The position numbers and the translations under genes are program-made. The notes under the pieces were generated by a model. That model was given only the letters and a program-made list of their open reading frames with translations, was not told the origin of the DNA and did not search any database. From a virus (lineage: Duplodnaviria > Caudoviricetes), in the IMG/VR virus record IMGVR_UViG_3300031760_000001, positions 180,785-244,784 of that record: a DNA stretch of 64,000 bases; one strand, given 5' to 3'. This document shows, in pieces, positions 1-64,000 of the stretch. Numbering within the stretch: position 1 is the stretch's first letter; the number at the start of each line of letters is the position of its first letter.

Positions 1-1
1 A

Positions 2-904
2 GTTTTATGTTGTTGTGAAACACACCAAACACATTCAGGGGTGAAATATATAAATTATTATGAAATAAATAACGTACTTTCACAACAAAAATTTGATTTG
101 ATAATAATCAGTAGACATTATTCAAATTTATTGAGTGGGATTGATTATTATAAAACATCCGATAATGTTTTTATCCAAGCCCATGATTATGTTATTTCAG
201 GTGACGATATAGATAAAATTAAAACTTTCCCTTGTTTCAAAGGCGTTTCAACTTTATCAGCTTACCAAGAAAGAAGTATTCATGCAAATTGTCATGTTGA
301 TTGGCGATATATGGTCAGAGTTGGTAACGGTATTGATTCAAATCTGTTTGAAAATTTGGATTTAAATCCAAATAACAAAAGATTGTTATTCAGTAGTAAT
401 CCATTAAGGGGTGGATATATTCTAAAAGATATTGTCATTCCAAAATTGATTAATAATGGTGTTGATACTGGTGTTGATTTTTGCTCGTATGACACAACTG
501 TTGTAGAGCAAAACGAATACACAAATGTTCTCGGAAGTCTGTCAAAAGAATCTCTATATAAAGAAATGTCCAATCGTTACTGTTGGTTTTATCCTGGGGT
601 ATTCAATGAAACGTTTTGTATTTCAATGATTGAAAATATTATGTGTGGAAATGATATAATAGCCCCATTGACTTATGGATTATCCTCTGTTATTGAACCG
701 TTTGTAAATGACGTAACAATGAAACACCGTTTTGATACTACTGAAGATGAATTCTGGATGGCGGTGGATGAAGCAAGTAATAGAATTAATGAATCGTTCT
801 GTAATTACGAAAAAGGTGAAGAGTTAAGAAAAGAACTTAAAAACTACATATTGTCCAATTATACATGGGACATAATTGCAGATAAATGGTTGAAATTGAT
901 TTAA
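2..904 (+). CDS. Glycosyltransferase, GT-B/GT4-like (5'-truncated by window edge)
   Basis: Frame is open from base 2 (VLCCCETHQTHSG) into the tracked ORF. Motifs: FSSNPLRG, YP..FNETFCISMIE (E-x7-E), C-terminal YTWDIIADKW. Confidence 0.75.
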   Translation, partial: VLCCCETHQTHSGVKYINYYEINNVLSQQKFDLIIISRHYSNLLSGIDYYKTSDNVFIQAHDYVISGDDIDKIKTFPCFKGVSTLSAYQERSIHANCHVDWRYMVRVGNGIDSNLFENLDLNPNNKRLLFSSNPLRGGYILKDIVIPKLINNGVDTGVDFCSYDTTVVEQNEYTNVLGSLSKESLYKEMSNRYCWFYPGVFNETFCISMIENIMCGNDIIAPLTYGLSSVIEPFVNDVTMKHRFDTTEDEFWMAVDEASNRINESFCNYEKGEELRKELKNYILSNYTWDIIADKWLKLI

Positions 905-932
905 TATGTAAAAAATTTTGTATATTAGAGGT

Positions 933-1343
933 ATGAGTAAGAATAGTCCATACATAAAAACCAAACTTCTTAAAAAACTTAAAAAAAGTGCAAGAAAAAG
1001 ATATAAGTTTGAAGAAGTGTATACCAGAAACGAACAGCAACAGAGTGTACCTTTATATAGAGTCCTTGATACGATTTATGATTATGATGATTGTTATCGT
1101 GTTCAAAAAGAAACAACCAATAAAGAAGAGGCTTGGAGTTTTTATTTATCAAAATACAGAGAGTTTATTTTTGAAAAATTAGACGACTATTACAAATATT
1201 GTAATAAAACGCCAAAAAGTATTCGTAAAAACCAAGAAACTAGATTGACTGCGGGTATAATTAGGCCAACAATTGATTTTCTTGTAAGGGATGAAAAAGT
1301 GATGTTAAAAATTAAACAACAATCGAATAAAATTAAAATTTAA
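933..1343 (+). CDS. Hypothetical basic protein
   Basis: ORF; ATG at 933 lies just downstream of a TATATT promoter-like element. Confidence 0.55.
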   Translation: MSKNSPYIKTKLLKKLKKSARKRYKFEEVYTRNEQQQSVPLYRVLDTIYDYDDCYRVQKETTNKEEAWSFYLSKYREFIFEKLDDYYKYCNKTPKSIRKNQETRLTAGIIRPTIDFLVRDEKVMLKIKQQSNKIKI

Positions 1344-1348
1344 ATCTT

Positions 1349-1972
1349 ATGTTAACAGAAGAAAAACTTAATGCAAATTACTTGAAATTTATCAATTACC
1401 TCCAGAAGTACAACTGCTACTCAGAGGATATGATGAAAGAACTTGGAGAAAAAATTAAATTGGCTCCTTATTCAATGGAGCGTGATATGGGTGGCGCTTA
1501 TGATGGCGCTATGATTGATGTTACACTTAATACATTGTGTAAAATTGGTGCTCAGATTAATAACAATGCTATGGGTGCCAACGGTGGAGATAAAATTGCA
1601 CACCCTTTGCTTGCTGTAAATAACAATATGCTCATGCGTGTGTTGCTTCTTATCAACATTGCAAAGGCTGAAATGTTTACTCCCAACAAAAGTGAGTGGC
1701 ACAGAAAGAATCTTGGTCGAATGTATGAGTTTGTTGAAAACAAAACCAAACTTAAACTTGGTGCAAGAAGCCTTTATCTTTGTCAAAAGTACGGTATTCA
1801 ACTTGAAGAGGAAGAGTTTGAGGCTTTCCTGACCATTGATAACCCAGATGACACTGGTGAGCGTTTCCAGTCACCTTTGTATACAATGGTTAAAGCAACC
1901 CAAATGTTTACTCTTGTTGAATTGAGACAGAAACAATTAGCTTTAAGTAAAACCGAAACACAAGAAATGTAA
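1349..1972 (+). CDS. Degenerate HD-domain (YhaM-like) protein
   Basis: APYS..MGGAYDGAMIDVTL resembles APAS..HxAYxGGLxxH, and LLLINIAK resembles LLHDxGK, but the metal-binding H/HD residues are absent. Confidence 0.5.
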   Translation: MLTEEKLNANYLKFINYLQKYNCYSEDMMKELGEKIKLAPYSMERDMGGAYDGAMIDVTLNTLCKIGAQINNNAMGANGGDKIAHPLLAVNNNMLMRVLLLINIAKAEMFTPNKSEWHRKNLGRMYEFVENKTKLKLGARSLYLCQKYGIQLEEEEFEAFLTIDNPDDTGERFQSPLYTMVKATQMFTLVELRQKQLALSKTETQEM

Positions 1973-2286
1973 TGACTGAGTTAGAAAATATAATGGCTGA
2001 ATGTTATCACCACAGTGCTGATAGAACCTTTCACTGGTGTGTTGAAAAACAGAAACCATGCACTTATCCAGATTGTAACATTTACAAAAAAAGAAAAACA
2101 TTATCGGAAACGTTGACTGAGCCAAAACCACTTGTTGGTTGTGTGAAATGTGGGAAAGAAATTGCAGGTCATATATACGGTAATATGTGCAGGGAAAGTG
2201 AAAGCTATTGTAAAGAATGCTATGATAAACTAAGCCAGCAAGAAAAAGACTTATTAGACTGGCATTTTTCTTGTGATTGGTTTTAA
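1972..2286 (+). CDS. Cys-rich hypothetical protein (CxxC pairs)
   Basis: CVKC and CKEC motifs; TAATG overlap with the upstream stop. Confidence 0.55.
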   Translation: MTELENIMAECYHHSADRTFHWCVEKQKPCTYPDCNIYKKRKTLSETLTEPKPLVGCVKCGKEIAGHIYGNMCRESESYCKECYDKLSQQEKDLLDWHFSCDWF

Positions 2287-2307
2287 TAAAACAAAAAATT
2301 ATATAAT

Positions 2308-2775
2308 ATGAATAACCCTAAATTAAAAATATGTAATAAGTCACCACATGAGAATCCCAGTTATGCTAAACCTGGTGATAGTGGTATGGATTTAAGAGCA
2401 TGGGTAACCAATGATGCACCGATAGCGATAGTATTAAAACCACTTGAACGTGCATTGATTCATACTGGTATCTATGTTGAAATACCTTATGGATATGAAA
2501 TTCAAGTTAGACCTAAGAGTGGTCAGGCTTTGAAAAGAGGTTTAGTTGTACTTAATACCCCTGGAACGGTTGATGTGAATTATCGTGGTGAAATTTGTGT
2601 AATTGCAATCAATCTTTCAAATGAAGAGATTATAATTGAAGATGGTGAAAAGATTGCACAAATGGTGTTATGCCCAGTTCAGCATGAAGGTTTGGTTGAT
2701 ATAGAAGTTGTTGATGAAATTTCAACTGATACTGAACGAGGGTCTGGTGGATTCGGTCACACTGGTGTTCAATAA
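2308..2775 (+). CDS. dut: Trimeric dUTPase
   Basis: All five motifs: SGMDL, RPKSG, GTVDVNYRGEI, KIAQMV, RGSGGFGHTG. Confidence 0.96.
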   Translation: MNNPKLKICNKSPHENPSYAKPGDSGMDLRAWVTNDAPIAIVLKPLERALIHTGIYVEIPYGYEIQVRPKSGQALKRGLVVLNTPGTVDVNYRGEICVIAINLSNEEIIIEDGEKIAQMVLCPVQHEGLVDIEVVDEISTDTERGSGGFGHTGVQ

Positions 2776-2797
2776 CTTTTAAATAATAATAAAAAAT

Positions 2798-2828
2798 AAA
2801 GCACTCTGATTTCAGGGTGCTTTTTTTT
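2798..2828 (+). terminator. Rho-independent terminator after dut
   Basis: AAAGCACTCTGA..TCAGGGTGCTTT hairpin followed by a T run. Confidence 0.85.
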
Positions 2829-2832
2829 ATTT

Positions 2833-2861
2833 TTGTTTTTTTATCTATATTGTTATATATT
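2833..2861 (+). promoter_or_regulatory. Class B promoter-like element TTGTTT-N17-TATATT
   Basis: Same TTG/N17/TATATT geometry recurs before several non-structural genes. Confidence 0.55.
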
Positions 2862-2894
2862 AAGATTAAATAATAATATAAAACAGAATTTAAT

Positions 2895-3350
2895 ATGGGA
2901 CTTTTAGATGATTACCAGAAAATGGTTGAAGAAGACGAAAAAAATTTGAATAACAACGCTCCAATGGACGGTCTTGAAATGACCGAGGAAGAAATGAAGG
3001 AATATGAAAAACGCCTTAATAAAATGCGTGAAGAAATCAAGAATAACGAGGATTGTGGGGTTGATTGTGAAAAAGCTTGGAATAAAGAAGTAAGACCTCT
3101 AGATAAATATAAAGAGGAAGATTTGAAAACTGATTATGTTAAGGTTACACCGATGGTTAAGAGAGCTTATTGCCCAGAATGTGGTAAAGAAATTATTAAC
3201 CGTGGTCCTGTAATGTACAATCCATTCAGTTTTGAGAAAACTTGCCCACATGTATGTGAGTGTGGTTGGAAGGGTGATTTGGAATATTCATACCCACGTG
3301 TTGTGTTTGTTACCGAGGATGGCACACAAATCGAGGCTTATGCAAAATAA
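2895..3350 (+). CDS. Hypothetical protein with C-terminal Zn ribbon
   Basis: CPECG...CECGW. Confidence 0.6.
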   Translation: MGLLDDYQKMVEEDEKNLNNNAPMDGLEMTEEEMKEYEKRLNKMREEIKNNEDCGVDCEKAWNKEVRPLDKYKEEDLKTDYVKVTPMVKRAYCPECGKEIINRGPVMYNPFSFEKTCPHVCECGWKGDLEYSYPRVVFVTEDGTQIEAYAK

Positions 3351-3368
3351 TTTGAAACAAATTTAAAT

Positions 3369-3974
3369 ATGACAATAGCAATTGACATTAATGATGTAAT
3401 CAGGGATAATATGTTCCAGTTCAGGTACATTTACCAGAAATACATTGACAGTACTTTCGAAATTAACCTGGATGACATTGACACATACAATATGTTAGAC
3501 CATTATCCTTTCGAGGATGAAAGTGAACTTAACCAGTTCAAGTATCTTGACTACCCGTTTGAACTTTACGGTCGTGCCGAAGCTTGTGACAAGAGGCTTC
3601 CTTTCGCACTTAATGATTATCTGGAAAAGACACTTAAAGACCTTGATGAGGTTCCTAATGTAATTTTGTTCTCGCCTTTTGAGATTGGTTTGACAATTCA
3701 GTCAACTTTTTCTTTCCTTTCAGCCAGGACAATCAGAGCCAGGGAAATTTATTTCCCGATTGACTCAATGACAATCTATGACCGTGCTGATGTCGTGATT
3801 ACCGCACAGCCAAATCTTATTGAAAATTGCCCTGAGAACAAAACTGTCATCAAGGTTACCAAACCATATAACAAGGAAATTGAAACCAAATATTCATTTG
3901 ATTCAATGATGGACATTATCAATGACCCAAATGAAACACTTATTAAAATAATTGAAAATAAAATTGAAAAATAA
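3369..3974 (+). CDS. HAD-fold 5'(3')-deoxyribonucleotidase-like protein (atypical motif I)
   Basis: IAIDINDVIRD at the N-terminus; KPYN near the C-terminus. Confidence 0.6.
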   Translation: MTIAIDINDVIRDNMFQFRYIYQKYIDSTFEINLDDIDTYNMLDHYPFEDESELNQFKYLDYPFELYGRAEACDKRLPFALNDYLEKTLKDLDEVPNVILFSPFEIGLTIQSTFSFLSARTIRAREIYFPIDSMTIYDRADVVITAQPNLIENCPENKTVIKVTKPYNKEIETKYSFDSMMDIINDPNETLIKIIENKIEK

Positions 3975-4360
3975 TGAATAGCAATTATTTGGAAATTGAA
4001 GGCAAATACTATGCCATTGATATGGGTAAGGTTATTGAATTCATCAGTGAAAGTGAATCATCAACCCAGACTATAAACCAGTCATACGGCATACCTTTGA
4101 CTGATGACGGAACTGTGGCTGGTGATATTAGGTTAATCAGTAAGGAAATTGCCGAAACAAAAGAATCGGTTGGTGAAAATATGTCTAACTTGAGATATTC
4201 AATGCTGACATATCTGTTGAATATTTTACTTTCACCACTATCGGACGGAAGTGGTAACGTTGTAGTGGCTGAAAGTATGAGAAGCTTGCATCTTGGACAG
4301 GTGATTTCATTTAACACTCTGTTTGAGATGGGAATAATTTACGAAATTGAAAACAACTAA
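3974..4360 (+). CDS. Hypothetical protein
   Basis: ORF, translationally coupled on both sides (TAATG). Confidence 0.65.
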   Translation: MNSNYLEIEGKYYAIDMGKVIEFISESESSTQTINQSYGIPLTDDGTVAGDIRLISKEIAETKESVGENMSNLRYSMLTYLLNILLSPLSDGSGNVVVAESMRSLHLGQVISFNTLFEMGIIYEIENN

Positions 4361-5532
4361 TGGCTACAAAAGAAGAAGCAATTAAGAGACTTGAAGATGA
4401 GATTAATAAATTAAAAAATAAGGATTTTAATATATTTTTCTTTACTGTTGACAGCAAAAACGTACCAAGCGGAAGTCTTGTGTATTCATACGAATTGGCT
4501 TTGTCGTTGAAGAAACTTGGATATAATGTAACAATGTTGTATCAGTTGGAAAATGAAATGCATGATAGACAGAAAAAGAAATTGATTGAAAAGGGTACAT
4601 ATAACCCTATGGATGATAACGTGTTCTGTGGTGTTGGTGACTGGATGGGTCAGGAATATGCAGACCTGCCACATTTGAACATTGCAAAGAAAAATGCATG
4701 GTCAGTATCACCATCGGATTTCCTTTTCATACCTGAAGCGTTTGCTAGTCTTATGTCACAGACTTATGTGTATAAAATCCCATGCCAACGATATGTTCTG
4801 TTATATAATTTTGATTATGTTACGGATATGATACCTTTCGGTGCAAGCTGGATTAACTTTGGTATCAAGGATTGTGTCACAACCACCGATTTGCAAGCAA
4901 GGTTAATCGAGGATGTTATGCCTTATGTCAAAACAAATGTGATTAAACCATATATTCCAGAATATTTCCGTAAACCAGTCAAACCCAAAAACCTTGTTGT
5001 CAACGTTATTTCAAAACGCCAGACAGATGTCAAGAAACTTATGAAGACTTTCTATTGGAAATATCCAGTGTATAAATTTGTTGCATTCAAAGACCTTAGG
5101 GGTATGACACGTGAACATTATGCTGATATGTTAAAAGAGGGTGCTATTACGGTATGGATTGACACAGAGACACCATTCGGTTTCGGTGCCCTTGAAGCAA
5201 TGCGCTGTGACAACATCGTAATCGGTAAACTTCCAGAGAATACACAAGAGTGGATGGTTGATGAGAACGATGAACTTCGTGACAATGTTATTTGGTTTGA
5301 CAATATGACCGAACTTCCAGACCTTTTGGCTGATGTTGTAGGTTCCTGGATGCAGGATGAAATTCCACAGGTACTTTACACTGAAATGGAAAAGACCAAC
5401 ACAATGTACACCAAAAAGGAATGGGATGAAAATGTAGAGGTGTTCGTTAACCAAATGGTTGAAAGACGGCTCAACGAGTTCGAAGTATTCAAGAACAATA
5501 TGTTTAATAAAGATAAAAAAGACGAAGAATAA
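4360..5532 (+). CDS. Glycosyltransferase, GT-B/GT4-like
   Basis: SG...SYELALSLKKLGYNV, FIPE, ETPFGFGALEAMRC. Confidence 0.75.
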   Translation: MATKEEAIKRLEDEINKLKNKDFNIFFFTVDSKNVPSGSLVYSYELALSLKKLGYNVTMLYQLENEMHDRQKKKLIEKGTYNPMDDNVFCGVGDWMGQEYADLPHLNIAKKNAWSVSPSDFLFIPEAFASLMSQTYVYKIPCQRYVLLYNFDYVTDMIPFGASWINFGIKDCVTTTDLQARLIEDVMPYVKTNVIKPYIPEYFRKPVKPKNLVVNVISKRQTDVKKLMKTFYWKYPVYKFVAFKDLRGMTREHYADMLKEGAITVWIDTETPFGFGALEAMRCDNIVIGKLPENTQEWMVDENDELRDNVIWFDNMTELPDLLADVVGSWMQDEIPQVLYTEMEKTNTMYTKKEWDENVEVFVNQMVERRLNEFEVFKNNMFNKDKKDEE

Positions 5533-6326
5533 TGAAAGACATTACTGTTATAATTCCAGTTCTAGAAGCTCAATTGGATTCAAATGAATTAGTAAACGCA
5601 GTTAACAGCGTAAAAGAGTGTCAAAAGTACTATAACGACGGCAAATTAAAAGTTCTTATTGTCGTTGAGAAAGTTGAAAATGGCTTTGATTATACGACTT
5701 TTGACGATATTAAGTATAAGTATATTGTAAATGATAGTGGCAAATATGACTATTGTTCACAAATTAATTTTGGTGTAAAACATGTTGATACTGAATATTT
5801 CTCTATTCTTGAATATGATGACTATTACACAAAGAAATGGTTCAAGATGTTCAATGACTATTACACAACCAATGAGAATGTAAGTGTGTTCCTCCCAATC
5901 AACGTGCTTCATAACGCAAAAACAAATGAACGTGAATTTGTAAACGACATTATCTGGTCAAGTGGTTTTGCCAATGAGATTGGCTACATCGACTTTGACT
6001 GTTTACAGGCAACTGCTTCATTCAATCTTACGGGCGGAATATTCAAAACGAGTGACTGGCTTGGTTACAAACCGTCTATTTCAATTGCTTTCAACTATGA
6101 ATATCTTCTGAGAGCTACAAAGAAAGAACAGAAAGTGTTCGTTATTCCAAAAGAGGGATATCATCATGAGATTTTCAAAGAGGGAAGTCTATCAGAATAT
6201 TATTTGAACAATATTAGTGACGATGACAACGCTAAATGGTTTGAACTGGCTAAAAAGGAATATGCCTTTGACAAAGACAGAAACAAAGACATTGAGAATA
6301 TAAATGATGAAGATGAGAAGAAATAA
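5532..6326 (+). CDS. Glycosyltransferase, GT2/GT-A-like
   Basis: ITVIIPV, INFGVKHVDTEYFSILEYDD (EYDD in place of DxDD). Confidence 0.75.
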   Translation: MKDITVIIPVLEAQLDSNELVNAVNSVKECQKYYNDGKLKVLIVVEKVENGFDYTTFDDIKYKYIVNDSGKYDYCSQINFGVKHVDTEYFSILEYDDYYTKKWFKMFNDYYTTNENVSVFLPINVLHNAKTNEREFVNDIIWSSGFANEIGYIDFDCLQATASFNLTGGIFKTSDWLGYKPSISIAFNYEYLLRATKKEQKVFVIPKEGYHHEIFKEGSLSEYYLNNISDDDNAKWFELAKKEYAFDKDRNKDIENINDEDEKK

Positions 6327-7133
6327 ATGGCTGACGAAACCGAAATTAAGGATTTAACCACAACAGGTGTCGAAGAGGCACCTGTTGTTGAATCTTTACC
6401 GAAAAAGAGGGGAAGAAAACCAAACCCCAATAAAAAGAATATGTATTTCTCAGAATATGAGGAAGACATATTCAAACAGTATTTAAACAGTGAGGATGAG
6501 GGATTCAGGAACAAAGTGTTCAATGAGGTTCTTTATCCAGTGTTCACCAAAATGGTTGAGTCTATTATACGCAGGTATATACTGTTTACACCTGGTGAGG
6601 ATTTCCAGGATACTTTCAATGATGCAATGTCACACTTAATATCCAAAGTAAAGCATTTCAAGCCCGAAAAAAACAAGAAAGCGTTCTCATATTGCGGTAC
6701 AATCTGTAAAAACTACGCTTTACATAAGAGACAGAAAACACAAGACAAACTCCAAAAATATGTTTCATATGATGTGGTGTACAACGACATACACCCAGAT
6801 ATGAGGACAACTAATGACCCAATGTTCGGTGATGTCAATTTCACTCAGTCAATTATGATTCGTTCAGCGGAGGAAATTAAAAAAATGGTAGATGATTCCA
6901 GTAGGTATAATTTGAATGACTCGGATATAAAGGTTGGAATGGCTTTGGTTAATCTGCTTACCAATTGGGATGAAATATTTATGAATCTTGAATCCAAGAA
7001 ATATAATAAAAGTGAGGTGGATTCCTTTATTAAAGAGACCACATTACTTTCAACCAAACAAATCAGGGATGCCAAGAAAAAATTTTCCAATGTATACTTT
7101 AAACTTAAAGAGCAAATGTTAAATGAGGACTAA
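6327..7133 (+). CDS. T4 gp55-like late transcription sigma factor
   Basis: Sigma region-2-like segment HFKPEKNKKAFSYCGTICKN (cf. gp55-family FDPxK..AFxY); N-terminal AT-hook-like KKRGRKP. Confidence 0.7.
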   Translation: MADETEIKDLTTTGVEEAPVVESLPKKRGRKPNPNKKNMYFSEYEEDIFKQYLNSEDEGFRNKVFNEVLYPVFTKMVESIIRRYILFTPGEDFQDTFNDAMSHLISKVKHFKPEKNKKAFSYCGTICKNYALHKRQKTQDKLQKYVSYDVVYNDIHPDMRTTNDPMFGDVNFTQSIMIRSAEEIKKMVDDSSRYNLNDSDIKVGMALVNLLTNWDEIFMNLESKKYNKSEVDSFIKETTLLSTKQIRDAKKKFSNVYFKLKEQMLNED

Positions 7134-7141
7134 TTATTATT

Positions 7142-7531
7142 ATGAGACAGTTGAAACAGTATAAATTAAAGGTAGATTCAAAGGAAAAGATTGAGGAACT
7201 TTTACAGGAAATCTACAACGAGGCTTGCAAGAATATTGAGGAGGCTCAGAATGAAATCAACAAGATTAGTCATTCAACCGACCTCAACACCGAGATTATT
7301 GACGGCAAGGCAAAATATGCCAAAGCTATAAATGATTTTATTACAACAAAAGACAAGGCAATCGCAAGAAAATTCGAGATTGCCAAACTTTTGACTGAAA
7401 TCATTAAATTCAACGGAAATGTCCAGCAAGCATTCACAGAAGGTGATGTCCCAGGTAATTGGGATGATATTGTTGTGACATCACCCAATATAGACAATAA
7501 TAATGGACCTATTGAATATACACTCAGATAA
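7142..7531 (+). CDS. Hypothetical helical protein
   Basis: ORF in operon. Confidence 0.65.
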   Translation: MRQLKQYKLKVDSKEKIEELLQEIYNEACKNIEEAQNEINKISHSTDLNTEIIDGKAKYAKAINDFITTKDKAIARKFEIAKLLTEIIKFNGNVQQAFTEGDVPGNWDDIVVTSPNIDNNNGPIEYTLR

Positions 7532-9621
7532 TGGCAACGGAACAGACCAAACAAGAGGCAATGAATAAACTAAATGGCGTTATTGCTGCTTTAAACAATT
7601 ATCCTGATTTAAACACCACTAACACTTTGTTTTCATATGACAAATCAACCAACCCAACTGATTTGCTTGTTGATTTTTTCAAGACAACCAAAGGATATGA
7701 CTGGCTGATTATTGCTGTATCCAAGTTCATTGCTATAACAATTCCAGTGCTTGAACTGGCGGTCAAGGGTGTTCTGTTATCAAATATACGTACAATGCTG
7801 AGCTGTTCAACTAATCCACTTATAACGGAACAGATGATACAAGAGGGTGTGGTGTTCAACCTTAACAGGGTTGACATTTTCAATATGTTCAAATATTCAC
7901 CACTTAACAAGAAAAAAGATAATCCAGGAAAATATTATTATTTCGGTTGTGACCCAGAGGATGGTATTGTTGATTTCACCGACTTAAAATATTCACGTGA
8001 TTTCAATGCTGTTTTATGGTATGCCAAAAATGCACCAGGTGAAAGAATTGCCTGGAGGCGTGAAGGCGATGTTGGTAAACCATATAATATATCCAAACGT
8101 GGTGTTGGTGAGATTGTAACTTGGACTAAACAAGTGAAAAGTAATGGTATTACAACAATACAATATAACGGAAGGTCTTCTGGACTAAGTAAAGCTGATG
8201 GTAGTGAAATGTTTGTCCAAGAACCGATTGAAAATTGTATACATGTTTTTATTGGATATTGTGTTCCAGAGAAAACTGGTGATAAAACCACTGAAATTGA
8301 GGCTTGTACAAAAAAAGTTTCATTATTTAATGAATTTTATGAGAAAATTGATGATTATTATAAAAAAATAAGACAAGGGAAAAGGTCACAAAAAAAAGAT
8401 GCTTCTGACCGTGGGGCATCGGCTGAAGAATTAAACAATATTGAATTAATTGCTAAACAAGACAGGGAATTAATTGATAGAATAATATACGCTATTGATG
8501 GTATAAATAAAGACAATCCTGCATCAACAGATACAGCAATTGAAGTTATACTTGGTGGTACAAGTTTCATTATACAGACATTACATGAAACAATCACCAT
8601 ACCAACTGAATTACTTGGTAGTAATAGAATGGAACAAAGAGCAAGAAAAGTGAATCTGCTTGATGAAGACAGTCATAAGATAACTTCTTTTCCTGACCCG
8701 AAATCAAATTACTATTACAGACACCCGTTGTTTGAATGGAATACTGACTTTGTTATGTCAATGAAATTGTTTGATGAAAAGGTTGTTGCTGCAATGTTAA
8801 TTGATGGTATAACTGGGTGTCTCAAAAACAGTGTGGATATTTCACTAACTTTCCAAATGCAGTTTATGCAGGAACAATTACATGAAATGATTAAAAAAGT
8901 AATTGAAACTGATGAGGGAGTTGTCAGCGACTGTTTTTTCTCATTTACCAATGATTCATATAATGCAATGTTGAATGAGGTTGAATTGAACAGGGCAAAT
9001 TTACATAATCTCAACAATCAAACTGTCAACACTATACCATCAGCCGATGAAGTTATGGCATCATTGAACACATTAAGTCATGATGCTTCAAAAGAAGAAC
9101 TTACAAGTGCAATCAGTGGCTCGATATTCAGTGCTGTTGCGTGTTCAACTCCAATAGATAAGAAATTTGATTTAAATGTTGAGTATAATTTCGAATTCAA
9201 TGCAAATATGTCCGTTATGGATAAACTGCTTGAAATGTTGGTATACGCTATCGTCAATGTCATATTGCAACCAAAAGTCTATATATTGTTGATGACTAAC
9301 CTGAAATTGCTTGGCGGTGAACCTAATTTTGATATATTCAAATTTATGCAACAGTTCAGAGATTTGATTGCTGATATTATAAAAACTGTCAGGGACAACA
9401 TTCTTGAATATTTCAAGAATGAAATGATGGATATATTAAGTAATTTAACCAAGGATTTGGCGATAAAACTGACTTTGGAACAATATCAATACTACATAAC
9501 ACTGTTGACACATTGCACCGATTGTTTTAAGGTACATGGAAATGAACTTGATTGGGTGCAAGATGATGTCAACTATGCTGATATATTAGAATTAAATCAA
9601 GAATTAAATCAAGAATGTTAA
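7531..9621 (+). CDS. Large hypothetical protein, probably virion/baseplate
   Basis: 696-aa ORF upstream of the gp5-like gene; function inferred from context only. Confidence 0.5.
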   Translation: MATEQTKQEAMNKLNGVIAALNNYPDLNTTNTLFSYDKSTNPTDLLVDFFKTTKGYDWLIIAVSKFIAITIPVLELAVKGVLLSNIRTMLSCSTNPLITEQMIQEGVVFNLNRVDIFNMFKYSPLNKKKDNPGKYYYFGCDPEDGIVDFTDLKYSRDFNAVLWYAKNAPGERIAWRREGDVGKPYNISKRGVGEIVTWTKQVKSNGITTIQYNGRSSGLSKADGSEMFVQEPIENCIHVFIGYCVPEKTGDKTTEIEACTKKVSLFNEFYEKIDDYYKKIRQGKRSQKKDASDRGASAEELNNIELIAKQDRELIDRIIYAIDGINKDNPASTDTAIEVILGGTSFIIQTLHETITIPTELLGSNRMEQRARKVNLLDEDSHKITSFPDPKSNYYYRHPLFEWNTDFVMSMKLFDEKVVAAMLIDGITGCLKNSVDISLTFQMQFMQEQLHEMIKKVIETDEGVVSDCFFSFTNDSYNAMLNEVELNRANLHNLNNQTVNTIPSADEVMASLNTLSHDASKEELTSAISGSIFSAVACSTPIDKKFDLNVEYNFEFNANMSVMDKLLEMLVYAIVNVILQPKVYILLMTNLKLLGGEPNFDIFKFMQQFRDLIADIIKTVRDNILEYFKNEMMDILSNLTKDLAIKLTLEQYQYYITLLTHCTDCFKVHGNELDWVQDDVNYADILELNQELNQEC

Positions 9622-9622
9622 T

Positions 9623-10021
9623 ATGAAATGGGTAGAAAACATAACAAAAGCAATAAACACAACACTCAACTCATTGAGACCGCCAGTTATACCTATACCA
9701 CCGATAATGTTGTTGTGTGAGATAATGGACAGACCTGGTTTGTCAGCAATAACACTGACATCAGCTGTCATAGCAAGACTTCCTGAGGCTGGTATTCCAA
9801 CAGACGTGAATCCAGATGGAACTGCCAATATGATTAACCAATATACCAGGATATTGTGTGAAGAAATTATAAAGGAATTCCAAAATCATGCGGTGGTAAA
9901 CGGTGCTGTTGCTCCAGGAAGCATAAACATAACTGGTACAGGCACAGCTGCAGGTATTGCTCCAGTGGCTGTCACAGGTACAAATGTTTTGGCTAGTATT
10001 GTAAATTCAATTATCCGTTAA
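9623..10021 (+). CDS. Hypothetical protein (baseplate region)
   Basis: ORF with Gly/Thr/Ala-rich C-terminus. Confidence 0.55.
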   Translation: MKWVENITKAINTTLNSLRPPVIPIPPIMLLCEIMDRPGLSAITLTSAVIARLPEAGIPTDVNPDGTANMINQYTRILCEEIIKEFQNHAVVNGAVAPGSINITGTGTAAGIAPVAVTGTNVLASIVNSIIR

Positions 10022-10031
10022 AATATCTTAT

Positions 10032-10208
10032 ATGATGATGGAATATGAAAAAATGTCAAATAAAGAATTAAGTGATGAACTTACAACTCTTGAAGAAAGT
10101 TTCAATGAATATAAAACTTTATTGGAAGAGATTTATACCAATATGTCCGAATTATCTGAAAAATATAATAACATTAAGGAAATCTTAGATAAACGAAATG
10201 GAAAATGA
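10032..10208 (+). CDS. Small coiled-coil protein (58 aa, not in ORF track)
   Basis: MMMEYEKMSNKELSDELTTLEESFNEYK...KRNGK*; fills the gap and overlaps the next start. Confidence 0.6.
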   Translation: MMMEYEKMSNKELSDELTTLEESFNEYKTLLEEIYTNMSELSEKYNNIKEILDKRNGK

Positions 10209-11052
10209 ATATATATTAAGGGAAGCTAAAGTTTACAGTGTTGATGATGAATATGACGGAATGCGTATCAAAGTACGCCTTGACGGTTTGGATGGGCATT
10301 TGAGTGATGATGAACTTCCATATTGTTTTCCGTTGTTACCTAAACTCATACACATAGCCCCAAAAGTTGGTGAAGCTGTTATTGTAATTCTCGGAAGATG
10401 TGGTGCAGCAACCAGCAACAGGTATTATATTGGTCCAATATTATCACAACCATATTACTACAAAGAGGAACTGTATGATTTAAGTGCATTGAATATGTTG
10501 TTAAACCGAAAAACAACACCAATCCAGAAAGCAGAACGTGACCCATTGAATAACGGTACACTTCCTGATATTGAAGATATTGCACTTATTGGTAGGGAAA
10601 ATGCAGACATTACATTAAAAACTAATGAAGTTAGGCTAAGATGTGGCTATAAATCCACCCCAAACGGTAAAGTTGAAGACCGCTTGCATTTTAATGAGAT
10701 TAATCCAGCCTATATTCAAATGAAATACAAAAAAATGACCGATGAAAGGGGTAAGGAAATAAATAGTTTTGTTAATATTGTTGCTGACAAAATAAATTTA
10801 ATGAATCATAATTTACTAATAGACAGAACTGATGTAATTAATGAAGATGATTTAATGGATTTCATAAACAACAGTGGTCATCCGCTTGTGTATGGTGATG
10901 AGGTTGTTGCACTTCTGAAAGACATTCTGAATATAATACAAACACATACACATCCGTTTGCAATGTGTCCACCTAAGTTTGACAAGAGTGATTTGAAGGT
11001 GTTTGACACAAATTTGAATGCAATGTTGTCTGATACAGTAAGAATTAGTTAA
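10198..11052 (+). CDS. Baseplate hub/spike protein (gp5/VgrG-like OB fold)
   Basis: VDD...RIKVRL...PKVGEAVIV...YYIG OB-fold; C-terminal HTH (HxH) spike-tip motif. Confidence 0.75.
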   Translation: MENEYILREAKVYSVDDEYDGMRIKVRLDGLDGHLSDDELPYCFPLLPKLIHIAPKVGEAVIVILGRCGAATSNRYYIGPILSQPYYYKEELYDLSALNMLLNRKTTPIQKAERDPLNNGTLPDIEDIALIGRENADITLKTNEVRLRCGYKSTPNGKVEDRLHFNEINPAYIQMKYKKMTDERGKEINSFVNIVADKINLMNHNLLIDRTDVINEDDLMDFINNSGHPLVYGDEVVALLKDILNIIQTHTHPFAMCPPKFDKSDLKVFDTNLNAMLSDTVRIS

Positions 11053-11056
11053 AAAA

Positions 11057-11078
11057 AACGCCACACATTTGTGGCGTT
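11057..11078. terminator. Hairpin terminator
   Basis: AACGCCAC-loop-GTGGCGTT preceded by an A run. Confidence 0.6.
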
Positions 11079-11081
11079 AAC

Positions 11082-11089
11082 TATTTATA
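11082..11089 (+). promoter_or_regulatory. Class C (late-type) motif TATTTATA
   Basis: 19 nt upstream of ATG 11109. Confidence 0.65.
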
Positions 11090-11108
11090 TTATATATAAT
11101 ACAATATT

Positions 11109-12491
11109 ATGGCAATCGTTACACATACATTTCTAGATAAAACAAACACCATTATTGAAGGTGAAAAGGTTAATTTGGGTATGAACCCTATACTTGAACT
11201 CTATTACGGTGTACCTGTATCAAGGGGTTTAATTCATTTTGATATCAACAATATAAAAAACAAGGTTGAAGATAAGACATATCCTGACATAACCAAACTC
11301 CATCACAGACTTAAAATGAAGAATGTTGCAGGTCTCAGAACCCCATATCAACACAAGTTCAACAGATACAACCATGCTGAAAGAGCCAAATCTTTTGATT
11401 TGGTGTTCTTTGGGATTGACAGAGATTGGGATATGGGTGGCGGTTTCGATTACCTGAAAGACGGTTATGACACAGTAAACATAATATACTCGGAACACGG
11501 TTCCAACTGGTATCAATGCAAAGACTACACAAAATGGGCTAACGACGGCGTGTTCACCAGGGAATACATCCAAACCAACGCGATGTACATGCAGCATTTC
11601 GATGTCGGCAATGAGGATATCGACATTGACATTACTGGTTACGTCAACGAGTGTCTGGCAGGAACCCGTGACAATTACGGATTTGGTGTTGCATTTTCCC
11701 ATGACCTTGATGAAATTGAAACACCAGCACTCAACTATGTCGGTTTCTTCACTGACCACACACACACGTTCTACCATCCGTATGTCGAAACAAGGTATGA
11801 CGACTATATCTCGGACGACAGGACAAACTTTTATCTGGACAAAGACAACAGGCTTTATTTTTATGCCAATGTAGGCGGTAAAATGGTCAACCTGGATGAA
11901 CTGCCCACCTGTTGTGTTTCGTGCACCGACGTGCCCGTAAAACAAGCCACAAAGGGGGTATATTATATAGAGGTGAATCTCAACTCAAGTGAGTTTGAAG
12001 AAGAGACCATGTATTATGACACATGGAGCAACCTGAAGTATAACGGGGTTAAGTTGCCAGATGTCGAACTCTACTTCACAACCAAAGCACCGAGAGCCTA
12101 TTTCACGTTCGGTTTGCCTTATGAAACCAAAAAACAGGAGACTATTGTCCCTTCAATTAGTGGCATTAACCACAGGGAACAGATTGAACAGGGTGATGTG
12201 AGAAAAATCAATGTCAACTGCAAGATTGCCTACACAACCAAACAGCAGTATGCTGTTGACGGATTGGAATACAGGCTGTACAGCAAAGCAAGTGACATTG
12301 AAGTCGATGTCATTGAGTGGACGCCAGTGGAACGCGGATATAACGAGAATTTCTTCCTGGTTGACACTAAAGAACTGGCACCAGGGAAATACTTCATTGC
12401 AATCAAAGTGATGAAAGATATGGAAGAGATAATTCACAGGGAACTTTGTGAGTTTGATATACTGGATAATAAGAAAGATTTAAGAGGATAA
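11109..12491 (+). CDS. Putative virion structural protein (DNRLRE-like beta-sandwich N-terminus)
   Basis: SRGLIHFD, WDMGGG, IDITGYV, NYGF, YVETRYDD pattern; late-type motif upstream. Confidence 0.5.
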   Translation: MAIVTHTFLDKTNTIIEGEKVNLGMNPILELYYGVPVSRGLIHFDINNIKNKVEDKTYPDITKLHHRLKMKNVAGLRTPYQHKFNRYNHAERAKSFDLVFFGIDRDWDMGGGFDYLKDGYDTVNIIYSEHGSNWYQCKDYTKWANDGVFTREYIQTNAMYMQHFDVGNEDIDIDITGYVNECLAGTRDNYGFGVAFSHDLDEIETPALNYVGFFTDHTHTFYHPYVETRYDDYISDDRTNFYLDKDNRLYFYANVGGKMVNLDELPTCCVSCTDVPVKQATKGVYYIEVNLNSSEFEEETMYYDTWSNLKYNGVKLPDVELYFTTKAPRAYFTFGLPYETKKQETIVPSISGINHREQIEQGDVRKINVNCKIAYTTKQQYAVDGLEYRLYSKASDIEVDVIEWTPVERGYNENFFLVDTKELAPGKYFIAIKVMKDMEEIIHRELCEFDILDNKKDLRG

Positions 12492-12510
12492 AAAAAAATA
12501 AAATTTTTAC

Positions 12511-12538
12511 GGAAAAAACATTGAGATTTTGGTTATAG
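12511..12538 (+). promoter_or_regulatory. Class A bipartite motif GGAAAAAA-N9-TTTGGTTATA
   Basis: Four copies in the window with identical spacing. Confidence 0.7.
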
Positions 12539-12572
12539 GGTAAAAGTTATACAATTTTAACCCAAAATTAAA

Positions 12573-13946
12573 ATGAAAAAAAAATCACGTAAAACAAAGG
12601 AATTCCTCAATTTTACTAATGAGGAAATGGGTGTAATTATTAAGAGAATCTTTAATTACACATTAGGTCAACTTGCATGTGGATATGTAGATAACTCAAT
12701 GGATGAAAATGGAGGTATATTTGCCTGGAACGGAAAACTCAATATCAGACCGCCATTTCAACGAGCATATGTGGTTGATGCAAAACAAGATTGGAAAACA
12801 AAATTAATTAGTAGTATTATCCACGATAAGCCAATTGGTTGTATCTATTTTGGGCAGCAAAATACTGATGTTGATTATTATATGTTGCTTGATGGTCAAC
12901 AACGACTAATCACTGTTTTTGAATTCATTAACAACTTATCAACTATGCCAGTCATGAAGGATGGCAAGGTTAAAGAGTGTTTGTTTAGCCAACTAACGCA
13001 AGAAGAGCAAAATAAAATTCTAAACTATAAACCAACAATATATGTAGCCACAGGAAGCCAGAGTGCCATATTGGAATGGTTTATTACCATTAACCAACAG
13101 ATTACCATTCTAACTGACCAAGAAATCCGTAACGCAGCGTTTAATGGTCCGTTTGTTGAGTCCGCTAAACGTTATTTTTGTCGTGTACGTGCAACACAAA
13201 AACCCACTAGTTACAACTATCTGGTTATGCATCAGGATAGTGATTATTCATATTTAAAATATACTAACTGCAAATCACCAGAAAGTTGTGATGTGTTAGA
13301 GGTTGCTCTTGATTGGTTGACATATGAAGAATATCCAGAAATGCGTGTTGACAACACTATGGATGAACGAATTCGCCGATATATGTCAGAACATGCTAAT
13401 GACGATAATGCGGATGACCTTTTAAATCATTATAAAACCGTATATGATTGGGTGCGAAATACATTTACTTGTTGGCAAAAATCAATGAAAAAAGTTGATT
13501 GGGGCCGTCTATATACCGAATATCATAATAAAGATTATGATATTAATGACCTTAATATGAAAGTAGATGAATATATGAATAATGAAGAGGTTACAGCTAA
13601 CAGTGCCGTGTTTGAATTTGTATTACTTGGCTGTCCAGAAAACAAAGTGAATATGCTAATTCCTCGTAATTTTAAAGAACGTCAAAAACAAAAACAATAT
13701 CAACTCCAAGGTGGATTAGACCCCGTAACAATGGAACCGTTGTTGACTGGAAAGGGTAAAAAACATTATGTTGCACATCACATTATTCCTTTCTATGTTG
13801 GAGGTAAAACCGATGAAAGTAATATTGTACTGATAAATCCAGAAACCCATGCCCTGATTCATGATGGATGTGAGTATTCGCCTGAGAAAATCAAAATATT
13901 GCGCGACCATTTAATGCAATTGATTGCAAATAATAATAAAAAGTGA
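12573..13946 (+). CDS. DUF262 (GmrSD-N/ParB-like) plus C-terminal HNH nuclease
   Basis: RPPFQRAYV, LDGQQRL, FITINQ...LT.QEIRNA; HHIIPF..GGKT..SN...INPETH. Confidence 0.85.
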   Translation: MKKKSRKTKEFLNFTNEEMGVIIKRIFNYTLGQLACGYVDNSMDENGGIFAWNGKLNIRPPFQRAYVVDAKQDWKTKLISSIIHDKPIGCIYFGQQNTDVDYYMLLDGQQRLITVFEFINNLSTMPVMKDGKVKECLFSQLTQEEQNKILNYKPTIYVATGSQSAILEWFITINQQITILTDQEIRNAAFNGPFVESAKRYFCRVRATQKPTSYNYLVMHQDSDYSYLKYTNCKSPESCDVLEVALDWLTYEEYPEMRVDNTMDERIRRYMSEHANDDNADDLLNHYKTVYDWVRNTFTCWQKSMKKVDWGRLYTEYHNKDYDINDLNMKVDEYMNNEEVTANSAVFEFVLLGCPENKVNMLIPRNFKERQKQKQYQLQGGLDPVTMEPLLTGKGKKHYVAHHIIPFYVGGKTDESNIVLINPETHALIHDGCEYSPEKIKILRDHLMQLIANNNKK

Positions 13947-15109
13947 TATATTATATTTATATGATAAATGAAATTTATATACCAGACGGGTTTGAGTATG
14001 TATATTCACCATTAATAAAAAAAATGGTTCTCAAACCAAAACAAGGGTTTTCTGATAATTATTTACAAGACAACCAATTTGTACCATTACATGAATGTAA
14101 TTTAGATAATGAGGAAAACGATTCAAACGAACCACAAAAGAAAACAAATAAAAATCTTCATAAAGCCAAAAAAATAAAGAATGACGAATTCTATACCACT
14201 CTTGGTTCTATTGTCAATGAGGTAAAACATTACCAAGACCAATTTAAAGATAAAATTGTTTATTGCCCGTGTGATAAAGTATTTAACAAAGGGCGTAGTA
14301 ATTTTTTTGAATACTTTTCAACAATGTTCCATGTTCTGGGATTAAAAAAACTAATATGTACACAGTACAACCCAGACAGTAATGGTAAAGCTATTATTTT
14401 CCAAGGACGGGGTATTCGTTGGGATTATAATGGTGAAATTGATGATAATATACATATTGATGAATGTGGGGTGGAAACAACAATACTTAAAGGGAATGGG
14501 TCTTTCGATAGTGAGGAATGTCAAGAAATCATGTCTCAATGTGATATTGTTGTCACAAACCCGCCATTTTCATTGTTAAGGTCTTTCATTGCCCAAATAA
14601 TAAAGCACAATAAACAATTTCTAATCATTGGTCCACAAAATGCCATAACTTGTAAAGAAATTTTTCCTTTGATACAAGAAAATAAAATGTGGCTTGGATA
14701 TACTTATGTGAAAGAATTTGAAGTCCCAATTACTGAAATAACATCAAAAACCCAATATTATGATGAAACAACAGGAAAATTTTATCAGAAATTTGGTAAT
14801 ATATGTTGGTATACTAATTTGATGCATAATAAACGCACAGAAATGATACCGTTGGTTAAAAAATATGAAGAAAATGCATATTTAATTTACGATAATTATA
14901 ATGCTATTAATGTTGATAAAGTTGAAAACATCCCTTATGATTACAACGGTATTTTAGGGGTTCCTATAACTTTTCTAACCAAATACAACCCCAATCAATT
15001 TCAAATTATTGGTTTGGACAGGTATGTTGAAGGAAATAAGTACCCAAACAAAAGAATGTTTATAAACGGAAAAGAACAATACGCTAGAATATTAATAAAA
15101 ATTAAATAA
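13943..15109 (+). CDS. Adenine-specific DNA methyltransferase, EcoRI family
   Basis: LHKAKK.KNDEFYT, YCPCD, GNGSFDSEEC, DIVVTNPPFSL, GVPITFL.KYNP.QF. Start codon uncertain. Confidence 0.9.
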   Translation: MIYYIYMINEIYIPDGFEYVYSPLIKKMVLKPKQGFSDNYLQDNQFVPLHECNLDNEENDSNEPQKKTNKNLHKAKKIKNDEFYTTLGSIVNEVKHYQDQFKDKIVYCPCDKVFNKGRSNFFEYFSTMFHVLGLKKLICTQYNPDSNGKAIIFQGRGIRWDYNGEIDDNIHIDECGVETTILKGNGSFDSEECQEIMSQCDIVVTNPPFSLLRSFIAQIIKHNKQFLIIGPQNAITCKEIFPLIQENKMWLGYTYVKEFEVPITEITSKTQYYDETTGKFYQKFGNICWYTNLMHNKRTEMIPLVKKYEENAYLIYDNYNAINVDKVENIPYDYNGILGVPITFLTKYNPNQFQIIGLDRYVEGNKYPNKRMFINGKEQYARILIKIK

Positions 15110-15133
15110 GGTGGAATTCATTCCATCTTATTT
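15104..15133. terminator. Bidirectional terminator at convergence of + and - blocks
   Basis: AAATAAGGTGGAA-TTCA-TTCCATCTTATTT. Confidence 0.8.
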
Positions 15134-15139
15134 GTTTAT

Positions 15140-15775
15140 TTAATATCCAAATGAAGCTTTAATTAGTGAGTCAATTGTTGTATTTCCGTGATATATTTCC
15201 TGTCCATTAACATCACGAGCTCTAAAATCTATATTCTTACCAGTCCCTTTAAGATATGGTTCAATGATAACATCCCTATCACGGTCTAATACCATACCCA
15301 GTCTTGAAATAGAATACCTTTGAGCAATTAATTTCCTTACTTCATCGGTAATTTTCATATTATTTTTATTGCCAACAAATATAAGTGGGACAAATTCATC
15401 TTCTGGATGTTGTTCTTGATATTCAGCTAATGGTATTTCATTTCGATTTCTTCTTCCTCCACCAATTCCATTGTTTACCCGTGTAACCTCAAATGTTCTT
15501 GGGTTGATTTTAACACCTTTTGGTAAATTTCTGGTATAGATTACATGCCCGAAATTATCAACTTCCAAGGCTCGTGGGTCAATGATGCCATCGCGAATTG
15601 GCTGTGCAAGTTTTTGTTTGACAAATTTTAACGACATTTCTTTACTATTTCCAAATTTGCCAAAATCAACACCTTCATTTATATAATTTTTGATACCTTC
15701 ATTAAGGTATGTTTTTATACTCGTTTCAATAATTTTTTCAAGTATGGTTTCATTTAATTTTATTATTTTCTTCAT
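15140..15775 (-). CDS. Leader-motif protein, unknown cargo
   Basis: N-terminus MKKIIKLNETILEKIIETSIKTYLNE...YINE. Confidence 0.65.
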   Translation of the reverse strand: MKKIIKLNETILEKIIETSIKTYLNEGIKNYINEGVDFGKFGNSKEMSLKFVKQKLAQPIRDGIIDPRALEVDNFGHVIYTRNLPKGVKINPRTFEVTRVNNGIGGGRRNRNEIPLAEYQEQHPEDEFVPLIFVGNKNNMKITDEVRKLIAQRYSISRLGMVLDRDRDVIIEPYLKGTGKNIDFRARDVNGQEIYHGNTTIDSLIKASFGY

Positions 15776-15795
15776 ATATTTATTTTAATATTATT

Positions 15796-16272
15796 TTATT
15801 TAATCTTAGTCAATTGTTCCATTTGTTCCTCATTCAACTTAATGAGTTTCCTCATATGTTCGGTTGGTTTGGATTCAATCTCGTTCTGTATACTTTCAGT
15901 CCAACTTCTGAAAAGTATGTTCCCTTTAAGGTAAGCTTCCTCTTCAAGTTTCATTAGTCTATCATCCCCAATAATCTCCTGACCGCTGTAAGCGTCGTTT
16001 GCAAGCCTTCCTTCAAGGTTCTGGTAATGGTGTATGCATTCATGTGCAAAACTTCTTAGAACGTCCTTGGGATGCCTTCCACGGGCAAATAGCATGACAA
16101 GTTTTTCCTCTGGATTATACCACCCAGTTTTGATGAACACTTCATCCTCGCCCTGGTTCCTGTTTGATAATTTAATCTTAGGATATGGTTTAATTTTATA
16201 TGTTTTATTAATAAATTCAGCAAGGCTTTTTATATAAGGCTCGTAATTGAAGTGTTTATTCTTTTTTCCCAT
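15796..16272 (-). CDS. Zincin (HExxH) metallopeptidase-like protein with C-terminal leader-like motif
   Basis: RSFAHECIHHYQ...EEEAY; C-terminal RKLIKLNEEQM. Confidence 0.7.
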   Translation of the reverse strand: MGKKNKHFNYEPYIKSLAEFINKTYKIKPYPKIKLSNRNQGEDEVFIKTGWYNPEEKLVMLFARGRHPKDVLRSFAHECIHHYQNLEGRLANDAYSGQEIIGDDRLMKLEEEAYLKGNILFRSWTESIQNEIESKPTEHMRKLIKLNEEQMEQLTKIK

Positions 16273-16294
16273 TTGTATAAAAAAATATTTATAT

Positions 16295-16801
16295 TTATTC
16301 ACCTTCAGGTTTTAAACCAACGTATTTCCAACTATCGCCATCGTTTAATTCAAATGACATGTATACAGGTTGCCCATTCATATGACTGTAAGGTTCACCA
16401 CATTGAAAATAATTCCTGGTGTATGTTTTCGGTGGGACAGCACTAGCTAATTCTTCAACAACTTCATTTGATACCAACGTACCTGGTTTCAAATTGTCCA
16501 AGTTTTTATCATATTGCCAATTTGACATATTATAAACGCCATCACCCTCATATGGGGTCGGCTCCACTTCATCATTATATGGTTGTGAGTATCCATTAGC
16601 TTCAGCCCACTCAACTAAATCTTTGTTTCCGAGCCAATTCATTAATTGTAAAGCAATTTCTTTCCATCCTTTCCATGAAACATCTTGTGATTCAAAATAT
16701 TCCATAATATCCTCAGCCTCCCTTTCCTCCATTTCATATGAAATGGCTTCCATAATCATATTTTTTAGGGTGGACTCGTTAATTTTAATTACTTTTGCCA
16801 T
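16295..16801 (-). CDS. Leader-motif protein, unknown cargo
   Basis: MAKVIKINESTLKNMIMEAI; C-terminal domain with VPP...FQCGEPYSH...WKYVG. Confidence 0.65.
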   Translation of the reverse strand: MAKVIKINESTLKNMIMEAISYEMEEREAEDIMEYFESQDVSWKGWKEIALQLMNWLGNKDLVEWAEANGYSQPYNDEVEPTPYEGDGVYNMSNWQYDKNLDNLKPGTLVSNEVVEELASAVPPKTYTRNYFQCGEPYSHMNGQPVYMSFELNDGDSWKYVGLKPEGE

Positions 16802-17250
16802 TACTTTTTAATACCTTTTATATTATTAATAGCCTTTGTTACTGCTTCATTAAGTCTTGCATCCGACACATTATCAAAATTGGCAAGATATACCTTCTGA
16901 GCCATATCTGATTTGAAGTCATCAATGATTGATACGATACCTGTGTATTTATCATTCTTTTCAATAGCTTTTCTCAATCCTTCAACCAAGTCAACAACAT
17001 TCTTACATACTGCAGCAATGTCACTTGATTTCTTGACAGAAAGTCTTAATGAAAAATCGTTGAAGTTTGGTTTACCAGTATGTCCAAAAGCTTTTTCAGC
17101 CAAATCATCGGCAAATTCCATGATTGTATCCCTCACTTCATCACACAATGTGTGACAATGCATCTTCCTGGTTGTGTAATGTATCATCTTGCACATATCA
17201 GCGTACAAGAACAATCTCATCACTATGTTTGCAATTTCTTTTTTGTTCAT
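16801..17250 (-). CDS. Ferritin/Dps-like four-helix protein
   Basis: IHYTT...H.LCDE...DDLAE ferritin-like pattern; C-terminal RLNEAVTKAI. Confidence 0.6.
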   Translation of the reverse strand: MNKKEIANIVMRLFLYADMCKMIHYTTRKMHCHTLCDEVRDTIMEFADDLAEKAFGHTGKPNFNDFSLRLSVKKSSDIAAVCKNVVDLVEGLRKAIEKNDKYTGIVSIIDDFKSDMAQKVYLANFDNVSDARLNEAVTKAINNIKGIKK

Positions 17251-17274
17251 TATAATATACCTTTTAATATATAA

Positions 17275-17296
17275 TATAAATATATTGGTATTTATT
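17275..17296. promoter_or_regulatory. Divergent class C motifs: TATTTATA (-, 17275-17282) and TATTTATT (+, 17289-17296)
   Basis: Back-to-back between divergent genes starting at 17250 and 17326. Confidence 0.6.
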
Positions 17297-17325
17297 ATTA
17301 TACACAAAAAACTTTACCACACTAT

Positions 17326-18132
17326 ATGAAAAAAACTATATTTTTAACCGAATCGGATTTAAAACATCTTATATCGGAGTGTGTCTTGGAATACTGTACA
17401 CATAACAGGGTTGAAGAAGGGAAAACAGGCAATATATTAACCGCATTAGGTCTTGTTGCTGGCGGGATAACTGGATTGGGATATACAGATACACCGAATA
17501 CAAAGCAACAGCAAATTATCCCACCACAGACGATGTACCAAATGGATAAAAGCCCAAAAAACAATGACTCAACTATCAACTATTACGATTACGTAAAAAA
17601 CCAAATAACGAATCGTTTCAAACAAACCGACAACAATCCGAAACAAGAAAAACCTCAAATACAAAGAGAATATTATCCAAGCGACAATGTGATTAATTTC
17701 ATAAAGTCGTATGAATCATTCCATGAAGGATGGATTGACGACGGAGATGGTAATTTGACAACAGGGTGGGGTTTCAAAATGACCCCAGAACTTAAAAAAA
17801 GATTCCCTACAGGAATGCACCGTGATAAAAACGGCAACACACCAGAAGCAGATGCTTACTTGAAGGAATATATAAATAATAATCTTGGATTGTTTAAAAA
17901 ATATACACCAAACCTTGATAAACTTCCGCAAGAATATGCTGATGCTTTGTTTGATGTATATTACAATGTTGGCCCAAATGTATACAAAAACAGTCCAAAT
18001 CTACAACATGCGTTGAAAAATGTAGATTTGCCACAAATTGCAAACAACCTTAAATACGGAAAACTAAAAGGACACAAAAAACGTAGTGCAGACAGAAAAA
18101 ACATGTTGAAAGGAAATTATAAACGTAGTTAA
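17326..18132 (+). CDS. Leader-motif protein with GH24 (phage lysozyme) domain
   Basis: MKKTIFLTESDLKHLISECV; hydrophobic ILTALGLVAGGITGLG; FIKSYES..E/D/T pattern DDGDGNLTTGWG; DALFDVYYNVG. Confidence 0.8.
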   Translation: MKKTIFLTESDLKHLISECVLEYCTHNRVEEGKTGNILTALGLVAGGITGLGYTDTPNTKQQQIIPPQTMYQMDKSPKNNDSTINYYDYVKNQITNRFKQTDNNPKQEKPQIQREYYPSDNVINFIKSYESFHEGWIDDGDGNLTTGWGFKMTPELKKRFPTGMHRDKNGNTPEADAYLKEYINNNLGLFKKYTPNLDKLPQEYADALFDVYYNVGPNVYKNSPNLQHALKNVDLPQIANNLKYGKLKGHKKRSADRKNMLKGNYKRS

Positions 18133-18410
18133 TTAGTGTTTTTTATTATCTCTCTAAAATCAACACTAGCCTTTTCTAACGTCTCATCATCAAATTGACT
18201 AATATCAATCCAATCACTGTTATCAAATTCAACAAATTCTCCGTTATATATCTTAACCTCTCTCAATAGCTCTTCAGTTAATTCAAACTCTTTATAATTC
18301 GGGTTTTTATAAACATATTTAATCAAACCACAATCCCAAATTCTATCATATCCAAGTTCACGAGCCATTTCAAGTTCAGTCATTGATTTGTCAAAACCAT
18401 AATTTAATAA
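18129..18410 (-). pseudogene. C-terminal remnant of a Hef-like homing-endonuclease-associated protein
   Basis: YGFDKSMTELEMARELGYDRIWDCGLIKYVY resembles the terminal motif of that family (recalled, not searched); upstream domains are absent. Confidence 0.5.
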
Positions 18411-18463
18411 TCGTATAAAAACCTTTAATAAAAACAAACTTAAATGGGTCAAAAAAAGACAAT

Positions 18464-18497
18464 AAAAAAAGCGTGACCGAAATCACGCTTTTCTTTT
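18464..18497 (-). terminator. Terminator after major capsid gene
   Basis: AAAAGCGTGA-loop-TCACGCTTTT with a T run on the minus strand. Confidence 0.85.
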
Positions 18498-18516
18498 ATA
18501 AACGATTGAGTTTCAA

Positions 18517-20580
18517 TTATCTCATCTCGTTGATGTCCCAGTGCATCAAACCATCGCACTTGATAGCACCATAATATCTGTTGTTAACGAGTTTCTTCGC
18601 ATAACGTGTGCAGATACCCTTGATAGGAGCAAAGTTGAATGGGTTGTACATGGTTGGGGTAAGTGCCATAGGAACGTATGGAGCGTAGATGTAACCAGTG
18701 TCAAGCAAGCTTGTACCGTGGTGACCCATAATCAATGACCAGTGTGGAGCATATGGGTCAACAGTTACGTTGTAACGGCCCTGGAGAGCACCGATTTTCT
18801 CAATACCCATGTTGTAAGTGTCGCTTTCTGCGCTAGCGTCAGTTACGTGGAAGTATTCGAGGTCGTTCAAAACAGCGCTGATTTCAGCTGAAACGATAAT
18901 CCAGTTTGCACCACCACGAAGGGTTGATTTCTGAATCTGAGCACTGATTTGGTTAATCTTAGTCATAATTGTCTGGTTCCAGTCTTTCTGTGTGTAAACA
19001 GTTGAAGTGGTACCAAGTCTCTGCCAACCGTTGTAGTCCCAACGAGCAGTCCAAGGAGCGCTCTTACGGATGTCACGGAGGATTTCGCGGTCGATTTCAG
19101 CAGCAATCTGCTCTGAAAGGATAGCGGTCAATTCAGCCTCTGCGTCAAGGTTGTGGAATGCGCTAACGTCCTGAGCAAGTTCTGGTGACCAGGTTGCACG
19201 GAGTTTACGTTCCTCAACAGCAACGTCAACTGAAGTAAGCTGGAAGCTGACCTCACCCATTTCAGTTTCAAGCTCAAGGCTGTCATATGAACACCAAGCA
19301 ATCTTGAAGAAACCATCAATTGGGTCAGTAAGTTTGGTAAGGTCTGCCAATGCAGGTGACTGTGGGTCAATACCAATGTAACCGTCAAGACTCAAACCTT
19401 GTTTTGTAGCAGGTTTAGTGAGGTCAAGTTCGATGTACATGTTACCGTTAGCGTCAGCAACTTCCTGTTGATTCCAGTTTACGAGCTGGTCGCCGTATTT
19501 CTGGGTAACAACGCGGAACTGAATACTTTCATTAGCTGCGAAAGTTGAGAAGTCACCAGTTGTTTTGGTGATAGGTTGTGAAGCAATAACTTTCAATGAA
19601 GCCAAGAAAGCCTCGGTGTCCATTTCATTGCCGTCAGGACCAGTAAGGTGACCTGCATTGTATGAATGGAAACCACTAAGTTCAACTAAAAGTGAACGGA
19701 CTGAACCATCCTGTGCATAAACTGGAATGGTGCTGATTTTCTGATATGAACCGTCTGGGGCAATCTGAACAGGAACTGCTGTACCCATGCAGATAGTGAT
19801 TTTACCCTTTGAATTGTCATACAAGAAATCGTTGTAGAAGAGGTCATAAAGGGTCTTCTTCATGTACTGAGTAACGATTGGCTCAACAACACCTTTACCA
19901 ATAAGCTCTAAAGTCTTACCAGTTGTGTCATAAGTGTTCTTACTACCGTCAGGTCTTACTGATGGTTTGTTGATTTCATAGTAATCAGTACCATCTGTCC
20001 AAACGCGAACACCGTCTTCTTTAACGAAGTATTGTTCAACTTTAGTGATACCTTCACCCTGAACTGTTACACTCTCATCTGGGAGGTAGTAACGGTTATT
20101 CTGGGCACCGCCATTACCAATCATGTTGTGCTTAGCGTCATATGAATAAGCGTTACGGTCAGTTCTTTCATAACCCATAAGACCACGATGACGACCAGTG
20201 TCACCAGCAGTAAGCTGACCTGGAGTCTGGAAGTTCCATTCGCGCTCTGAAGTAACAGGTTTAATGTAGAACAACTTACCGATAGGAAGGTTCATAGCCT
20301 GAACTGAAACGATGTCGTTAGCAAGGAGCTTGCTGAATACACGACGGATAAGTGGGAAAACAACAGTTTCAAATGAACCACTGTTGTCAGAAGCGGTAGC
20401 TTCTCTCAAAAGGTGTTTAGCCTGGTTCTCATAAAGGGTAGCAACAGTCTCTTTAATGTTGCCTTCAAGACCCTTGACCAATCCAAGGCGGTCCCAACGT
20501 GCCTGGATGTCTTCTCTGATTTTTTTCTGTGCGTTGAGCTCAATGTTGCCAACTGCACCTGATGTGAGTAATTCTCTCAT
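18517..20580 (-). CDS. Major capsid protein (T4 gp23 family) with large insertion
   Basis: LYENQ, PLIRRV..KLLANDIVSVQAM..P.G, RKLRATWSPELAQD..AFH.LDAEAEL, EIDREI, GYIYAPYVP, TRYA. Confidence 0.96.
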   Translation of the reverse strand: MRELLTSGAVGNIELNAQKKIREDIQARWDRLGLVKGLEGNIKETVATLYENQAKHLLREATASDNSGSFETVVFPLIRRVFSKLLANDIVSVQAMNLPIGKLFYIKPVTSEREWNFQTPGQLTAGDTGRHRGLMGYERTDRNAYSYDAKHNMIGNGGAQNNRYYLPDESVTVQGEGITKVEQYFVKEDGVRVWTDGTDYYEINKPSVRPDGSKNTYDTTGKTLELIGKGVVEPIVTQYMKKTLYDLFYNDFLYDNSKGKITICMGTAVPVQIAPDGSYQKISTIPVYAQDGSVRSLLVELSGFHSYNAGHLTGPDGNEMDTEAFLASLKVIASQPITKTTGDFSTFAANESIQFRVVTQKYGDQLVNWNQQEVADANGNMYIELDLTKPATKQGLSLDGYIGIDPQSPALADLTKLTDPIDGFFKIAWCSYDSLELETEMGEVSFQLTSVDVAVEERKLRATWSPELAQDVSAFHNLDAEAELTAILSEQIAAEIDREILRDIRKSAPWTARWDYNGWQRLGTTSTVYTQKDWNQTIMTKINQISAQIQKSTLRGGANWIIVSAEISAVLNDLEYFHVTDASAESDTYNMGIEKIGALQGRYNVTVDPYAPHWSLIMGHHGTSLLDTGYIYAPYVPMALTPTMYNPFNFAPIKGICTRYAKKLVNNRYYGAIKCDGLMHWDINEMR

Positions 20581-20612
20581 AATATTATTTCCTTTTTTTA
20601 TTCGTTATAATT

Positions 20613-20620
20613 TATAAATA
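20613..20620 (-). promoter_or_regulatory. Class C motif TATTTATA upstream of capsid gene
   Basis: 32 nt upstream of the ATG. Confidence 0.65.
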
Positions 20621-20641
20621 TTACCTGTTTGCAAAAAGTTA

Positions 20642-22330
20642 TTATTTGCCAAGTCTCATAAGTCTTTCGTTGAGGTCAAGGATTTTGTTCAAGTCCTCTG
20701 ACTGGTTGAGCATATTAGTCTCGACAATCATATTCTTGTTCTGACCTTTGGCTTCTGACAACTGTTTGTCAAGCAAGTTGCTGTTGTTAACTTTGTGTGC
20801 GCTTTTCAGCTCGGTTGAAATCTGGCTGTAAAGGTTCTTGCACTCGTTAAGCGATTGTACTTTGTTAAAGCGATTCAAGATATTAATCTTTTCCTCTCTT
20901 GATGTAGCGTTTTCGGTTATAAGCTTGATGACTTTTGCTAAACTTGCGTTGATAAGGACAGCTTCGTTAAGCTGCTGCTTAATCTGGGCTGCGATATCTT
21001 TCAGTTCTTTGTTTTCGGCAAGTACAGCGCTAGCCTGTCTTTCGATAGCCGCAATTCTGTTCTTGTTTTCGTCAACTTCTTTGTAGCCATCGCCAGTACC
21101 TCTAAATTTGCTTGGCTCTTCGGCATTGTGGTGACCGTTTCTGATTTGACCACGGTCAGTATCATTACCTCTTTGTTTACGGGTAACACCACGACCGAAA
21201 CCACCATGTCTGCCACTTGTGCTGCTAGCAGCTTCATCAACTGGCATGTCAGGTGTGTTAGGCATATTCATCTCAACCTCGAAAATGGTTTCTTCGTTGC
21301 ACTCATTGTTGCACTCATTGTTACCACATTCGTCAGTGTTTTCACTCATAGGTTGTTTGGTTTTCTGTGAATATGGGTTACCGCCATTCTGACCATCGTG
21401 TCCTACCCAGCGTTTCTTGTTGTTAGCACCGCCTTTAGGAGCACCGTCGTCGAAACGGCTGTCGCCTTCACCTTCGCCTTTATCGGTTGGCATAGTCATC
21501 GCTGATTTGTTCTGATAATTGTCAGTATAACCTAAATTAACATTACCTTCATTTACCATGTCGTCATTTTGTGTTTCGTCATTATCATCGCCAAGTTCGA
21601 GTTCGAATGTCGTTTCACCGTCCTCGCCCTGGTTGTCACTTTCGATATTTCCCAAATCAATGTCATCCATCATACCTTCGCCACCCTCAGTGCCTTCTGG
21701 ACTCATACCATCGTCACCGTCAATAGCGTTGCCTTCTGGATTCATATCATTTTCGAAATCGTTTGGCTCGGCATTGTCGCCGTCATCGGTTATATCAATG
21801 ACAAATTCAGTGTCACCGTCCTCGGTCTCAACTGTTGCAGTCTCGTCATCATTTTTGATGAAGCGAAGACCGTCACCAGGTTCCATATTCTGGATGACCT
21901 TCAAAACTGTCTTGATATCTTTTCCTCTCAGGTCGTATTCACCGTCACTGTCCATACAGTCAGAAATCTCGTCCCAAACATCACCACCTTCGGCATTGGC
22001 ATCGCATTCGCCGCCTTCGCAAGCGTCAGCATTGTCGTTACCGCTTTCCAGGTCAACATTGACATCAGCGTTATCACCTTCTGGTGCAGCACCTTCGTCG
22101 TTGTTGTCATTTTCAGGCTCGGCATTGAACTCAGGCTGGTCGGTGTCAACCTCTTCTTCGTAAGAATCATTATCAGATTCAGCAAGCATTTGTCTCAAAC
22201 TCCTGTTAACCTTCTCGTCAAGCAAAGAACTTAAAGACTCTTTTGTAGATTCCTCAAGTACCTTAGCCATAGCGTCTTTGTCAGCTACAAGACTTTTGAT
22301 ATACTTAGTTCTAATTTCTTTCTTAGCCAT
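20642..22330 (-). CDS. Prohead scaffold/core protein
   Basis: Very acidic, C-terminal coiled coil, directly upstream of the capsid gene, many (L/I/V)xE sites. Confidence 0.7.
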   Translation of the reverse strand: MAKKEIRTKYIKSLVADKDAMAKVLEESTKESLSSLLDEKVNRSLRQMLAESDNDSYEEEVDTDQPEFNAEPENDNNDEGAAPEGDNADVNVDLESGNDNADACEGGECDANAEGGDVWDEISDCMDSDGEYDLRGKDIKTVLKVIQNMEPGDGLRFIKNDDETATVETEDGDTEFVIDITDDGDNAEPNDFENDMNPEGNAIDGDDGMSPEGTEGGEGMMDDIDLGNIESDNQGEDGETTFELELGDDNDETQNDDMVNEGNVNLGYTDNYQNKSAMTMPTDKGEGEGDSRFDDGAPKGGANNKKRWVGHDGQNGGNPYSQKTKQPMSENTDECGNNECNNECNEETIFEVEMNMPNTPDMPVDEAASSTSGRHGGFGRGVTRKQRGNDTDRGQIRNGHHNAEEPSKFRGTGDGYKEVDENKNRIAAIERQASAVLAENKELKDIAAQIKQQLNEAVLINASLAKVIKLITENATSREEKINILNRFNKVQSLNECKNLYSQISTELKSAHKVNNSNLLDKQLSEAKGQNKNMIVETNMLNQSEDLNKILDLNERLMRLGK

Positions 22331-22360
22331 TTTTTATCAATATAAGATTATTATTTTAAT

Positions 22361-22368
22361 TATAAATA
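22361..22368 (-). promoter_or_regulatory. Class C motif (AC)TATTTATA
   Basis: 30 nt upstream of the scaffold ATG. Confidence 0.65.
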
Positions 22369-22466
22369 GTGTGTATTTTAAAAAATTATATCCAAATAGT
22401 ATATTTTTATACGTTTGTGTAAAATATTTACAATGTTACTGGACATTTTAGCTAATTTAATATGTT

Positions 22467-25400
22467 CTATTCAAAGGTAAAAGTATCACTTGTTGTACCG
22501 ACATCAACCCTCACAACGTCACCACTACTGAAGTTTCTGGTAGTAAATACAGCTATGTGGTCTGTTACAGTAACTGTCTCTATAAATGTGTTGTTTACAT
22601 ATAATGATGCGGAATTTCCAGCGTTTGTGTAGCATTTAATCACCCTGTCTGTCATTCTTGTATAGTCTTTTCCACAAATATGAACAAACAACTGTGAACT
22701 CCACTCCGCTTTATAAATATAGAAAGTGTCTTTTTTTGTTATATGGTCTCTTTCAACCAAACCTTTGTTGTTCAGTCTTCTCAATTCATCATCAGTCGAT
22801 GTTGTCTCACCGTCAAGACAAACCGTGTATCCTTCATTTCTGCTGGAAACCGCAATATCAAACAACTGCCATTGTGATGTGAACAACAACTGTGGGAAAT
22901 TCCTGATTGCAGTAATATGTCCCTCATGTAGCCACATCTGGTATTCAATATCATGACGTTCATAATTACCTTTTGTTGTGGTTGTCTGCGGGTCTTCCGA
23001 GTGGCAATTCTGTGTACCTCCAGCGCCATATTCGGAAAAGGCTAGTGGTTTATGTAGATTGGTTATGATGTTTGCCACACGGGTGTTAAGCTGTGATGTT
23101 GGGTCGTTCGACGCTTTGTCGATATACCAGCCAACATATATGTTACAACCAAACCAATCCACGTTCGGGTTGTTGTAATATGAACTTGGGTTGTTGTAAC
23201 TATGTGACATTACATAACCAACAAGACGTTCTGTATCCAAAGATTTAATCAGTGTTGTATAATATTCAATCTTGGTTTTTGCAAAATCCTTGTCATCGGT
23301 TGTAGTCTCATTACTTAATCCCCAGAACATTATACAAGGGTGATTGAAGTGCTGGTTGACCATATCCGTATATTGTGTTTCAAGGTGTGTGTAATAGTCA
23401 GTAGGCATTGTTGACTGCAGTTTGTTTACACAAGGGGCTTCCGTCTGGACAATAATGCCGAGTTGGTCACACCTATCATAAACCTCTTTCGGGTGTGGAT
23501 AGTGGGCCAGACGCAAGAAATTACATCCAAGTTCCTGGATAATGGCAAACTCCTGTGTATAATCCGAATCAGTCAATGCGTTGGCTTTTCCAGCCAGGTC
23601 ATCGTGCATACAGACACCTCTTAGATAATAAGGGGAACCATTCAATAAGAATCCAGTGTACGACTGTCCCTGTATAACTGTTGTGTCATTGATTACATAG
23701 CTATAGTATCTTAAACCATACGGCCTTGAATAACTGTGGTACAAATCATCATCCTTATATATTTCCATTGTAATGGTATAAAGGTGTGGGTCGGTTGTAC
23801 CGTTCCAAAGGTGTGGATTTGATATTGTGGCTGTGAATTTCTGTTCGAGGCCAGTACTATCATCTTCATCACTCCATGTATATGTGCCGTCTGTGATTGT
23901 GCATACAATAGTTGCACCCACTGGCACGGTGGTTATCACGTTTATCGTCGCCGATGAAGATGTAACGGTTGAAGTGACATGGAAGCCGTCATAACCGTAT
24001 TTCATATCAGGCAAATATGGACTTGTGAATAATTTCACATTGCCTAACGTTGCATTGAAGTTGAAGTCACCAGATGCTGGAGCCAAATAGTTTCCTTCAT
24101 TGTTCTTCAAAGCCACTTTAATATTGTTTGTCCCTCTGTGTACATAACTTGATATATCCACAAAGAATGCTGTATATCCACCCCAGTGTTTTTCAACCAG
24201 AGTGTTGTCCACATATACCGATGCTGACTGGTCTGCGTGTTGGAACCACAAATAAGCTGGATTTACATCGTGTAAATTGAAACTTGTCTCGAAATTAAAC
24301 GTACCTTTAGCATAACTGCCAGAATGGCCGTCAATCCTGTTTACGGAATAGGGGGCTGTTATTGTCTGGTTGTTGTATGTCCATGAGCTTAATGTCTTGT
24401 TTGATTTTTGATATGGAGTTTCTTCCACATATTCACAGTTCATCGACACAACTGGACTGGTCTGTGAATCCAGCTCTGAATAAGCTTCGACATATGTTGT
24501 GGCATTAATCAAAATCGGGTCGGTATACAGAATATATCCACCAGTCTGGTTTAATTTGTAATATATACTGGCACCAGGAGTGTCACAGTCTATACTAATC
24601 TCTTCACCATCAAATGAAATTTCTGGTGTTAATAACAAAATATTATCATACACAGCCCAGTTTGTTGGAATACCACTCTGACTCCTTGCCCAGGTTACAT
24701 TTTCGGCTTTGACAAAATTACCTGAAGATGCAACATTCTGAGTCCAATTGGAACAATTGCTCGTAGATACCCCAGAAGTTGCCATACATTTAATATAATT
24801 AAGATTACTACAACCAATAAACATGGCATAATAAGCTTGACTTGGTATTGTTGTTGCAAGAAGGTCTGGCGCTGTTGTAAATGCACACTCTTCAAACATA
24901 TAGTAATAACAACCTGTAGACAATGTTGTTGCAGGTAACGCTGGCGGCGTATCCAATAACGTTGCTTTACTGAACATTGCACGATAACAGTAGTTAGTCA
25001 ATGTTGTAGCTGGCAATATCAAATTTTCAGCTGAAATTACTTTCGATAATTTAAACATTGAACAGAAATTATATGTTCCTGTCAATATATTGTTTCCAAT
25101 AAAGTTATCGCCATATACCATTGACATTATATTGCCTTCAACATCAAACTCAGCTGTACCTCCTTCAAATCCAGAGTAGTTACTCTTGTCTTTTGCATAA
25201 GAAGTATTTGTTCCTTTGAATCTGACAACATCACCGCTTGTGACATTTATAGTTGTAGGTGTGGATGTTGCAGTTATCTCAGTCCATGTTCCTCCGTTAA
25301 CACTGTATTGAATTGTTTTGGCTTGACCTGAACCAATTGACTTCCAAGCAATTGTTCCATCACTTAATACTCTGAATGTTAAATAGTCACTACTGTAATC

Positions 25401-28304
25401 ATGTGTTGGTTCATATTCACATGTTTCGGTGACTGTCTGGCTTGTCTGGTTTCTGTAAGTTGAATAAGCCTCAACAACAGTGTCTTCTGTTATTGGTATT
25501 TGTTGTGTATATAATGAGAATTCACCAGTTTCATTAAGTCTGTAATAAATTTCAGACCTATTGGTAGCACAGGTTATTGTTACTAATTGTCCATCACATG
25601 TTATAACAGGGCTGGCCAATACTACTGGGACATACACACAGGTTTCTTTTACAACCTCACTGCTTCGTCCGTCGACTGTTGAATAAGCTTCAACAACAGT
25701 GGTTGCATATATATTTATAGGATTTTCATATAATATATAACTACCAGTTTCATTTAATCTATAATAAATGTCAACACTAGGTGTTTCACAGTTTATGTAA
25801 ACCATCTCACCATCACAACTTATCGTCGGTTCCTCAATCTGGTCATCATATATACAAGTTTCCTTAACAATTTCACTGGTGTTGCTGTTAAGTGTTGAAT
25901 AAGCCTCAACAACGGTATCTGTGAAAATTTCTATCGGTGTTGTGTAAAGAGAATATGAACCATATTCATTAAGTCTGTAGTATATACTTGCACCAGCTGT
26001 CGGGCAGGTTATTGAAACCTGCATACCGTCACAAGTGATGACTGGCTCATCCAATACCTTTGATAATTTCGTGATTGAGAATTCGGATACATTGATGTTC
26101 GAATAACGATAAGGGTCACCGTTTGCATCCAAAGCATGTCCAATACAAACTGTAAGATATTGAAGTTCAGGTAGGTCTGGAAACACCTTACTAGCTTGAT
26201 ATATGGTTGTATCATTAATCAAATCCTTTGCAACAAAATTATTGCTTGCAGCCGTTGGGTCATATATAATTTCAATGTCATATTCACCAACATTGGTAGA
26301 AATGTTTCTTGCGGGTAAAATGGTTGTATTTGTATTACTGCCAGTTGAAAACTGGGTACCCAATATAATGTTTTTGGTTGTGTTTGATTGCCTCAACTGG
26401 AAACCATACCAAGGTTCTGGTGTGGCACGTTTCATTGTAAGAATGTTGTGGTGGTTTTCATTCTGGTTTGGTGGTTGGTGGGCAAAATCAATTGTAAAAT
26501 GAATGTGTGTCCTGAATCCCTCCGTTACATCGAAACCATAGAATTCAGTGTTTACACCATCACCATTAAATGTTTTTTCACCACTGGTGCTGTCACTGGT
26601 GTCAATATCATAACCAGTCACGGTTGGGTCTCCATTCTCGTCATACTCAATATTCTGGATTGAATTGTTACCATCACTATCAACATTCTTGTTTGTGGTA
26701 TCCGTAGGGTCACCGTCAGCGTTGTAGTTGGTTGTTGATGAAGTTGATGAGCCATCAGTGTTTTCTGTGGTTGTGTTTGTCTGTGTACCACTTACATCAC
26801 CATTCTCGTCATAATTGGTTGTATTGGTATTTGAAGTCACAGAACCAGTCTCTGGGTCTGGAGCTGATGTGGTTGTTGTAGATTCACTTGAAGTACCGTC
26901 AATGTTGGTTGTTGTTGACGAACTTGATGATGAACCATCGGTGTTCGTGGTTGTCTCTGTTGTTGTCTGGCTGGTTGAACCATCTACGTTTGTTGTGGTT
27001 GACGTACTTTCAGTTGTTGTTACACCAGTGCTTGGGTCTGTTGTTTCTGTTGTGGTTGTCTCGGTTACAGAACCGTCTGGGTTGATAACAGTTTCCTGGG
27101 TTGTATTGGCTTGATACACCACTTCAACATCCTTTGTTTTTGTTAACCCATTAAAAACAGCCTGGATTGTTATATTGCCAGATTGTAATATGGTAATTTC
27201 ACCATGTTCATTAATAGTGGCATTTGAACCACCAGCTATGATGCTCCATGTCGGTACACACTCATTGTTATTATATGTGGCAACGCAAGTACCAGAAGTA
27301 CCAGTAATTGTATCTGGACATGAAATCACAAGTTGGTTGTCATATGAAATTTCAATTGTTTTCTGGTCGGTGTATACATCATATGTCGCTTGAATGGTAA
27401 TGTTCTGGCTCACAGTTCCAGGTGCAATATCAACACGTCCGTATTGAGTCAGTGTTGCATACTGACCACCATTCAACAGCACCCATTGTGCGTTAACTTG
27501 ATTTCCGTCATATTTTGCTTGGAGATTGAAGTTCTTTCCAGTATATTCATCTGGACCGACAATTTGATAGTCATGTGCCACACTACCAGGATAACCAACT
27601 ACCTTATACAACACTCTACCGTCCGTGTTGGCTGATGTTGTTGCTGTTCCATACAATGATGTTGTTCTAGTGAATATTATGCTTGTTTTATCACCAGACA
27701 CAGCTGCTGTAACAGCTAATAACCTATTTCGATTGTTTGGATTTTGAAGTACGGCTGAACCAATGAAATGTCCGAACGGACTTTGGTTCATACCACTTAA
27801 ATCTATGTTTATTACACTTGATGCTGTTGTGTCGGAGCCAGTTCCACCAGAACGGATATACAGTTTCAGTTTTTGGTATTTTTCCAAATTCAAACCAGTA
27901 ATCTGCCAACTTGGTGTTTGTGACATATCCGTTTCAGTTGCCAGTTTTCCGTCACTTACGGTCTGTGCTTGCCACACAACCTCTGGCTTGTCCTTTGACA
28001 ATGTGTATATACATTTAGCCGATGGGTATTGGTCATGTGTTGAAGCCGAAGATAATGAAGTGACCTTGTTTATCAATTGTTCAAATGAACCCAAACTTAT
28101 AGTTATTGTGCTGCTGTCTACTTTGGTCAATGTCAAAATGCCAGTCACTGGGTCCAATGAAGCGTCTTTTATGTCAGAGCTGAAACAGTCTCCGCCGACA
28201 TATATGTTTCCAGTATTGTTGTCGAACACAACAACACCGTCTACAGCGTCAGTCGCTGAGTTATAGTTTTTCTTTCTTAAAATGATTCTCTTATTTGATG
28301 GCAT
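22467..28304 (-). CDS. 1945-aa multidomain protein: shared N-terminal module, Ig-like region, Thr-rich repeats, Fn3-associated repeats, BspA-like LRR, C-terminal GH2 glycosidase
   Basis: GH2 motifs H.GGYTAF, LNG.PYYLRGVCMH, LRLAHYP, CDQLGI.V..E, NHPCI.FWGLSNE, SEYGAG, NNKGLV; four P.I.CDG..V.I.C.T..A.IYY repeats; ATTL..CY..MF repeats. Confidence 0.88.
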   Translation of the reverse strand: MPSNKRIILRKKNYNSATDAVDGVVVFDNNTGNIYVGGDCFSSDIKDASLDPVTGILTLTKVDSSTITISLGSFEQLINKVTSLSSASTHDQYPSAKCIYTLSKDKPEVVWQAQTVSDGKLATETDMSQTPSWQITGLNLEKYQKLKLYIRSGGTGSDTTASSVINIDLSGMNQSPFGHFIGSAVLQNPNNRNRLLAVTAAVSGDKTSIIFTRTTSLYGTATTSANTDGRVLYKVVGYPGSVAHDYQIVGPDEYTGKNFNLQAKYDGNQVNAQWVLLNGGQYATLTQYGRVDIAPGTVSQNITIQATYDVYTDQKTIEISYDNQLVISCPDTITGTSGTCVATYNNNECVPTWSIIAGGSNATINEHGEITILQSGNITIQAVFNGLTKTKDVEVVYQANTTQETVINPDGSVTETTTTETTDPSTGVTTTESTSTTTNVDGSTSQTTTETTTNTDGSSSSSSTTTNIDGTSSESTTTTSAPDPETGSVTSNTNTTNYDENGDVSGTQTNTTTENTDGSSTSSTTNYNADGDPTDTTNKNVDSDGNNSIQNIEYDENGDPTVTGYDIDTSDSTSGEKTFNGDGVNTEFYGFDVTEGFRTHIHFTIDFAHQPPNQNENHHNILTMKRATPEPWYGFQLRQSNTTKNIILGTQFSTGSNTNTTILPARNISTNVGEYDIEIIYDPTAASNNFVAKDLINDTTIYQASKVFPDLPELQYLTVCIGHALDANGDPYRYSNINVSEFSITKLSKVLDEPVITCDGMQVSITCPTAGASIYYRLNEYGSYSLYTTPIEIFTDTVVEAYSTLNSNTSEIVKETCIYDDQIEEPTISCDGEMVYINCETPSVDIYYRLNETGSYILYENPINIYATTVVEAYSTVDGRSSEVVKETCVYVPVVLASPVITCDGQLVTITCATNRSEIYYRLNETGEFSLYTQQIPITEDTVVEAYSTYRNQTSQTVTETCEYEPTHDYSSDYLTFRVLSDGTIAWKSIGSGQAKTIQYSVNGGTWTEITATSTPTTINVTSGDVVRFKGTNTSYAKDKSNYSGFEGGTAEFDVEGNIMSMVYGDNFIGNNILTGTYNFCSMFKLSKVISAENLILPATTLTNYCYRAMFSKATLLDTPPALPATTLSTGCYYYMFEECAFTTAPDLLATTIPSQAYYAMFIGCSNLNYIKCMATSGVSTSNCSNWTQNVASSGNFVKAENVTWARSQSGIPTNWAVYDNILLLTPEISFDGEEISIDCDTPGASIYYKLNQTGGYILYTDPILINATTYVEAYSELDSQTSPVVSMNCEYVEETPYQKSNKTLSSWTYNNQTITAPYSVNRIDGHSGSYAKGTFNFETSFNLHDVNPAYLWFQHADQSASVYVDNTLVEKHWGGYTAFFVDISSYVHRGTNNIKVALKNNEGNYLAPASGDFNFNATLGNVKLFTSPYLPDMKYGYDGFHVTSTVTSSSATINVITTVPVGATIVCTITDGTYTWSDEDDSTGLEQKFTATISNPHLWNGTTDPHLYTITMEIYKDDDLYHSYSRPYGLRYYSYVINDTTVIQGQSYTGFLLNGSPYYLRGVCMHDDLAGKANALTDSDYTQEFAIIQELGCNFLRLAHYPHPKEVYDRCDQLGIIVQTEAPCVNKLQSTMPTDYYTHLETQYTDMVNQHFNHPCIMFWGLSNETTTDDKDFAKTKIEYYTTLIKSLDTERLVGYVMSHSYNNPSSYYNNPNVDWFGCNIYVGWYIDKASNDPTSQLNTRVANIITNLHKPLAFSEYGAGGTQNCHSEDPQTTTTKGNYERHDIEYQMWLHEGHITAIRNFPQLLFTSQWQLFDIAVSSRNEGYTVCLDGETTSTDDELRRLNNKGLVERDHITKKDTFYIYKAEWSSQLFVHICGKDYTRMTDRVIKCYTNAGNSASLYVNNTFIETVTVTDHIAVFTTRNFSSGDVVRVDVGTTSDTFTFE
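26590..27100 (-). repeat. Thr/Ser-rich imperfect repeats (TTTNxDGS.S..TT) within the giant ORF
   Basis: Recurrent N.DGS/T turns in the translation. Confidence 0.7.
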
Positions 28305-28322
28305 AAAATATGAATTAATATT

Positions 28323-29048
28323 TTAATCGTAATATCCAACGATTTTGTACATAATCCTACCGTTGTTGTTTGCGTCGGTCGCTTCAGTACCATACAATGA
28401 TGTGCACCTGCTGAACAATACACTTGTCTTGTTTTCCGATATAGCAACCGATACCGCTAATAGCCGATTCCTGTCGTTTGGAGCTTGTACCACAGCGGAA
28501 CCAATAAAATGTCCGAATGAACTCTTGTTCATGTTGTCCAGGTCTATTTCAACCACAATTGATGGGGTATAGCTTACATTGGCACTCCCACCAGCTCTGA
28601 TATATACTTCAACATACTTGAAACCACTCATATCCAAGCCAGTCAATTGCCAATTAGGGTTTTGTGATATGTCTGTTTCTGCTGCTAAAATACCTTCAGA
28701 CGATGTTGTGGCTTGCCAAACAACAACTGGTTTCAACCTGATACTGTCATACACACATTTGGCTGACGGATATTGTGTATCCGTTGAAGCGGCTGACAAT
28801 GATGTCACTTTGTTCGATGTCTGTTCAAATGAAGCCAGGTTTACTGTTATAGTACTGTTATCGGCTTTCGTGATAGTCAACACACCAGTGTTTTGATTCA
28901 ATGAAGCATCTGTAACCTCAGAACTGAAACAGTCGCCACCGACATATATTTTACCAGTAGCGTTGTCGAACACAACAACACCGTTAACAGCGTCGGTTGA
29001 GGCGTTATATACTTTCTTTCTTAATTTTAATTGTACATTAGTCGACAT
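28323..29048 (-). CDS. Stand-alone paralog of the N-terminal ~240 aa of the GH2 giant
   Basis: Shared RKK.YN..TDAV.GVVVFDN.TG.IYVGGDCFSS, NKVTSLS.AST..QYPSAKC, FGHFIGSAV.Q.PN.RNRLLAV, YK.VGY. Confidence 0.8.
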   Translation of the reverse strand: MSTNVQLKLRKKVYNASTDAVNGVVVFDNATGKIYVGGDCFSSEVTDASLNQNTGVLTITKADNSTITVNLASFEQTSNKVTSLSAASTDTQYPSAKCVYDSIRLKPVVVWQATTSSEGILAAETDISQNPNWQLTGLDMSGFKYVEVYIRAGGSANVSYTPSIVVEIDLDNMNKSSFGHFIGSAVVQAPNDRNRLLAVSVAISENKTSVLFSRCTSLYGTEATDANNNGRIMYKIVGYYD

Positions 29049-29072
29049 AATATGATGCAATTTATACTATTA

Positions 29073-29080
29073 TATAAATA
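29073..29080 (-). promoter_or_regulatory. Class C motif TATTTATA
   Basis: 24 nt upstream of ATG 29048. Confidence 0.6.
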
Positions 29081-29111
29081 TAATATTTTATATTAATTTT
29101 ATCAAGAAAAT

Positions 29112-29141
29112 AAAAAAGCGAGTTCATTAAAAACTCGCTTT
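29112..29141 (-). terminator. Terminator after protease gene
   Basis: AAAGCGAGTT-loop-AACTCGCTTT. Confidence 0.8.
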
Positions 29142-29167
29142 CCTTGTTTGTGGAAATTTATTTTGTA

Positions 29168-29914
29168 TTATAACAAAATCTGATTAATTCTGTTTATTTT
29201 CTCATTAACCAAAGGTTTATCATTCTTTGATTCATCTGATTCAATGAACTGAACCAAATCCTGCATGTTTTTTGCAATATAAGCATTTGGGGTACTTGGT
29301 TCAAGAACGATATCCCAACCAATAAGTTCAAAATCGTTACCAACTTCAAGAACACCAAGTCTTTCCTCAACTGAACCAACACCACGTGATGAAACACCAA
29401 TCAAAATATCATTTAATATCATGTTAGCTGCCAAGTCACCACTTGTGCCAGGAATACCGTAACGTCTGTAACCTGGAGTCAAATGTAATTCCATTTCACC
29501 AATTAAGGTATGACCTTTCCATTCCAAGTTAGTGATAACATGACTAACATCATGTCCTGAAAGTGTACTTGATTCTGGGTGGTCTAATGCACCAACAGAA
29601 GCTCTAACTCTTACTCTTTCATTGATATATTTGTCAACCTCACGTTTCAAAATCATTTCTGGGTAAACCCTGCCGTTAGCATTTTTAATTCCATATTTCT
29701 GGAAAACAGCACTTACGATAAATTTATCAGGAATAACAAATTCCTTGTGATGCTCAATATCTTCTTTAATCTGAGCAACCATATCGCGGTTTCCGATAAC
29801 ATGACCTGCATCGTGTTCAATCAACAAGCCAGTACCAGTCTCACCTTTCTTTACCTCAGTGAGATTACCACGTTTGTCACCATATTTTCTTAATATTTCT
29901 TGTGTTATATACAT
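29168..29914 (-). CDS. Prohead protease (T4 gp21 family)
   Basis: KNANGRVYP, GALDHP, GVSSRGVGS, WDIV.EPSTPNA (H/S/D triad). Confidence 0.95.
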   Translation of the reverse strand: MYITQEILRKYGDKRGNLTEVKKGETGTGLLIEHDAGHVIGNRDMVAQIKEDIEHHKEFVIPDKFIVSAVFQKYGIKNANGRVYPEMILKREVDKYINERVRVRASVGALDHPESSTLSGHDVSHVITNLEWKGHTLIGEMELHLTPGYRRYGIPGTSGDLAANMILNDILIGVSSRGVGSVEERLGVLEVGNDFELIGWDIVLEPSTPNAYIAKNMQDLVQFIESDESKNDKPLVNEKINRINQILL

Positions 29915-29931
29915 AATATAATTAATCTGAA

Positions 29932-30285
29932 TTAATATTCTTCATTATATTCATCATCCCAGCCTAAATAACGATTGATGGTGTTTATGGTTCTAGTTGA
30001 TAACCTTGGACTATCCTGTATATAGAAATGGTCATCATGCAACCTGTTGTCACCTCTTCTGAAATATACATATCTTGGGTCGTTTTCAGCAGTTCTGCTT
30101 TTCCATATCTGTACATATGCAATATCACCACTAACTTCAACATTACCATTTCTTAATCCCTGCATGAAAGCCCTGGCTTCGCTTTTCCATTGTTCTGCAG
30201 CGTCTTCATTTAACCTGATACGGTTAACGGTTTCCATAACCAGTTTTGATATATCATTTTCTGTCAATCTAATAACCTTTTTCAT
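29932..30285 (-). CDS. Leader-motif protein, unknown cargo
   Basis: MKKVIRLTENDISKLVMETVNRIRLNE; TATTTATA at 30306-30313. Confidence 0.7.
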   Translation of the reverse strand: MKKVIRLTENDISKLVMETVNRIRLNEDAAEQWKSEARAFMQGLRNGNVEVSGDIAYVQIWKSRTAENDPRYVYFRRGDNRLHDDHFYIQDSPRLSTRTINTINRYLGWDDEYNEEY

Positions 30286-30321
30286 ATTATTCTATATTAA
30301 TATAATATAAATATACTTATA

Positions 30322-30351
30322 AAAAAAAAGTACACATTTTAGTGTGTACTT
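30322..30351 (-). terminator. Terminator
   Basis: AAGTACACA-loop-TGTGTACTT with a minus-strand T run. Confidence 0.75.
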
Positions 30352-30357
30352 GATTAA

Positions 30358-30789
30358 TTATTTTATAATTTCAAATCCCACTTCCTTGCATTCGCTTCCG
30401 ATTATTGTGTTTATTTTTCCTGTTATGTCCATTATCCCTGGTTTATACATGGCTAATGGTTGTCTGTAATTCGGTTTTACATAAACCTGATACTTAAATC
30501 TGAATGGTTTATTGTACAAAATACCCTTTTCAGTGAAATCACAGGTGAAAATGTAATGTTCGTTTATCCAGTCAAATGTTTTGAAAACCTCACCAACTTT
30601 TTTGATGGTATTGTCTTTTAATTGTTTGGATTCTTCCTTGTAATCCTTTTTCTTTTCAAGTGGTTTAATTCTTCCTCTGACATTAATTGATATGATATCA
30701 CATACCTTTTCATTCAAACTGCCGTATGTCAATGTTGTTCCGTCGTTTATGTTCTCCTTGTATTCATTGGTCAATAATCTGCTAGCCAT
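30358..30789 (-). CDS. Hypothetical protein
   Basis: ORF with its own class B element (30842-30871) and terminator. Confidence 0.65.
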   Translation of the reverse strand: MASRLLTNEYKENINDGTTLTYGSLNEKVCDIISINVRGRIKPLEKKKDYKEESKQLKDNTIKKVGEVFKTFDWINEHYIFTCDFTEKGILYNKPFRFKYQVYVKPNYRQPLAMYKPGIMDITGKINTIIGSECKEVGFEIIK

Positions 30790-30904
30790 TTAAATTAATA
30801 TAATACAATTATTACGCGCACACGCGCACGTGCACACATATAATATACAAATTTTTTTGAAATTATGTAAAATTAAGTTAAAAATGTAACCTATTAATAC
30901 AAAG

Positions 30905-30933
30905 GAAGCGGACTAAATTAAAAAGTCCGCTTC
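30905..30933. terminator. Hairpin/terminator
   Basis: GAAGCGGACT-loop-AGTCCGCTTC. Confidence 0.65.
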
Positions 30934-30963
30934 AATCATATGGGTTCGGTTTAGTTTAATAAA

Positions 30964-31362
30964 CTAATAAGTTGTAAGATTCCAGTCTGAGTCAGACACA
31001 AGATTACCATTTCTATCAAACCATCCTTTATAATCAATCCACTTATCACCCCTTTCTAAATGCCATAAATAATCACCATCAAAATAATGGTTCTTAATAT
31101 TCCTTATTTTTTGTCTGATTGGGGTAATATCGCCACCTTCATTCTCAACATCTTCAATACTATATCTTAGATTGCGTAATTCTCGGTAGGCTGCACGGAT
31201 TTCTGGACGATTATCAAAATTCATATGACTTCTAGTTCTGTCTTCCTTATCTTGAGCACTTGGTATTTGTCCCATGTCGACCTCTTCTTGTATAATCCTA
31301 TTCACACTTTCTCTAATTAGGTTTTTTAATTCACTTTCCTTGAGTCTAACAACTTTCTTCAT
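30964..31362 (-). CDS. Leader-motif protein, unknown cargo
   Basis: MKKVVRLKESELKNLIRESVNRIIQEE; TATTTATA at 31396-31403. Confidence 0.7.
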   Translation of the reverse strand: MKKVVRLKESELKNLIRESVNRIIQEEVDMGQIPSAQDKEDRTRSHMNFDNRPEIRAAYRELRNLRYSIEDVENEGGDITPIRQKIRNIKNHYFDGDYLWHLERGDKWIDYKGWFDRNGNLVSDSDWNLTTY

Positions 31363-31412
31363 ATAATAAATTTTGTTTTTATTCAATTATTTAATTATAA
31401 ATAGTATGGACT

Positions 31413-31444
31413 AAAAAAAAATAAGCACCATATTTCTATGGTGC
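31413..31444 (-). terminator. Terminator
   Basis: GCACCATA-loop-TATGGTGC plus a minus-strand T run. Confidence 0.75.
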
Positions 31445-31479
31445 CCTTAGTATTACATCGTAATTGTTCTTTTCTTCAT

Positions 31480-32415
31480 CTAGTCTTCAATTTCATTCTT
31501 GATTTCAATGAATTCTGCGATGTCAGTCAAGGCTGTTTTTGACTCGAAAACTTTGGAATTTAGTTTATTAAGGATTTCATTCCAACTTTCAACATCCTTT
31601 CCTTCCTTGATTTGTTCATTGACCAATGAGACTACTTCTGATTTGTATTTGCTGAATAATTTCTTGGCTTTCATTGGGTCGTTGACTTCCATAACCAACT
31701 TCATTTCATCTTCGTTAAGTTCGTTTTCATGTTTTCTGACAACTTCGTTAACTTTTTCATCATACAGTTCGTCAATGTTTTTGGATTCAGTTAGCATAGT
31801 GTTGTTTTCAGTAACATACTCACATAACTTGTGTTGGATTTCATTGTATTTGTTGATGTTCTTGAAGTCCTTGTTGTGTAGAATCAGATATTCGATATTC
31901 TCGAAAAGCTCAATTTCATTGTCATCAACACTAATGTTTTCATTCAGTTTATACTCTTTGAATAGGTTGATAAGTTTTTCATTGTTCTCGCGGATGGTTT
32001 TCTTTGAATAACGAGTGATAAGTGACATAGCTTCATTAACGTATTCATCTGGATTCTCAACATTGGTTGGATTTGTGAAAGCGTTGTAAGCGTTGAACTC
32101 GTCGTTAAGAACCTTGTTCTCGCGGATAAGACCCATTATTTTCTTTAATTTTTTCTGGCTTGCTTTATTACTCAACAATTGTCTGGTGTTTGATTCAAAA
32201 ATCTTGTAAATCATACCAAAATTCCTATTCCCGCCATACCTTAAAGAAATTTTGCCTTCATCCGTGTTAGCACGGGTGTTGGCTTCAGTCAAAAAACTAC
32301 CAGCTTCCTGGTAAGCCTTGTACGCTTTTGCGTATTCCCCATTCTCATAGCGTTTCAAGGCTTCATTCAACAATTTAATGCCTTTATCGATGTTTATACT
32401 GATTTCGTTAGTCAT
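31480..32415 (-). CDS. Helical hypothetical protein (head module)
   Basis: ORF downstream of portal; TATTTATA at 32434-32441. Confidence 0.65.
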   Translation of the reverse strand: MTNEISINIDKGIKLLNEALKRYENGEYAKAYKAYQEAGSFLTEANTRANTDEGKISLRYGGNRNFGMIYKIFESNTRQLLSNKASQKKLKKIMGLIRENKVLNDEFNAYNAFTNPTNVENPDEYVNEAMSLITRYSKKTIRENNEKLINLFKEYKLNENISVDDNEIELFENIEYLILHNKDFKNINKYNEIQHKLCEYVTENNTMLTESKNIDELYDEKVNEVVRKHENELNEDEMKLVMEVNDPMKAKKLFSKYKSEVVSLVNEQIKEGKDVESWNEILNKLNSKVFESKTALTDIAEFIEIKNEIED

Positions 32416-32451
32416 AGCTTTAATTTATTTATATATAAATATTGTGATTCT

Positions 32452-34503
32452 TTATTTTTTTTCATCGGTTATGTGCTTCTCCAAACCTTTCGCAATTGAA
32501 TTAAGTTCCTCATTCACCAGGAAACTTTTCTTATACAACGGTGTATTCAATTCCTGTCTTTCCCTTTCTTTCGCTTCATTCACTTTTTTCAAGAGCAAAT
32601 GCTGATAATGTTTGGTTTTAGTCATAAGGTCTTTTTTAACTGTTTTCTGCTCGTTTATGGTTTTCTTCATCAATCGGTCGAAAAAGATTTCATTCAATGG
32701 CTCAGCACTTTCACTACCACTGTCATCACCACCTTCTGATGCTGCTGCATCATCCATAGACATGTCACCCTCGGCACCAGTCATTTCGCCACCCATATCA
32801 TCGCCAAGGCCACCATCGTCTAATCCTCCAGGCATTCCACCGCCAGGCATTCCGCCTCCGCCTCCCATGTCATCTTCCTGTCCTTGACCGCCAGCTGTGT
32901 CGCTATATTCAGCGCCAGGTTCACCATAAAGGTTGTCAACCTTGTCAAACAATCCAGTGCGTTTGATAATCATTATTGTCTTTTCAAGTTCAGCAGCCAA
33001 AGCCTTTTCAAGTCTCAATTCTTCAAGGTTGTCACTAATCTGTTTGTCACTCCAGCCAAGAATCTCTTTCTGGGCACGGGTAATTGAGTACAACGGCAAT
33101 CCGCCACCTGGGTCAGCAACCGCACTTTTAGCCATTTCAATTTTCTTGCTTAAATTGTCAAGTTCCATCATTTCAGCCTGTGATGAAGGGTTGTTCATTG
33201 TCAAACTGAAATTGGTAAGGTCATCCTCAAAACCAAGCAAATACAAATGGATGATACACACTTTGGTAAGTTCCATAAGCATCATCTGCTGCACTCGGTT
33301 TATTGTTTTGGTAAACCTGACATCCAACAATGAAAGGTTTTTGCCATCACCAGCAACCTCCTCAAAATTAATGAACGGTTTTGGAACCCTTAACGCTGTG
33401 CAAAGTTTATTCTGGACAAATTTAATGTCATCCATTGCGGTAAGGTTGTTACCAGCGGACAATGTTTCAATAGGATTCGGTTCACTTGGGTCACGTACTG
33501 GAATAAAATAATCATCCATATTGGACAATATGTTTCTTCTCAAGTCAATCTGACCAGTCAACGGGTCATAAATTGGAGTTCTTTTGAAGTTATTGGCAAC
33601 CTCATCCATATATGCTGGAACATCCTGCTCGTCAATTGCGCCCACGTTGACCTTGAACACACGTCTTTCAACTGAACGTTCAAGACGGTACATAAGCATC
33701 ATATCCTCCATCATTGAAAGCATACGCCAGTGACGACGGGCTTTATTCAAAGCACTTACGCCATATGGCAAATACAATGAGTCATAAAGGAGTCTGAAAT
33801 GTGCAATCTGCCAGTTCCTGTAAGGGGTAAATTCGTTCTTTCCAACCCAGATGAATTTTGTTGAATCTGGTAAATCCACATCAATGTTAGCCACGTTAGC
33901 GAATCCTGAACTGTATGGATTATCCATACCATTCTCAAAACGCTGCATCTCATATACTGGAAGCTGTTTCCATCCAATGATACCGTTATCCTCTGTTATG
34001 TTCAAGAGCATAAATGTATTACCGTACTTGACAGTGCTTCTTGTAATCATAGGGAATATGATGTCAGCTGACAGACGGTTATATATCAAATCTTCAAGGA
34101 TTGATTTGATACGTTCTGATTTCGATGTGACATTAATCATCATACCATTTGGTTTGATGTATGTTGCCTCTTCCATATATATATCTAGGGCTGCACCGAT
34201 TTCAGGGAACAAGTCCATCATATCGGCTTCCCTGTACATCATCTGCACCTCAGTCATGTTGGCTAGGGCATTGTTCTGGGTTTCATACTGAGCCCTTTTC
34301 CATTGTTTAGCTAATAACCTCTGTTGTCTTAACTGAGTCAGCTTTTGTGTATAGTCTTCCTTTGACCTGGTTGTGTATATCACGTCATTACTACCAAGCC
34401 CAGCGTAATTATGAATACTACGGCTGTAGTTGGTAGAAGTTGGTGATGGTATCGCTGTTCCACCGCCAAAGGTCTTGTTTAATCTCTGAAATATAGTTGG
34501 CAT
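32452..34503 (-). CDS. Portal protein (T4 gp20 family)
   Basis: YRE..MM..FPEI..ALD, IAHFRL, MEDMM..YRL.RS.ERRVF..NVG, DYFIPVR, IETL..G.N, L..ALRVP; acidic Gly-rich tail. Confidence 0.95.
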   Translation of the reverse strand: MPTIFQRLNKTFGGGTAIPSPTSTNYSRSIHNYAGLGSNDVIYTTRSKEDYTQKLTQLRQQRLLAKQWKRAQYETQNNALANMTEVQMMYREADMMDLFPEIGAALDIYMEEATYIKPNGMMINVTSKSERIKSILEDLIYNRLSADIIFPMITRSTVKYGNTFMLLNITEDNGIIGWKQLPVYEMQRFENGMDNPYSSGFANVANIDVDLPDSTKFIWVGKNEFTPYRNWQIAHFRLLYDSLYLPYGVSALNKARRHWRMLSMMEDMMLMYRLERSVERRVFKVNVGAIDEQDVPAYMDEVANNFKRTPIYDPLTGQIDLRRNILSNMDDYFIPVRDPSEPNPIETLSAGNNLTAMDDIKFVQNKLCTALRVPKPFINFEEVAGDGKNLSLLDVRFTKTINRVQQMMLMELTKVCIIHLYLLGFEDDLTNFSLTMNNPSSQAEMMELDNLSKKIEMAKSAVADPGGGLPLYSITRAQKEILGWSDKQISDNLEELRLEKALAAELEKTIMIIKRTGLFDKVDNLYGEPGAEYSDTAGGQGQEDDMGGGGGMPGGGMPGGLDDGGLGDDMGGEMTGAEGDMSMDDAAASEGGDDSGSESAEPLNEIFFDRLMKKTINEQKTVKKDLMTKTKHYQHLLLKKVNEAKERERQELNTPLYKKSFLVNEELNSIAKGLEKHITDEKK

Positions 34504-34523
34504 TTTAATAAAATATTATATTA

Positions 34524-34614
34524 TATAAATATAATGAATCTTAAACTAATAAACAAGTAGTTTTATGTATATATCAGTTTTTATGATAAGATTCACAGAA
34601 TGTGACTATTTATA
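34524..34614. promoter_or_regulatory. Divergent class C motifs TATTTATA (-, 34524-34531; +, 34607-34614)
   Basis: Each lies 20-30 nt upstream of its own gene, on that gene's strand. Confidence 0.7.
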
Positions 34615-34644
34615 ATTAAATAACAAATAAATTTGAATTATAGT

Positions 34645-35277
34645 ATGAAACAAACAATACGACTCACGGAAAACGAACTAACAGAGCTCATTAAGGAAAG
34701 TGTGTATAGAATGTTGAATGAAAAGGTTAACGAATTTAATGATTGGAAAGCGCAGATGCTCTATGGAGGAAGTACCAAGGATTATGAAGGTAATCCGACC
34801 AACTTCAAAAACTTTGATGGTATTGACAAGGCTAATAAAATAGCAAAGGGTCAGTATAATGCCGACGCAGCTGGTTCAGACTATGTTGATACGTCAAAGG
34901 ATTACAACACACTGCAGCTTGACCCTAATTATGGGTTCATGCAGAGTAGTGAGAACGGTCAAAATGGACGCACACATAATTATTTCACTATACGTGCTCC
35001 AAAGACATACGGGAAAAATGACCGTGGTGAGATGTCATACAACAGTAATAACAATGCCGTAGGTGGTGGTGAATACATGGGCAACATGAAAACCAATAAA
35101 GCTAAGAATTTCCAGCAGAGGCTTGGTAATGACATGATAGACTATTATAACGGTAATTATAAAGAAAGGTTAAAGCAAAAATCATCACAACTTGGAAACG
35201 CAAACAGTGGTCAAGATTTTACTCCTAAAGTTTTAAAGGAGGCTGTTTCCCGTGCCATCCGAAATTATCTTTATTAA
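34645..35277 (+). CDS. Leader-motif protein, unknown cargo (inverted between portal and terminase)
   Basis: MKQTIRLTENELTELIKESVYRMLNE; C-terminal VLKEAVSRAI. Confidence 0.7.
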   Translation: MKQTIRLTENELTELIKESVYRMLNEKVNEFNDWKAQMLYGGSTKDYEGNPTNFKNFDGIDKANKIAKGQYNADAAGSDYVDTSKDYNTLQLDPNYGFMQSSENGQNGRTHNYFTIRAPKTYGKNDRGEMSYNSNNNAVGGGEYMGNMKTNKAKNFQQRLGNDMIDYYNGNYKERLKQKSSQLGNANSGQDFTPKVLKEAVSRAIRNYLY

Positions 35278-35289
35278 TCAATCTACTAT

Positions 35290-37182
35290 TTATTGTTTCT
35301 TCCTGAAACCAGCCAACATCATCATTGCCACAAGCTGTTTCTGTCTGCGTTTGTCCGCATTTGATGAAGTGTAGAAAGGCATTGGGGTCGGCTTTGAAAT
35401 CAATGTATTGTTTTCTTCCATTGCTGCTGTTTTGTTTTTCCTGAAAACATTGTTTGTCCTGAATGATGTTAATATCTGTTTCGACAAAGCCTTGTCCTTG
35501 TCGTTCTTGATTACATAGAACTGTATTACAAACAAAGCCATAGCCAGACAAGTCAAACTGTCATCATGACAACCGTCCATATGGTCAGGTCTTCCGTTCT
35601 TCCAAATCCAGGTATCCATTTCAGTAATGACACGGGTGCTTCTGACTCTGAAAACATTCTCTTTCAACATAGCGACAAAATTGCCAATCATCTGTACACG
35701 CACTGCGTTGGTTCTGAAGCCAGGAAGTTTGTCACCTGGTTTGATATTGAATGTTGAATAAGCCTTTTCAACTGTATATGTCTTCAATCCTGGGTCATCA
35801 TAATAGATGTTTTTATACTTCTTAGCCATTAACGTCAATATGATAGCATCACCATAACCACCGATACATTCAACAACAACTAGCGCGTTATTAAATGCTG
35901 TGGCATAGTTATATACAATTTCACCAATTTCATCACCAGTACGTTTGCCGTAATATTCCAGTACCTGGTCGAAGTATGGCATACCTGTTTCCTCATCAAT
36001 AGCATCAATATCTATAATTTCGATTGCGGTTCGGTCTTCTGCTGAACCCGAAGAAGCGTCAATTGCACAGACATATCTATGACCAGGTATTGGGTCTTTC
36101 CAAATCCAGGTTTCCTTGACAAACGGGTCCCAGAGTTCCCAATTATCAATCTTCGTAACATCAACCACATTTTGTCTCATATGGGCTTCAATTACATTGA
36201 CTGGTATAACGTTATCCGATGAACCAAGGAATGACACATCCAACTCCTGGGCAATTTTCTGCTCGTCGTTGTTGAACGATTTACACATTTTGGTATACCA
36301 CGGACTTTCAGGCAACCATCCCTCACGTTCAAGTCTGCGCCATCTTTCCTCATCATATGGTATTTCACCGTTTGGTCCTATCACTGGGTCAACATCCCAT
36401 TCAATTTCACCAGTCTTTTCATTTTTACGTGACCATTTCAAATTCCTTTGATAACGCAAGTCCTGGAACCACTTGAATTCAACTGCGTGATAGTTGTTCT
36501 TGTGTGTCAGAGCCTGTTCATAAGTTCTGTAATACAACTGGTCTTTACCATTAGGCGTAGAAACCATTATAATTTTAGCGTGTTTTACTGAAGCTGTTGC
36601 AGCAACAGCTTGTGAATATACGGCAGGACCGTTCTCAATGAACGCTGCCTCATCAAATATAAGGATTGATACAGCCGAGATACCACGGGCTGCGTTAGGA
36701 CCTGATGAACGGGCATATACCTTACATCCGTTAAATAATTCAATTTTATCCTTGTTTCTTGTCTTGAATATTGATTTAGTGTTTTTCTCACTGTTCGGGT
36801 CTGGTGACCAGAATTCACTGCCCCACATCCATCTTGGAACCTGGGCAATGAAATAACTTAATTTTTCAAGCAACTGTTCAGAAATATCAAGTTTGTTACC
36901 AATACACAATATAGTTTCTGGAGCATCTTTCTTGGCAAAAACACACTGTGCCGTCGCCCAGGCAGCGGATACTGTTGTGATACCAGCCTGACGGTGTTTA
37001 ATTGCAATTGTGTTGTCGTTTTCACATATGCTTTTGAGAAATTCATACTGTCTTGGGAATACCTTGAATGGCACTTCATGACCTTCATCAGCACTGAATG
37101 TTGAAAGGTAGTGCTCAATGAAATATTTTCTTGTCTTGTCGTTGTAGCATTTCAGATATTCCTCTTTAAAATTAAACGCCAT
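35290..37182 (-). CDS. Terminase large subunit (T4 gp17 family)
   Basis: KHRQAGITT (Walker A), LIFDEAAF (Walker B), VSTPNG, QELDVSF, AIDASSG, CHDD. Confidence 0.95.
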   Translation of the reverse strand: MAFNFKEEYLKCYNDKTRKYFIEHYLSTFSADEGHEVPFKVFPRQYEFLKSICENDNTIAIKHRQAGITTVSAAWATAQCVFAKKDAPETILCIGNKLDISEQLLEKLSYFIAQVPRWMWGSEFWSPDPNSEKNTKSIFKTRNKDKIELFNGCKVYARSSGPNAARGISAVSILIFDEAAFIENGPAVYSQAVAATASVKHAKIIMVSTPNGKDQLYYRTYEQALTHKNNYHAVEFKWFQDLRYQRNLKWSRKNEKTGEIEWDVDPVIGPNGEIPYDEERWRRLEREGWLPESPWYTKMCKSFNNDEQKIAQELDVSFLGSSDNVIPVNVIEAHMRQNVVDVTKIDNWELWDPFVKETWIWKDPIPGHRYVCAIDASSGSAEDRTAIEIIDIDAIDEETGMPYFDQVLEYYGKRTGDEIGEIVYNYATAFNNALVVVECIGGYGDAIILTLMAKKYKNIYYDDPGLKTYTVEKAYSTFNIKPGDKLPGFRTNAVRVQMIGNFVAMLKENVFRVRSTRVITEMDTWIWKNGRPDHMDGCHDDSLTCLAMALFVIQFYVIKNDKDKALSKQILTSFRTNNVFRKNKTAAMEENNTLISKPTPMPFYTSSNADKRRQKQLVAMMMLAGFRKKQ

Positions 37183-37253
37183 AAAAATTTGATTTAGTTA
37201 ATTATTCCAAATTTTGCAAAATTTATATAAATAGTGGCGTTTTTCAAAAAATG

Positions 37254-38387
37254 TTAATTTTGCTCAATTTCTTTCAAAAGTTCAGCTGCTGTATATTCAT
37301 TGTTGTCGTTAATTGAATACTTTGAATTATTAACTTGAACAAAGTTGTCAAAGTCATCAGCTTCTTTGTTATATTGTATGGTATCAATAAGTTCTTTTGT
37401 CATTGACAAACCCTTTTTAGTTTGCTTAAATGCGTTTTGTAGATACAAATTGAATATTTCAGGTTTTAATCTGGAAAGTTCCATTATAATGAAATTTGAA
37501 CCAGTTTCATCCAGGTTTCCACCACAATTTTCAATGTCAGACATAAGTATACTCCATAAAGGAATGCCAAGTCTCATATCCCAATTTTCAGCTAATCTAT
37601 AATCAGCTTTTTTCAAAATATAGTCGATTTTGTCCTCATCATCTGGCAATCCCTGCTGTGCTGCTGTTTCAAACAAACCCCTGACGGTATATTCCAAAAG
37701 AACTGGAAAAATTATACCTTCAGCATCAATTTTGATTCTCTCGCCATTATTACCAATATACACATCCACTTTACCACTGCAACATCTTTCAATGCTTTTT
37801 ATTGTATCTGGTTGATTATACAACAAAGCTATATTGTATTTGGTTATTTCAGCATACAAAGGAACCAGTCTTGGATTTATTTTATAAACCTCACGAATAT
37901 AATATTCAATATTGGTTCCGTAATACATTGATGCGCCAGTAATTAAAGCATTCACCATCCTCCTCTTGTATATTTCATCGCTTAAATATCTCATTTCATC
38001 AATATCATTGAATGAGAAGTCTGATGTTGCCTCAGGTGTCATCCTGTACTTTGACATATCACATTCTTCAACCAAATGTGACTCAATGTCAATGGTGTCC
38101 TCTGGTATATCGAAAATAGTTGCACAAACGTCAGCACATAATTTTTCAAGCGCTTCCTTGTTAGTTGATTCAATTTTCTGGCACTCAGTTAAAAGTTCAC
38201 TTAGTTTTTTTGCAATTTCTTTAGTTGACATTTCCTGACCTTCAAATGCTGACATTACACGATTGTACTGAGTTTTCAAAAGAAAACCAATAAATGTCTC
38301 TTCCTCTTCTGGAGGAAATGCTGGATGGTCACCCAATGATGTGGTGTTGTTCTTAATAGCTTGTATTAAAAAATCAGGTAGTTTCAT
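37254..38387 (-). CDS. Hypothetical protein (head/packaging module)
   Basis: 377-aa ORF upstream of terminase. Confidence 0.65.
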   Translation of the reverse strand: MKLPDFLIQAIKNNTTSLGDHPAFPPEEEETFIGFLLKTQYNRVMSAFEGQEMSTKEIAKKLSELLTECQKIESTNKEALEKLCADVCATIFDIPEDTIDIESHLVEECDMSKYRMTPEATSDFSFNDIDEMRYLSDEIYKRRMVNALITGASMYYGTNIEYYIREVYKINPRLVPLYAEITKYNIALLYNQPDTIKSIERCCSGKVDVYIGNNGERIKIDAEGIIFPVLLEYTVRGLFETAAQQGLPDDEDKIDYILKKADYRLAENWDMRLGIPLWSILMSDIENCGGNLDETGSNFIIMELSRLKPEIFNLYLQNAFKQTKKGLSMTKELIDTIQYNKEADDFDNFVQVNNSKYSINDNNEYTAAELLKEIEQN

Positions 38388-38779
38388 TATCTCAGAAATT
38401 TTTCAATGGTAACTAATTTTGAATTCTCTTTCAGTTTTCTCAAACGGATTTCATCCAACTGTTTTTTAGAAATTATAACAGATTCAAGTTTAGAATCACC
38501 ACCAACGGTTATTGTTTGTTGTTTGTTATCATTATCTGGGTCAGCATTAATTGAAACATCATTATTAATGTTTGAGTTATTTGGAACCTTTTCAGCTGCC
38601 TTTGTTGCAGCAACAATGGCGTTGCCAATTTGACCTGCTGTTTTTGGTGTTGTATTACCAGGGGTATTGTAATGAAGTGACAAACTACCGCCGTTTGGGT
38701 CAAGAACCTCTTCCAGGTTTTCTTTGATAATGTTTCTAATCTCTTTATCCTGTTGCTCACTAATTTTAATCTTTTTCAT
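38387..38779 (-). CDS. Leader-motif protein
   Basis: MKKIKISEQQDKEIRNIIKENLEE; TATTTATA at 38797-38804. Confidence 0.6.
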   Translation of the reverse strand: MKKIKISEQQDKEIRNIIKENLEEVLDPNGGSLSLHYNTPGNTTPKTAGQIGNAIVAATKAAEKVPNNSNINNDVSINADPDNDNKQQTITVGGDSKLESVIISKKQLDEIRLRKLKENSKLVTIEKFLR

Positions 38780-38819
38780 TTTAAAAAACGTTTTATTATA
38801 AATATATTCAATTTAATAA

Positions 38820-38857
38820 AAATAAAAAAGCCTCTGTTTTAAAGAGGCTTTTTATTT
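38820..38857. terminator. Bidirectional-type terminator
   Basis: AAAAAGCCTCT-loop-AGAGGCTTTTT. Confidence 0.85.
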
Positions 38858-38868
38858 GTAATCATTTT

Positions 38869-39615
38869 TTATTTTCTACCATAAGGTTTTCCTCTGTAAC
38901 CCTGTCTTTCTTCCTGGTCAACCTTTGCTGCTGGTTTGTTTTTATTCTTCATCAAGTCACCAATAATTTCATTCACAACTTCATTGACTCTTGATTCCAT
39001 CATTTGCTGTGGCTGGTCACCACCCATCATAGGGTCGCCATCAGCAGGAGGCATCGCATTTGGGTCGCCACCCGTCATATCAGGATTGTCGCCCATATTG
39101 TTCATATCATCACCATTTTCATTATCACTGTCATTGTTGTCACCATCACTTTCGCCACTGCCATTCAATTTATCACTCAAATATTCAATCATTGAATTTC
39201 TGTCCTCATCATTCATACCGTCAACAATAGCGGAAGCAATCATACCCAAAACCTCTTTCTTTTTATCCTCATGAGTGTTGATTCCATCGTTTTTAAGGTC
39301 ATTACGGAAGATTGAAGCCAACTGACCAGCCAATGACTCAGCTTTTTTTTCTGGGTCGCCAGAAACATCAGCGTCACCTTCACCACCATCAAATGGGTTT
39401 GCACCCATTACAGGAGCATTCGGGTCAGCCATAGCATTTGGGTCACCAGGGTCACCCTGTGCACCAACAACACCACCGTCTGGGTCAGTACCCGTCATAG
39501 GGTCAGCTCCTGGAACAGGAGGCATAAAAGAAGCGTCACCGCCCATAGGGTTCATACCCATAGGTTGTGACGCTTGGTTGTTATTTCCTAAATCTAGGAA
39601 AGTGTTTTCATTCAT
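38869..39615 (-). CDS. Acidic Gly/Asp/Pro/Met-rich protein (probable prohead core)
   Basis: Low-complexity GDP/M repeats; C-terminal MESRVNEVVNEII. Confidence 0.55.
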   Translation of the reverse strand: MNENTFLDLGNNNQASQPMGMNPMGGDASFMPPVPGADPMTGTDPDGGVVGAQGDPGDPNAMADPNAPVMGANPFDGGEGDADVSGDPEKKAESLAGQLASIFRNDLKNDGINTHEDKKKEVLGMIASAIVDGMNDEDRNSMIEYLSDKLNGSGESDGDNNDSDNENGDDMNNMGDNPDMTGGDPNAMPPADGDPMMGGDQPQQMMESRVNEVVNEIIGDLMKNKNKPAAKVDQEERQGYRGKPYGRK

Positions 39616-41228
39616 TCTTTTTTTTTACCTAAAGCGGTAACCACAGCGTTAGTAATAGCGCTTACGACATCCTCGAATGGGTCGCCACTGTGACCGATTT
39701 TCAAACCATAAGGTTTCTCACCCTTAGCTGATTCGTCATTCCAGTCCTCACCCCATTTTGAACCATCTGCATTTGGAGGAAGTGACATAACTTTCTTCTG
39801 GTAGGCTGGGTGTTTACCAAAGTCGTCAAGTTTTGTCTCAACAATTCTCTTGATTGATTCATAAAGCATATTCATGCCATCTTCATCCTCAGGAGTTTCC
39901 ATAGCATTATCACCAAACTGTGCATCGCCTTCAGCATCATTGATTGGATTGAAGTCATCGTCATCCATTGGAAGATTTGCAAGTGGGTCTTCGTCAAAGT
40001 CAACACCAAGCGAACCAGCGCCTTCACCATACTGGTCAAGGTGGTTGTAGATATCGTCATCATTAAGGTCACTGTTGATTGTTGTGCCATCACCACCGAA
40101 ATCACTGCCAAGGATATTCTCAGCTGAACCCTCAACTTCTGGATTTTCGAAATCACCGCCAAGTTCAACCTCAAAAACATTTTCGGTTACAGGTTGAGTT
40201 ACACCATTCTGGTTCTCGAAAGGCTCTTTATATTTCTTGGGGTCGCCGATACCAGCGCTTGATGGAAGACCATCATCCCATTCAGTAGTTTCAAAATTCT
40301 CATTAACGTTAACAGTGTCATCATATGGAGCTGTGTCACCGATTTCAGTGCCGTGTGAACGGTCAAGTTCGCTGTCACTTGATGGGTGTACAAATGCTCT
40401 GTCATCTCTCCAAGCCAAAACTTGTTTTTTCTGTTCTTCGGTAAGTTTAAGTACACGTTTAGCTTTACCTTCGTTAGTAACACTCTTACCTTGTTCTTTT
40501 GAAGTCTTAGCTTTTTCCTGGTAAGCGTTGCCACCTTCCTTGTCGATGTTGTTGTCACCACAAGCAGCTTTATATTCACCGCTTGGACTTGTACCTTTAA
40601 CACCATTCTTGTTGTATACAGTTTCAGGATTTACCTGTTTACCGTCATCAACATAGCTTTTATCCTTGATACCAAGGTTCTGTTGTTTGCCTTTTGGACC
40701 TTCTGTACCGCCACCATCTTTGGTTGAAGGGTTGTTTGTGAAAGGAGCGTTTTTATCCTCTTTGATGTAGTGAACATTTTCACTGAGGATATTGTCAACG
40801 TTCTCACACAACTGGTAGAAACGGTCCAATTCAGCTTTAGCTTCCTTGTTCTCTTTGTTTTCCCATTCAGCTGATTCATTGATATTGAACTGTGACTTGA
40901 CAGGTTCCTTGCTTCCGTTTGCCTCATTAACGTGGATAAGCTCCAGATTAAGGGCGTTTGAAGCCTTGGTGTATGAATCATAGCTTTTACGGTTAAGGTA
41001 ACCGCCGATATAATCATAGTCTTCAGCCAAAATCTCGGTATTTTTCTTAGGAGCAACCTTTACGAAATATTTTGTACCTTCACGAAGAATTCCATAGGTT
41101 TTTCCGTCAGCACCAACCTGGCTATATTCAACGATACCGTTTGTGTTAACAGTATTCTTTGATTCGTTTATGCCGTACATCATAAGACGCTGCATAGTTT
41201 CGAGTTCTTTTGTATAATCTTTACTCAT
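39612..41228 (-). CDS. Acidic probable prohead core/internal protein
   Basis: Many INE/VNE/LSE/VTE sites; internal KRVLKLTEEQ motif; TATTTATA at 41280-41287. Confidence 0.6.
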   Translation of the reverse strand: MSKDYTKELETMQRLMMYGINESKNTVNTNGIVEYSQVGADGKTYGILREGTKYFVKVAPKKNTEILAEDYDYIGGYLNRKSYDSYTKASNALNLELIHVNEANGSKEPVKSQFNINESAEWENKENKEAKAELDRFYQLCENVDNILSENVHYIKEDKNAPFTNNPSTKDGGGTEGPKGKQQNLGIKDKSYVDDGKQVNPETVYNKNGVKGTSPSGEYKAACGDNNIDKEGGNAYQEKAKTSKEQGKSVTNEGKAKRVLKLTEEQKKQVLAWRDDRAFVHPSSDSELDRSHGTEIGDTAPYDDTVNVNENFETTEWDDGLPSSAGIGDPKKYKEPFENQNGVTQPVTENVFEVELGGDFENPEVEGSAENILGSDFGGDGTTINSDLNDDDIYNHLDQYGEGAGSLGVDFDEDPLANLPMDDDDFNPINDAEGDAQFGDNAMETPEDEDGMNMLYESIKRIVETKLDDFGKHPAYQKKVMSLPPNADGSKWGEDWNDESAKGEKPYGLKIGHSGDPFEDVVSAITNAVVTALGKKKE

Positions 41229-41304
41229 AATATTTTTTTATTAAGTATACTTATTATTCAATTCTTTATTAAAATATAATATAAATAGTTGTATTTTCAA
41301 AAAA

Positions 41305-43113
41305 TTAACGTCGATAATATGTATTAAGTATTTCTTCGGATAATCCTGAATCAATTACAACCAGTTCAGGACTACCGTCACGCATAACCATTCCGTATGT
41401 TGAAATCCTTGTCAAATCACCAAAAGGCAATTGATAGTCACCCATCAGATTAAATATACGTGGCACAAAACCGTAGTCATCTTCATCATATAATTTATCA
41501 ACAAGTGCGTCCGCCTCATCTGTTGTCATGGTAAACAAATGAGTCTGTCTGCCATTATAACAATACCTGTTATAATAATATCTAACTAAATCACAATAAG
41601 TCTCAAAAGGTAAACCAATCAATCTTTCAAAATCTTCCTCTTTTGCAGGAACACAATTTTCCTCAACGAGCCACATATAATTGTCATCACAATCAAACAC
41701 CTGTACAACCATACTGCCATATCTAGATGTCTGTTCTTCAAACTCATTTTGGGCAATGCCTTTTTTGTTTTTAGCTAGTTTCAAAACTTTTTCATCATCT
41801 ATCTCAAAAATAATCCTGGATGAACCAGAACCGAATGATGGACCCAACATCTGTTTGCAATATTTCAATCTGCCAGCAAATGATTTAATTGATGAAAGCG
41901 TCTGTAAATTAAATTCTGTCATAGCCGCTTCATTAATGGCGCTGACATCATCTGTGTTTATGAAATTATCCATGTTAGCTGCTGGCATTCCGTCATCTTC
42001 AGGCGCTGGTGGTTCAGGCGTTCTGAACGGATTTTCTTCTGGAGTGTTTGGCAGTATTGGTTCAGGTGTGGGTTGGGCTTCAATATTAAGCAGTTTTTTA
42101 AGTTGTGCTATACGGTCAGTCAAAAGCCATTCAAGGTCTCGCTTACTATATACCCCAGGTGTAATCTGTTTGATTCCCATCCTTTGCACTGCATCGTGTA
42201 AATCTGCTGTTGTGATTGTATTGCACTTTAACACTTTTTTGAAACGTCCTAACCAGGAATTCAAATACACATTGCCATATCCTGGATTACCACCCTCTTT
42301 TAAAAGTTTCGCCTGTTTTTCTGTAATCCTGACAATCTTTCCAGTGACTTCATCAATGGTGTTACTGCGGTCATATACATTGTTTATGTAATTCCACAGT
42401 TTTTCAATGTACCCCATATGTTTTATCACTTTCCATATGATGTTTCCAGTTGACATTTCCTTTTCGCTGGAAGCCAGACCTTCGCTACGCATGTTTTTAA
42501 GTTTCGTGTATATGTTCTCAACCTCGGTCGAAAGCTTCTTCATTTTGACCTTATCATCCTCGTTGTCCAATTTGTCAAACAAGTCATCCAGTTTGGTCAT
42601 CTGTTTTGCACAGAAACTTTTGATATATTCTTTGTTAAGTTTTGAATCATTCAAATTTTCAGGTTCCTTCACCCACTTGTTCTTCTCCAGTGAATAAACA
42701 CCAGTCGATTTGGCTGGGTCTGATGAATCCTCGACACTTATCTCAACTGGAAAATCCTTAATTGTCAATTCCGTATGTGTGCTGTTCCACAATTCTTTCT
42801 TTGAATTGAAATAATCTTTAACGAAATCAGTTTTCTTATATATGTCACTGAAATTATATACAATGTGAATATCCACATCCGAATATTTTGACCAGTTGTA
42901 GTTGGCAATTGAACCAGTCAGAACAATATCGGACGGTTTGACCCACTTCACTTCCAGGGATTCCACAAAGTCGTCGGCAATATCCAGCAACTTCAGCCTA
43001 ATCTGGGAGTCAAGTTGACCGTCTTCATTAAAGAACTCAGGGTTGAGTTTGTCCTTAACCTTAAACGGTTTCATATCAATATCGTTTGTTTCAACCTCGT
43101 TAATATTTTTCAT
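41305..43113 (-). CDS. Pol-beta-type nucleotidyltransferase plus protein-kinase-like fusion with internal leader motif
   Basis: LTGSIANYNWSKYSDVDIH (GS..DxD); KIVRITEKQAKLLKE; GSGSSR..VLKLA..QNEFE..GDL..IDSG. Confidence 0.75.
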   Translation of the reverse strand: MKNINEVETNDIDMKPFKVKDKLNPEFFNEDGQLDSQIRLKLLDIADDFVESLEVKWVKPSDIVLTGSIANYNWSKYSDVDIHIVYNFSDIYKKTDFVKDYFNSKKELWNSTHTELTIKDFPVEISVEDSSDPAKSTGVYSLEKNKWVKEPENLNDSKLNKEYIKSFCAKQMTKLDDLFDKLDNEDDKVKMKKLSTEVENIYTKLKNMRSEGLASSEKEMSTGNIIWKVIKHMGYIEKLWNYINNVYDRSNTIDEVTGKIVRITEKQAKLLKEGGNPGYGNVYLNSWLGRFKKVLKCNTITTADLHDAVQRMGIKQITPGVYSKRDLEWLLTDRIAQLKKLLNIEAQPTPEPILPNTPEENPFRTPEPPAPEDDGMPAANMDNFINTDDVSAINEAAMTEFNLQTLSSIKSFAGRLKYCKQMLGPSFGSGSSRIIFEIDDEKVLKLAKNKKGIAQNEFEEQTSRYGSMVVQVFDCDDNYMWLVEENCVPAKEEDFERLIGLPFETYCDLVRYYYNRYCYNGRQTHLFTMTTDEADALVDKLYDEDDYGFVPRIFNLMGDYQLPFGDLTRISTYGMVMRDGSPELVVIDSGLSEEILNTYYRR

Positions 43114-43180
43114 ATATAAGGAATATATCATATATAAATATAATCCAATTAAATAAAATAAAATAAAACAGTAAATTCAT

Positions 43181-43305
43181 GGAAAAAATAAGCATTTTTT
43201 GGTTGTATAGACAAATTTACCTAATAAAAGAAAAAATAGGCAATTATGACTAATTAAAATTTTTTTAGCATTTTCATGGAAAAAATGTTCTGAATTTGGT
43301 TATAG
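43181..43305 (+). promoter_or_regulatory. Two tandem class A motifs upstream of clpX (starting 43181 and 43278)
   Basis: TCATGGAAAAAAT...TTTGGTT(G/A)TA twice, with 20-nt GG-to-GG spacing. Confidence 0.7.
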
Positions 43306-43334
43306 TTATATAATAAAAGAATTAACTTTGACAT

Positions 43335-44525
43335 ATGAAATTAAACAGTACTAACAAAACACAAACAACTGACGTACCTAACCCAACAGAAAAAACAGCT
43401 AAAAACATAACAAGACTTGTTAACGGAGGCAAAATACCAACACCCAAAGAAATTATGGCTTATCTGGATGAACGTGTCATCGGTCAACAGGACGCGAAGA
43501 AACGTTTGTCTATCGCTGTGCACAACCATTACAAACGCGTTTTTTCCAACATCTGCGGACTTGGAAACGACGGCGAATTCAAAGACATTGAAATCGACAA
43601 ATCCAATGTCATTATGCTCGGACCTACTGGTACGGGCAAGACGTTCCTTATTCAAAATATCGCCAAGATGCTTGGTGTACCATGCCACATCCATGACTGT
43701 ACCAAACTGACCGAGGCTGGTTATGTTGGTGAGGATGTGGAAAACGTTCTTACTGGCTTGCTTATGGCTTGCGACTATGACGTTGAAAAAGCGCAGATAG
43801 GTATTGTGTGCCTTGATGAAATCGACAAATTAGCCAAACGTGGTGAGAATATGTCCATTGTCCGTGACGTGTCTGGTGAGGGTGTGCAACAGAGCCTGTT
43901 GAAGATTGTTGAGGGTTCAGTTGTTGGGGTTATGCCACAAGGTGGTAGAAAACATCCAGAACAACCTTTGATTCCTATTGACACAACCAACATCCTTTTC
44001 ATTGGTATGGGTGCATTTGTTGGTGTTGATGAGATTGTCAAGAAACGAACCACCAAGACATCATCAATCGGATTCAACAACAATACCACAAACAAAATTA
44101 CCATTAACGAAGACCGTATCCTGGATTATGTCAACGCAATTGATTTGAAGAAATTCGGACTTATCCCTGAATTAATCGGTCGTTTCCCTGTGATAACACA
44201 CACAAACCAGTTGTCGAAAGACGACCTTGTAAGAATCATCAAGGAACCCAAAAATTCAATTATGAAGCAATATCGGAAACTGGCATATATTGACGGCAAG
44301 AATCTGAAATTCACCGACGATGCCATTGATATTATTGCTGAAACAGCCATTCTGACTGAGACTGGAGCCCGTGGTATCAGGTCTATTCTCGAAACTGTGT
44401 TGAATGACTTTATGTTTGATATTTCAGACAGTGACAATACCGAAGTTGTTATTGACAAGGAATATTGTGAAAAATCGTTGAAACAGATATTAGAGTTATC
44501 TGATATATACAAAAAAGCGGTCTAA
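43335..44525 (+). CDS. clpX: ClpX ATPase lacking the N-terminal Zn-binding domain
   Basis: VIGQ..AK, KSN...GPTGTGKT, LTEAGYVGEDVE, DEIDK, RDVSGEGVQQ, GGRKHP, IGF, LIPELIGRFP, TGARG. Confidence 0.95.
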   Translation: MKLNSTNKTQTTDVPNPTEKTAKNITRLVNGGKIPTPKEIMAYLDERVIGQQDAKKRLSIAVHNHYKRVFSNICGLGNDGEFKDIEIDKSNVIMLGPTGTGKTFLIQNIAKMLGVPCHIHDCTKLTEAGYVGEDVENVLTGLLMACDYDVEKAQIGIVCLDEIDKLAKRGENMSIVRDVSGEGVQQSLLKIVEGSVVGVMPQGGRKHPEQPLIPIDTTNILFIGMGAFVGVDEIVKKRTTKTSSIGFNNNTTNKITINEDRILDYVNAIDLKKFGLIPELIGRFPVITHTNQLSKDDLVRIIKEPKNSIMKQYRKLAYIDGKNLKFTDDAIDIIAETAILTETGARGIRSILETVLNDFMFDISDSDNTEVVIDKEYCEKSLKQILELSDIYKKAV

Positions 44526-44626
44526 CTCAAAGGGGGGTCACAATTTCGACTCTGCCACGCATTGGAAAGCACCGCTACAATAATTAAATATTATCCTATT
44601 TTCAAAAGTGACAAACAATTTATATT

Positions 44627-45016
44627 ATGAACGAAGAAAAACGTATTTACAACGAACTATCCAAAATTACACAAAAACACAAGTACACTAATGAGCAACT
44701 TGCAAAGAAAATTGTTACAAACAGTTTTTATCCTTATGAAGAAAATATAAAAAATCCACATTCAAATACATTTTTCTGGTTTAATGAAAATATGGCTGAG
44801 GAAATAACAAGGATTGGTTGTGAAAAAGTACGAGAAATGCAAAACGAATTTGAAAATTTTACTGAAATGTGTGATGAACTATCCAAAATAGCGCTGAAAT
44901 ATAAATGTACCATTATAGTCCCAACCCAGCCAAATAGTGAACGTAATTACGATATTACACAGGAACTTAAAGACAGACCTGATGTGTTGGTTATAGATTA
45001 TTTTGGCAAAATCTAA
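44627..45016 (+). CDS. Hypothetical protein with DnaB-like C-terminal motifs
   Basis: LSKIALKYKCTIIVPTQ and PDVLVIDY. Confidence 0.45.
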   Translation: MNEEKRIYNELSKITQKHKYTNEQLAKKIVTNSFYPYEENIKNPHSNTFFWFNENMAEEITRIGCEKVREMQNEFENFTEMCDELSKIALKYKCTIIVPTQPNSERNYDITQELKDRPDVLVIDYFGKI

Positions 45017-45032
45017 AAAAATTTGTATATTA
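45003..45032 (+). promoter_or_regulatory. Class B element TTGGCA-N17-TATATT
   Basis: Contains the 18-mer AAAAAAATTTGTATATTA, identical to 30841-30858 on the minus strand. Confidence 0.65.
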
Positions 45033-45054
45033 GTAATAACTTAAAATAAAATTT

Positions 45055-45432
45055 ATGAAAGTTTATCATTTTGATACGGTATTGACAGAAGGTAAGTTTA
45101 AAGACAAGACTGTACGTGAAGTCTTTGAAGCTGACAAGAAAAACGTGTTTGGTTTAATCAAAAAGTATGGCTACAGTTTCGACGACGAGGTTCTGGCTGA
45201 GGCTGGTATTACCAAAATTGTCCACGGCCACACCACAAGCAACATTATTGTAGACCATGAGCGTGTTAAGCCAAGTAACAAGAAACTGAAAAAGGAGAAG
45301 AAATCTCTTGATGAGATTCTTGACGAGATTTGTGATGAGCATAACAACATCAAAGATGATGACACTTTTAATTTCAGCTCATTAGAAAATGACCTAAATA
45401 ATGTCGAAATGCCGATTGACCCAGAAGTATGA
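45055..45432 (+). CDS. Hypothetical protein
   Basis: ORF with N-terminal GKFKDKTVREV. Confidence 0.6.
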   Translation: MKVYHFDTVLTEGKFKDKTVREVFEADKKNVFGLIKKYGYSFDDEVLAEAGITKIVHGHTTSNIIVDHERVKPSNKKLKKEKKSLDEILDEICDEHNNIKDDDTFNFSSLENDLNNVEMPIDPEV

Positions 45433-46385
45433 GTAAAACAGTAATTGGTTTTGCAGGAAGAAAACGCGCAGGTAAAACCTGTCTGTCAAAATATCTTACC
45501 GAAAAACATAATGGAACAATAGTCACAGTTGCAGATGCACTTAAACATCTGTGCTGTGACTTATGCGGATTTAAAGATATTGAAGAATTAAACTATTATA
45601 AAGACAACGGAACATCTTACAGTTTCAACCCAAATAAAGCCCCAAAATGGGCTAAAATCATTTGTGAGCAAGTATTTGGTGAATATACAGAAAATCATTA
45701 TAATACAGTTCTTAAGTCATTAGAAGGGATTTACACTTACAATGTAAGAGAACTGCTTCAATTTATCGGAACTGATATTATTAGAAAATACAAACCCAAT
45801 TGGCACGTCGATAAGATGGTAGAGGCGATTAATAATGCTACCACTGAGATTGTTTGTGTAGATGATATTAGGTTTCCAAATGAGAGAGCTGCAGTTGAAA
45901 AACTTGGTGGAACGGTGTTTTTTGTTGTCCGCCCAGATTTAACTGTTGATGTTTCAAACCACGAAAGCGAAATATCGTTAACATGGCCAGAGTTTGAAGA
46001 TAATAGAATCATTGTCAACACATTCTCTAAAGAGTTTATGTTTGAACAATTTGATGATGCACTACACACCCAATTCTTTTTATTATCATCTAACCCAATT
46101 TTTAAACAATACTACACAGACATAAATAAGTGTAACGAAAAACTGGGGTATCGCGGTTCTAAGAACACCATGAAATTAGATGATAACGAGTATAATTTTG
46201 TGAAAGATGTTTTGATTGGTAATATGATAGCCCATAACGGTTGTATAGTATTACACCCAGAAAATAAAACAGTAATGGATTTCTATGAAGAAATGTTGTA
46301 TGGTAGGTGTAAAAATTCTTGTGAAATCAACACAATCACTTTATGGAATCCATTTATAATTGAAAATATTAAAGTGTGGTTATAA
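45429..46385 (+). CDS. Deoxynucleoside monophosphate kinase (T4 gp1-like) with C-terminal extension
   Basis: GFAGRKRAGK, ADALK, RELLQFIGTD..R, DDIRFPNE, HESE. Confidence 0.88.
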   Translation: MSKTVIGFAGRKRAGKTCLSKYLTEKHNGTIVTVADALKHLCCDLCGFKDIEELNYYKDNGTSYSFNPNKAPKWAKIICEQVFGEYTENHYNTVLKSLEGIYTYNVRELLQFIGTDIIRKYKPNWHVDKMVEAINNATTEIVCVDDIRFPNERAAVEKLGGTVFFVVRPDLTVDVSNHESEISLTWPEFEDNRIIVNTFSKEFMFEQFDDALHTQFFLLSSNPIFKQYYTDINKCNEKLGYRGSKNTMKLDDNEYNFVKDVLIGNMIAHNGCIVLHPENKTVMDFYEEMLYGRCKNSCEINTITLWNPFIIENIKVWL

Positions 46386-46708
46386 TGGAACAAACTGATA
46401 CTATATACAATAATATATATGATGCTCCAAAGACTGAGTTCAAACTGAATAATGATGGTAAAAAACACTGTTTCAAATGTAAACATTATGGCTGTTTGGT
46501 TAATCAGGGGTATTGGTGGTGCAATCTACAGTTAAACATGGATGACCCAGATAATTGTGAGGAATATGATGGGAGTTTATATGATAATGCTGTTACAACG
46601 TATTCATCATCATATACAATAGCTGAGCAAAAACCAAAAGGTGGAATAACACCTAAACAATATGGTGAAATGCTAATGAACAAGACCAAAAGAAAAAGGA
46701 CTCGTTAA
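46376..46708 (+). CDS. Cys-rich hypothetical protein
   Basis: CFKCKHY..WC..CEEY. Confidence 0.55.
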   Translation: MVIMEQTDTIYNNIYDAPKTEFKLNNDGKKHCFKCKHYGCLVNQGYWWCNLQLNMDDPDNCEEYDGSLYDNAVTTYSSSYTIAEQKPKGGITPKQYGEMLMNKTKRKRTR

Positions 46709-46724
46709 TTTGAGTCCTTTTTTA
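46694..46724. terminator. Bidirectional terminator between convergent genes
   Basis: AAAAGGACTC-loop-GAGTCCTTTT. Confidence 0.85.
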
Positions 46725-48347
46725 TTTAATCCTGTTAGGTATATTTAGTCTATTTTTGATTGCCCCCCATAAACCTCTCGTGGCCTTTATGCATTCTTCT
46801 TCGGTTTTATATGGTTTACCATCCTTACCAATAAAGATTGGCTGAGTTTTGTTTTCATCAAAATAAAATGTTGTTATGCCTGTATTATAATCATAATCAC
46901 CACTCGCATTAACCCATGTATTTGTGTTATTCATATTACCTAATATTGGATTTTTGGTATATGAATACATTAGAATAATTTTTCCGATATTATTTGTATC
47001 ATATCCATTATTTGATGTTATGCCATAAATATTTGGATTATTGAAGATTTTAATATCAGCTGGCCAATTCAATGGATTCTTGTCTGGATATAAGAGTTTC
47101 ATTGTTTTTTTGGATAAAAAATTACGTTTAGTAGTATAAACTCCATTATAGCAATCGTATGTTATCCAAAAACCGTTATCTTTTTCTTCAACGCGAGGTT
47201 TAATTGATACTTTATCCCCATTATTATTTTGTATTACCAATGGTTTAAACATTTCAACGCCAGTGTTCGAGTCAATTAGTATACCACGTCCATCTCTATC
47301 TTTTGTAAAGACATTTCCGTTATAAAATTTTGGTTTTCTGGTGTAGTCTTTTCTTTTCAATATATTGGCATCATCATCTTTAAAAACAATATAATTGTAT
47401 TTTTCTTTTGGGTTATTGGTGTTTAAATCATCACCTTCTCTATTATTTCTAAAAGGCGCCACTTTAATACCAGTGTAACCTTTATTTGCTAAAAACATAC
47501 TAACATCTTTAGGTGTGCCAAATTTATGAATTAACATTCGATATTGTTCACCGAAAGTTGAATTTTCTTCCCCTGGCAAGCCTTTAATTGTTGGTCCATC
47601 CCATAAAATATAGTTACTTCCATTATCATCTGGTATTTCCACATTGTAAGCGTAGCTACCCTCTTTTTTTGTTTTGAGGTCATATGTGGGCATTTGTTTT
47701 ACTGCATTTTTATACCCCCGATGAACATGTGGGTCAGTTGAAAAATAGTGACCCCAACCATAAGACTGATTTCCACAACCACTACTCATATGTGATGAAT
47801 CAAAACTATCAAATTTATGTGGACTTGCGTGTTTTACATTAAGTTCCTCGATACCTTCATTAACGGATGTGGTTTTATTCTTAGTATTTTTCTTGTCATT
47901 ATCCTTTTTATTGTTGTCTTGTTTCTGTGACTTTTTATGATTTTTGAATTTTTCAATCATATCATCACTGATTGCGTTCACACTCAATTGACCTGTCAAT
48001 TTAACTTTTTTATTTAACCAGTCATCAATAATTTGGTTATAATAAGCCAATCTGGAAGCGTCATCTTTAATGAAACGCCTGAATTTATCATTAATTACAT
48101 CAAGCAGTTCCTCTCTTTTGAGTTTCTGCAAGGGTTGTCCGTTCACAACGTAGTTAATTGCAAGTGTTTGACAAGGCAACCCGTCAACCCCCACATCGCC
48201 AGCATAATCAACTGCAGCTTGATAAAATTTGTTCAGGTAATTGACTATATCACTAACCTGGTCAGAATTCACTACAAGTGACTCTTTGAGGTACTTGTTG
48301 ATAAGTTCCTGTTCCTGTTGTTCTGTTATGTATATGACTTTACTCAT
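46722..48347 (-). CDS. Leader-motif protein with ADP-ribosyltransferase (ART-PolyVal-like) domain
   Basis: MSKVIYITEQQEQELINKYLKE; after SVNE: HASPHKFDSFD...G.G.QSYGWGHYFS...Y.VEIPD...GYTGIK...NYIVF. Confidence 0.7.
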   Translation of the reverse strand: MSKVIYITEQQEQELINKYLKESLVVNSDQVSDIVNYLNKFYQAAVDYAGDVGVDGLPCQTLAINYVVNGQPLQKLKREELLDVINDKFRRFIKDDASRLAYYNQIIDDWLNKKVKLTGQLSVNAISDDMIEKFKNHKKSQKQDNNKKDNDKKNTKNKTTSVNEGIEELNVKHASPHKFDSFDSSHMSSGCGNQSYGWGHYFSTDPHVHRGYKNAVKQMPTYDLKTKKEGSYAYNVEIPDDNGSNYILWDGPTIKGLPGEENSTFGEQYRMLIHKFGTPKDVSMFLANKGYTGIKVAPFRNNREGDDLNTNNPKEKYNYIVFKDDDANILKRKDYTRKPKFYNGNVFTKDRDGRGILIDSNTGVEMFKPLVIQNNNGDKVSIKPRVEEKDNGFWITYDCYNGVYTTKRNFLSKKTMKLLYPDKNPLNWPADIKIFNNPNIYGITSNNGYDTNNIGKIILMYSYTKNPILGNMNNTNTWVNASGDYDYNTGITTFYFDENKTQPIFIGKDGKPYKTEEECIKATRGLWGAIKNRLNIPNRIK

Positions 48348-48718
48348 TAATCCCAATCAGCATTTTTTATTAAATAAACTATTTGGTCAAAATTGGCTTT
48401 TGTGTATGCAAGGGCTGATTCGTCATCATCCTTGAATATTTTAAAATCAATAAATCCCTGCTCATCTATTCCAGCGTCTACATCTGGGATGTGATAATAT
48501 TCTTCAAGGGGTGCTAAAGGATTTTTTTCTCTTGTGTTTAAAAACCCGACTAATTCATTGTTATAGAATATTTGTTGCTGATGTATTCCAGGTTTCATTT
48601 CTTTGCTATCACCAAATGTAAATTCTTCTGAATTAATGTTTTCACCAAACATTTCATTAATAACAGAGGTTACCATTTCATTTAGTTTACCTTCAGTTAA
48701 TTTTATTACTTTTCCCAT
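48347..48718 (-). CDS. Leader-motif protein, unknown cargo
   Basis: MGKVIKLTEGKLNEMVTSVINE; TATTTATA at 48738-48745. Confidence 0.7.
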   Translation of the reverse strand: MGKVIKLTEGKLNEMVTSVINEMFGENINSEEFTFGDSKEMKPGIHQQQIFYNNELVGFLNTREKNPLAPLEEYYHIPDVDAGIDEQGFIDFKIFKDDDESALAYTKANFDQIVYLIKNADWD

Positions 48719-48732
48719 TGTCTTATATTTTA

Positions 48733-51210
48733 TTAATTATAAATATCATTGTATTGAAAAACAAAACCTTTTTCAACATTGTTATTTATGATATAATCAG
48801 TCAGTTTATCCTCCAACTGGAATTCAATTTCCCTTAATATAGGTCTTGCGCCATAATCACTTTCATTTTTCACTTTTTCAAAAATGGAATCAATTAATTT
48901 ACCAGTCAATATTTCATTATCCAGATGGTATCCAAGCGATTCAAGTTTGGTATTGACCTTTGCCACTTCATTGATGATAATCTGTCTTAAATTATCGTCA
49001 GTCAGTTTATTAAAATAACATATATTGTCTATACGATTTATAAATTCTGGTTTGAATGTCTTCTTGATTGCGTTTTTGATGATATCTCTGTCACGGTTTT
49101 CCTCATCATGGGCATTGAAACCGATATGTGCCATTTTTTCAGACACATCCTTGGCACCGATATTTGAAGTCATAATTATAATGACATTCTTGAAGTCCAC
49201 AACCGTTCCCTTGTTGTCACTCAATCTACCCTCATCAAACACTTGAAGGAAAACGTTGAACACTTCATCATTAGCCTTTTCAATCTCATCAAGCAGCAAC
49301 ACACAACGGTTGTTTTTCTTTATAGCTTCAGTCAAGACACCGCCGTCATCATAACCAACATAACCTGGGCTTGTACCGTACAGTTTGGCTGCACTTGTTT
49401 TATCTGAATATTCCGACATATCCAGGCGCACAATATTCTTTTCGTCACCGAACATTTCATACGCCAGTCTTTTAGCCAGGAAACTTTTACCAACACCAGT
49501 CGTACCAACAAACAGCATCACAATAGGCTTATTGGGGTTTGACAAACCAACTCTTTGTCTTCTGACAGCCCTTGTGATATCCTCAATGGCTTCATCCTGT
49601 CCAATGACAACTGAACGCAAATTATCTGACAGTGTTTTCAGTTTTTGTCTTTCATCATCATCCAGTTCAGTAAGTGGGATATTAAGCATTTGGGATACCG
49701 AAACACGTATGTCGGAAACCGTTATTTCGGTTCTTTGATTAGAATTGTTTAATCTGTTTTCAATCTGATTTATTTCGTTGTTTATCCTGATTTCCTCCCT
49801 TATCAACTGGTCTTTCCTGTCAAAGTCTTCAGCACTTGAACTGTTTGGTATTGAATTTTTTTCAATTTCAATTTCATTAAGTCTTTGACGTAGATTTCTG
49901 ATTGTTTCATTCTCACCCTCTTTCATTCTGACATACGCGCCAGTTGTGTCAATTATATTCAGGGCTGATGCTGGACAATTCTCGTTTGTTATGAATCTTT
50001 TCGCTAATCTGATACTCTCGTTTATACATTCATCACTAAATGACACGTTATTGTAGTCTTCATATATTTCCGATTTTGTTTTGACAATATCAAACAACAA
50101 CCCATCATCTGGAACCTTTATTTCGATTTTGTTTACTAGTCTTTCAAAATCAGGTTTTGATTTGACATATTTTGCGTATGCGTTTTCATTCATTGTGAAT
50201 ATGGTACAAACACTCTGGGTTTTAAACAATTCAGTTAGGAACATATAAGTGTTAGCTTCATTCTCCTTGTTGGCAAACATATTCTCGGTCTTATCAATGA
50301 ATCCTATATATTTGTTCATTTTAACCATTTCCTTTACAATGAGGCTTGTGATTGTGTCGCCAAATTCCATGACGTATTTATCCCTGAACTGTTTCGGGCA
50401 ATTCTGTTCATATATCCTTTTAGCCAACAAATTAACAATGGTTGTCTTTCCAACACCACTTGGTCCTACAATAGCCACCGTATTTCTTTCATATTTGCTG
50501 AAAATATTGAATATCTTGTCAATGATGTCATCATATCCAATCAAGTTGTCATATGCGCCTGTCGATGCGATTCTAACAAGATTCTTGCAGTTGGTTTCAA
50601 CAATATTGTTTTCGTTTGGTATCACCCTGTTCGGCTGTGTATTTCCAGTTTTACCGAGGAATTTGTTAAGCTCATCAATGGTAAGAGTTGTTGCGCCTGA
50701 ATCGGAATCAATGGATTTCGTTTTTTTCCTGTTCCATTTGTTCGCTTTTATCTCCTTGTTATTGACATTTGCTGTGGTGTTATATGCTATCACAGTGTCA
50801 TTAACCTGGTCTGGTGTAACTCCGAGCATTGTCAATTGCTTAACTATTTCAGGGTCATTGTTTATTATTGAATTCAACATCAATGAACTGGTAACAAGAC
50901 TGGCACCGCTATCCATAATCTCGCCAGCCAGTCTGTCATATACATCGGAAAACTCTGGTTTGTCATTCTGTTTCATACTCTCAGCGCCATCAATCATGAT
51001 TCGGTCAATAACATATTGTTTGAATTCGTTGATAGTGCTATCCATCATCAATTTAGAAATGACGTTGTATGCGTCACACGACTTCTCCTCAATCATAGCC
51101 AACAGAAGATAGTTGGGTGTGATTATCTGTATCGGAAACTCAACTATATACTGCTGTTTTATTTTATTAATAAGTGATTTTAGTTCATAAGATAGTATAG
51201 GCTCTGCCAT
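48733..51210 (-). CDS. ClpC/ClpA-like AAA+ unfoldase (degenerate first ATPase ring)
   Basis: Clp N-domain-like start; D1 GPSGVGKT with Walker B FIDKTE; D2 GTTGVGKS, RLDMSEY, PGYVGYDDGG, LLDEIEKA, IGF, FKPEFINRID, YGARP. Confidence 0.9.
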   Translation of the reverse strand: MAEPILSYELKSLINKIKQQYIVEFPIQIITPNYLLLAMIEEKSCDAYNVISKLMMDSTINEFKQYVIDRIMIDGAESMKQNDKPEFSDVYDRLAGEIMDSGASLVTSSLMLNSIINNDPEIVKQLTMLGVTPDQVNDTVIAYNTTANVNNKEIKANKWNRKKTKSIDSDSGATTLTIDELNKFLGKTGNTQPNRVIPNENNIVETNCKNLVRIASTGAYDNLIGYDDIIDKIFNIFSKYERNTVAIVGPSGVGKTTIVNLLAKRIYEQNCPKQFRDKYVMEFGDTITSLIVKEMVKMNKYIGFIDKTENMFANKENEANTYMFLTELFKTQSVCTIFTMNENAYAKYVKSKPDFERLVNKIEIKVPDDGLLFDIVKTKSEIYEDYNNVSFSDECINESIRLAKRFITNENCPASALNIIDTTGAYVRMKEGENETIRNLRQRLNEIEIEKNSIPNSSSAEDFDRKDQLIREEIRINNEINQIENRLNNSNQRTEITVSDIRVSVSQMLNIPLTELDDDERQKLKTLSDNLRSVVIGQDEAIEDITRAVRRQRVGLSNPNKPIVMLFVGTTGVGKSFLAKRLAYEMFGDEKNIVRLDMSEYSDKTSAAKLYGTSPGYVGYDDGGVLTEAIKKNNRCVLLLDEIEKANDEVFNVFLQVFDEGRLSDNKGTVVDFKNVIIIMTSNIGAKDVSEKMAHIGFNAHDEENRDRDIIKNAIKKTFKPEFINRIDNICYFNKLTDDNLRQIIINEVAKVNTKLESLGYHLDNEILTGKLIDSIFEKVKNESDYGARPILREIEFQLEDKLTDYIINNNVEKGFVFQYNDIYN

Positions 51211-51233
51211 AATCTCAAATTTCTATTTTCTAT

Positions 51234-51277
51234 AATATAAATATTTTTTTGTCTATTATCAAAAAATGTTGTATATT
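51234..51277. promoter_or_regulatory. Overlapping divergent class B elements: TTGATA-N17-TATATT (-) and TTGTCT-N17-TATATT (+)
   Basis: Both have exact 17-nt spacers, between divergent genes. Confidence 0.65.
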
Positions 51278-51283
51278 TATGGT

Positions 51284-51859
51284 ATGAACGATAACAAAAA
51301 ATTAAAAGTAATTAACCTCTACGGAGGACCAGGAACAGGAAAGTCAACAACCGCTGCTGCGTTGTTTGCACTTATGAAACGTAATGGAATAAACGTTGAG
51401 TTAGTCACGGAGTTCGCCAAAGATTTGGTTTGGACTGAAAGAAACAAGGAACTTGGTGACCAGATTTACATTTTCGGTAAAATGTACCATAAACTTTGGA
51501 GATTGAGAGACAAAGTTGATTATGTCATTATCGACAGCCCATTGCCTTTGTGTGTTTACTATGACAAAGAAGGTTTACCAGGCTTCAAGGATTTAGTCTT
51601 TAATATGTATAATACATTTACCAATTACAATTTCCGTTTAAAAAGACATTTCAAATATCAGGAAGAGGGTAGATATCAAACTGAGTCAGAGGCTGATAAA
51701 GTTGATATTGATTTAATTAAACTGGTTGAAGATAATGGCATACAGATAACCGAAATAAAAGGTACGGATGGTTCACCCGAAAAAAAGATTTTCCATGCAA
51801 TATTCGGAAAACCACAAACAAAAACACAAATGAATTTTGAACACGATATAATCTATTAA
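51284..51859 (+). CDS. P-loop kinase/ATPase (NadR/AAA_28-like)
   Basis: INLYGGPGTGKSTTAA, ELVTEFAK, IIDSPL, GRYQ. Confidence 0.75.
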   Translation: MNDNKKLKVINLYGGPGTGKSTTAAALFALMKRNGINVELVTEFAKDLVWTERNKELGDQIYIFGKMYHKLWRLRDKVDYVIIDSPLPLCVYYDKEGLPGFKDLVFNMYNTFTNYNFRLKRHFKYQEEGRYQTESEADKVDIDLIKLVEDNGIQITEIKGTDGSPEKKIFHAIFGKPQTKTQMNFEHDIIY

Positions 51860-51861
51860 AA

Positions 51862-52371
51862 ATGAGTAAAATTTATAACAAATACGTAAAAAACGAAGAC
51901 CACACTTGGTATGACAGCAGTAACATTATTTACAGTGTGCTCTTTGACGGTGACAAGAAGTCACTGAAGATTGTCTTTAAAGCTGGTAGAACATATTTGT
52001 ATAAAGATGTTATGCCACATGACTATGTTCTTTTCCGTGACGCTGAATCCAATGGAGTTGCATTTAACCAATACATCAAGAAATATGACTGTGTTCGCCA
52101 GGATGACACTTCATTGGATGAACTGGAGAAAATGAAACAGGATTTTATTAAATCCGATAATCTTACGGAATACAGGCTTCACATTGACTACAACAACGAA
52201 ACTGGTGAGTTCAAACTGAAACTTAATGATAGTTTAATATATGAAGGTATCGAAGGTCAGGTTTCCATTATTAATCTGTTCAAATCAATGAAACTTGACT
52301 ATACAATGTCAGAAACCGAGGAACACAACCAAACAAACGAACAATTTGAAAACGCTTCAATTATAAGGTAA
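51862..52371 (+). CDS. KTSC-domain protein
   Basis: DSSNI...Y...L.IVFK.G.TY.Y.DV...F..AES.G.AFN.YIK. Confidence 0.75.
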   Translation: MSKIYNKYVKNEDHTWYDSSNIIYSVLFDGDKKSLKIVFKAGRTYLYKDVMPHDYVLFRDAESNGVAFNQYIKKYDCVRQDDTSLDELEKMKQDFIKSDNLTEYRLHIDYNNETGEFKLKLNDSLIYEGIEGQVSIINLFKSMKLDYTMSETEEHNQTNEQFENASIIR

Positions 52372-53258
52372 TGAGTAGTTTAGAGTTATTAAATAAAATA
52401 AACGATTACACAGAAGACCATTGTTATCAGTACCAGCGCAGGATTGATACTCTTGAAGAGGATAAAAAAAACCTGGGGTGGGATGACGAGTTCATTAAAA
52501 ACATAAATTTGGATGAATTTGAGTTTTCATATATTGAGTCGAAAGAAGACAAAAAGGATGCAACTGATTTCATCAAAAGATATGAATGGCTTGGTACGAT
52601 AGGTTCTTTTCCCACACATTGGTTTATTGCCAAATACAGGGGTATTATCGGTGGTGTTGTGATTATGGGTATGCCCAACGCTTTTTCAAAACTACTTGGG
52701 GAAGGCACCGAGAAAAAAGAGCGTCTTATCGCGCGTGGTGCATCAGCTTCATGGACACCAATGAATCTTGGAAGCAAATTCCTTATGTGGGCTATTAAAT
52801 GGATGGTTGACAATACAGATTACCGTTTGTTCACTTGTTACAGTGACCCACAAGCAAAGGAACTTGGTTCAATATACCAGGGTTTGAACTTCTATTATCT
52901 TGGTCAAGGAAGTGGCACTAATACCAGATGCATCAACCCATATAACCCAGAGAAATTGGTGTCAGACAGAGCATTTAGAGCCAGAAGTTTCTATAAAAGA
53001 TATGCCAAAGACCTTGGTATACAATGGCAAAAGAACTGGAACAATGACCAAAGGATGTTATGGGAAAACATACCTGATGATGTTGAGGAAAAACTACGTG
53101 AATATTCCAAAATGATGTATCAGAAAGCAGAGAAAATAACATTCCCATCAAAACACAAATACGCTTTTGTGTTAGGCAGGGATAAAAGAGAAACTAAGGC
53201 ACTGAAGAAAAAATTCGAGGAATTGAACAAAACGTATCCTTATCCAAAAGAAAGATAA
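52371..53258 (+). CDS. Mom-like GNAT DNA adenine modification enzyme
   Basis: FIKRYEWLG, LIARGA, N..SKF, CYSDPQAKELGSIYQGLNFYYLG, KHKY. Confidence 0.7.
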   Translation: MSSLELLNKINDYTEDHCYQYQRRIDTLEEDKKNLGWDDEFIKNINLDEFEFSYIESKEDKKDATDFIKRYEWLGTIGSFPTHWFIAKYRGIIGGVVIMGMPNAFSKLLGEGTEKKERLIARGASASWTPMNLGSKFLMWAIKWMVDNTDYRLFTCYSDPQAKELGSIYQGLNFYYLGQGSGTNTRCINPYNPEKLVSDRAFRARSFYKRYAKDLGIQWQKNWNNDQRMLWENIPDDVEEKLREYSKMMYQKAEKITFPSKHKYAFVLGRDKRETKALKKKFEELNKTYPYPKER

Positions 53259-53267
53259 AAAATTTAA

Positions 53268-53294
53268 AGAAAAAAACCATAAAATTTGGTTATA
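53268..53294 (+). promoter_or_regulatory. Class A motif AGAAAAAA-N9-TTTGGTTATA
   Basis: Same spacing as the other three copies. Confidence 0.65.
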
Positions 53295-53332
53295 TAAAAT
53301 AACGAATAATAAAATTTAATACATTATTAATT

Positions 53333-54112
53333 ATGACTGACAAAACTAAAAGATTTTTTGCTGATGAAGTTGGAAGTTGTGCAGAGGACTTCACCAAGGC
53401 AATTGTTGATGAATTGAGAAATTCAATTGAAAACATTAAAAAATACTACAAATTAAGTGACGAAGAATTGTGTGAATTGTTGGGTGTTCATGAAAATTAC
53501 TTGAATGATATGTGCAATCATGAGGATGTTGACTGTGACATTGATTTGAGAACAATAGGAATCCTGACACTACTTTCAAACGGAAGACTGTCAGTTCTCA
53601 CAGACACACCAAATGGTGAAATGTTCAACAAAATCAACCGTATCATCAAGGACTATAAAGATGAAAAGGAACCTAAGAACGAATCGAATGAGATTGTTGA
53701 TAAGATAAGTGAAGTTCTTAAAATGTTCGGTGTCAATACTGAAACTGATTTGGATAACCTTTTGAAGGCTGTTAAGGATGCTAGAGGTATTATCAACAAA
53801 TACGATGATAAAATAGACAACAAATGCTGCAAATGCAACAAAACCGAAGCTAAAGAGAACAGCAAAACCAGTAAACGTATACACATAGATTCCGAGCCAA
53901 CTGAATCAGAACCTATTTATGTTGATGAAAAGGGTAATTTCCATTCACAAAAACCTTACAAGGCTGAGGATTGCAAGACAAATGAAGACAACAAGGTAAG
54001 CGGATATGTCTATAATAGCAAAACTATGGACAAACCAGAAATCTTTAACTTCAAGGGCAGTCTTGACAAGATTATCCCAACCTTTTATGAAATGATTAGT
54101 AGAATACTTTAA
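53333..54112 (+). CDS. Hypothetical protein with N-terminal HTH-like segment
   Basis: LSDEELCELLGVHENYL. Confidence 0.5.
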   Translation: MTDKTKRFFADEVGSCAEDFTKAIVDELRNSIENIKKYYKLSDEELCELLGVHENYLNDMCNHEDVDCDIDLRTIGILTLLSNGRLSVLTDTPNGEMFNKINRIIKDYKDEKEPKNESNEIVDKISEVLKMFGVNTETDLDNLLKAVKDARGIINKYDDKIDNKCCKCNKTEAKENSKTSKRIHIDSEPTESEPIYVDEKGNFHSQKPYKAEDCKTNEDNKVSGYVYNSKTMDKPEIFNFKGSLDKIIPTFYEMISRIL

Positions 54113-54113
54113 T

Positions 54114-54401
54114 ATGAAAACAGGAGCAGAATTAATTGCTGATGAAAGAAAGCGTCAGATAGAAGTGGAAGGATGGACCCCTGAACACGACGATGAACAC
54201 ATTAACGGCGAATTAGCCCACGCTGCTGCTTGCTATGCCTACCCATACAGGGGAAAACGACTTGATTATGTTGGATGGCCTGAGGGATGGTCACTTGACT
54301 GGTACAAACCAACGCCAGAAGATAGAATAAAAGAGCTTGCAAAAGCTGGTGCCCTTATTGCAGCTGAAATTGACAGACTACAGACATTAAACAAAGAATA
54401 A
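54114..54401 (+). CDS. Conserved phage protein (Ead/Ea22-associated-like domain)
   Basis: IADERKRQIEVEGWTPEHDDEH..GELA.AAACYA..WP..W..WYKP..ELAKAGALI.AEI.RL. Confidence 0.65.
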   Translation: MKTGAELIADERKRQIEVEGWTPEHDDEHINGELAHAAACYAYPYRGKRLDYVGWPEGWSLDWYKPTPEDRIKELAKAGALIAAEIDRLQTLNKE

Positions 54402-56162
54402 ATGACTGAATATAAAGATATACTAGGTAAAATACCATCCATATACCAAGAAAAAATTTTTAATTTCGTTGAGCATGGAAGTGGTAACGCAGTTATTAAA
54501 GCAAGAGCTGGTAGCGGAAAAACCGCTACCATTATTGCTTGTATGAAACTGGTTCCACGAAAAAAGTCATGCATATTCCTTGCATTCAACAAATCAGTCA
54601 AGGAAGAGATTGAAAAGAAACTTGTCGGTTATGAGAACTGTACAGTCAAAACTGTGCATGGTTTAGGTTATGGTATATTATCAAGTCATCTGAAGGCTCA
54701 ACCAAAAGTTGACGAATTCAAGTATAATACATTCCTAAGACATAATTTATCTGAATTAAGTGAGGCAAAACTTACGCAAAAAAAGGATATTGACGAGTAT
54801 TGCAACAATGTAATCCAAATACTTGAGTTTTCTAGAATGAACCTAGCCCAGTCAAACAGGGAAGTTGAAAAGATTGCCCAGGAATATGGTATATTACACG
54901 ATAATGATGAAGTCAGTGTGGTTGTAAAACTGATGAAATGGGGCAAGAAAAACCTCCAGACAGTCGATTTCACTGATTTGGTATGGCTCCCCTATGAACT
55001 TGACATACCACCGAAACAATACAAATATGACTGGATTTTCAATGATGAGGCACAGGATTATTCAGTAGCATATGTGAAATTGTTTACCAGATGTTTCAAA
55101 CGCGGAACCAGGTTTGTTTCCTGTGGTGATGAATATCAGTCAATCAACCAGTTTGCTGGAGCATCTGAACATGCGTTTGAAACCATGATTGGCATGCCAA
55201 ATACCCAAGTGTTTGATTTACCTATGTCATATCGTTGTGACACAGCAATAATTGAGGAAGCAAAACGCTTTGTTTCGGATATCATACCAAGAGGTGATGC
55301 TGGTATTGGTTTGGTTAAATATGACACTAAGATAAGTGAGATAAAAGACAATGACTTGGTATTATCCAGAACTAATGCCGCATTGTTCAAACTGTATACC
55401 AAACTTATTAAAATGAATAAGGGGTGTTATATAAAGGGTAATGATGACGACAAGAATAAGTTACTGTCTGTGATAGAGAAGTACCGTGTGGGTGAAGAAC
55501 TTGGTAAAAAGTTTGAGCGTGATGGGTTGTTTCCAAGATTGTATGACAAGATGATAAATGAGAGAAACAAACTGGTGGATGGCGGTCTGGATATGATTGA
55601 TGCAATCAACACACAAGCCGTTCAGTCAAGATATGACACAATATCCTCATTGGTAACATTGTCAGTCAATTGCAATACTGTCACTGAATTGGTTAATAAA
55701 ATCAATAAGATATACAGTCGCAGTGACACTGGCATATGTTTGTCAACAATACATAAAGCAAAAGGTCTTGAAGCAGACAATGTACATATAATTTGCCGTT
55801 CAGTTATGCCACAGAAATATGCCAAAACCAAATCTGAAATACAGCAGGAGAGGAATCTTATATATGTGGCTATTACAAGAGCAAAACACAAGTTGTGTTA
55901 TGTGTCAGAAAAGGAATTTCCGCCAGTAAGGGTTATGGATAATGACAGTGATGAATTGACCGAATTCAAATACATTGAGTCAATGGTATGCAAGTTGTAT
56001 AACAAGGAACCTTATGTGCCAATTGCCAATGCTGACATTTCCAAATTCAGGTTAAATAACGCTACCAAAATTGAATCTATGCACAAAAATGACAATAAAA
56101 AGGTTATTTCACAACCAATAAAAAAACAATCTAAATTAATTGATAAATTACTTCAGCAATAA
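54402..56162 (+). CDS. UvrD/Rep superfamily 1 helicase
   Basis: ARAGSGKT, LAFN, TVH, DEAQD, GD.YQSI..F.GA, SYRC, RTNA, STIHKAKGLEAD, YVAITRAK. Confidence 0.92.
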   Translation: MTEYKDILGKIPSIYQEKIFNFVEHGSGNAVIKARAGSGKTATIIACMKLVPRKKSCIFLAFNKSVKEEIEKKLVGYENCTVKTVHGLGYGILSSHLKAQPKVDEFKYNTFLRHNLSELSEAKLTQKKDIDEYCNNVIQILEFSRMNLAQSNREVEKIAQEYGILHDNDEVSVVVKLMKWGKKNLQTVDFTDLVWLPYELDIPPKQYKYDWIFNDEAQDYSVAYVKLFTRCFKRGTRFVSCGDEYQSINQFAGASEHAFETMIGMPNTQVFDLPMSYRCDTAIIEEAKRFVSDIIPRGDAGIGLVKYDTKISEIKDNDLVLSRTNAALFKLYTKLIKMNKGCYIKGNDDDKNKLLSVIEKYRVGEELGKKFERDGLFPRLYDKMINERNKLVDGGLDMIDAINTQAVQSRYDTISSLVTLSVNCNTVTELVNKINKIYSRSDTGICLSTIHKAKGLEADNVHIICRSVMPQKYAKTKSEIQQERNLIYVAITRAKHKLCYVSEKEFPPVRVMDNDSDELTEFKYIESMVCKLYNKEPYVPIANADISKFRLNNATKIESMHKNDNKKVISQPIKKQSKLIDKLLQQ

Positions 56163-56163
56163 T

Positions 56164-56955
56164 ATGGAGAAGGGATTTACATTAGTTATACCACTTTACA
56201 ACAAAGTATTCTGTGTTAGAAAGACGCTTGACAGTGTACTAAACAACCACGGTACTTATTCTTTCAAGTGTATTATTATTGATGACGATTCAACTGACGG
56301 CAGTTCTGAAATTGCAGAAGAATATGACACTAAATATCCTGATGTGTTTATGTATGTAAAAAAGAAACATAAAGGAAACAAGACTTCTGTCTTTGCCAAG
56401 AATTTTGCATTAAAACTTGTTGACACTGAATATGTCGGCTTTTTAGATGCTGATGATGAGTTGTGTCCTGGATTCATAGACAGGGGTTGTTCGTTTTTGG
56501 ACGAACATCCAGAATATAACGCATATGGAAACGGTTTTATTTATAACAGGATTAACGAAAACGGCGAGGAATACTCATGGAACTGTAATTACATAACAAA
56601 TGGCTCTTTGGATTTTCCTGCAGCGATTACAGGAAATAATTTCGGAATAACTTTTTGCGCACATATATACAAAACTGAGCTGGTAAAACAACACCCGTTT
56701 GCCAACACCTATCACGAAGGGTTTGTCTTTAAATTCAAATACATTTATTACAACCAACCAATATACATTGACAATTCCACTTGTGAAAGTATCAAATACA
56801 ACGAGCAAAATAGTGAAAGTTATGATACCTGGGAAGTGCAGAAAGATAACGAAGGTTTATATGAAAAGATATTCAAAGCTTTGGATGATGAGATACCTGG
56901 TTTTGAATATGGTTTAAATAAAACAGATAATGGATATCTAGTATATATAAGATAA
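56164..56955 (+). CDS. GT2 glycosyltransferase (paralog 1)
   Basis: VIPLYN, IDDDSTDGS, FLDADD. Confidence 0.9.
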   Translation: MEKGFTLVIPLYNKVFCVRKTLDSVLNNHGTYSFKCIIIDDDSTDGSSEIAEEYDTKYPDVFMYVKKKHKGNKTSVFAKNFALKLVDTEYVGFLDADDELCPGFIDRGCSFLDEHPEYNAYGNGFIYNRINENGEEYSWNCNYITNGSLDFPAAITGNNFGITFCAHIYKTELVKQHPFANTYHEGFVFKFKYIYYNQPIYIDNSTCESIKYNEQNSESYDTWEVQKDNEGLYEKIFKALDDEIPGFEYGLNKTDNGYLVYIR

Positions 56956-56956
56956 T

Positions 56957-57748
56957 ATGGAAAAGGGATTCACATTAATTATACCACTTTACAACAAAGT
57001 GTTCTGTGTTGGAAGAACACTTGACAATGTGTTAAATAGCCACGGTTCATACCCGTTTAAGTGCATTATTGTTGACGATGATTCCACGGACGGTAGTTCC
57101 GAAATTGCTGAAGAATATGATATCAAATATCCTGATATATTTAAATACTACAAAATAAAACACCATGGAAACAAGAATCCAGTAAATGCTAGGAACTTCG
57201 GTATCAAGATAACTGAAACTGAATACATTGGATTCCTGGATGCGGATGATGAGTTGTGCCCTGGATTCATTGATAGGGGTTGTACATTTTTGGATGAACA
57301 TCCTGAATACAGTTTGTATTCAAACGGGCACAAGATATGTTCCATTAATTCTGAAGGGAACCGTGAATATTCAACCAGAAACTATTCATCCAATGAAATT
57401 AATACCTTTGCCGACTGTTTATTTGCTGGTACACAGGATGTGCATTTCAGTTCAAGTATATATAAAACAGAATTGGTTAAACAAAACCTGTTCACAGATG
57501 TTATATGTGAGGACGCTATTTTTAAACTAAAATATATAAGTAACAATTTACCTATATACATAGATAACACCACTTGTGAAAGTTTTATTTGGAACGTTTT
57601 TAACAGTGAAAGTTATCAATGGCATAAACAGAGGAGCGATTTATCACTTAACCAAGAAATAGTTGAAACAATGAAAAACGAAATACCAAATTCTGGCTGT
57701 GATTTTTGGGTGAATGAAAATGACGTTATATGTTTACAGACACATTAA
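56957..57748 (+). CDS. GT2 glycosyltransferase (paralog 2)
   Basis: IIPLYN, VDDDSTDGS, ARNFG, FLDADD; near-identical N-half to paralog 1. Confidence 0.9.
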   Translation: MEKGFTLIIPLYNKVFCVGRTLDNVLNSHGSYPFKCIIVDDDSTDGSSEIAEEYDIKYPDIFKYYKIKHHGNKNPVNARNFGIKITETEYIGFLDADDELCPGFIDRGCTFLDEHPEYSLYSNGHKICSINSEGNREYSTRNYSSNEINTFADCLFAGTQDVHFSSSIYKTELVKQNLFTDVICEDAIFKLKYISNNLPIYIDNTTCESFIWNVFNSESYQWHKQRSDLSLNQEIVETMKNEIPNSGCDFWVNENDVICLQTH

Positions 57749-57776
57749 AAAAAGGTCTCTGTTTTAGAGACCTTTT
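57747..57776. terminator. Bidirectional terminator
   Basis: AAAAGGTCTCT-loop-AGAGACCTTTT. Confidence 0.85.
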
Positions 57777-57802
57777 CTTTTTTATTTTTATTCTTTATAG
57801 TC

Positions 57803-59011
57803 TTACACAAAATTAAGTGTGATACCGATAGTGGTTGGGTCAATGACAGTGTTTTGTTTGTTAACACCGTATGCATATACAACCTGGTTGTGTTCACCCA
57901 TGTTATTGGCAGTAACCTTAACACCATTGTATTTGCAGTTCTTGACATTGATTGTCCAAGTTGAAATCTCGGTGTAATCACCATTAAGTGCATGGTCAGT
58001 GCTTGCAGGTTGGTAGATAGCAAGACCAGCCCAAGCCCAATCTGAACCGTCAGGTGTACCCTCTTCGTATGTCCATTCAATATTCTCAAAGTTTACAACA
58101 ACATTCTTTGCGTTAAGATAGTTGGCAAGTCTGATGACATTTGAATTGTTGGCATTCAAATTGAATTTTGAATCCTTGATTGTAATAACAGCATCATCAG
58201 CTGGAGTGTAAACATTGATTAAATTGTGGGTCAAACTTGGATTGTCAATGTTGATTTTGCTTGCGTTAAGCTCGTGAAGACCGTCATAGTTTTCATTGGT
58301 TGACTGTGCACCCTCAAACATGTTGTAAACAGTGGTTTCGGTATCTTTGTCAACAGTGACGTTCTTAATATCAACAACAGGTGCTGTGTATATGATTTTA
58401 CCATTGCTTGAACCTTTGTCACCTGACACTGTAACAGTGTCAATAGTCAGTTTGTCAACAGCGTTGTATTTAACTGAACTTGACACATTGGCTTCGGCAA
58501 CCATAAGTTCTTTGTAATAATTGTCACTGGTCATAGCATTTGCTGTATCGTCACCTACAAGTGCTACCTTAACCTCTTCGGTATTCTCTGTCGGTATATC
58601 CTCAGGGGTATCGGCTTCTTCATAATCCGATGGGATTACTGGACCTTCCTCTGGGTCACCATACAAATGAAGGTCGTCAGCTTCATTGCCATAATAGTTC
58701 AATGGCTCACCAGCTGGATATTCACGCTGCAACGCATTGTCCTCACCATAGGCTTTGGTTTCCAATGCTGTTGGAAGCATATTCTCGTTATTGGTGAAAA
58801 ATGACATTTGGTCGCTGTGTTGTTCTGAGTAATCATCTGCGCTCATTGGTTCAGCTACTGTATTATAAGCGTCATCAACAACAGTCTCATTAATGAAACC
58901 TTTTTCCTCAAATTCGTTGATTCCGCTTTCATCACCAGCAGGAACATTTACAGCATACTTTTCTTCCTCAAAACCCCAAGCGGCAAAAGGATTTCTGGTA
59001 TCTAATTTCAT
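57803..59011 (-). CDS. Acidic N-module plus beta-helix-like C-terminal domain (probable virion protein)
   Basis: First ~120 aa nearly identical to the 59048-59497 product; beta-rich Asn/Val/Ile C-terminus. Confidence 0.65.
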   Translation of the reverse strand: MKLDTRNPFAAWGFEEEKYAVNVPAGDESGINEFEEKGFINETVVDDAYNTVAEPMSADDYSEQHSDQMSFFTNNENMLPTALETKAYGEDNALQREYPAGEPLNYYGNEADDLHLYGDPEEGPVIPSDYEEADTPEDIPTENTEEVKVALVGDDTANAMTSDNYYKELMVAEANVSSSVKYNAVDKLTIDTVTVSGDKGSSNGKIIYTAPVVDIKNVTVDKDTETTVYNMFEGAQSTNENYDGLHELNASKINIDNPSLTHNLINVYTPADDAVITIKDSKFNLNANNSNVIRLANYLNAKNVVVNFENIEWTYEEGTPDGSDWAWAGLAIYQPASTDHALNGDYTEISTWTINVKNCKYNGVKVTANNMGEHNQVVYAYGVNKQNTVIDPTTIGITLNFV

Positions 59012-59047
59012 TTTATTTTTCCTTATTCTTTAATTTTATTTAAATTC

Positions 59048-59497
59048 TTATGGCTCTGGAGTTGGTTCAGGTTCTGGCTCAGGTTCTGGTTCAGGTTCTG
59101 GTTCAGGAGTTGGTTCTTCACCACCGTCTGATTCTTCTGCATCACCATACAAATGAAGGTCGTCAGCTTCGTTGCCATAGTAGTTCAATGGCTCACCAGC
59201 TGGATATTCACGCTGCAATTCCTGGTCATCACCGTAAGCTTTGGTTTCCAATGCTGTTGGAAGCATATTCTCGTTGTTTGTAAAGAATGAAGCCTGGTCG
59301 CTGTGTTGTTCTGAATAATCTTCTGCACTCATTGGCTCAGCAACTTTATTGTATGCTTCATCAACAACAGTTTCATTAATGAAACCTTTTTCTTCAAATT
59401 CGTTGATTCCACTTTCATCACCAGCAGGAATATTAACTGCATATTTCTCTTCTTCGAAGCCCCAAGCTGCGAAAGGATTTCTAGTATCTAACTTCAT
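59048..59497 (-). CDS. Stand-alone N-module paralog with PE-repeat tail
   Basis: MKLDTRNPFAAWGFEEEKYAVN...DLHLYGD shared; ends EPTPEPEPEPEPEPEPTPEP; TATTTATT at 59530-59537. Confidence 0.7.
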   Translation of the reverse strand: MKLDTRNPFAAWGFEEEKYAVNIPAGDESGINEFEEKGFINETVVDEAYNKVAEPMSAEDYSEQHSDQASFFTNNENMLPTALETKAYGDDQELQREYPAGEPLNYYGNEADDLHLYGDAEESDGGEEPTPEPEPEPEPEPEPEPTPEP

Positions 59498-59553
59498 AAT
59501 ATTATATTATTTTATTCTATTATTATATTAATAAATAGTAACAAATTGTAAAA

Positions 59554-60921
59554 TTACAAATAATTAGAGTTGAAATATTTAAAAAAATATTTATGAATGT
59601 TTAATTTTCTTTCGTCACCCATCTGTTTATACATATTTGATTCAGCTAAATTTTGTTCTACTTTACATATATAACTGTATAAATAATAAAGTTCGCACAC
59701 TTCTGGATATTTGGATATATAATAATTTATCCGTTCTTTTATTTCATTATAATAGGTCTTTTTTCTGAAATCACCACATTGTTTGATGACACCACACAAC
59801 ATTTTAATCAAACATTCTATTTCTATTTCTCTGTATATTGGGTTATTGTCATTCAAAGTCAATGCGTAGTTATATAAGCCATATGCTGACATAAACTGGT
59901 TATTGTTTTCAAAAAATTTAGCTATCTGGTAATAATCAATAAACCCATATGTATTGTTCAAGTCTTCATGTAAATCAACAAATTTGTTAATTGTATCTTT
60001 ATTTGTAATTAATATGCTAGATGTACAATCCAATTGACTGTATGTTATATACACATCATCACCCTTAATTGCCATTCCACAAGTGAATTCACACATCGGC
60101 GCTTTAAAAACAAACCAATCACTCATCTTGATTATATTCAAATCATTGTCATAAAACACAAATGCCGTCAAATAATCTGAATAACTGAATTCACCCTTAA
60201 CATGCCAGTCATTGGTATGAACCATTGAAATATAAGTGTTGTCATCATACCTGACAATCTGTGTACTTCCTTTAATTGCTTTTGTTATATTTTCGTTTTT
60301 CCCATTTGATTTTACCAACCAACAATCGCCCCTTTCGTTTACTTGCACAATATCGGTTGGATTGTTACAATATACGAAAGTAAACGGTCTATCTTCAACT
60401 GCACCCCAGTTTTTCTCACAATTTCCGCTTCCTTGTGGATGAACTATAATTTCATTAAATGGCTGCATATTCTCATCAAGTTCATATATACAAATACAAC
60501 CTTTATCTTCAACCCTGTCCCATCTGGTGCCATATATGTATAGTTTGTCATTCCAAACAACCAATCTTCCATCCTCAAGTCCCCTGTAATAACAATCCCA
60601 ATAAGTACTGTCTGGATATATAGTTTCAATTGTATCACATAAAGTACCATCTGAAAATTTTGACATAATATTCCGTGAATTAAAACCGTTTTTTGTATAA
60701 AAATATGTTTGTGTATAATTCTCAGATGTCAACACTCTGATATTGTCATTTTGAAACAGTTTAATATATTCAACAAGTCTGGTATTAATTATTAATTCAT
60801 TATTAAACCAAACACAACTGGTATTGCTGGTGCAATATTTTCTTTTAAAAATACTTTGTGGATACATTAAATCATAATCGCTACCACCATTTTCAAGCAC
60901 AAACCTGACAAAACTGTTCAT
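59554..60921 (-). CDS. GH130-like five-bladed propeller plus TPR (paralog 2)
   Basis: GLEDGRLV, CEKNW, KGSTQ, CEF.CG; TPR-like C-terminus. Confidence 0.65.
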   Translation of the reverse strand: MNSFVRFVLENGGSDYDLMYPQSIFKRKYCTSNTSCVWFNNELIINTRLVEYIKLFQNDNIRVLTSENYTQTYFYTKNGFNSRNIMSKFSDGTLCDTIETIYPDSTYWDCYYRGLEDGRLVVWNDKLYIYGTRWDRVEDKGCICIYELDENMQPFNEIIVHPQGSGNCEKNWGAVEDRPFTFVYCNNPTDIVQVNERGDCWLVKSNGKNENITKAIKGSTQIVRYDDNTYISMVHTNDWHVKGEFSYSDYLTAFVFYDNDLNIIKMSDWFVFKAPMCEFTCGMAIKGDDVYITYSQLDCTSSILITNKDTINKFVDLHEDLNNTYGFIDYYQIAKFFENNNQFMSAYGLYNYALTLNDNNPIYREIEIECLIKMLCGVIKQCGDFRKKTYYNEIKERINYYISKYPEVCELYYLYSYICKVEQNLAESNMYKQMGDERKLNIHKYFFKYFNSNYL

Positions 60922-62525
60922 TATAAAATTCTTTCCTTGTTTTTCTTGTTATTCTTATATATGTTGATGTAATAGTCAATCTCATTCATTTGGCTACTAT
61001 TAAGTGTACCTGTATTTCTTAACTTTTCAGCCATCGGTAAACAATCCAAATATTCATTGGTGTTGTATTTCGTTGCAATATACTGAATCTCACTATCAAC
61101 TTCATTAAGTGTCAAATACTTAACTTCATCAGGTAATTTCATATTAAAATTGTTAATCTGGTACGCTAACTTGGCAAACATATAAGCCTCCGAATATCTG
61201 GCTCTCCATGAATAATATTTTGAAGCCATCAAGTATCCCTCAGACCTGTTCATATCCAAATCAATCATCTTGTTCCACAACAATATCTCAGCATCGTCAT
61301 TTTTACCATGATTGGCAATGGATTTACCACACAAATACATACAATCATACAATTCATCCTGTGTTTTGAATGTATTGTATTCACAAGCCCTTTCATAAAG
61401 TACCATAGACGGTGCATAAAACCCTTGGTTGAAATATGAATTACCCATCTCCATACAATTGTAACTGTCATACGGGTTATCAAAAAACCTTAATGTTGTG
61501 CTACCGTTTATTATATAATCCCCAGGTGTTTTGTTGTTATTGAAAATAAAATCGCTTACAGTGTTTTCATCGACAGTCAGCAAGAAACTGAAGTTATCTT
61601 GCAAAGCAAACGGTATATAAAAATACCCGTCTTTATATGCCAATCCGTTGGTAAATTCTATACCAAAACCCGCAAATCTAAATGGTTCTGACAATTTGAC
61701 AATATTCCAGTCTTTGTCCCATACAATAAACTGCTCAAAATAACCAGTTCCGCATTTCTGTTTCTTCTCATTAATCCATAATTCACACATATGTGTGATT
61801 GCAATCCTGTAGTCACCCCAAGGTATAACCTGGGAACTGCCCCTGATACCCATATTGTTGGTGTTGTAATATTCCAAATCCTGTGGCTGCTCTTTCAAAA
61901 CAACAGTTTCACTATCACCAGTTTCAGGGTTTACTTTCACAACCTCAACAGGATTACACCATTTGACATAATGATACGGCATATCCAAAATCGGCATCCA
62001 GTTTTTCTCACAATAACTCTTGTCTTCCCCTGGCGCTTTAATTCTAACCCTGCTTATCTCATTACCGTCTTCATCCAATTCAGACAACTCCATCCTACCC
62101 TGACCGTTGGTTGTTGTGTCACGCCTTACTCCAGTTCCATATAACTTACCGTTCCATCTTACAAGTCGAGCATCTTCCAAACCAACAAACTCCCATAAAG
62201 GTTTCTTGTCAAATTTAGATGTATTAATTAATTTATGTATTAAAACATTATCCTTTAATTCGCATAAATAATTCTTGGTCATTAATTTTCTTTCATCATC
62301 ACCACTGATATACCATAGTGGACCATACTGTGTTGTGAATCTGTATTGATTGTCACTGTTCCATAATGCATAATTTACTCTCCTTATAATCATTCTCAAC
62401 CTGTCACCATCAAAAAATATGGAAGGATTACAAGTGCCAATATACACCTTATCATCAAGCGGTATGTTCAACGGTCTGATAATCGACCCCTTGGTCAAAC
62501 AATGTCTTACAAAATTGTCAAACAT
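60921..62525 (-). CDS. GH130-like five-bladed propeller plus TPR (paralog 1)
   Basis: NPSI, GLEDARLV, CEKNWMP, RGSSQ, IEF..GL; TPR-like C-terminus; class B element at 62562-62590. Confidence 0.7.
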   Translation of the reverse strand: MFDNFVRHCLTKGSIIRPLNIPLDDKVYIGTCNPSIFFDGDRLRMIIRRVNYALWNSDNQYRFTTQYGPLWYISGDDERKLMTKNYLCELKDNVLIHKLINTSKFDKKPLWEFVGLEDARLVRWNGKLYGTGVRRDTTTNGQGRMELSELDEDGNEISRVRIKAPGEDKSYCEKNWMPILDMPYHYVKWCNPVEVVKVNPETGDSETVVLKEQPQDLEYYNTNNMGIRGSSQVIPWGDYRIAITHMCELWINEKKQKCGTGYFEQFIVWDKDWNIVKLSEPFRFAGFGIEFTNGLAYKDGYFYIPFALQDNFSFLLTVDENTVSDFIFNNNKTPGDYIINGSTTLRFFDNPYDSYNCMEMGNSYFNQGFYAPSMVLYERACEYNTFKTQDELYDCMYLCGKSIANHGKNDDAEILLWNKMIDLDMNRSEGYLMASKYYSWRARYSEAYMFAKLAYQINNFNMKLPDEVKYLTLNEVDSEIQYIATKYNTNEYLDCLPMAEKLRNTGTLNSSQMNEIDYYINIYKNNKKNKERIL

Positions 62526-62593
62526 ATAACTATTGTATTATTCTTTATATTATTATATATTAATATAATGAATTTTTCATTAAAAGACAAAAC

Positions 62594-62629
62594 AAAAACC
62601 CCCACATATTCCTATGTGAGGGTTCTTTT
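62594..62629 (-). terminator. Terminator after fibre gene
   Basis: AACCCCCACATA-loop-TATGTGAGGGTT. Confidence 0.75.
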
Positions 62630-62651
62630 TAATTAAATAGTAGTATTAGTG

Positions 62652-63998
62652 TTACTCCTCAGGTTTTGGGTCGGAGTCTGCTGGGTCATCACCTGGTACT
62701 ACAGGATTTTCACTGATTTCAAACCCATCTGCTTCTTCAAAAACACTTCTAGGTAACACTACAAAAGGAACCGAACCGAAAGTAGTTCTAGCAACTGCAA
62801 CTGGTAAGAATACAATATCCTGAGCTTTTTCTGGGTCGATATTGATAATATCATATGCACTAACACCTAATTGTGAACCAAATGATTCATAATACTGTTC
62901 TTGACCATCATAGTCACCTAAGAAAGATGTGCCTTGTTGACCATCAACAAATACCCACCATGGTGTAATGGTTCCTGCATTCGCAGTGTACTTTGTTTTA
63001 TTGATACTGTTGTAAACCGTTGTTCGGTAAGTACTTGAGCCTACTGAACCACTACAATCTGCTGGTTCAACTGTAAGAAATGTATCACCACTACTACTAT
63101 CATAGTAGTTAAATGCTGGTGCCATAGGGTTAGCTCCACCGCTACCGCTATTAGCTTGTGCTTCCCATTTACCAGTTGTGCTGTTATATACAAGTATATA
63201 TCCGTTTTGTGCATTAGATACATCAACATCACTTAATAAATTTAATTGGTTGTTTCGAGCTTCCCATATTTGTTTTGTACGGTTATATACAAGTATGTAT
63301 CCATTTTGGACACCGTTTGTATTAACATCAGTTAAATCATTTAACCTTGATGCTCCACCGCCACCACTAATGGTATATGATAGAGGACCACCAGTGTAAC
63401 CGAACAAGTATCCAACATTTGGGTCATATTTATAACAAGTGAATTCAACTGGATAATCATTTGGAATTGTAACTGAATTACTGCTATACGCATTTTTAGG
63501 ATTTTGCCATACATTACCAGCACCAAATTTACATATATATGGTATTATGGGTTCATCATTTAAACTTCCCATAGTCCATTCTATGTTTGGTAAGAAACTC
63601 GAATCAAACCTCATTGACTCAACTCTGTTCCAGTTTGAAGTGCTACCATGTACAACAATTCTTGCGCCAACAGCCATCCTGAATCCTATTAAATCGGTAT
63701 TTACAGGTAATAATGTAGCCTTACCTGAACTATCAACACTTTTGATATTGAAACTATGCATAGTGGTTTGGTTGATTCTTGCACCATCACAATGTAAATA
63801 TCCACTACCATCAGGTCCAGTTACACCTTGAATACCGATTGGTCCTTGAATACCTTTATATCCTTGCCATCCAAGTGTGCCCTGGAACCCAGTTGAACCT
63901 TGGATACCACGGTTGCCCTGTGTACCACGGATTGCGTTGGTTGTACCCTGGACTGTGTTCTGGGTTCCCTGGAATCCAATCTCACCCTGGAAGCCAGT
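62652..63998 (-). CDS. Collagen-like tail/head fibre protein (5'-truncated by window edge)
   Basis: Frame stays open upstream of the tracked ATG: TGFQGEIGFQG...GIQGSTGFQGTLGWQGYKGIQGPIGIQGVTG (Gly-X-Y); two L.DV....NGYILVYN..W repeats. Confidence 0.8.
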   Translation of the reverse strand, partial: TGFQGEIGFQGTQNTVQGTTNAIRGTQGNRGIQGSTGFQGTLGWQGYKGIQGPIGIQGVTGPDGSGYLHCDGARINQTTMHSFNIKSVDSSGKATLLPVNTDLIGFRMAVGARIVVHGSTSNWNRVESMRFDSSFLPNIEWTMGSLNDEPIIPYICKFGAGNVWQNPKNAYSSNSVTIPNDYPVEFTCYKYDPNVGYLFGYTGGPLSYTISGGGGASRLNDLTDVNTNGVQNGYILVYNRTKQIWEARNNQLNLLSDVDVSNAQNGYILVYNSTTGKWEAQANSGSGGANPMAPAFNYYDSSSGDTFLTVEPADCSGSVGSSTYRTTVYNSINKTKYTANAGTITPWWVFVDGQQGTSFLGDYDGQEQYYESFGSQLGVSAYDIINIDPEKAQDIVFLPVAVARTTFGSVPFVVLPRSVFEEADGFEISENPVVPGDDPADSDPKPEE

Positions 63999-64000
63999 TG

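Follow-up and report, generated by a model that had tools for sequence, protein, structure and literature searches.

The window, a 64,000-nucleotide stretch of DNA, is the terminal part of a linear virus record of 245 kb (69% complete, 36% GC) from a T4-like jumbo phage. PHROG matches identify a T4-like head cluster within it, comprising the large terminase, portal, prohead protease, and major capsid protein. A single open frame on the minus strand (41305..43131) encodes a protein of 608 residues counted from the first ATG, which we refer to as the polyprotein. Met7 (43113) is the likelier start because homologs begin there, databases call a 602-residue protein, and a TATTTAT heptamer lies 27 nt upstream of that codon; residue numbers below keep the count from the first ATG. 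The gene is flanked by a divergent clpX and by a gene for a 538-residue protein, an order kept at the related loci L001-L003, L015, and L018. Close relatives sit on contigs of up to about 400 kb and bear record labels such as STEW19 and TONG22, which we take to denote studies of the cattle rumen and of the buffalo gut. An assembly artefact is unlikely, given that many samples have yielded more than 60 full-length homologs.

The TATTTAT heptamer is also found ahead of the capsid, scaffold, portal, terminase, sheath, and tube genes, at -28 for the portal, -37 for the sheath, -38 for the tube and the scaffold, and -40 for the capsid, and we judged the spacing at the polyprotein gene to be within this range. 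It occurs no more than 60 nt upstream of 8 of the 10 head, tail, and focus genes that we chose, of 9 of 15 genes bearing the leader tag described below, and of 35 of 184 other ORFs, and it is kept upstream of the polyprotein gene in L001-L003. This promoter-like motif, shared with the structural genes, suggests that the polyprotein gene is probably expressed late.

Table 1. Coordinates of the polyprotein, its segments, and the head genes used for comparison (positions in the window; residues as in P0001).
Feature	Position	Strand	Basis or remark
Polyprotein ORF	41305..43113	-	602 aa from Met7, P0001 residues 7-608
TATTTAT, candidate late promoter element	43134..43140	-	27 nt upstream of Met7; putative function
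6-residue N-terminal propeptide ending I-N-E12	43096..43113	-	sequence; putative cleavage
Cassette 1: Pol-beta superfamily nucleotidyltransferase with C-terminal three-helix bundle	42352..43095	-	residues 13-260; Pfam, PHROG, AF2 model
Junction I-D-E261 at natural NTase C-terminus	42349..42357	-	homolog stop-or-Glu pattern
Internal copy of genome-wide leader tag	42295..42339	-	residues 265-279, ending L-K-E279
Cassette 2: 72-aa small folded domain	42079..42294	-	residues 280-351; optional, replaceable
Pro-rich and acidic low-complexity linker	41938..42078	-	residues about 352-398; sequence
Junction I-N-E401 then Ala, insertion point of extra cassettes	41929..41937	-	homolog comparison
Cassette 3: minimal protein-kinase-like domain	41308..41928	-	residues 402-608; G-loop 434-439, K451, E465, D572, D594-x-G596
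Prohead protease, T4 gp21 homolog, proposed processing enzyme	29168..29914	-	phmmer and PHROG 207
Major capsid gene and probable scaffold gene, cutting-motif controls	18517..22330	-	capsid, PHROG 138; scaffold, position
Portal gene, motif-rich C-terminal tail	32452..34503	-	PHROG 213

Domain composition of the polyprotein

An earlier note on this DNA had read the chain as a nucleotidyltransferase (NTase) and a kinase separated by short motifs ending in Glu. The order that it described is present in full (I-N-E12, G73-S74..D85-x-D87, I-D-E261, the tag, the linker, I-N-E401, and the kinase motifs), and Foldseek and structure comparisons of the two segments recovered both predicted folds. By its hG[GS]..DxD motif, third acidic residue, and modelled fold, cassette 1 belongs to the Pol-beta nucleotidyltransferase superfamily. 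The catalytic residues G73, S74, D85, D87, and E130 are invariant among the aligned homologs, the Pfam model NTP_transf_2 (PF01909) matches above its cut-off and also matches 40 of 40 aligned members, and the segment falls in PHROG 36119, a family of unknown function (E 1.7e-39). The AF2 model (mean pLDDT 85) adds a three-helix bundle to the core, and the Atlas clusters of the family are 98-100% viral. A phmmer search of the whole polyprotein against the PDB returned no match, and structural similarity is at the superfamily level only (CdnE, AAD(9), MNT, TENT5, 2rff), the best row being the minimal NTase 2rff (VIA Z 7.3, rmsd 4.3, 104 residues aligned). Against CD-NTase/cGAS-like cyclases, the core alone aligns (E 6e-3, TM about 0.2, rmsd about 18), and a PADLOC search gave no match. 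A wide structure search with the NTase model was dominated by generic three-helix bundles (Z 8-9) and was uninformative.

Between the two enzymes lie a tag, a small domain, and a linker. The tag at residues 265-279 reaches 18.6 bits, above every window of five shuffled proteomes, on a scoring matrix derived from 17 N-terminal tags elsewhere in the genome. Its N-terminal counterpart opens at least 17 other genes in the genome and differs in sequence from the capsid-targeting sequence (CTS) of T4; the internal copy is a peptide of the strand-turn-helix type, and the model shows residues 271-280 as helix. The proposal in the earlier note that one tag carries all of the enzymes was thus too simple, since the chain bears a 6-residue N-terminal propeptide as well as this second, internal tag.

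Cassette 2 is modelled with confidence (pLDDT about 86-91), is swapped for other modules in P0051-P0074 and L001, and is relocated to the C terminus in P0077-79, P0110, and P0113. Searches for it gave no short homologs, no Pfam consensus, and no Atlas hit. A faint winged-HTH resemblance, through a match to the AbiEi N-terminal domain (E 0.018), hints that it might bind DNA; a lambda integrase-like identity (E 0.11) was rejected, and a MerR-like one found no support. Since the domain gives no sign of being an enzyme, the two or three enzymes envisaged earlier come down to two, the NTase and the kinase. The linker that follows is about 50% identical in homologs where the flanking domains retain 70-96%.

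Cassette 3 has a protein-kinase-like fold in its AF2 model (pLDDT 91.6, pTM 0.85). Across dereplicated copies the Lys, Glu, Gly, and final (Mg-binding) Asp are present in 157 of 157 and the catalytic Asp in 153 of 157. The C-lobe is reduced, the chain ending about 14 residues past D-x-G (mostly 12-18 across homologs), and both the canonical H-x-D-x4-N loop of Hanks-type and APH kinases, with its His, and the full C-lobe are absent. The Asn position of that loop (D+6) is occupied by Asn in 63, Ser in 63, and Thr in 14 of the 157, with Thr in the window protein. The segment is assigned to PHROG 4301, and its family extends to 2,284 clusters at E<1e-10, with no Pfam kinase model among the hits of its members. 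Matches in Asteriusvirus (E about 0.01, N-lobe only) were too weak to use. The minimal kinases SteC, NleH1, and ArkI share the reduced C-lobe, without family-level similarity; the phage T7 kinase offers a functional precedent in host takeover (PMC5512222).

We modestly favour the modification of proteins over RNA or nucleotide chemistry as the function of these enzymes, a question separate from that of cleavage. It is possible, if somewhat doubtful, that the NTase works instead in RNA repair or nucleotide signalling, as RlaP-, CCA-, or CD-NTase-like enzymes do, and that the kinase phosphorylates RNA or small molecules in the way of ArkI or APH. Such roles would suit the top Foldseek rows of the NTase, CdnE cyclases (E 6e-3) and AAD(9), its similarity to FAM46/TENT5 and AadA (Z 6.0-6.5), the kinase matches to APH(2'') (E 3e-4) and ArkI (Z 7.1), and the PNK-like and NUDIX partners found in homologs. 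These matches are weak, however, and tied with minimal NTases (2rff above; MNT, Z 5.8) and protein kinases (Z 7.8-8.2); for the kinase, CK2 follows at E 9e-4 in Foldseek, IRE1, MPS1, and ULK4 stand with ArkI at VIA Z 7-8, and NleH1 reaches Z 5.8. RlaP and SMODS are absent among the 25 Pfam families shown for NTase members, and weak sequence hints lead to the protein modifiers DrrA (NTase, E 0.19) and SteC (kinase, E 0.002).

Junction motifs and the shuffling of domains

The hydrophobic-x-E motifs of the polyprotein are not distinguished by their number. The chain holds 14 such triplets, and its two [ILV]NE do not exceed the genome-wide rate of 2.25 per 1000 aa (1.37 expected, P=0.40), so that they can carry meaning only through their positions as conserved in homologs. 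These positions are at the domain borders, as the earlier note had it, with E261 at the end of the NTase and E401 just before the kinase, and both are conserved.

At the N terminus, a hydrophobic-x-E precedes the NTase core in 76 of 90 dereplicated homologs, the Glu being missing in some (P0069-74). At the C-terminal side of the same domain, 44 of the 90 stop just before the position of E261, 42 of them exactly and 2 one residue earlier, while every copy that continues for at least 20 residues (36/36) has Glu at that position, as compared with 2 of 10 copies with short tails and a background of 7.7%. The Glu is thus dispensable for the fold and is retained only where sequence follows the NTase, a stop-or-Glu pattern that a cut re-creating the natural C terminus would predict; in the model the joint is disordered (pLDDT<50 at residues 259-268).

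The kinase junction behaves similarly. A hydrophobic-x-E lies 5-9 residues before the kinase core in 139 of 147 copies, against a background of 16%, and is found at both N-terminal (76/82) and internal (63/65) kinases; stand-alone copies bear a short leader that ends at this site. P3 is Leu or Ile in 118 copies, P2 varies over at least 15 residues, and P1' is Ala in 73, a pattern that matches the L/I-X-E rule of T4 gp21 at the level of sequence. The copies are cluster representatives at 50% identity. The ranking of the 150 kinase representatives used a profile with the E-A columns in it, which may have introduced a small bias, and positions were then re-anchored with a core-only profile; in 37 aligned kinases the E-A pair is invariant.

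The junctions are also where homologs have been rearranged, as the earlier note anticipated. Among 46 dereplicated homologs, 105 of 117 homology breakpoints fall within 8 residues of a hydrophobic-x-E (38 expected), and 45 are likewise associated with [ILV]NE (5.6 expected); related sequences contribute to these junction counts, which should not be read as independent events. With X standing for another module, the architectures include NT-X-KIN, X-NT-KIN, KIN-NT-X, KIN-KIN-KIN, and each enzyme singly, and further partner cassettes are PNK-like, NUDIX, ART-like, and InPase. L015 and L020, alleles with 99% identity to either side of the difference, are set apart by one 232-codon cassette bounded by L-N-E and placed exactly at the junction equivalent to I-N-E401.

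At the boundary of that cassette, the L-N-E codons show an overlap of about 5 nt. Together with the low GC content of the genome and its abundance of [ILV]NE, this overlap could indicate that the motifs are a by-product of DNA composition, A/T-rich microhomologies at L/I-N-E codons that serve as recombination points and have no meaning in the protein. We consider this extremely unlikely. The junction codons vary synonymously (AAC/AAT, GAA/GAG, ATT/ATA/TTA/CTG/CTC), which argues that the constraint acts on the protein and largely refutes the DNA-level explanation. P2, moreover, varies widely while P3 and P1 stay fixed, and the cyanophage S-CREM2, with 48% GC, and phage XacN1 show the pattern as well. 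Microhomology may aid shuffling but cannot explain the protein pattern.

T4 gp21 cleaves after L/I-X-E (PMC9026906), and the window encodes a gp21 homolog (phmmer against the T4 gp21 structure 5JBL, E 2.5e-15; PHROG 207, E 7e-36), as the earlier note had supposed. Both facts favour gp21-type processing of the polyprotein, with the cutting specificity of the window protease assumed to be that of T4. Other head genes served as internal controls for the motif. The major capsid protein has L-R-E followed by Ala near residue 60, the probable scaffold gene, assigned by position and without a family match, contains four [ILV]NE (P=0.04), and the portal has four within its last 94 residues versus none in its first 500 (P=7e-5, uncorrected).

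A different account of the motifs is that the polyprotein is packaged mostly whole, as a polyvalent effector of the kind described by Iyer et al., with only its N-terminal propeptide removed and the internal motifs being relics of fusion or partial, redundant sites. Fusion of two tagged genes would automatically leave a tag and a hydrophobic-x-E where they meet, the internal tag reproduces the N-terminal one in full, and the N4 virion RNA polymerase and ArdC are delivered uncut (PMC5512222). Relics should decay, yet no fused form has lost the Glu at the NTase end, and the E261 position belongs to the stop of the upstream domain, not to the leader of the next gene. Internal kinases keep the putative cutting site almost without exception but show a tag-like pattern in only 11 of 65. 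We regard delivery of the intact chain as unlikely.

Proposed packaging, release, and delivery of the enzymes

We consider it probable, from the sequence comparisons above, that the polyprotein is a late precursor that is packaged into the capsid and processed by the prohead protease to free enzymes that are ejected early in infection. Late expression would yield a single precursor, which would be recruited to the prohead core by the short N-terminal propeptide, the internal basic-hydrophobic tag, or both, much as T4 internal proteins are by their CTS. During head maturation, the gp21-type protease would cut after Glu at the exposed joints E12 and E261, probably E271/E279, and E401, giving an NTase of roughly 249 residues with a nearly native C terminus, the small module with its linker, and a kinase of roughly 207 residues. 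The freed enzymes would be ejected together with the DNA and would act as infection begins, the kinase phosphorylating and the NTase nucleotidylating host macromolecules, most likely protein and possibly RNA. Such modification may serve host takeover or, more speculatively, the blunting of defence, the latter being the anti-defence role that the earlier note had suggested. With each cassette proposed to end at a cut site, cassettes could be gained, lost, and reordered without harm to the products. Points that weigh against this reading are the shortness of the motif (three residues, with 14 occurrences in this chain), the homologs P0069-74 that have no N-terminal Glu, and the leaders of stand-alone kinases, of which only 35 of 82 fit the simple tag pattern.

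Homologs in cultured phages bear on packaging. Stand-alone relatives of the NTase occur in Synechococcus phages S-CRM01, S-B68, and S-CREM2, in Maribacter phage Molly, and in uncultured Lak phages, and those examined open with a brief leader that closes on hydrophobic-x-E. Genuine homology to the NTase cassette was established for S-CREM2 ORF156 (30% identical, E 3e-31; hhalign 99.8%), which has a 7-residue leader ending I-S-E. Table 3 of the S-CREM2 report lists this protein in CsCl-purified virions with 6 unique peptides and 15.2% coverage (PMC10665884), and the virion proteome also lists a kinase-like protein, likened to cassette 3 by its description only. As listed there, the proteins of the cluster C cyanophages S-CREM2 and S-CRM01, unlike the polyprotein, are single-domain and hypothetical (PMC10665884). 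The Molly paper shows no proteomics.

The S-CREM2 authors warn that such enzymes may co-purify with virions (PMC10665884), which could account for the detection of ORF156 if the polyprotein is a late cytoplasmic or morphogenesis protein. Its enzymes would then act in the infected cell on host or phage proteins, possibly together with the phage ClpX, and the tag would dock it to the prohead or scaffold without making it virion cargo. The late-type motif and the location in the head cluster fit this account equally well, and the divergent clpX neighbour is conserved. In T4, however, gp21 substrates are prohead components (PMC9026906), the S-CREM2 virion table contains gp154, 155, 156, and 160 but not the neighbouring gp157-159 and 161 (PMC10665884), and the partner cassettes of the homologs (ART-like, NUDIX, InPase) are typical of injected cargo. 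We judge a purely cytoplasmic role to be very unlikely.

The packaged precursor that we favour resembles the T4 internal proteins IPI-III and Alt in its gp21-family protease encoded in the same genome region, its L/I-X-E motif, its candidate late expression signal, and its modifying enzyme as cargo (PMC9026906, PMC5694885). The Alt propeptide, cut at ITE-6 (PMC5694885), has six residues, the same length as that of the polyprotein. Unlike in T4, where cuts trim terminal propeptides from single-function proteins, the sites of the polyprotein separate folded, exchangeable domains, and its tag is also internal and of a sequence other than the CTS. Ejection proteins of phiKZ and SPN3US likewise undergo Glu-specific maturation cuts at several sites per precursor in internal head proteins (PMC5694885, PMC10052503), but their motif is S/A-X-E, the cuts clear long propeptides, and those papers report no enzyme cassettes freed from a single chain. 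The documented cuts in T4 and SPN3US remove propeptides or shred scaffold, and that literature contains no case of a single chain giving rise to several folded enzymes (PMC9026906, PMC5694885). Our literature search, chiefly outside subscription journals, found no description of phage polyproteins cut by a prohead protease.

Polyvalent proteins of phages and conjugative elements (Iyer et al. 2017, PMC5512222) offer a second comparison, as they too combine several conflict-type enzymes in one mosaic chain near packaging genes, among them kinases without the C-terminal subdomain but with an intact active site, Pol-beta NTases, and InPase and ART partners. Release in those proteins has been attributed to MPTase autoproteolysis, not to the prohead protease (PMC5512222); in the polyprotein, the three folded domains fill the chain, and no Pfam or PHROG match to the MuF, ArdC-N, DarB, or MPTase anchor and release domains was found. 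The polyprotein NTase differs from those of polyvalent proteins in its added helical bundle and its almost wholly viral clusters. The kinase differs from the clade of Iyer et al. in that the conserved His before the catalytic Asp, with its insert, and the last-strand Gln are missing from cassette 3. Across the family, the presumed last N-lobe-strand position is Glu in 138 of 157 copies and Gln in 17, and His is not among the commonest residues before the catalytic Asp.

If the proposal holds, the locus points to an economical means of packing several proteins into a phage head, and it would extend T4 head maturation from propeptide trimming to the release of multiple enzymes from one precursor. 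Late "hypothetical" genes of huge T4-like phages could then be parsed by rule into individual injected proteins, which annotation of whole ORFs misses, and the quick change of the injected arsenal in these phages would be explained. A fuller reading, which we offer tentatively and hold just short of even confidence, is that T4-like jumbo phages use polyproteins in the style of RNA viruses, cut inside the capsid by the head-maturation protease. A stop codon and a hydrophobic-x-Glu would be interchangeable at domain ends, making plug-and-play injected cassettes, and two undescribed and widespread enzyme families, an NTase with a helical bundle and a minimal kinase, would be core cargo that disarms defence or seizes host machinery before phage gene expression.

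Both of these large, uncharacterised families have cultured representatives (S-CREM2, S-CRM01, S-B68, Molly, and XacN1), and packaging, cleavage, and substrates are therefore testable now. The available text of the XacN1 paper makes no mention of ORF170, which we find to be a homolog of the kinase (99.6%) with a T4-like leader that ends in L-S-E followed by Ala.

Kinase relatives and a possible source of cassettes

The kinase of the nucleotidyltransferase (NTase)-kinase polyprotein has a second family member in the same virus record, which is preceded by a tag-like peptide and by an N-terminal module of another type. This two-part architecture is frequent among the kinase representatives. Distant homologs of the conserved gene downstream of terL are themselves kinase-fused in six homologous proteins (P0196, P0221, P0225, P0226, P0237 and P0252). 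Four further homologs, P0122, P0124, P0140 and P0222, carry at least three diverged kinase domains in tandem, and the same Glu sites, putative cut sites of a gp21-type prohead protease, lie between most of these domains.

Cassette-like sequences also occur as free-standing, untagged genes: compared with the cassettes within homologous polyproteins, the PNK-like gene is 49-57% identical and the NUDIX-like gene 33%. Because of this resemblance, ordinary genes may be the source from which cassettes were captured.

Features in the window, the whole virus record (G000) and cyanophage S-CREM2 (locus L014)
Feature	Location	Strand	Evidence
Portal gene, C-terminal tail and Gly/acidic linker	window 32452-34503, last 94 codons	-	sequence
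S-CREM2 gp160, 297 aa	L014:4843-5736		detected in virions of cultured cyanophage
Second kinase, same family	G000 177056-178333 (L007:910-2187)		28% identity
Conserved 377-aa gene, downstream of terL	window 37254-38387	-	
PNK-like (AAA_33) and NUDIX-like genes	G000 46794-47270 and 47460-47954	-	
1945-aa protein, C-terminal GH2 glycoside hydrolase	window 22467-28304	-	
Adjoining paralogs	window 57803-59011 and 59048-59497	-	
ClpX-like ATPase, phage-encoded	window 43335-44525	+	
ClpB-like ATPase, phage-encoded	window 48733-51210	-	
1417-aa tagged polyprotein	G000 64540-68793	-	7-8 xNE sites
544-aa tagged protein	window 46722-48356	-	
Tagged endolysin-family protein	window 17326-18132	+	PHROG 7, E 1.5e-9

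Other tagged or site-bearing proteins

The 1417-aa polyprotein contains a duplicated module that recurs in P0127, P0129 and P0164, polyproteins with kinase and NTase domains. The 544-aa protein has much shorter orthologs, of 158-160 aa, in two other loci (L001 and L003), and its additional part comes after a V-N-E site; it has therefore probably acquired cassettes and is likely to be another polyprotein. The endolysin-family match marks its gene product as a lytic enzyme bearing the putative head tag.

Within the portal protein, four [ILV]NE motifs fall in the C-terminal tail and none in the first 500 residues, and the tail is possibly a C-terminal propeptide. The T4 portal is uncut; that of SPN3US is cut at its N terminus. 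Processing could readily be examined in S-CREM2 gp160, which has several internal hydrophobic-x-Glu sites set between short modules.

Neighboring genes

The clpX and NTase genes stay divergent even in distant relatives (L022 and L023). The GH2 protein, whose N terminus resembles that of its neighbor at 28323-29060, is probably a fiber or surface enzyme. The adjoining paralogs are near-identical over at least 60 N-terminal residues, and Pro-Glu repeats are present.
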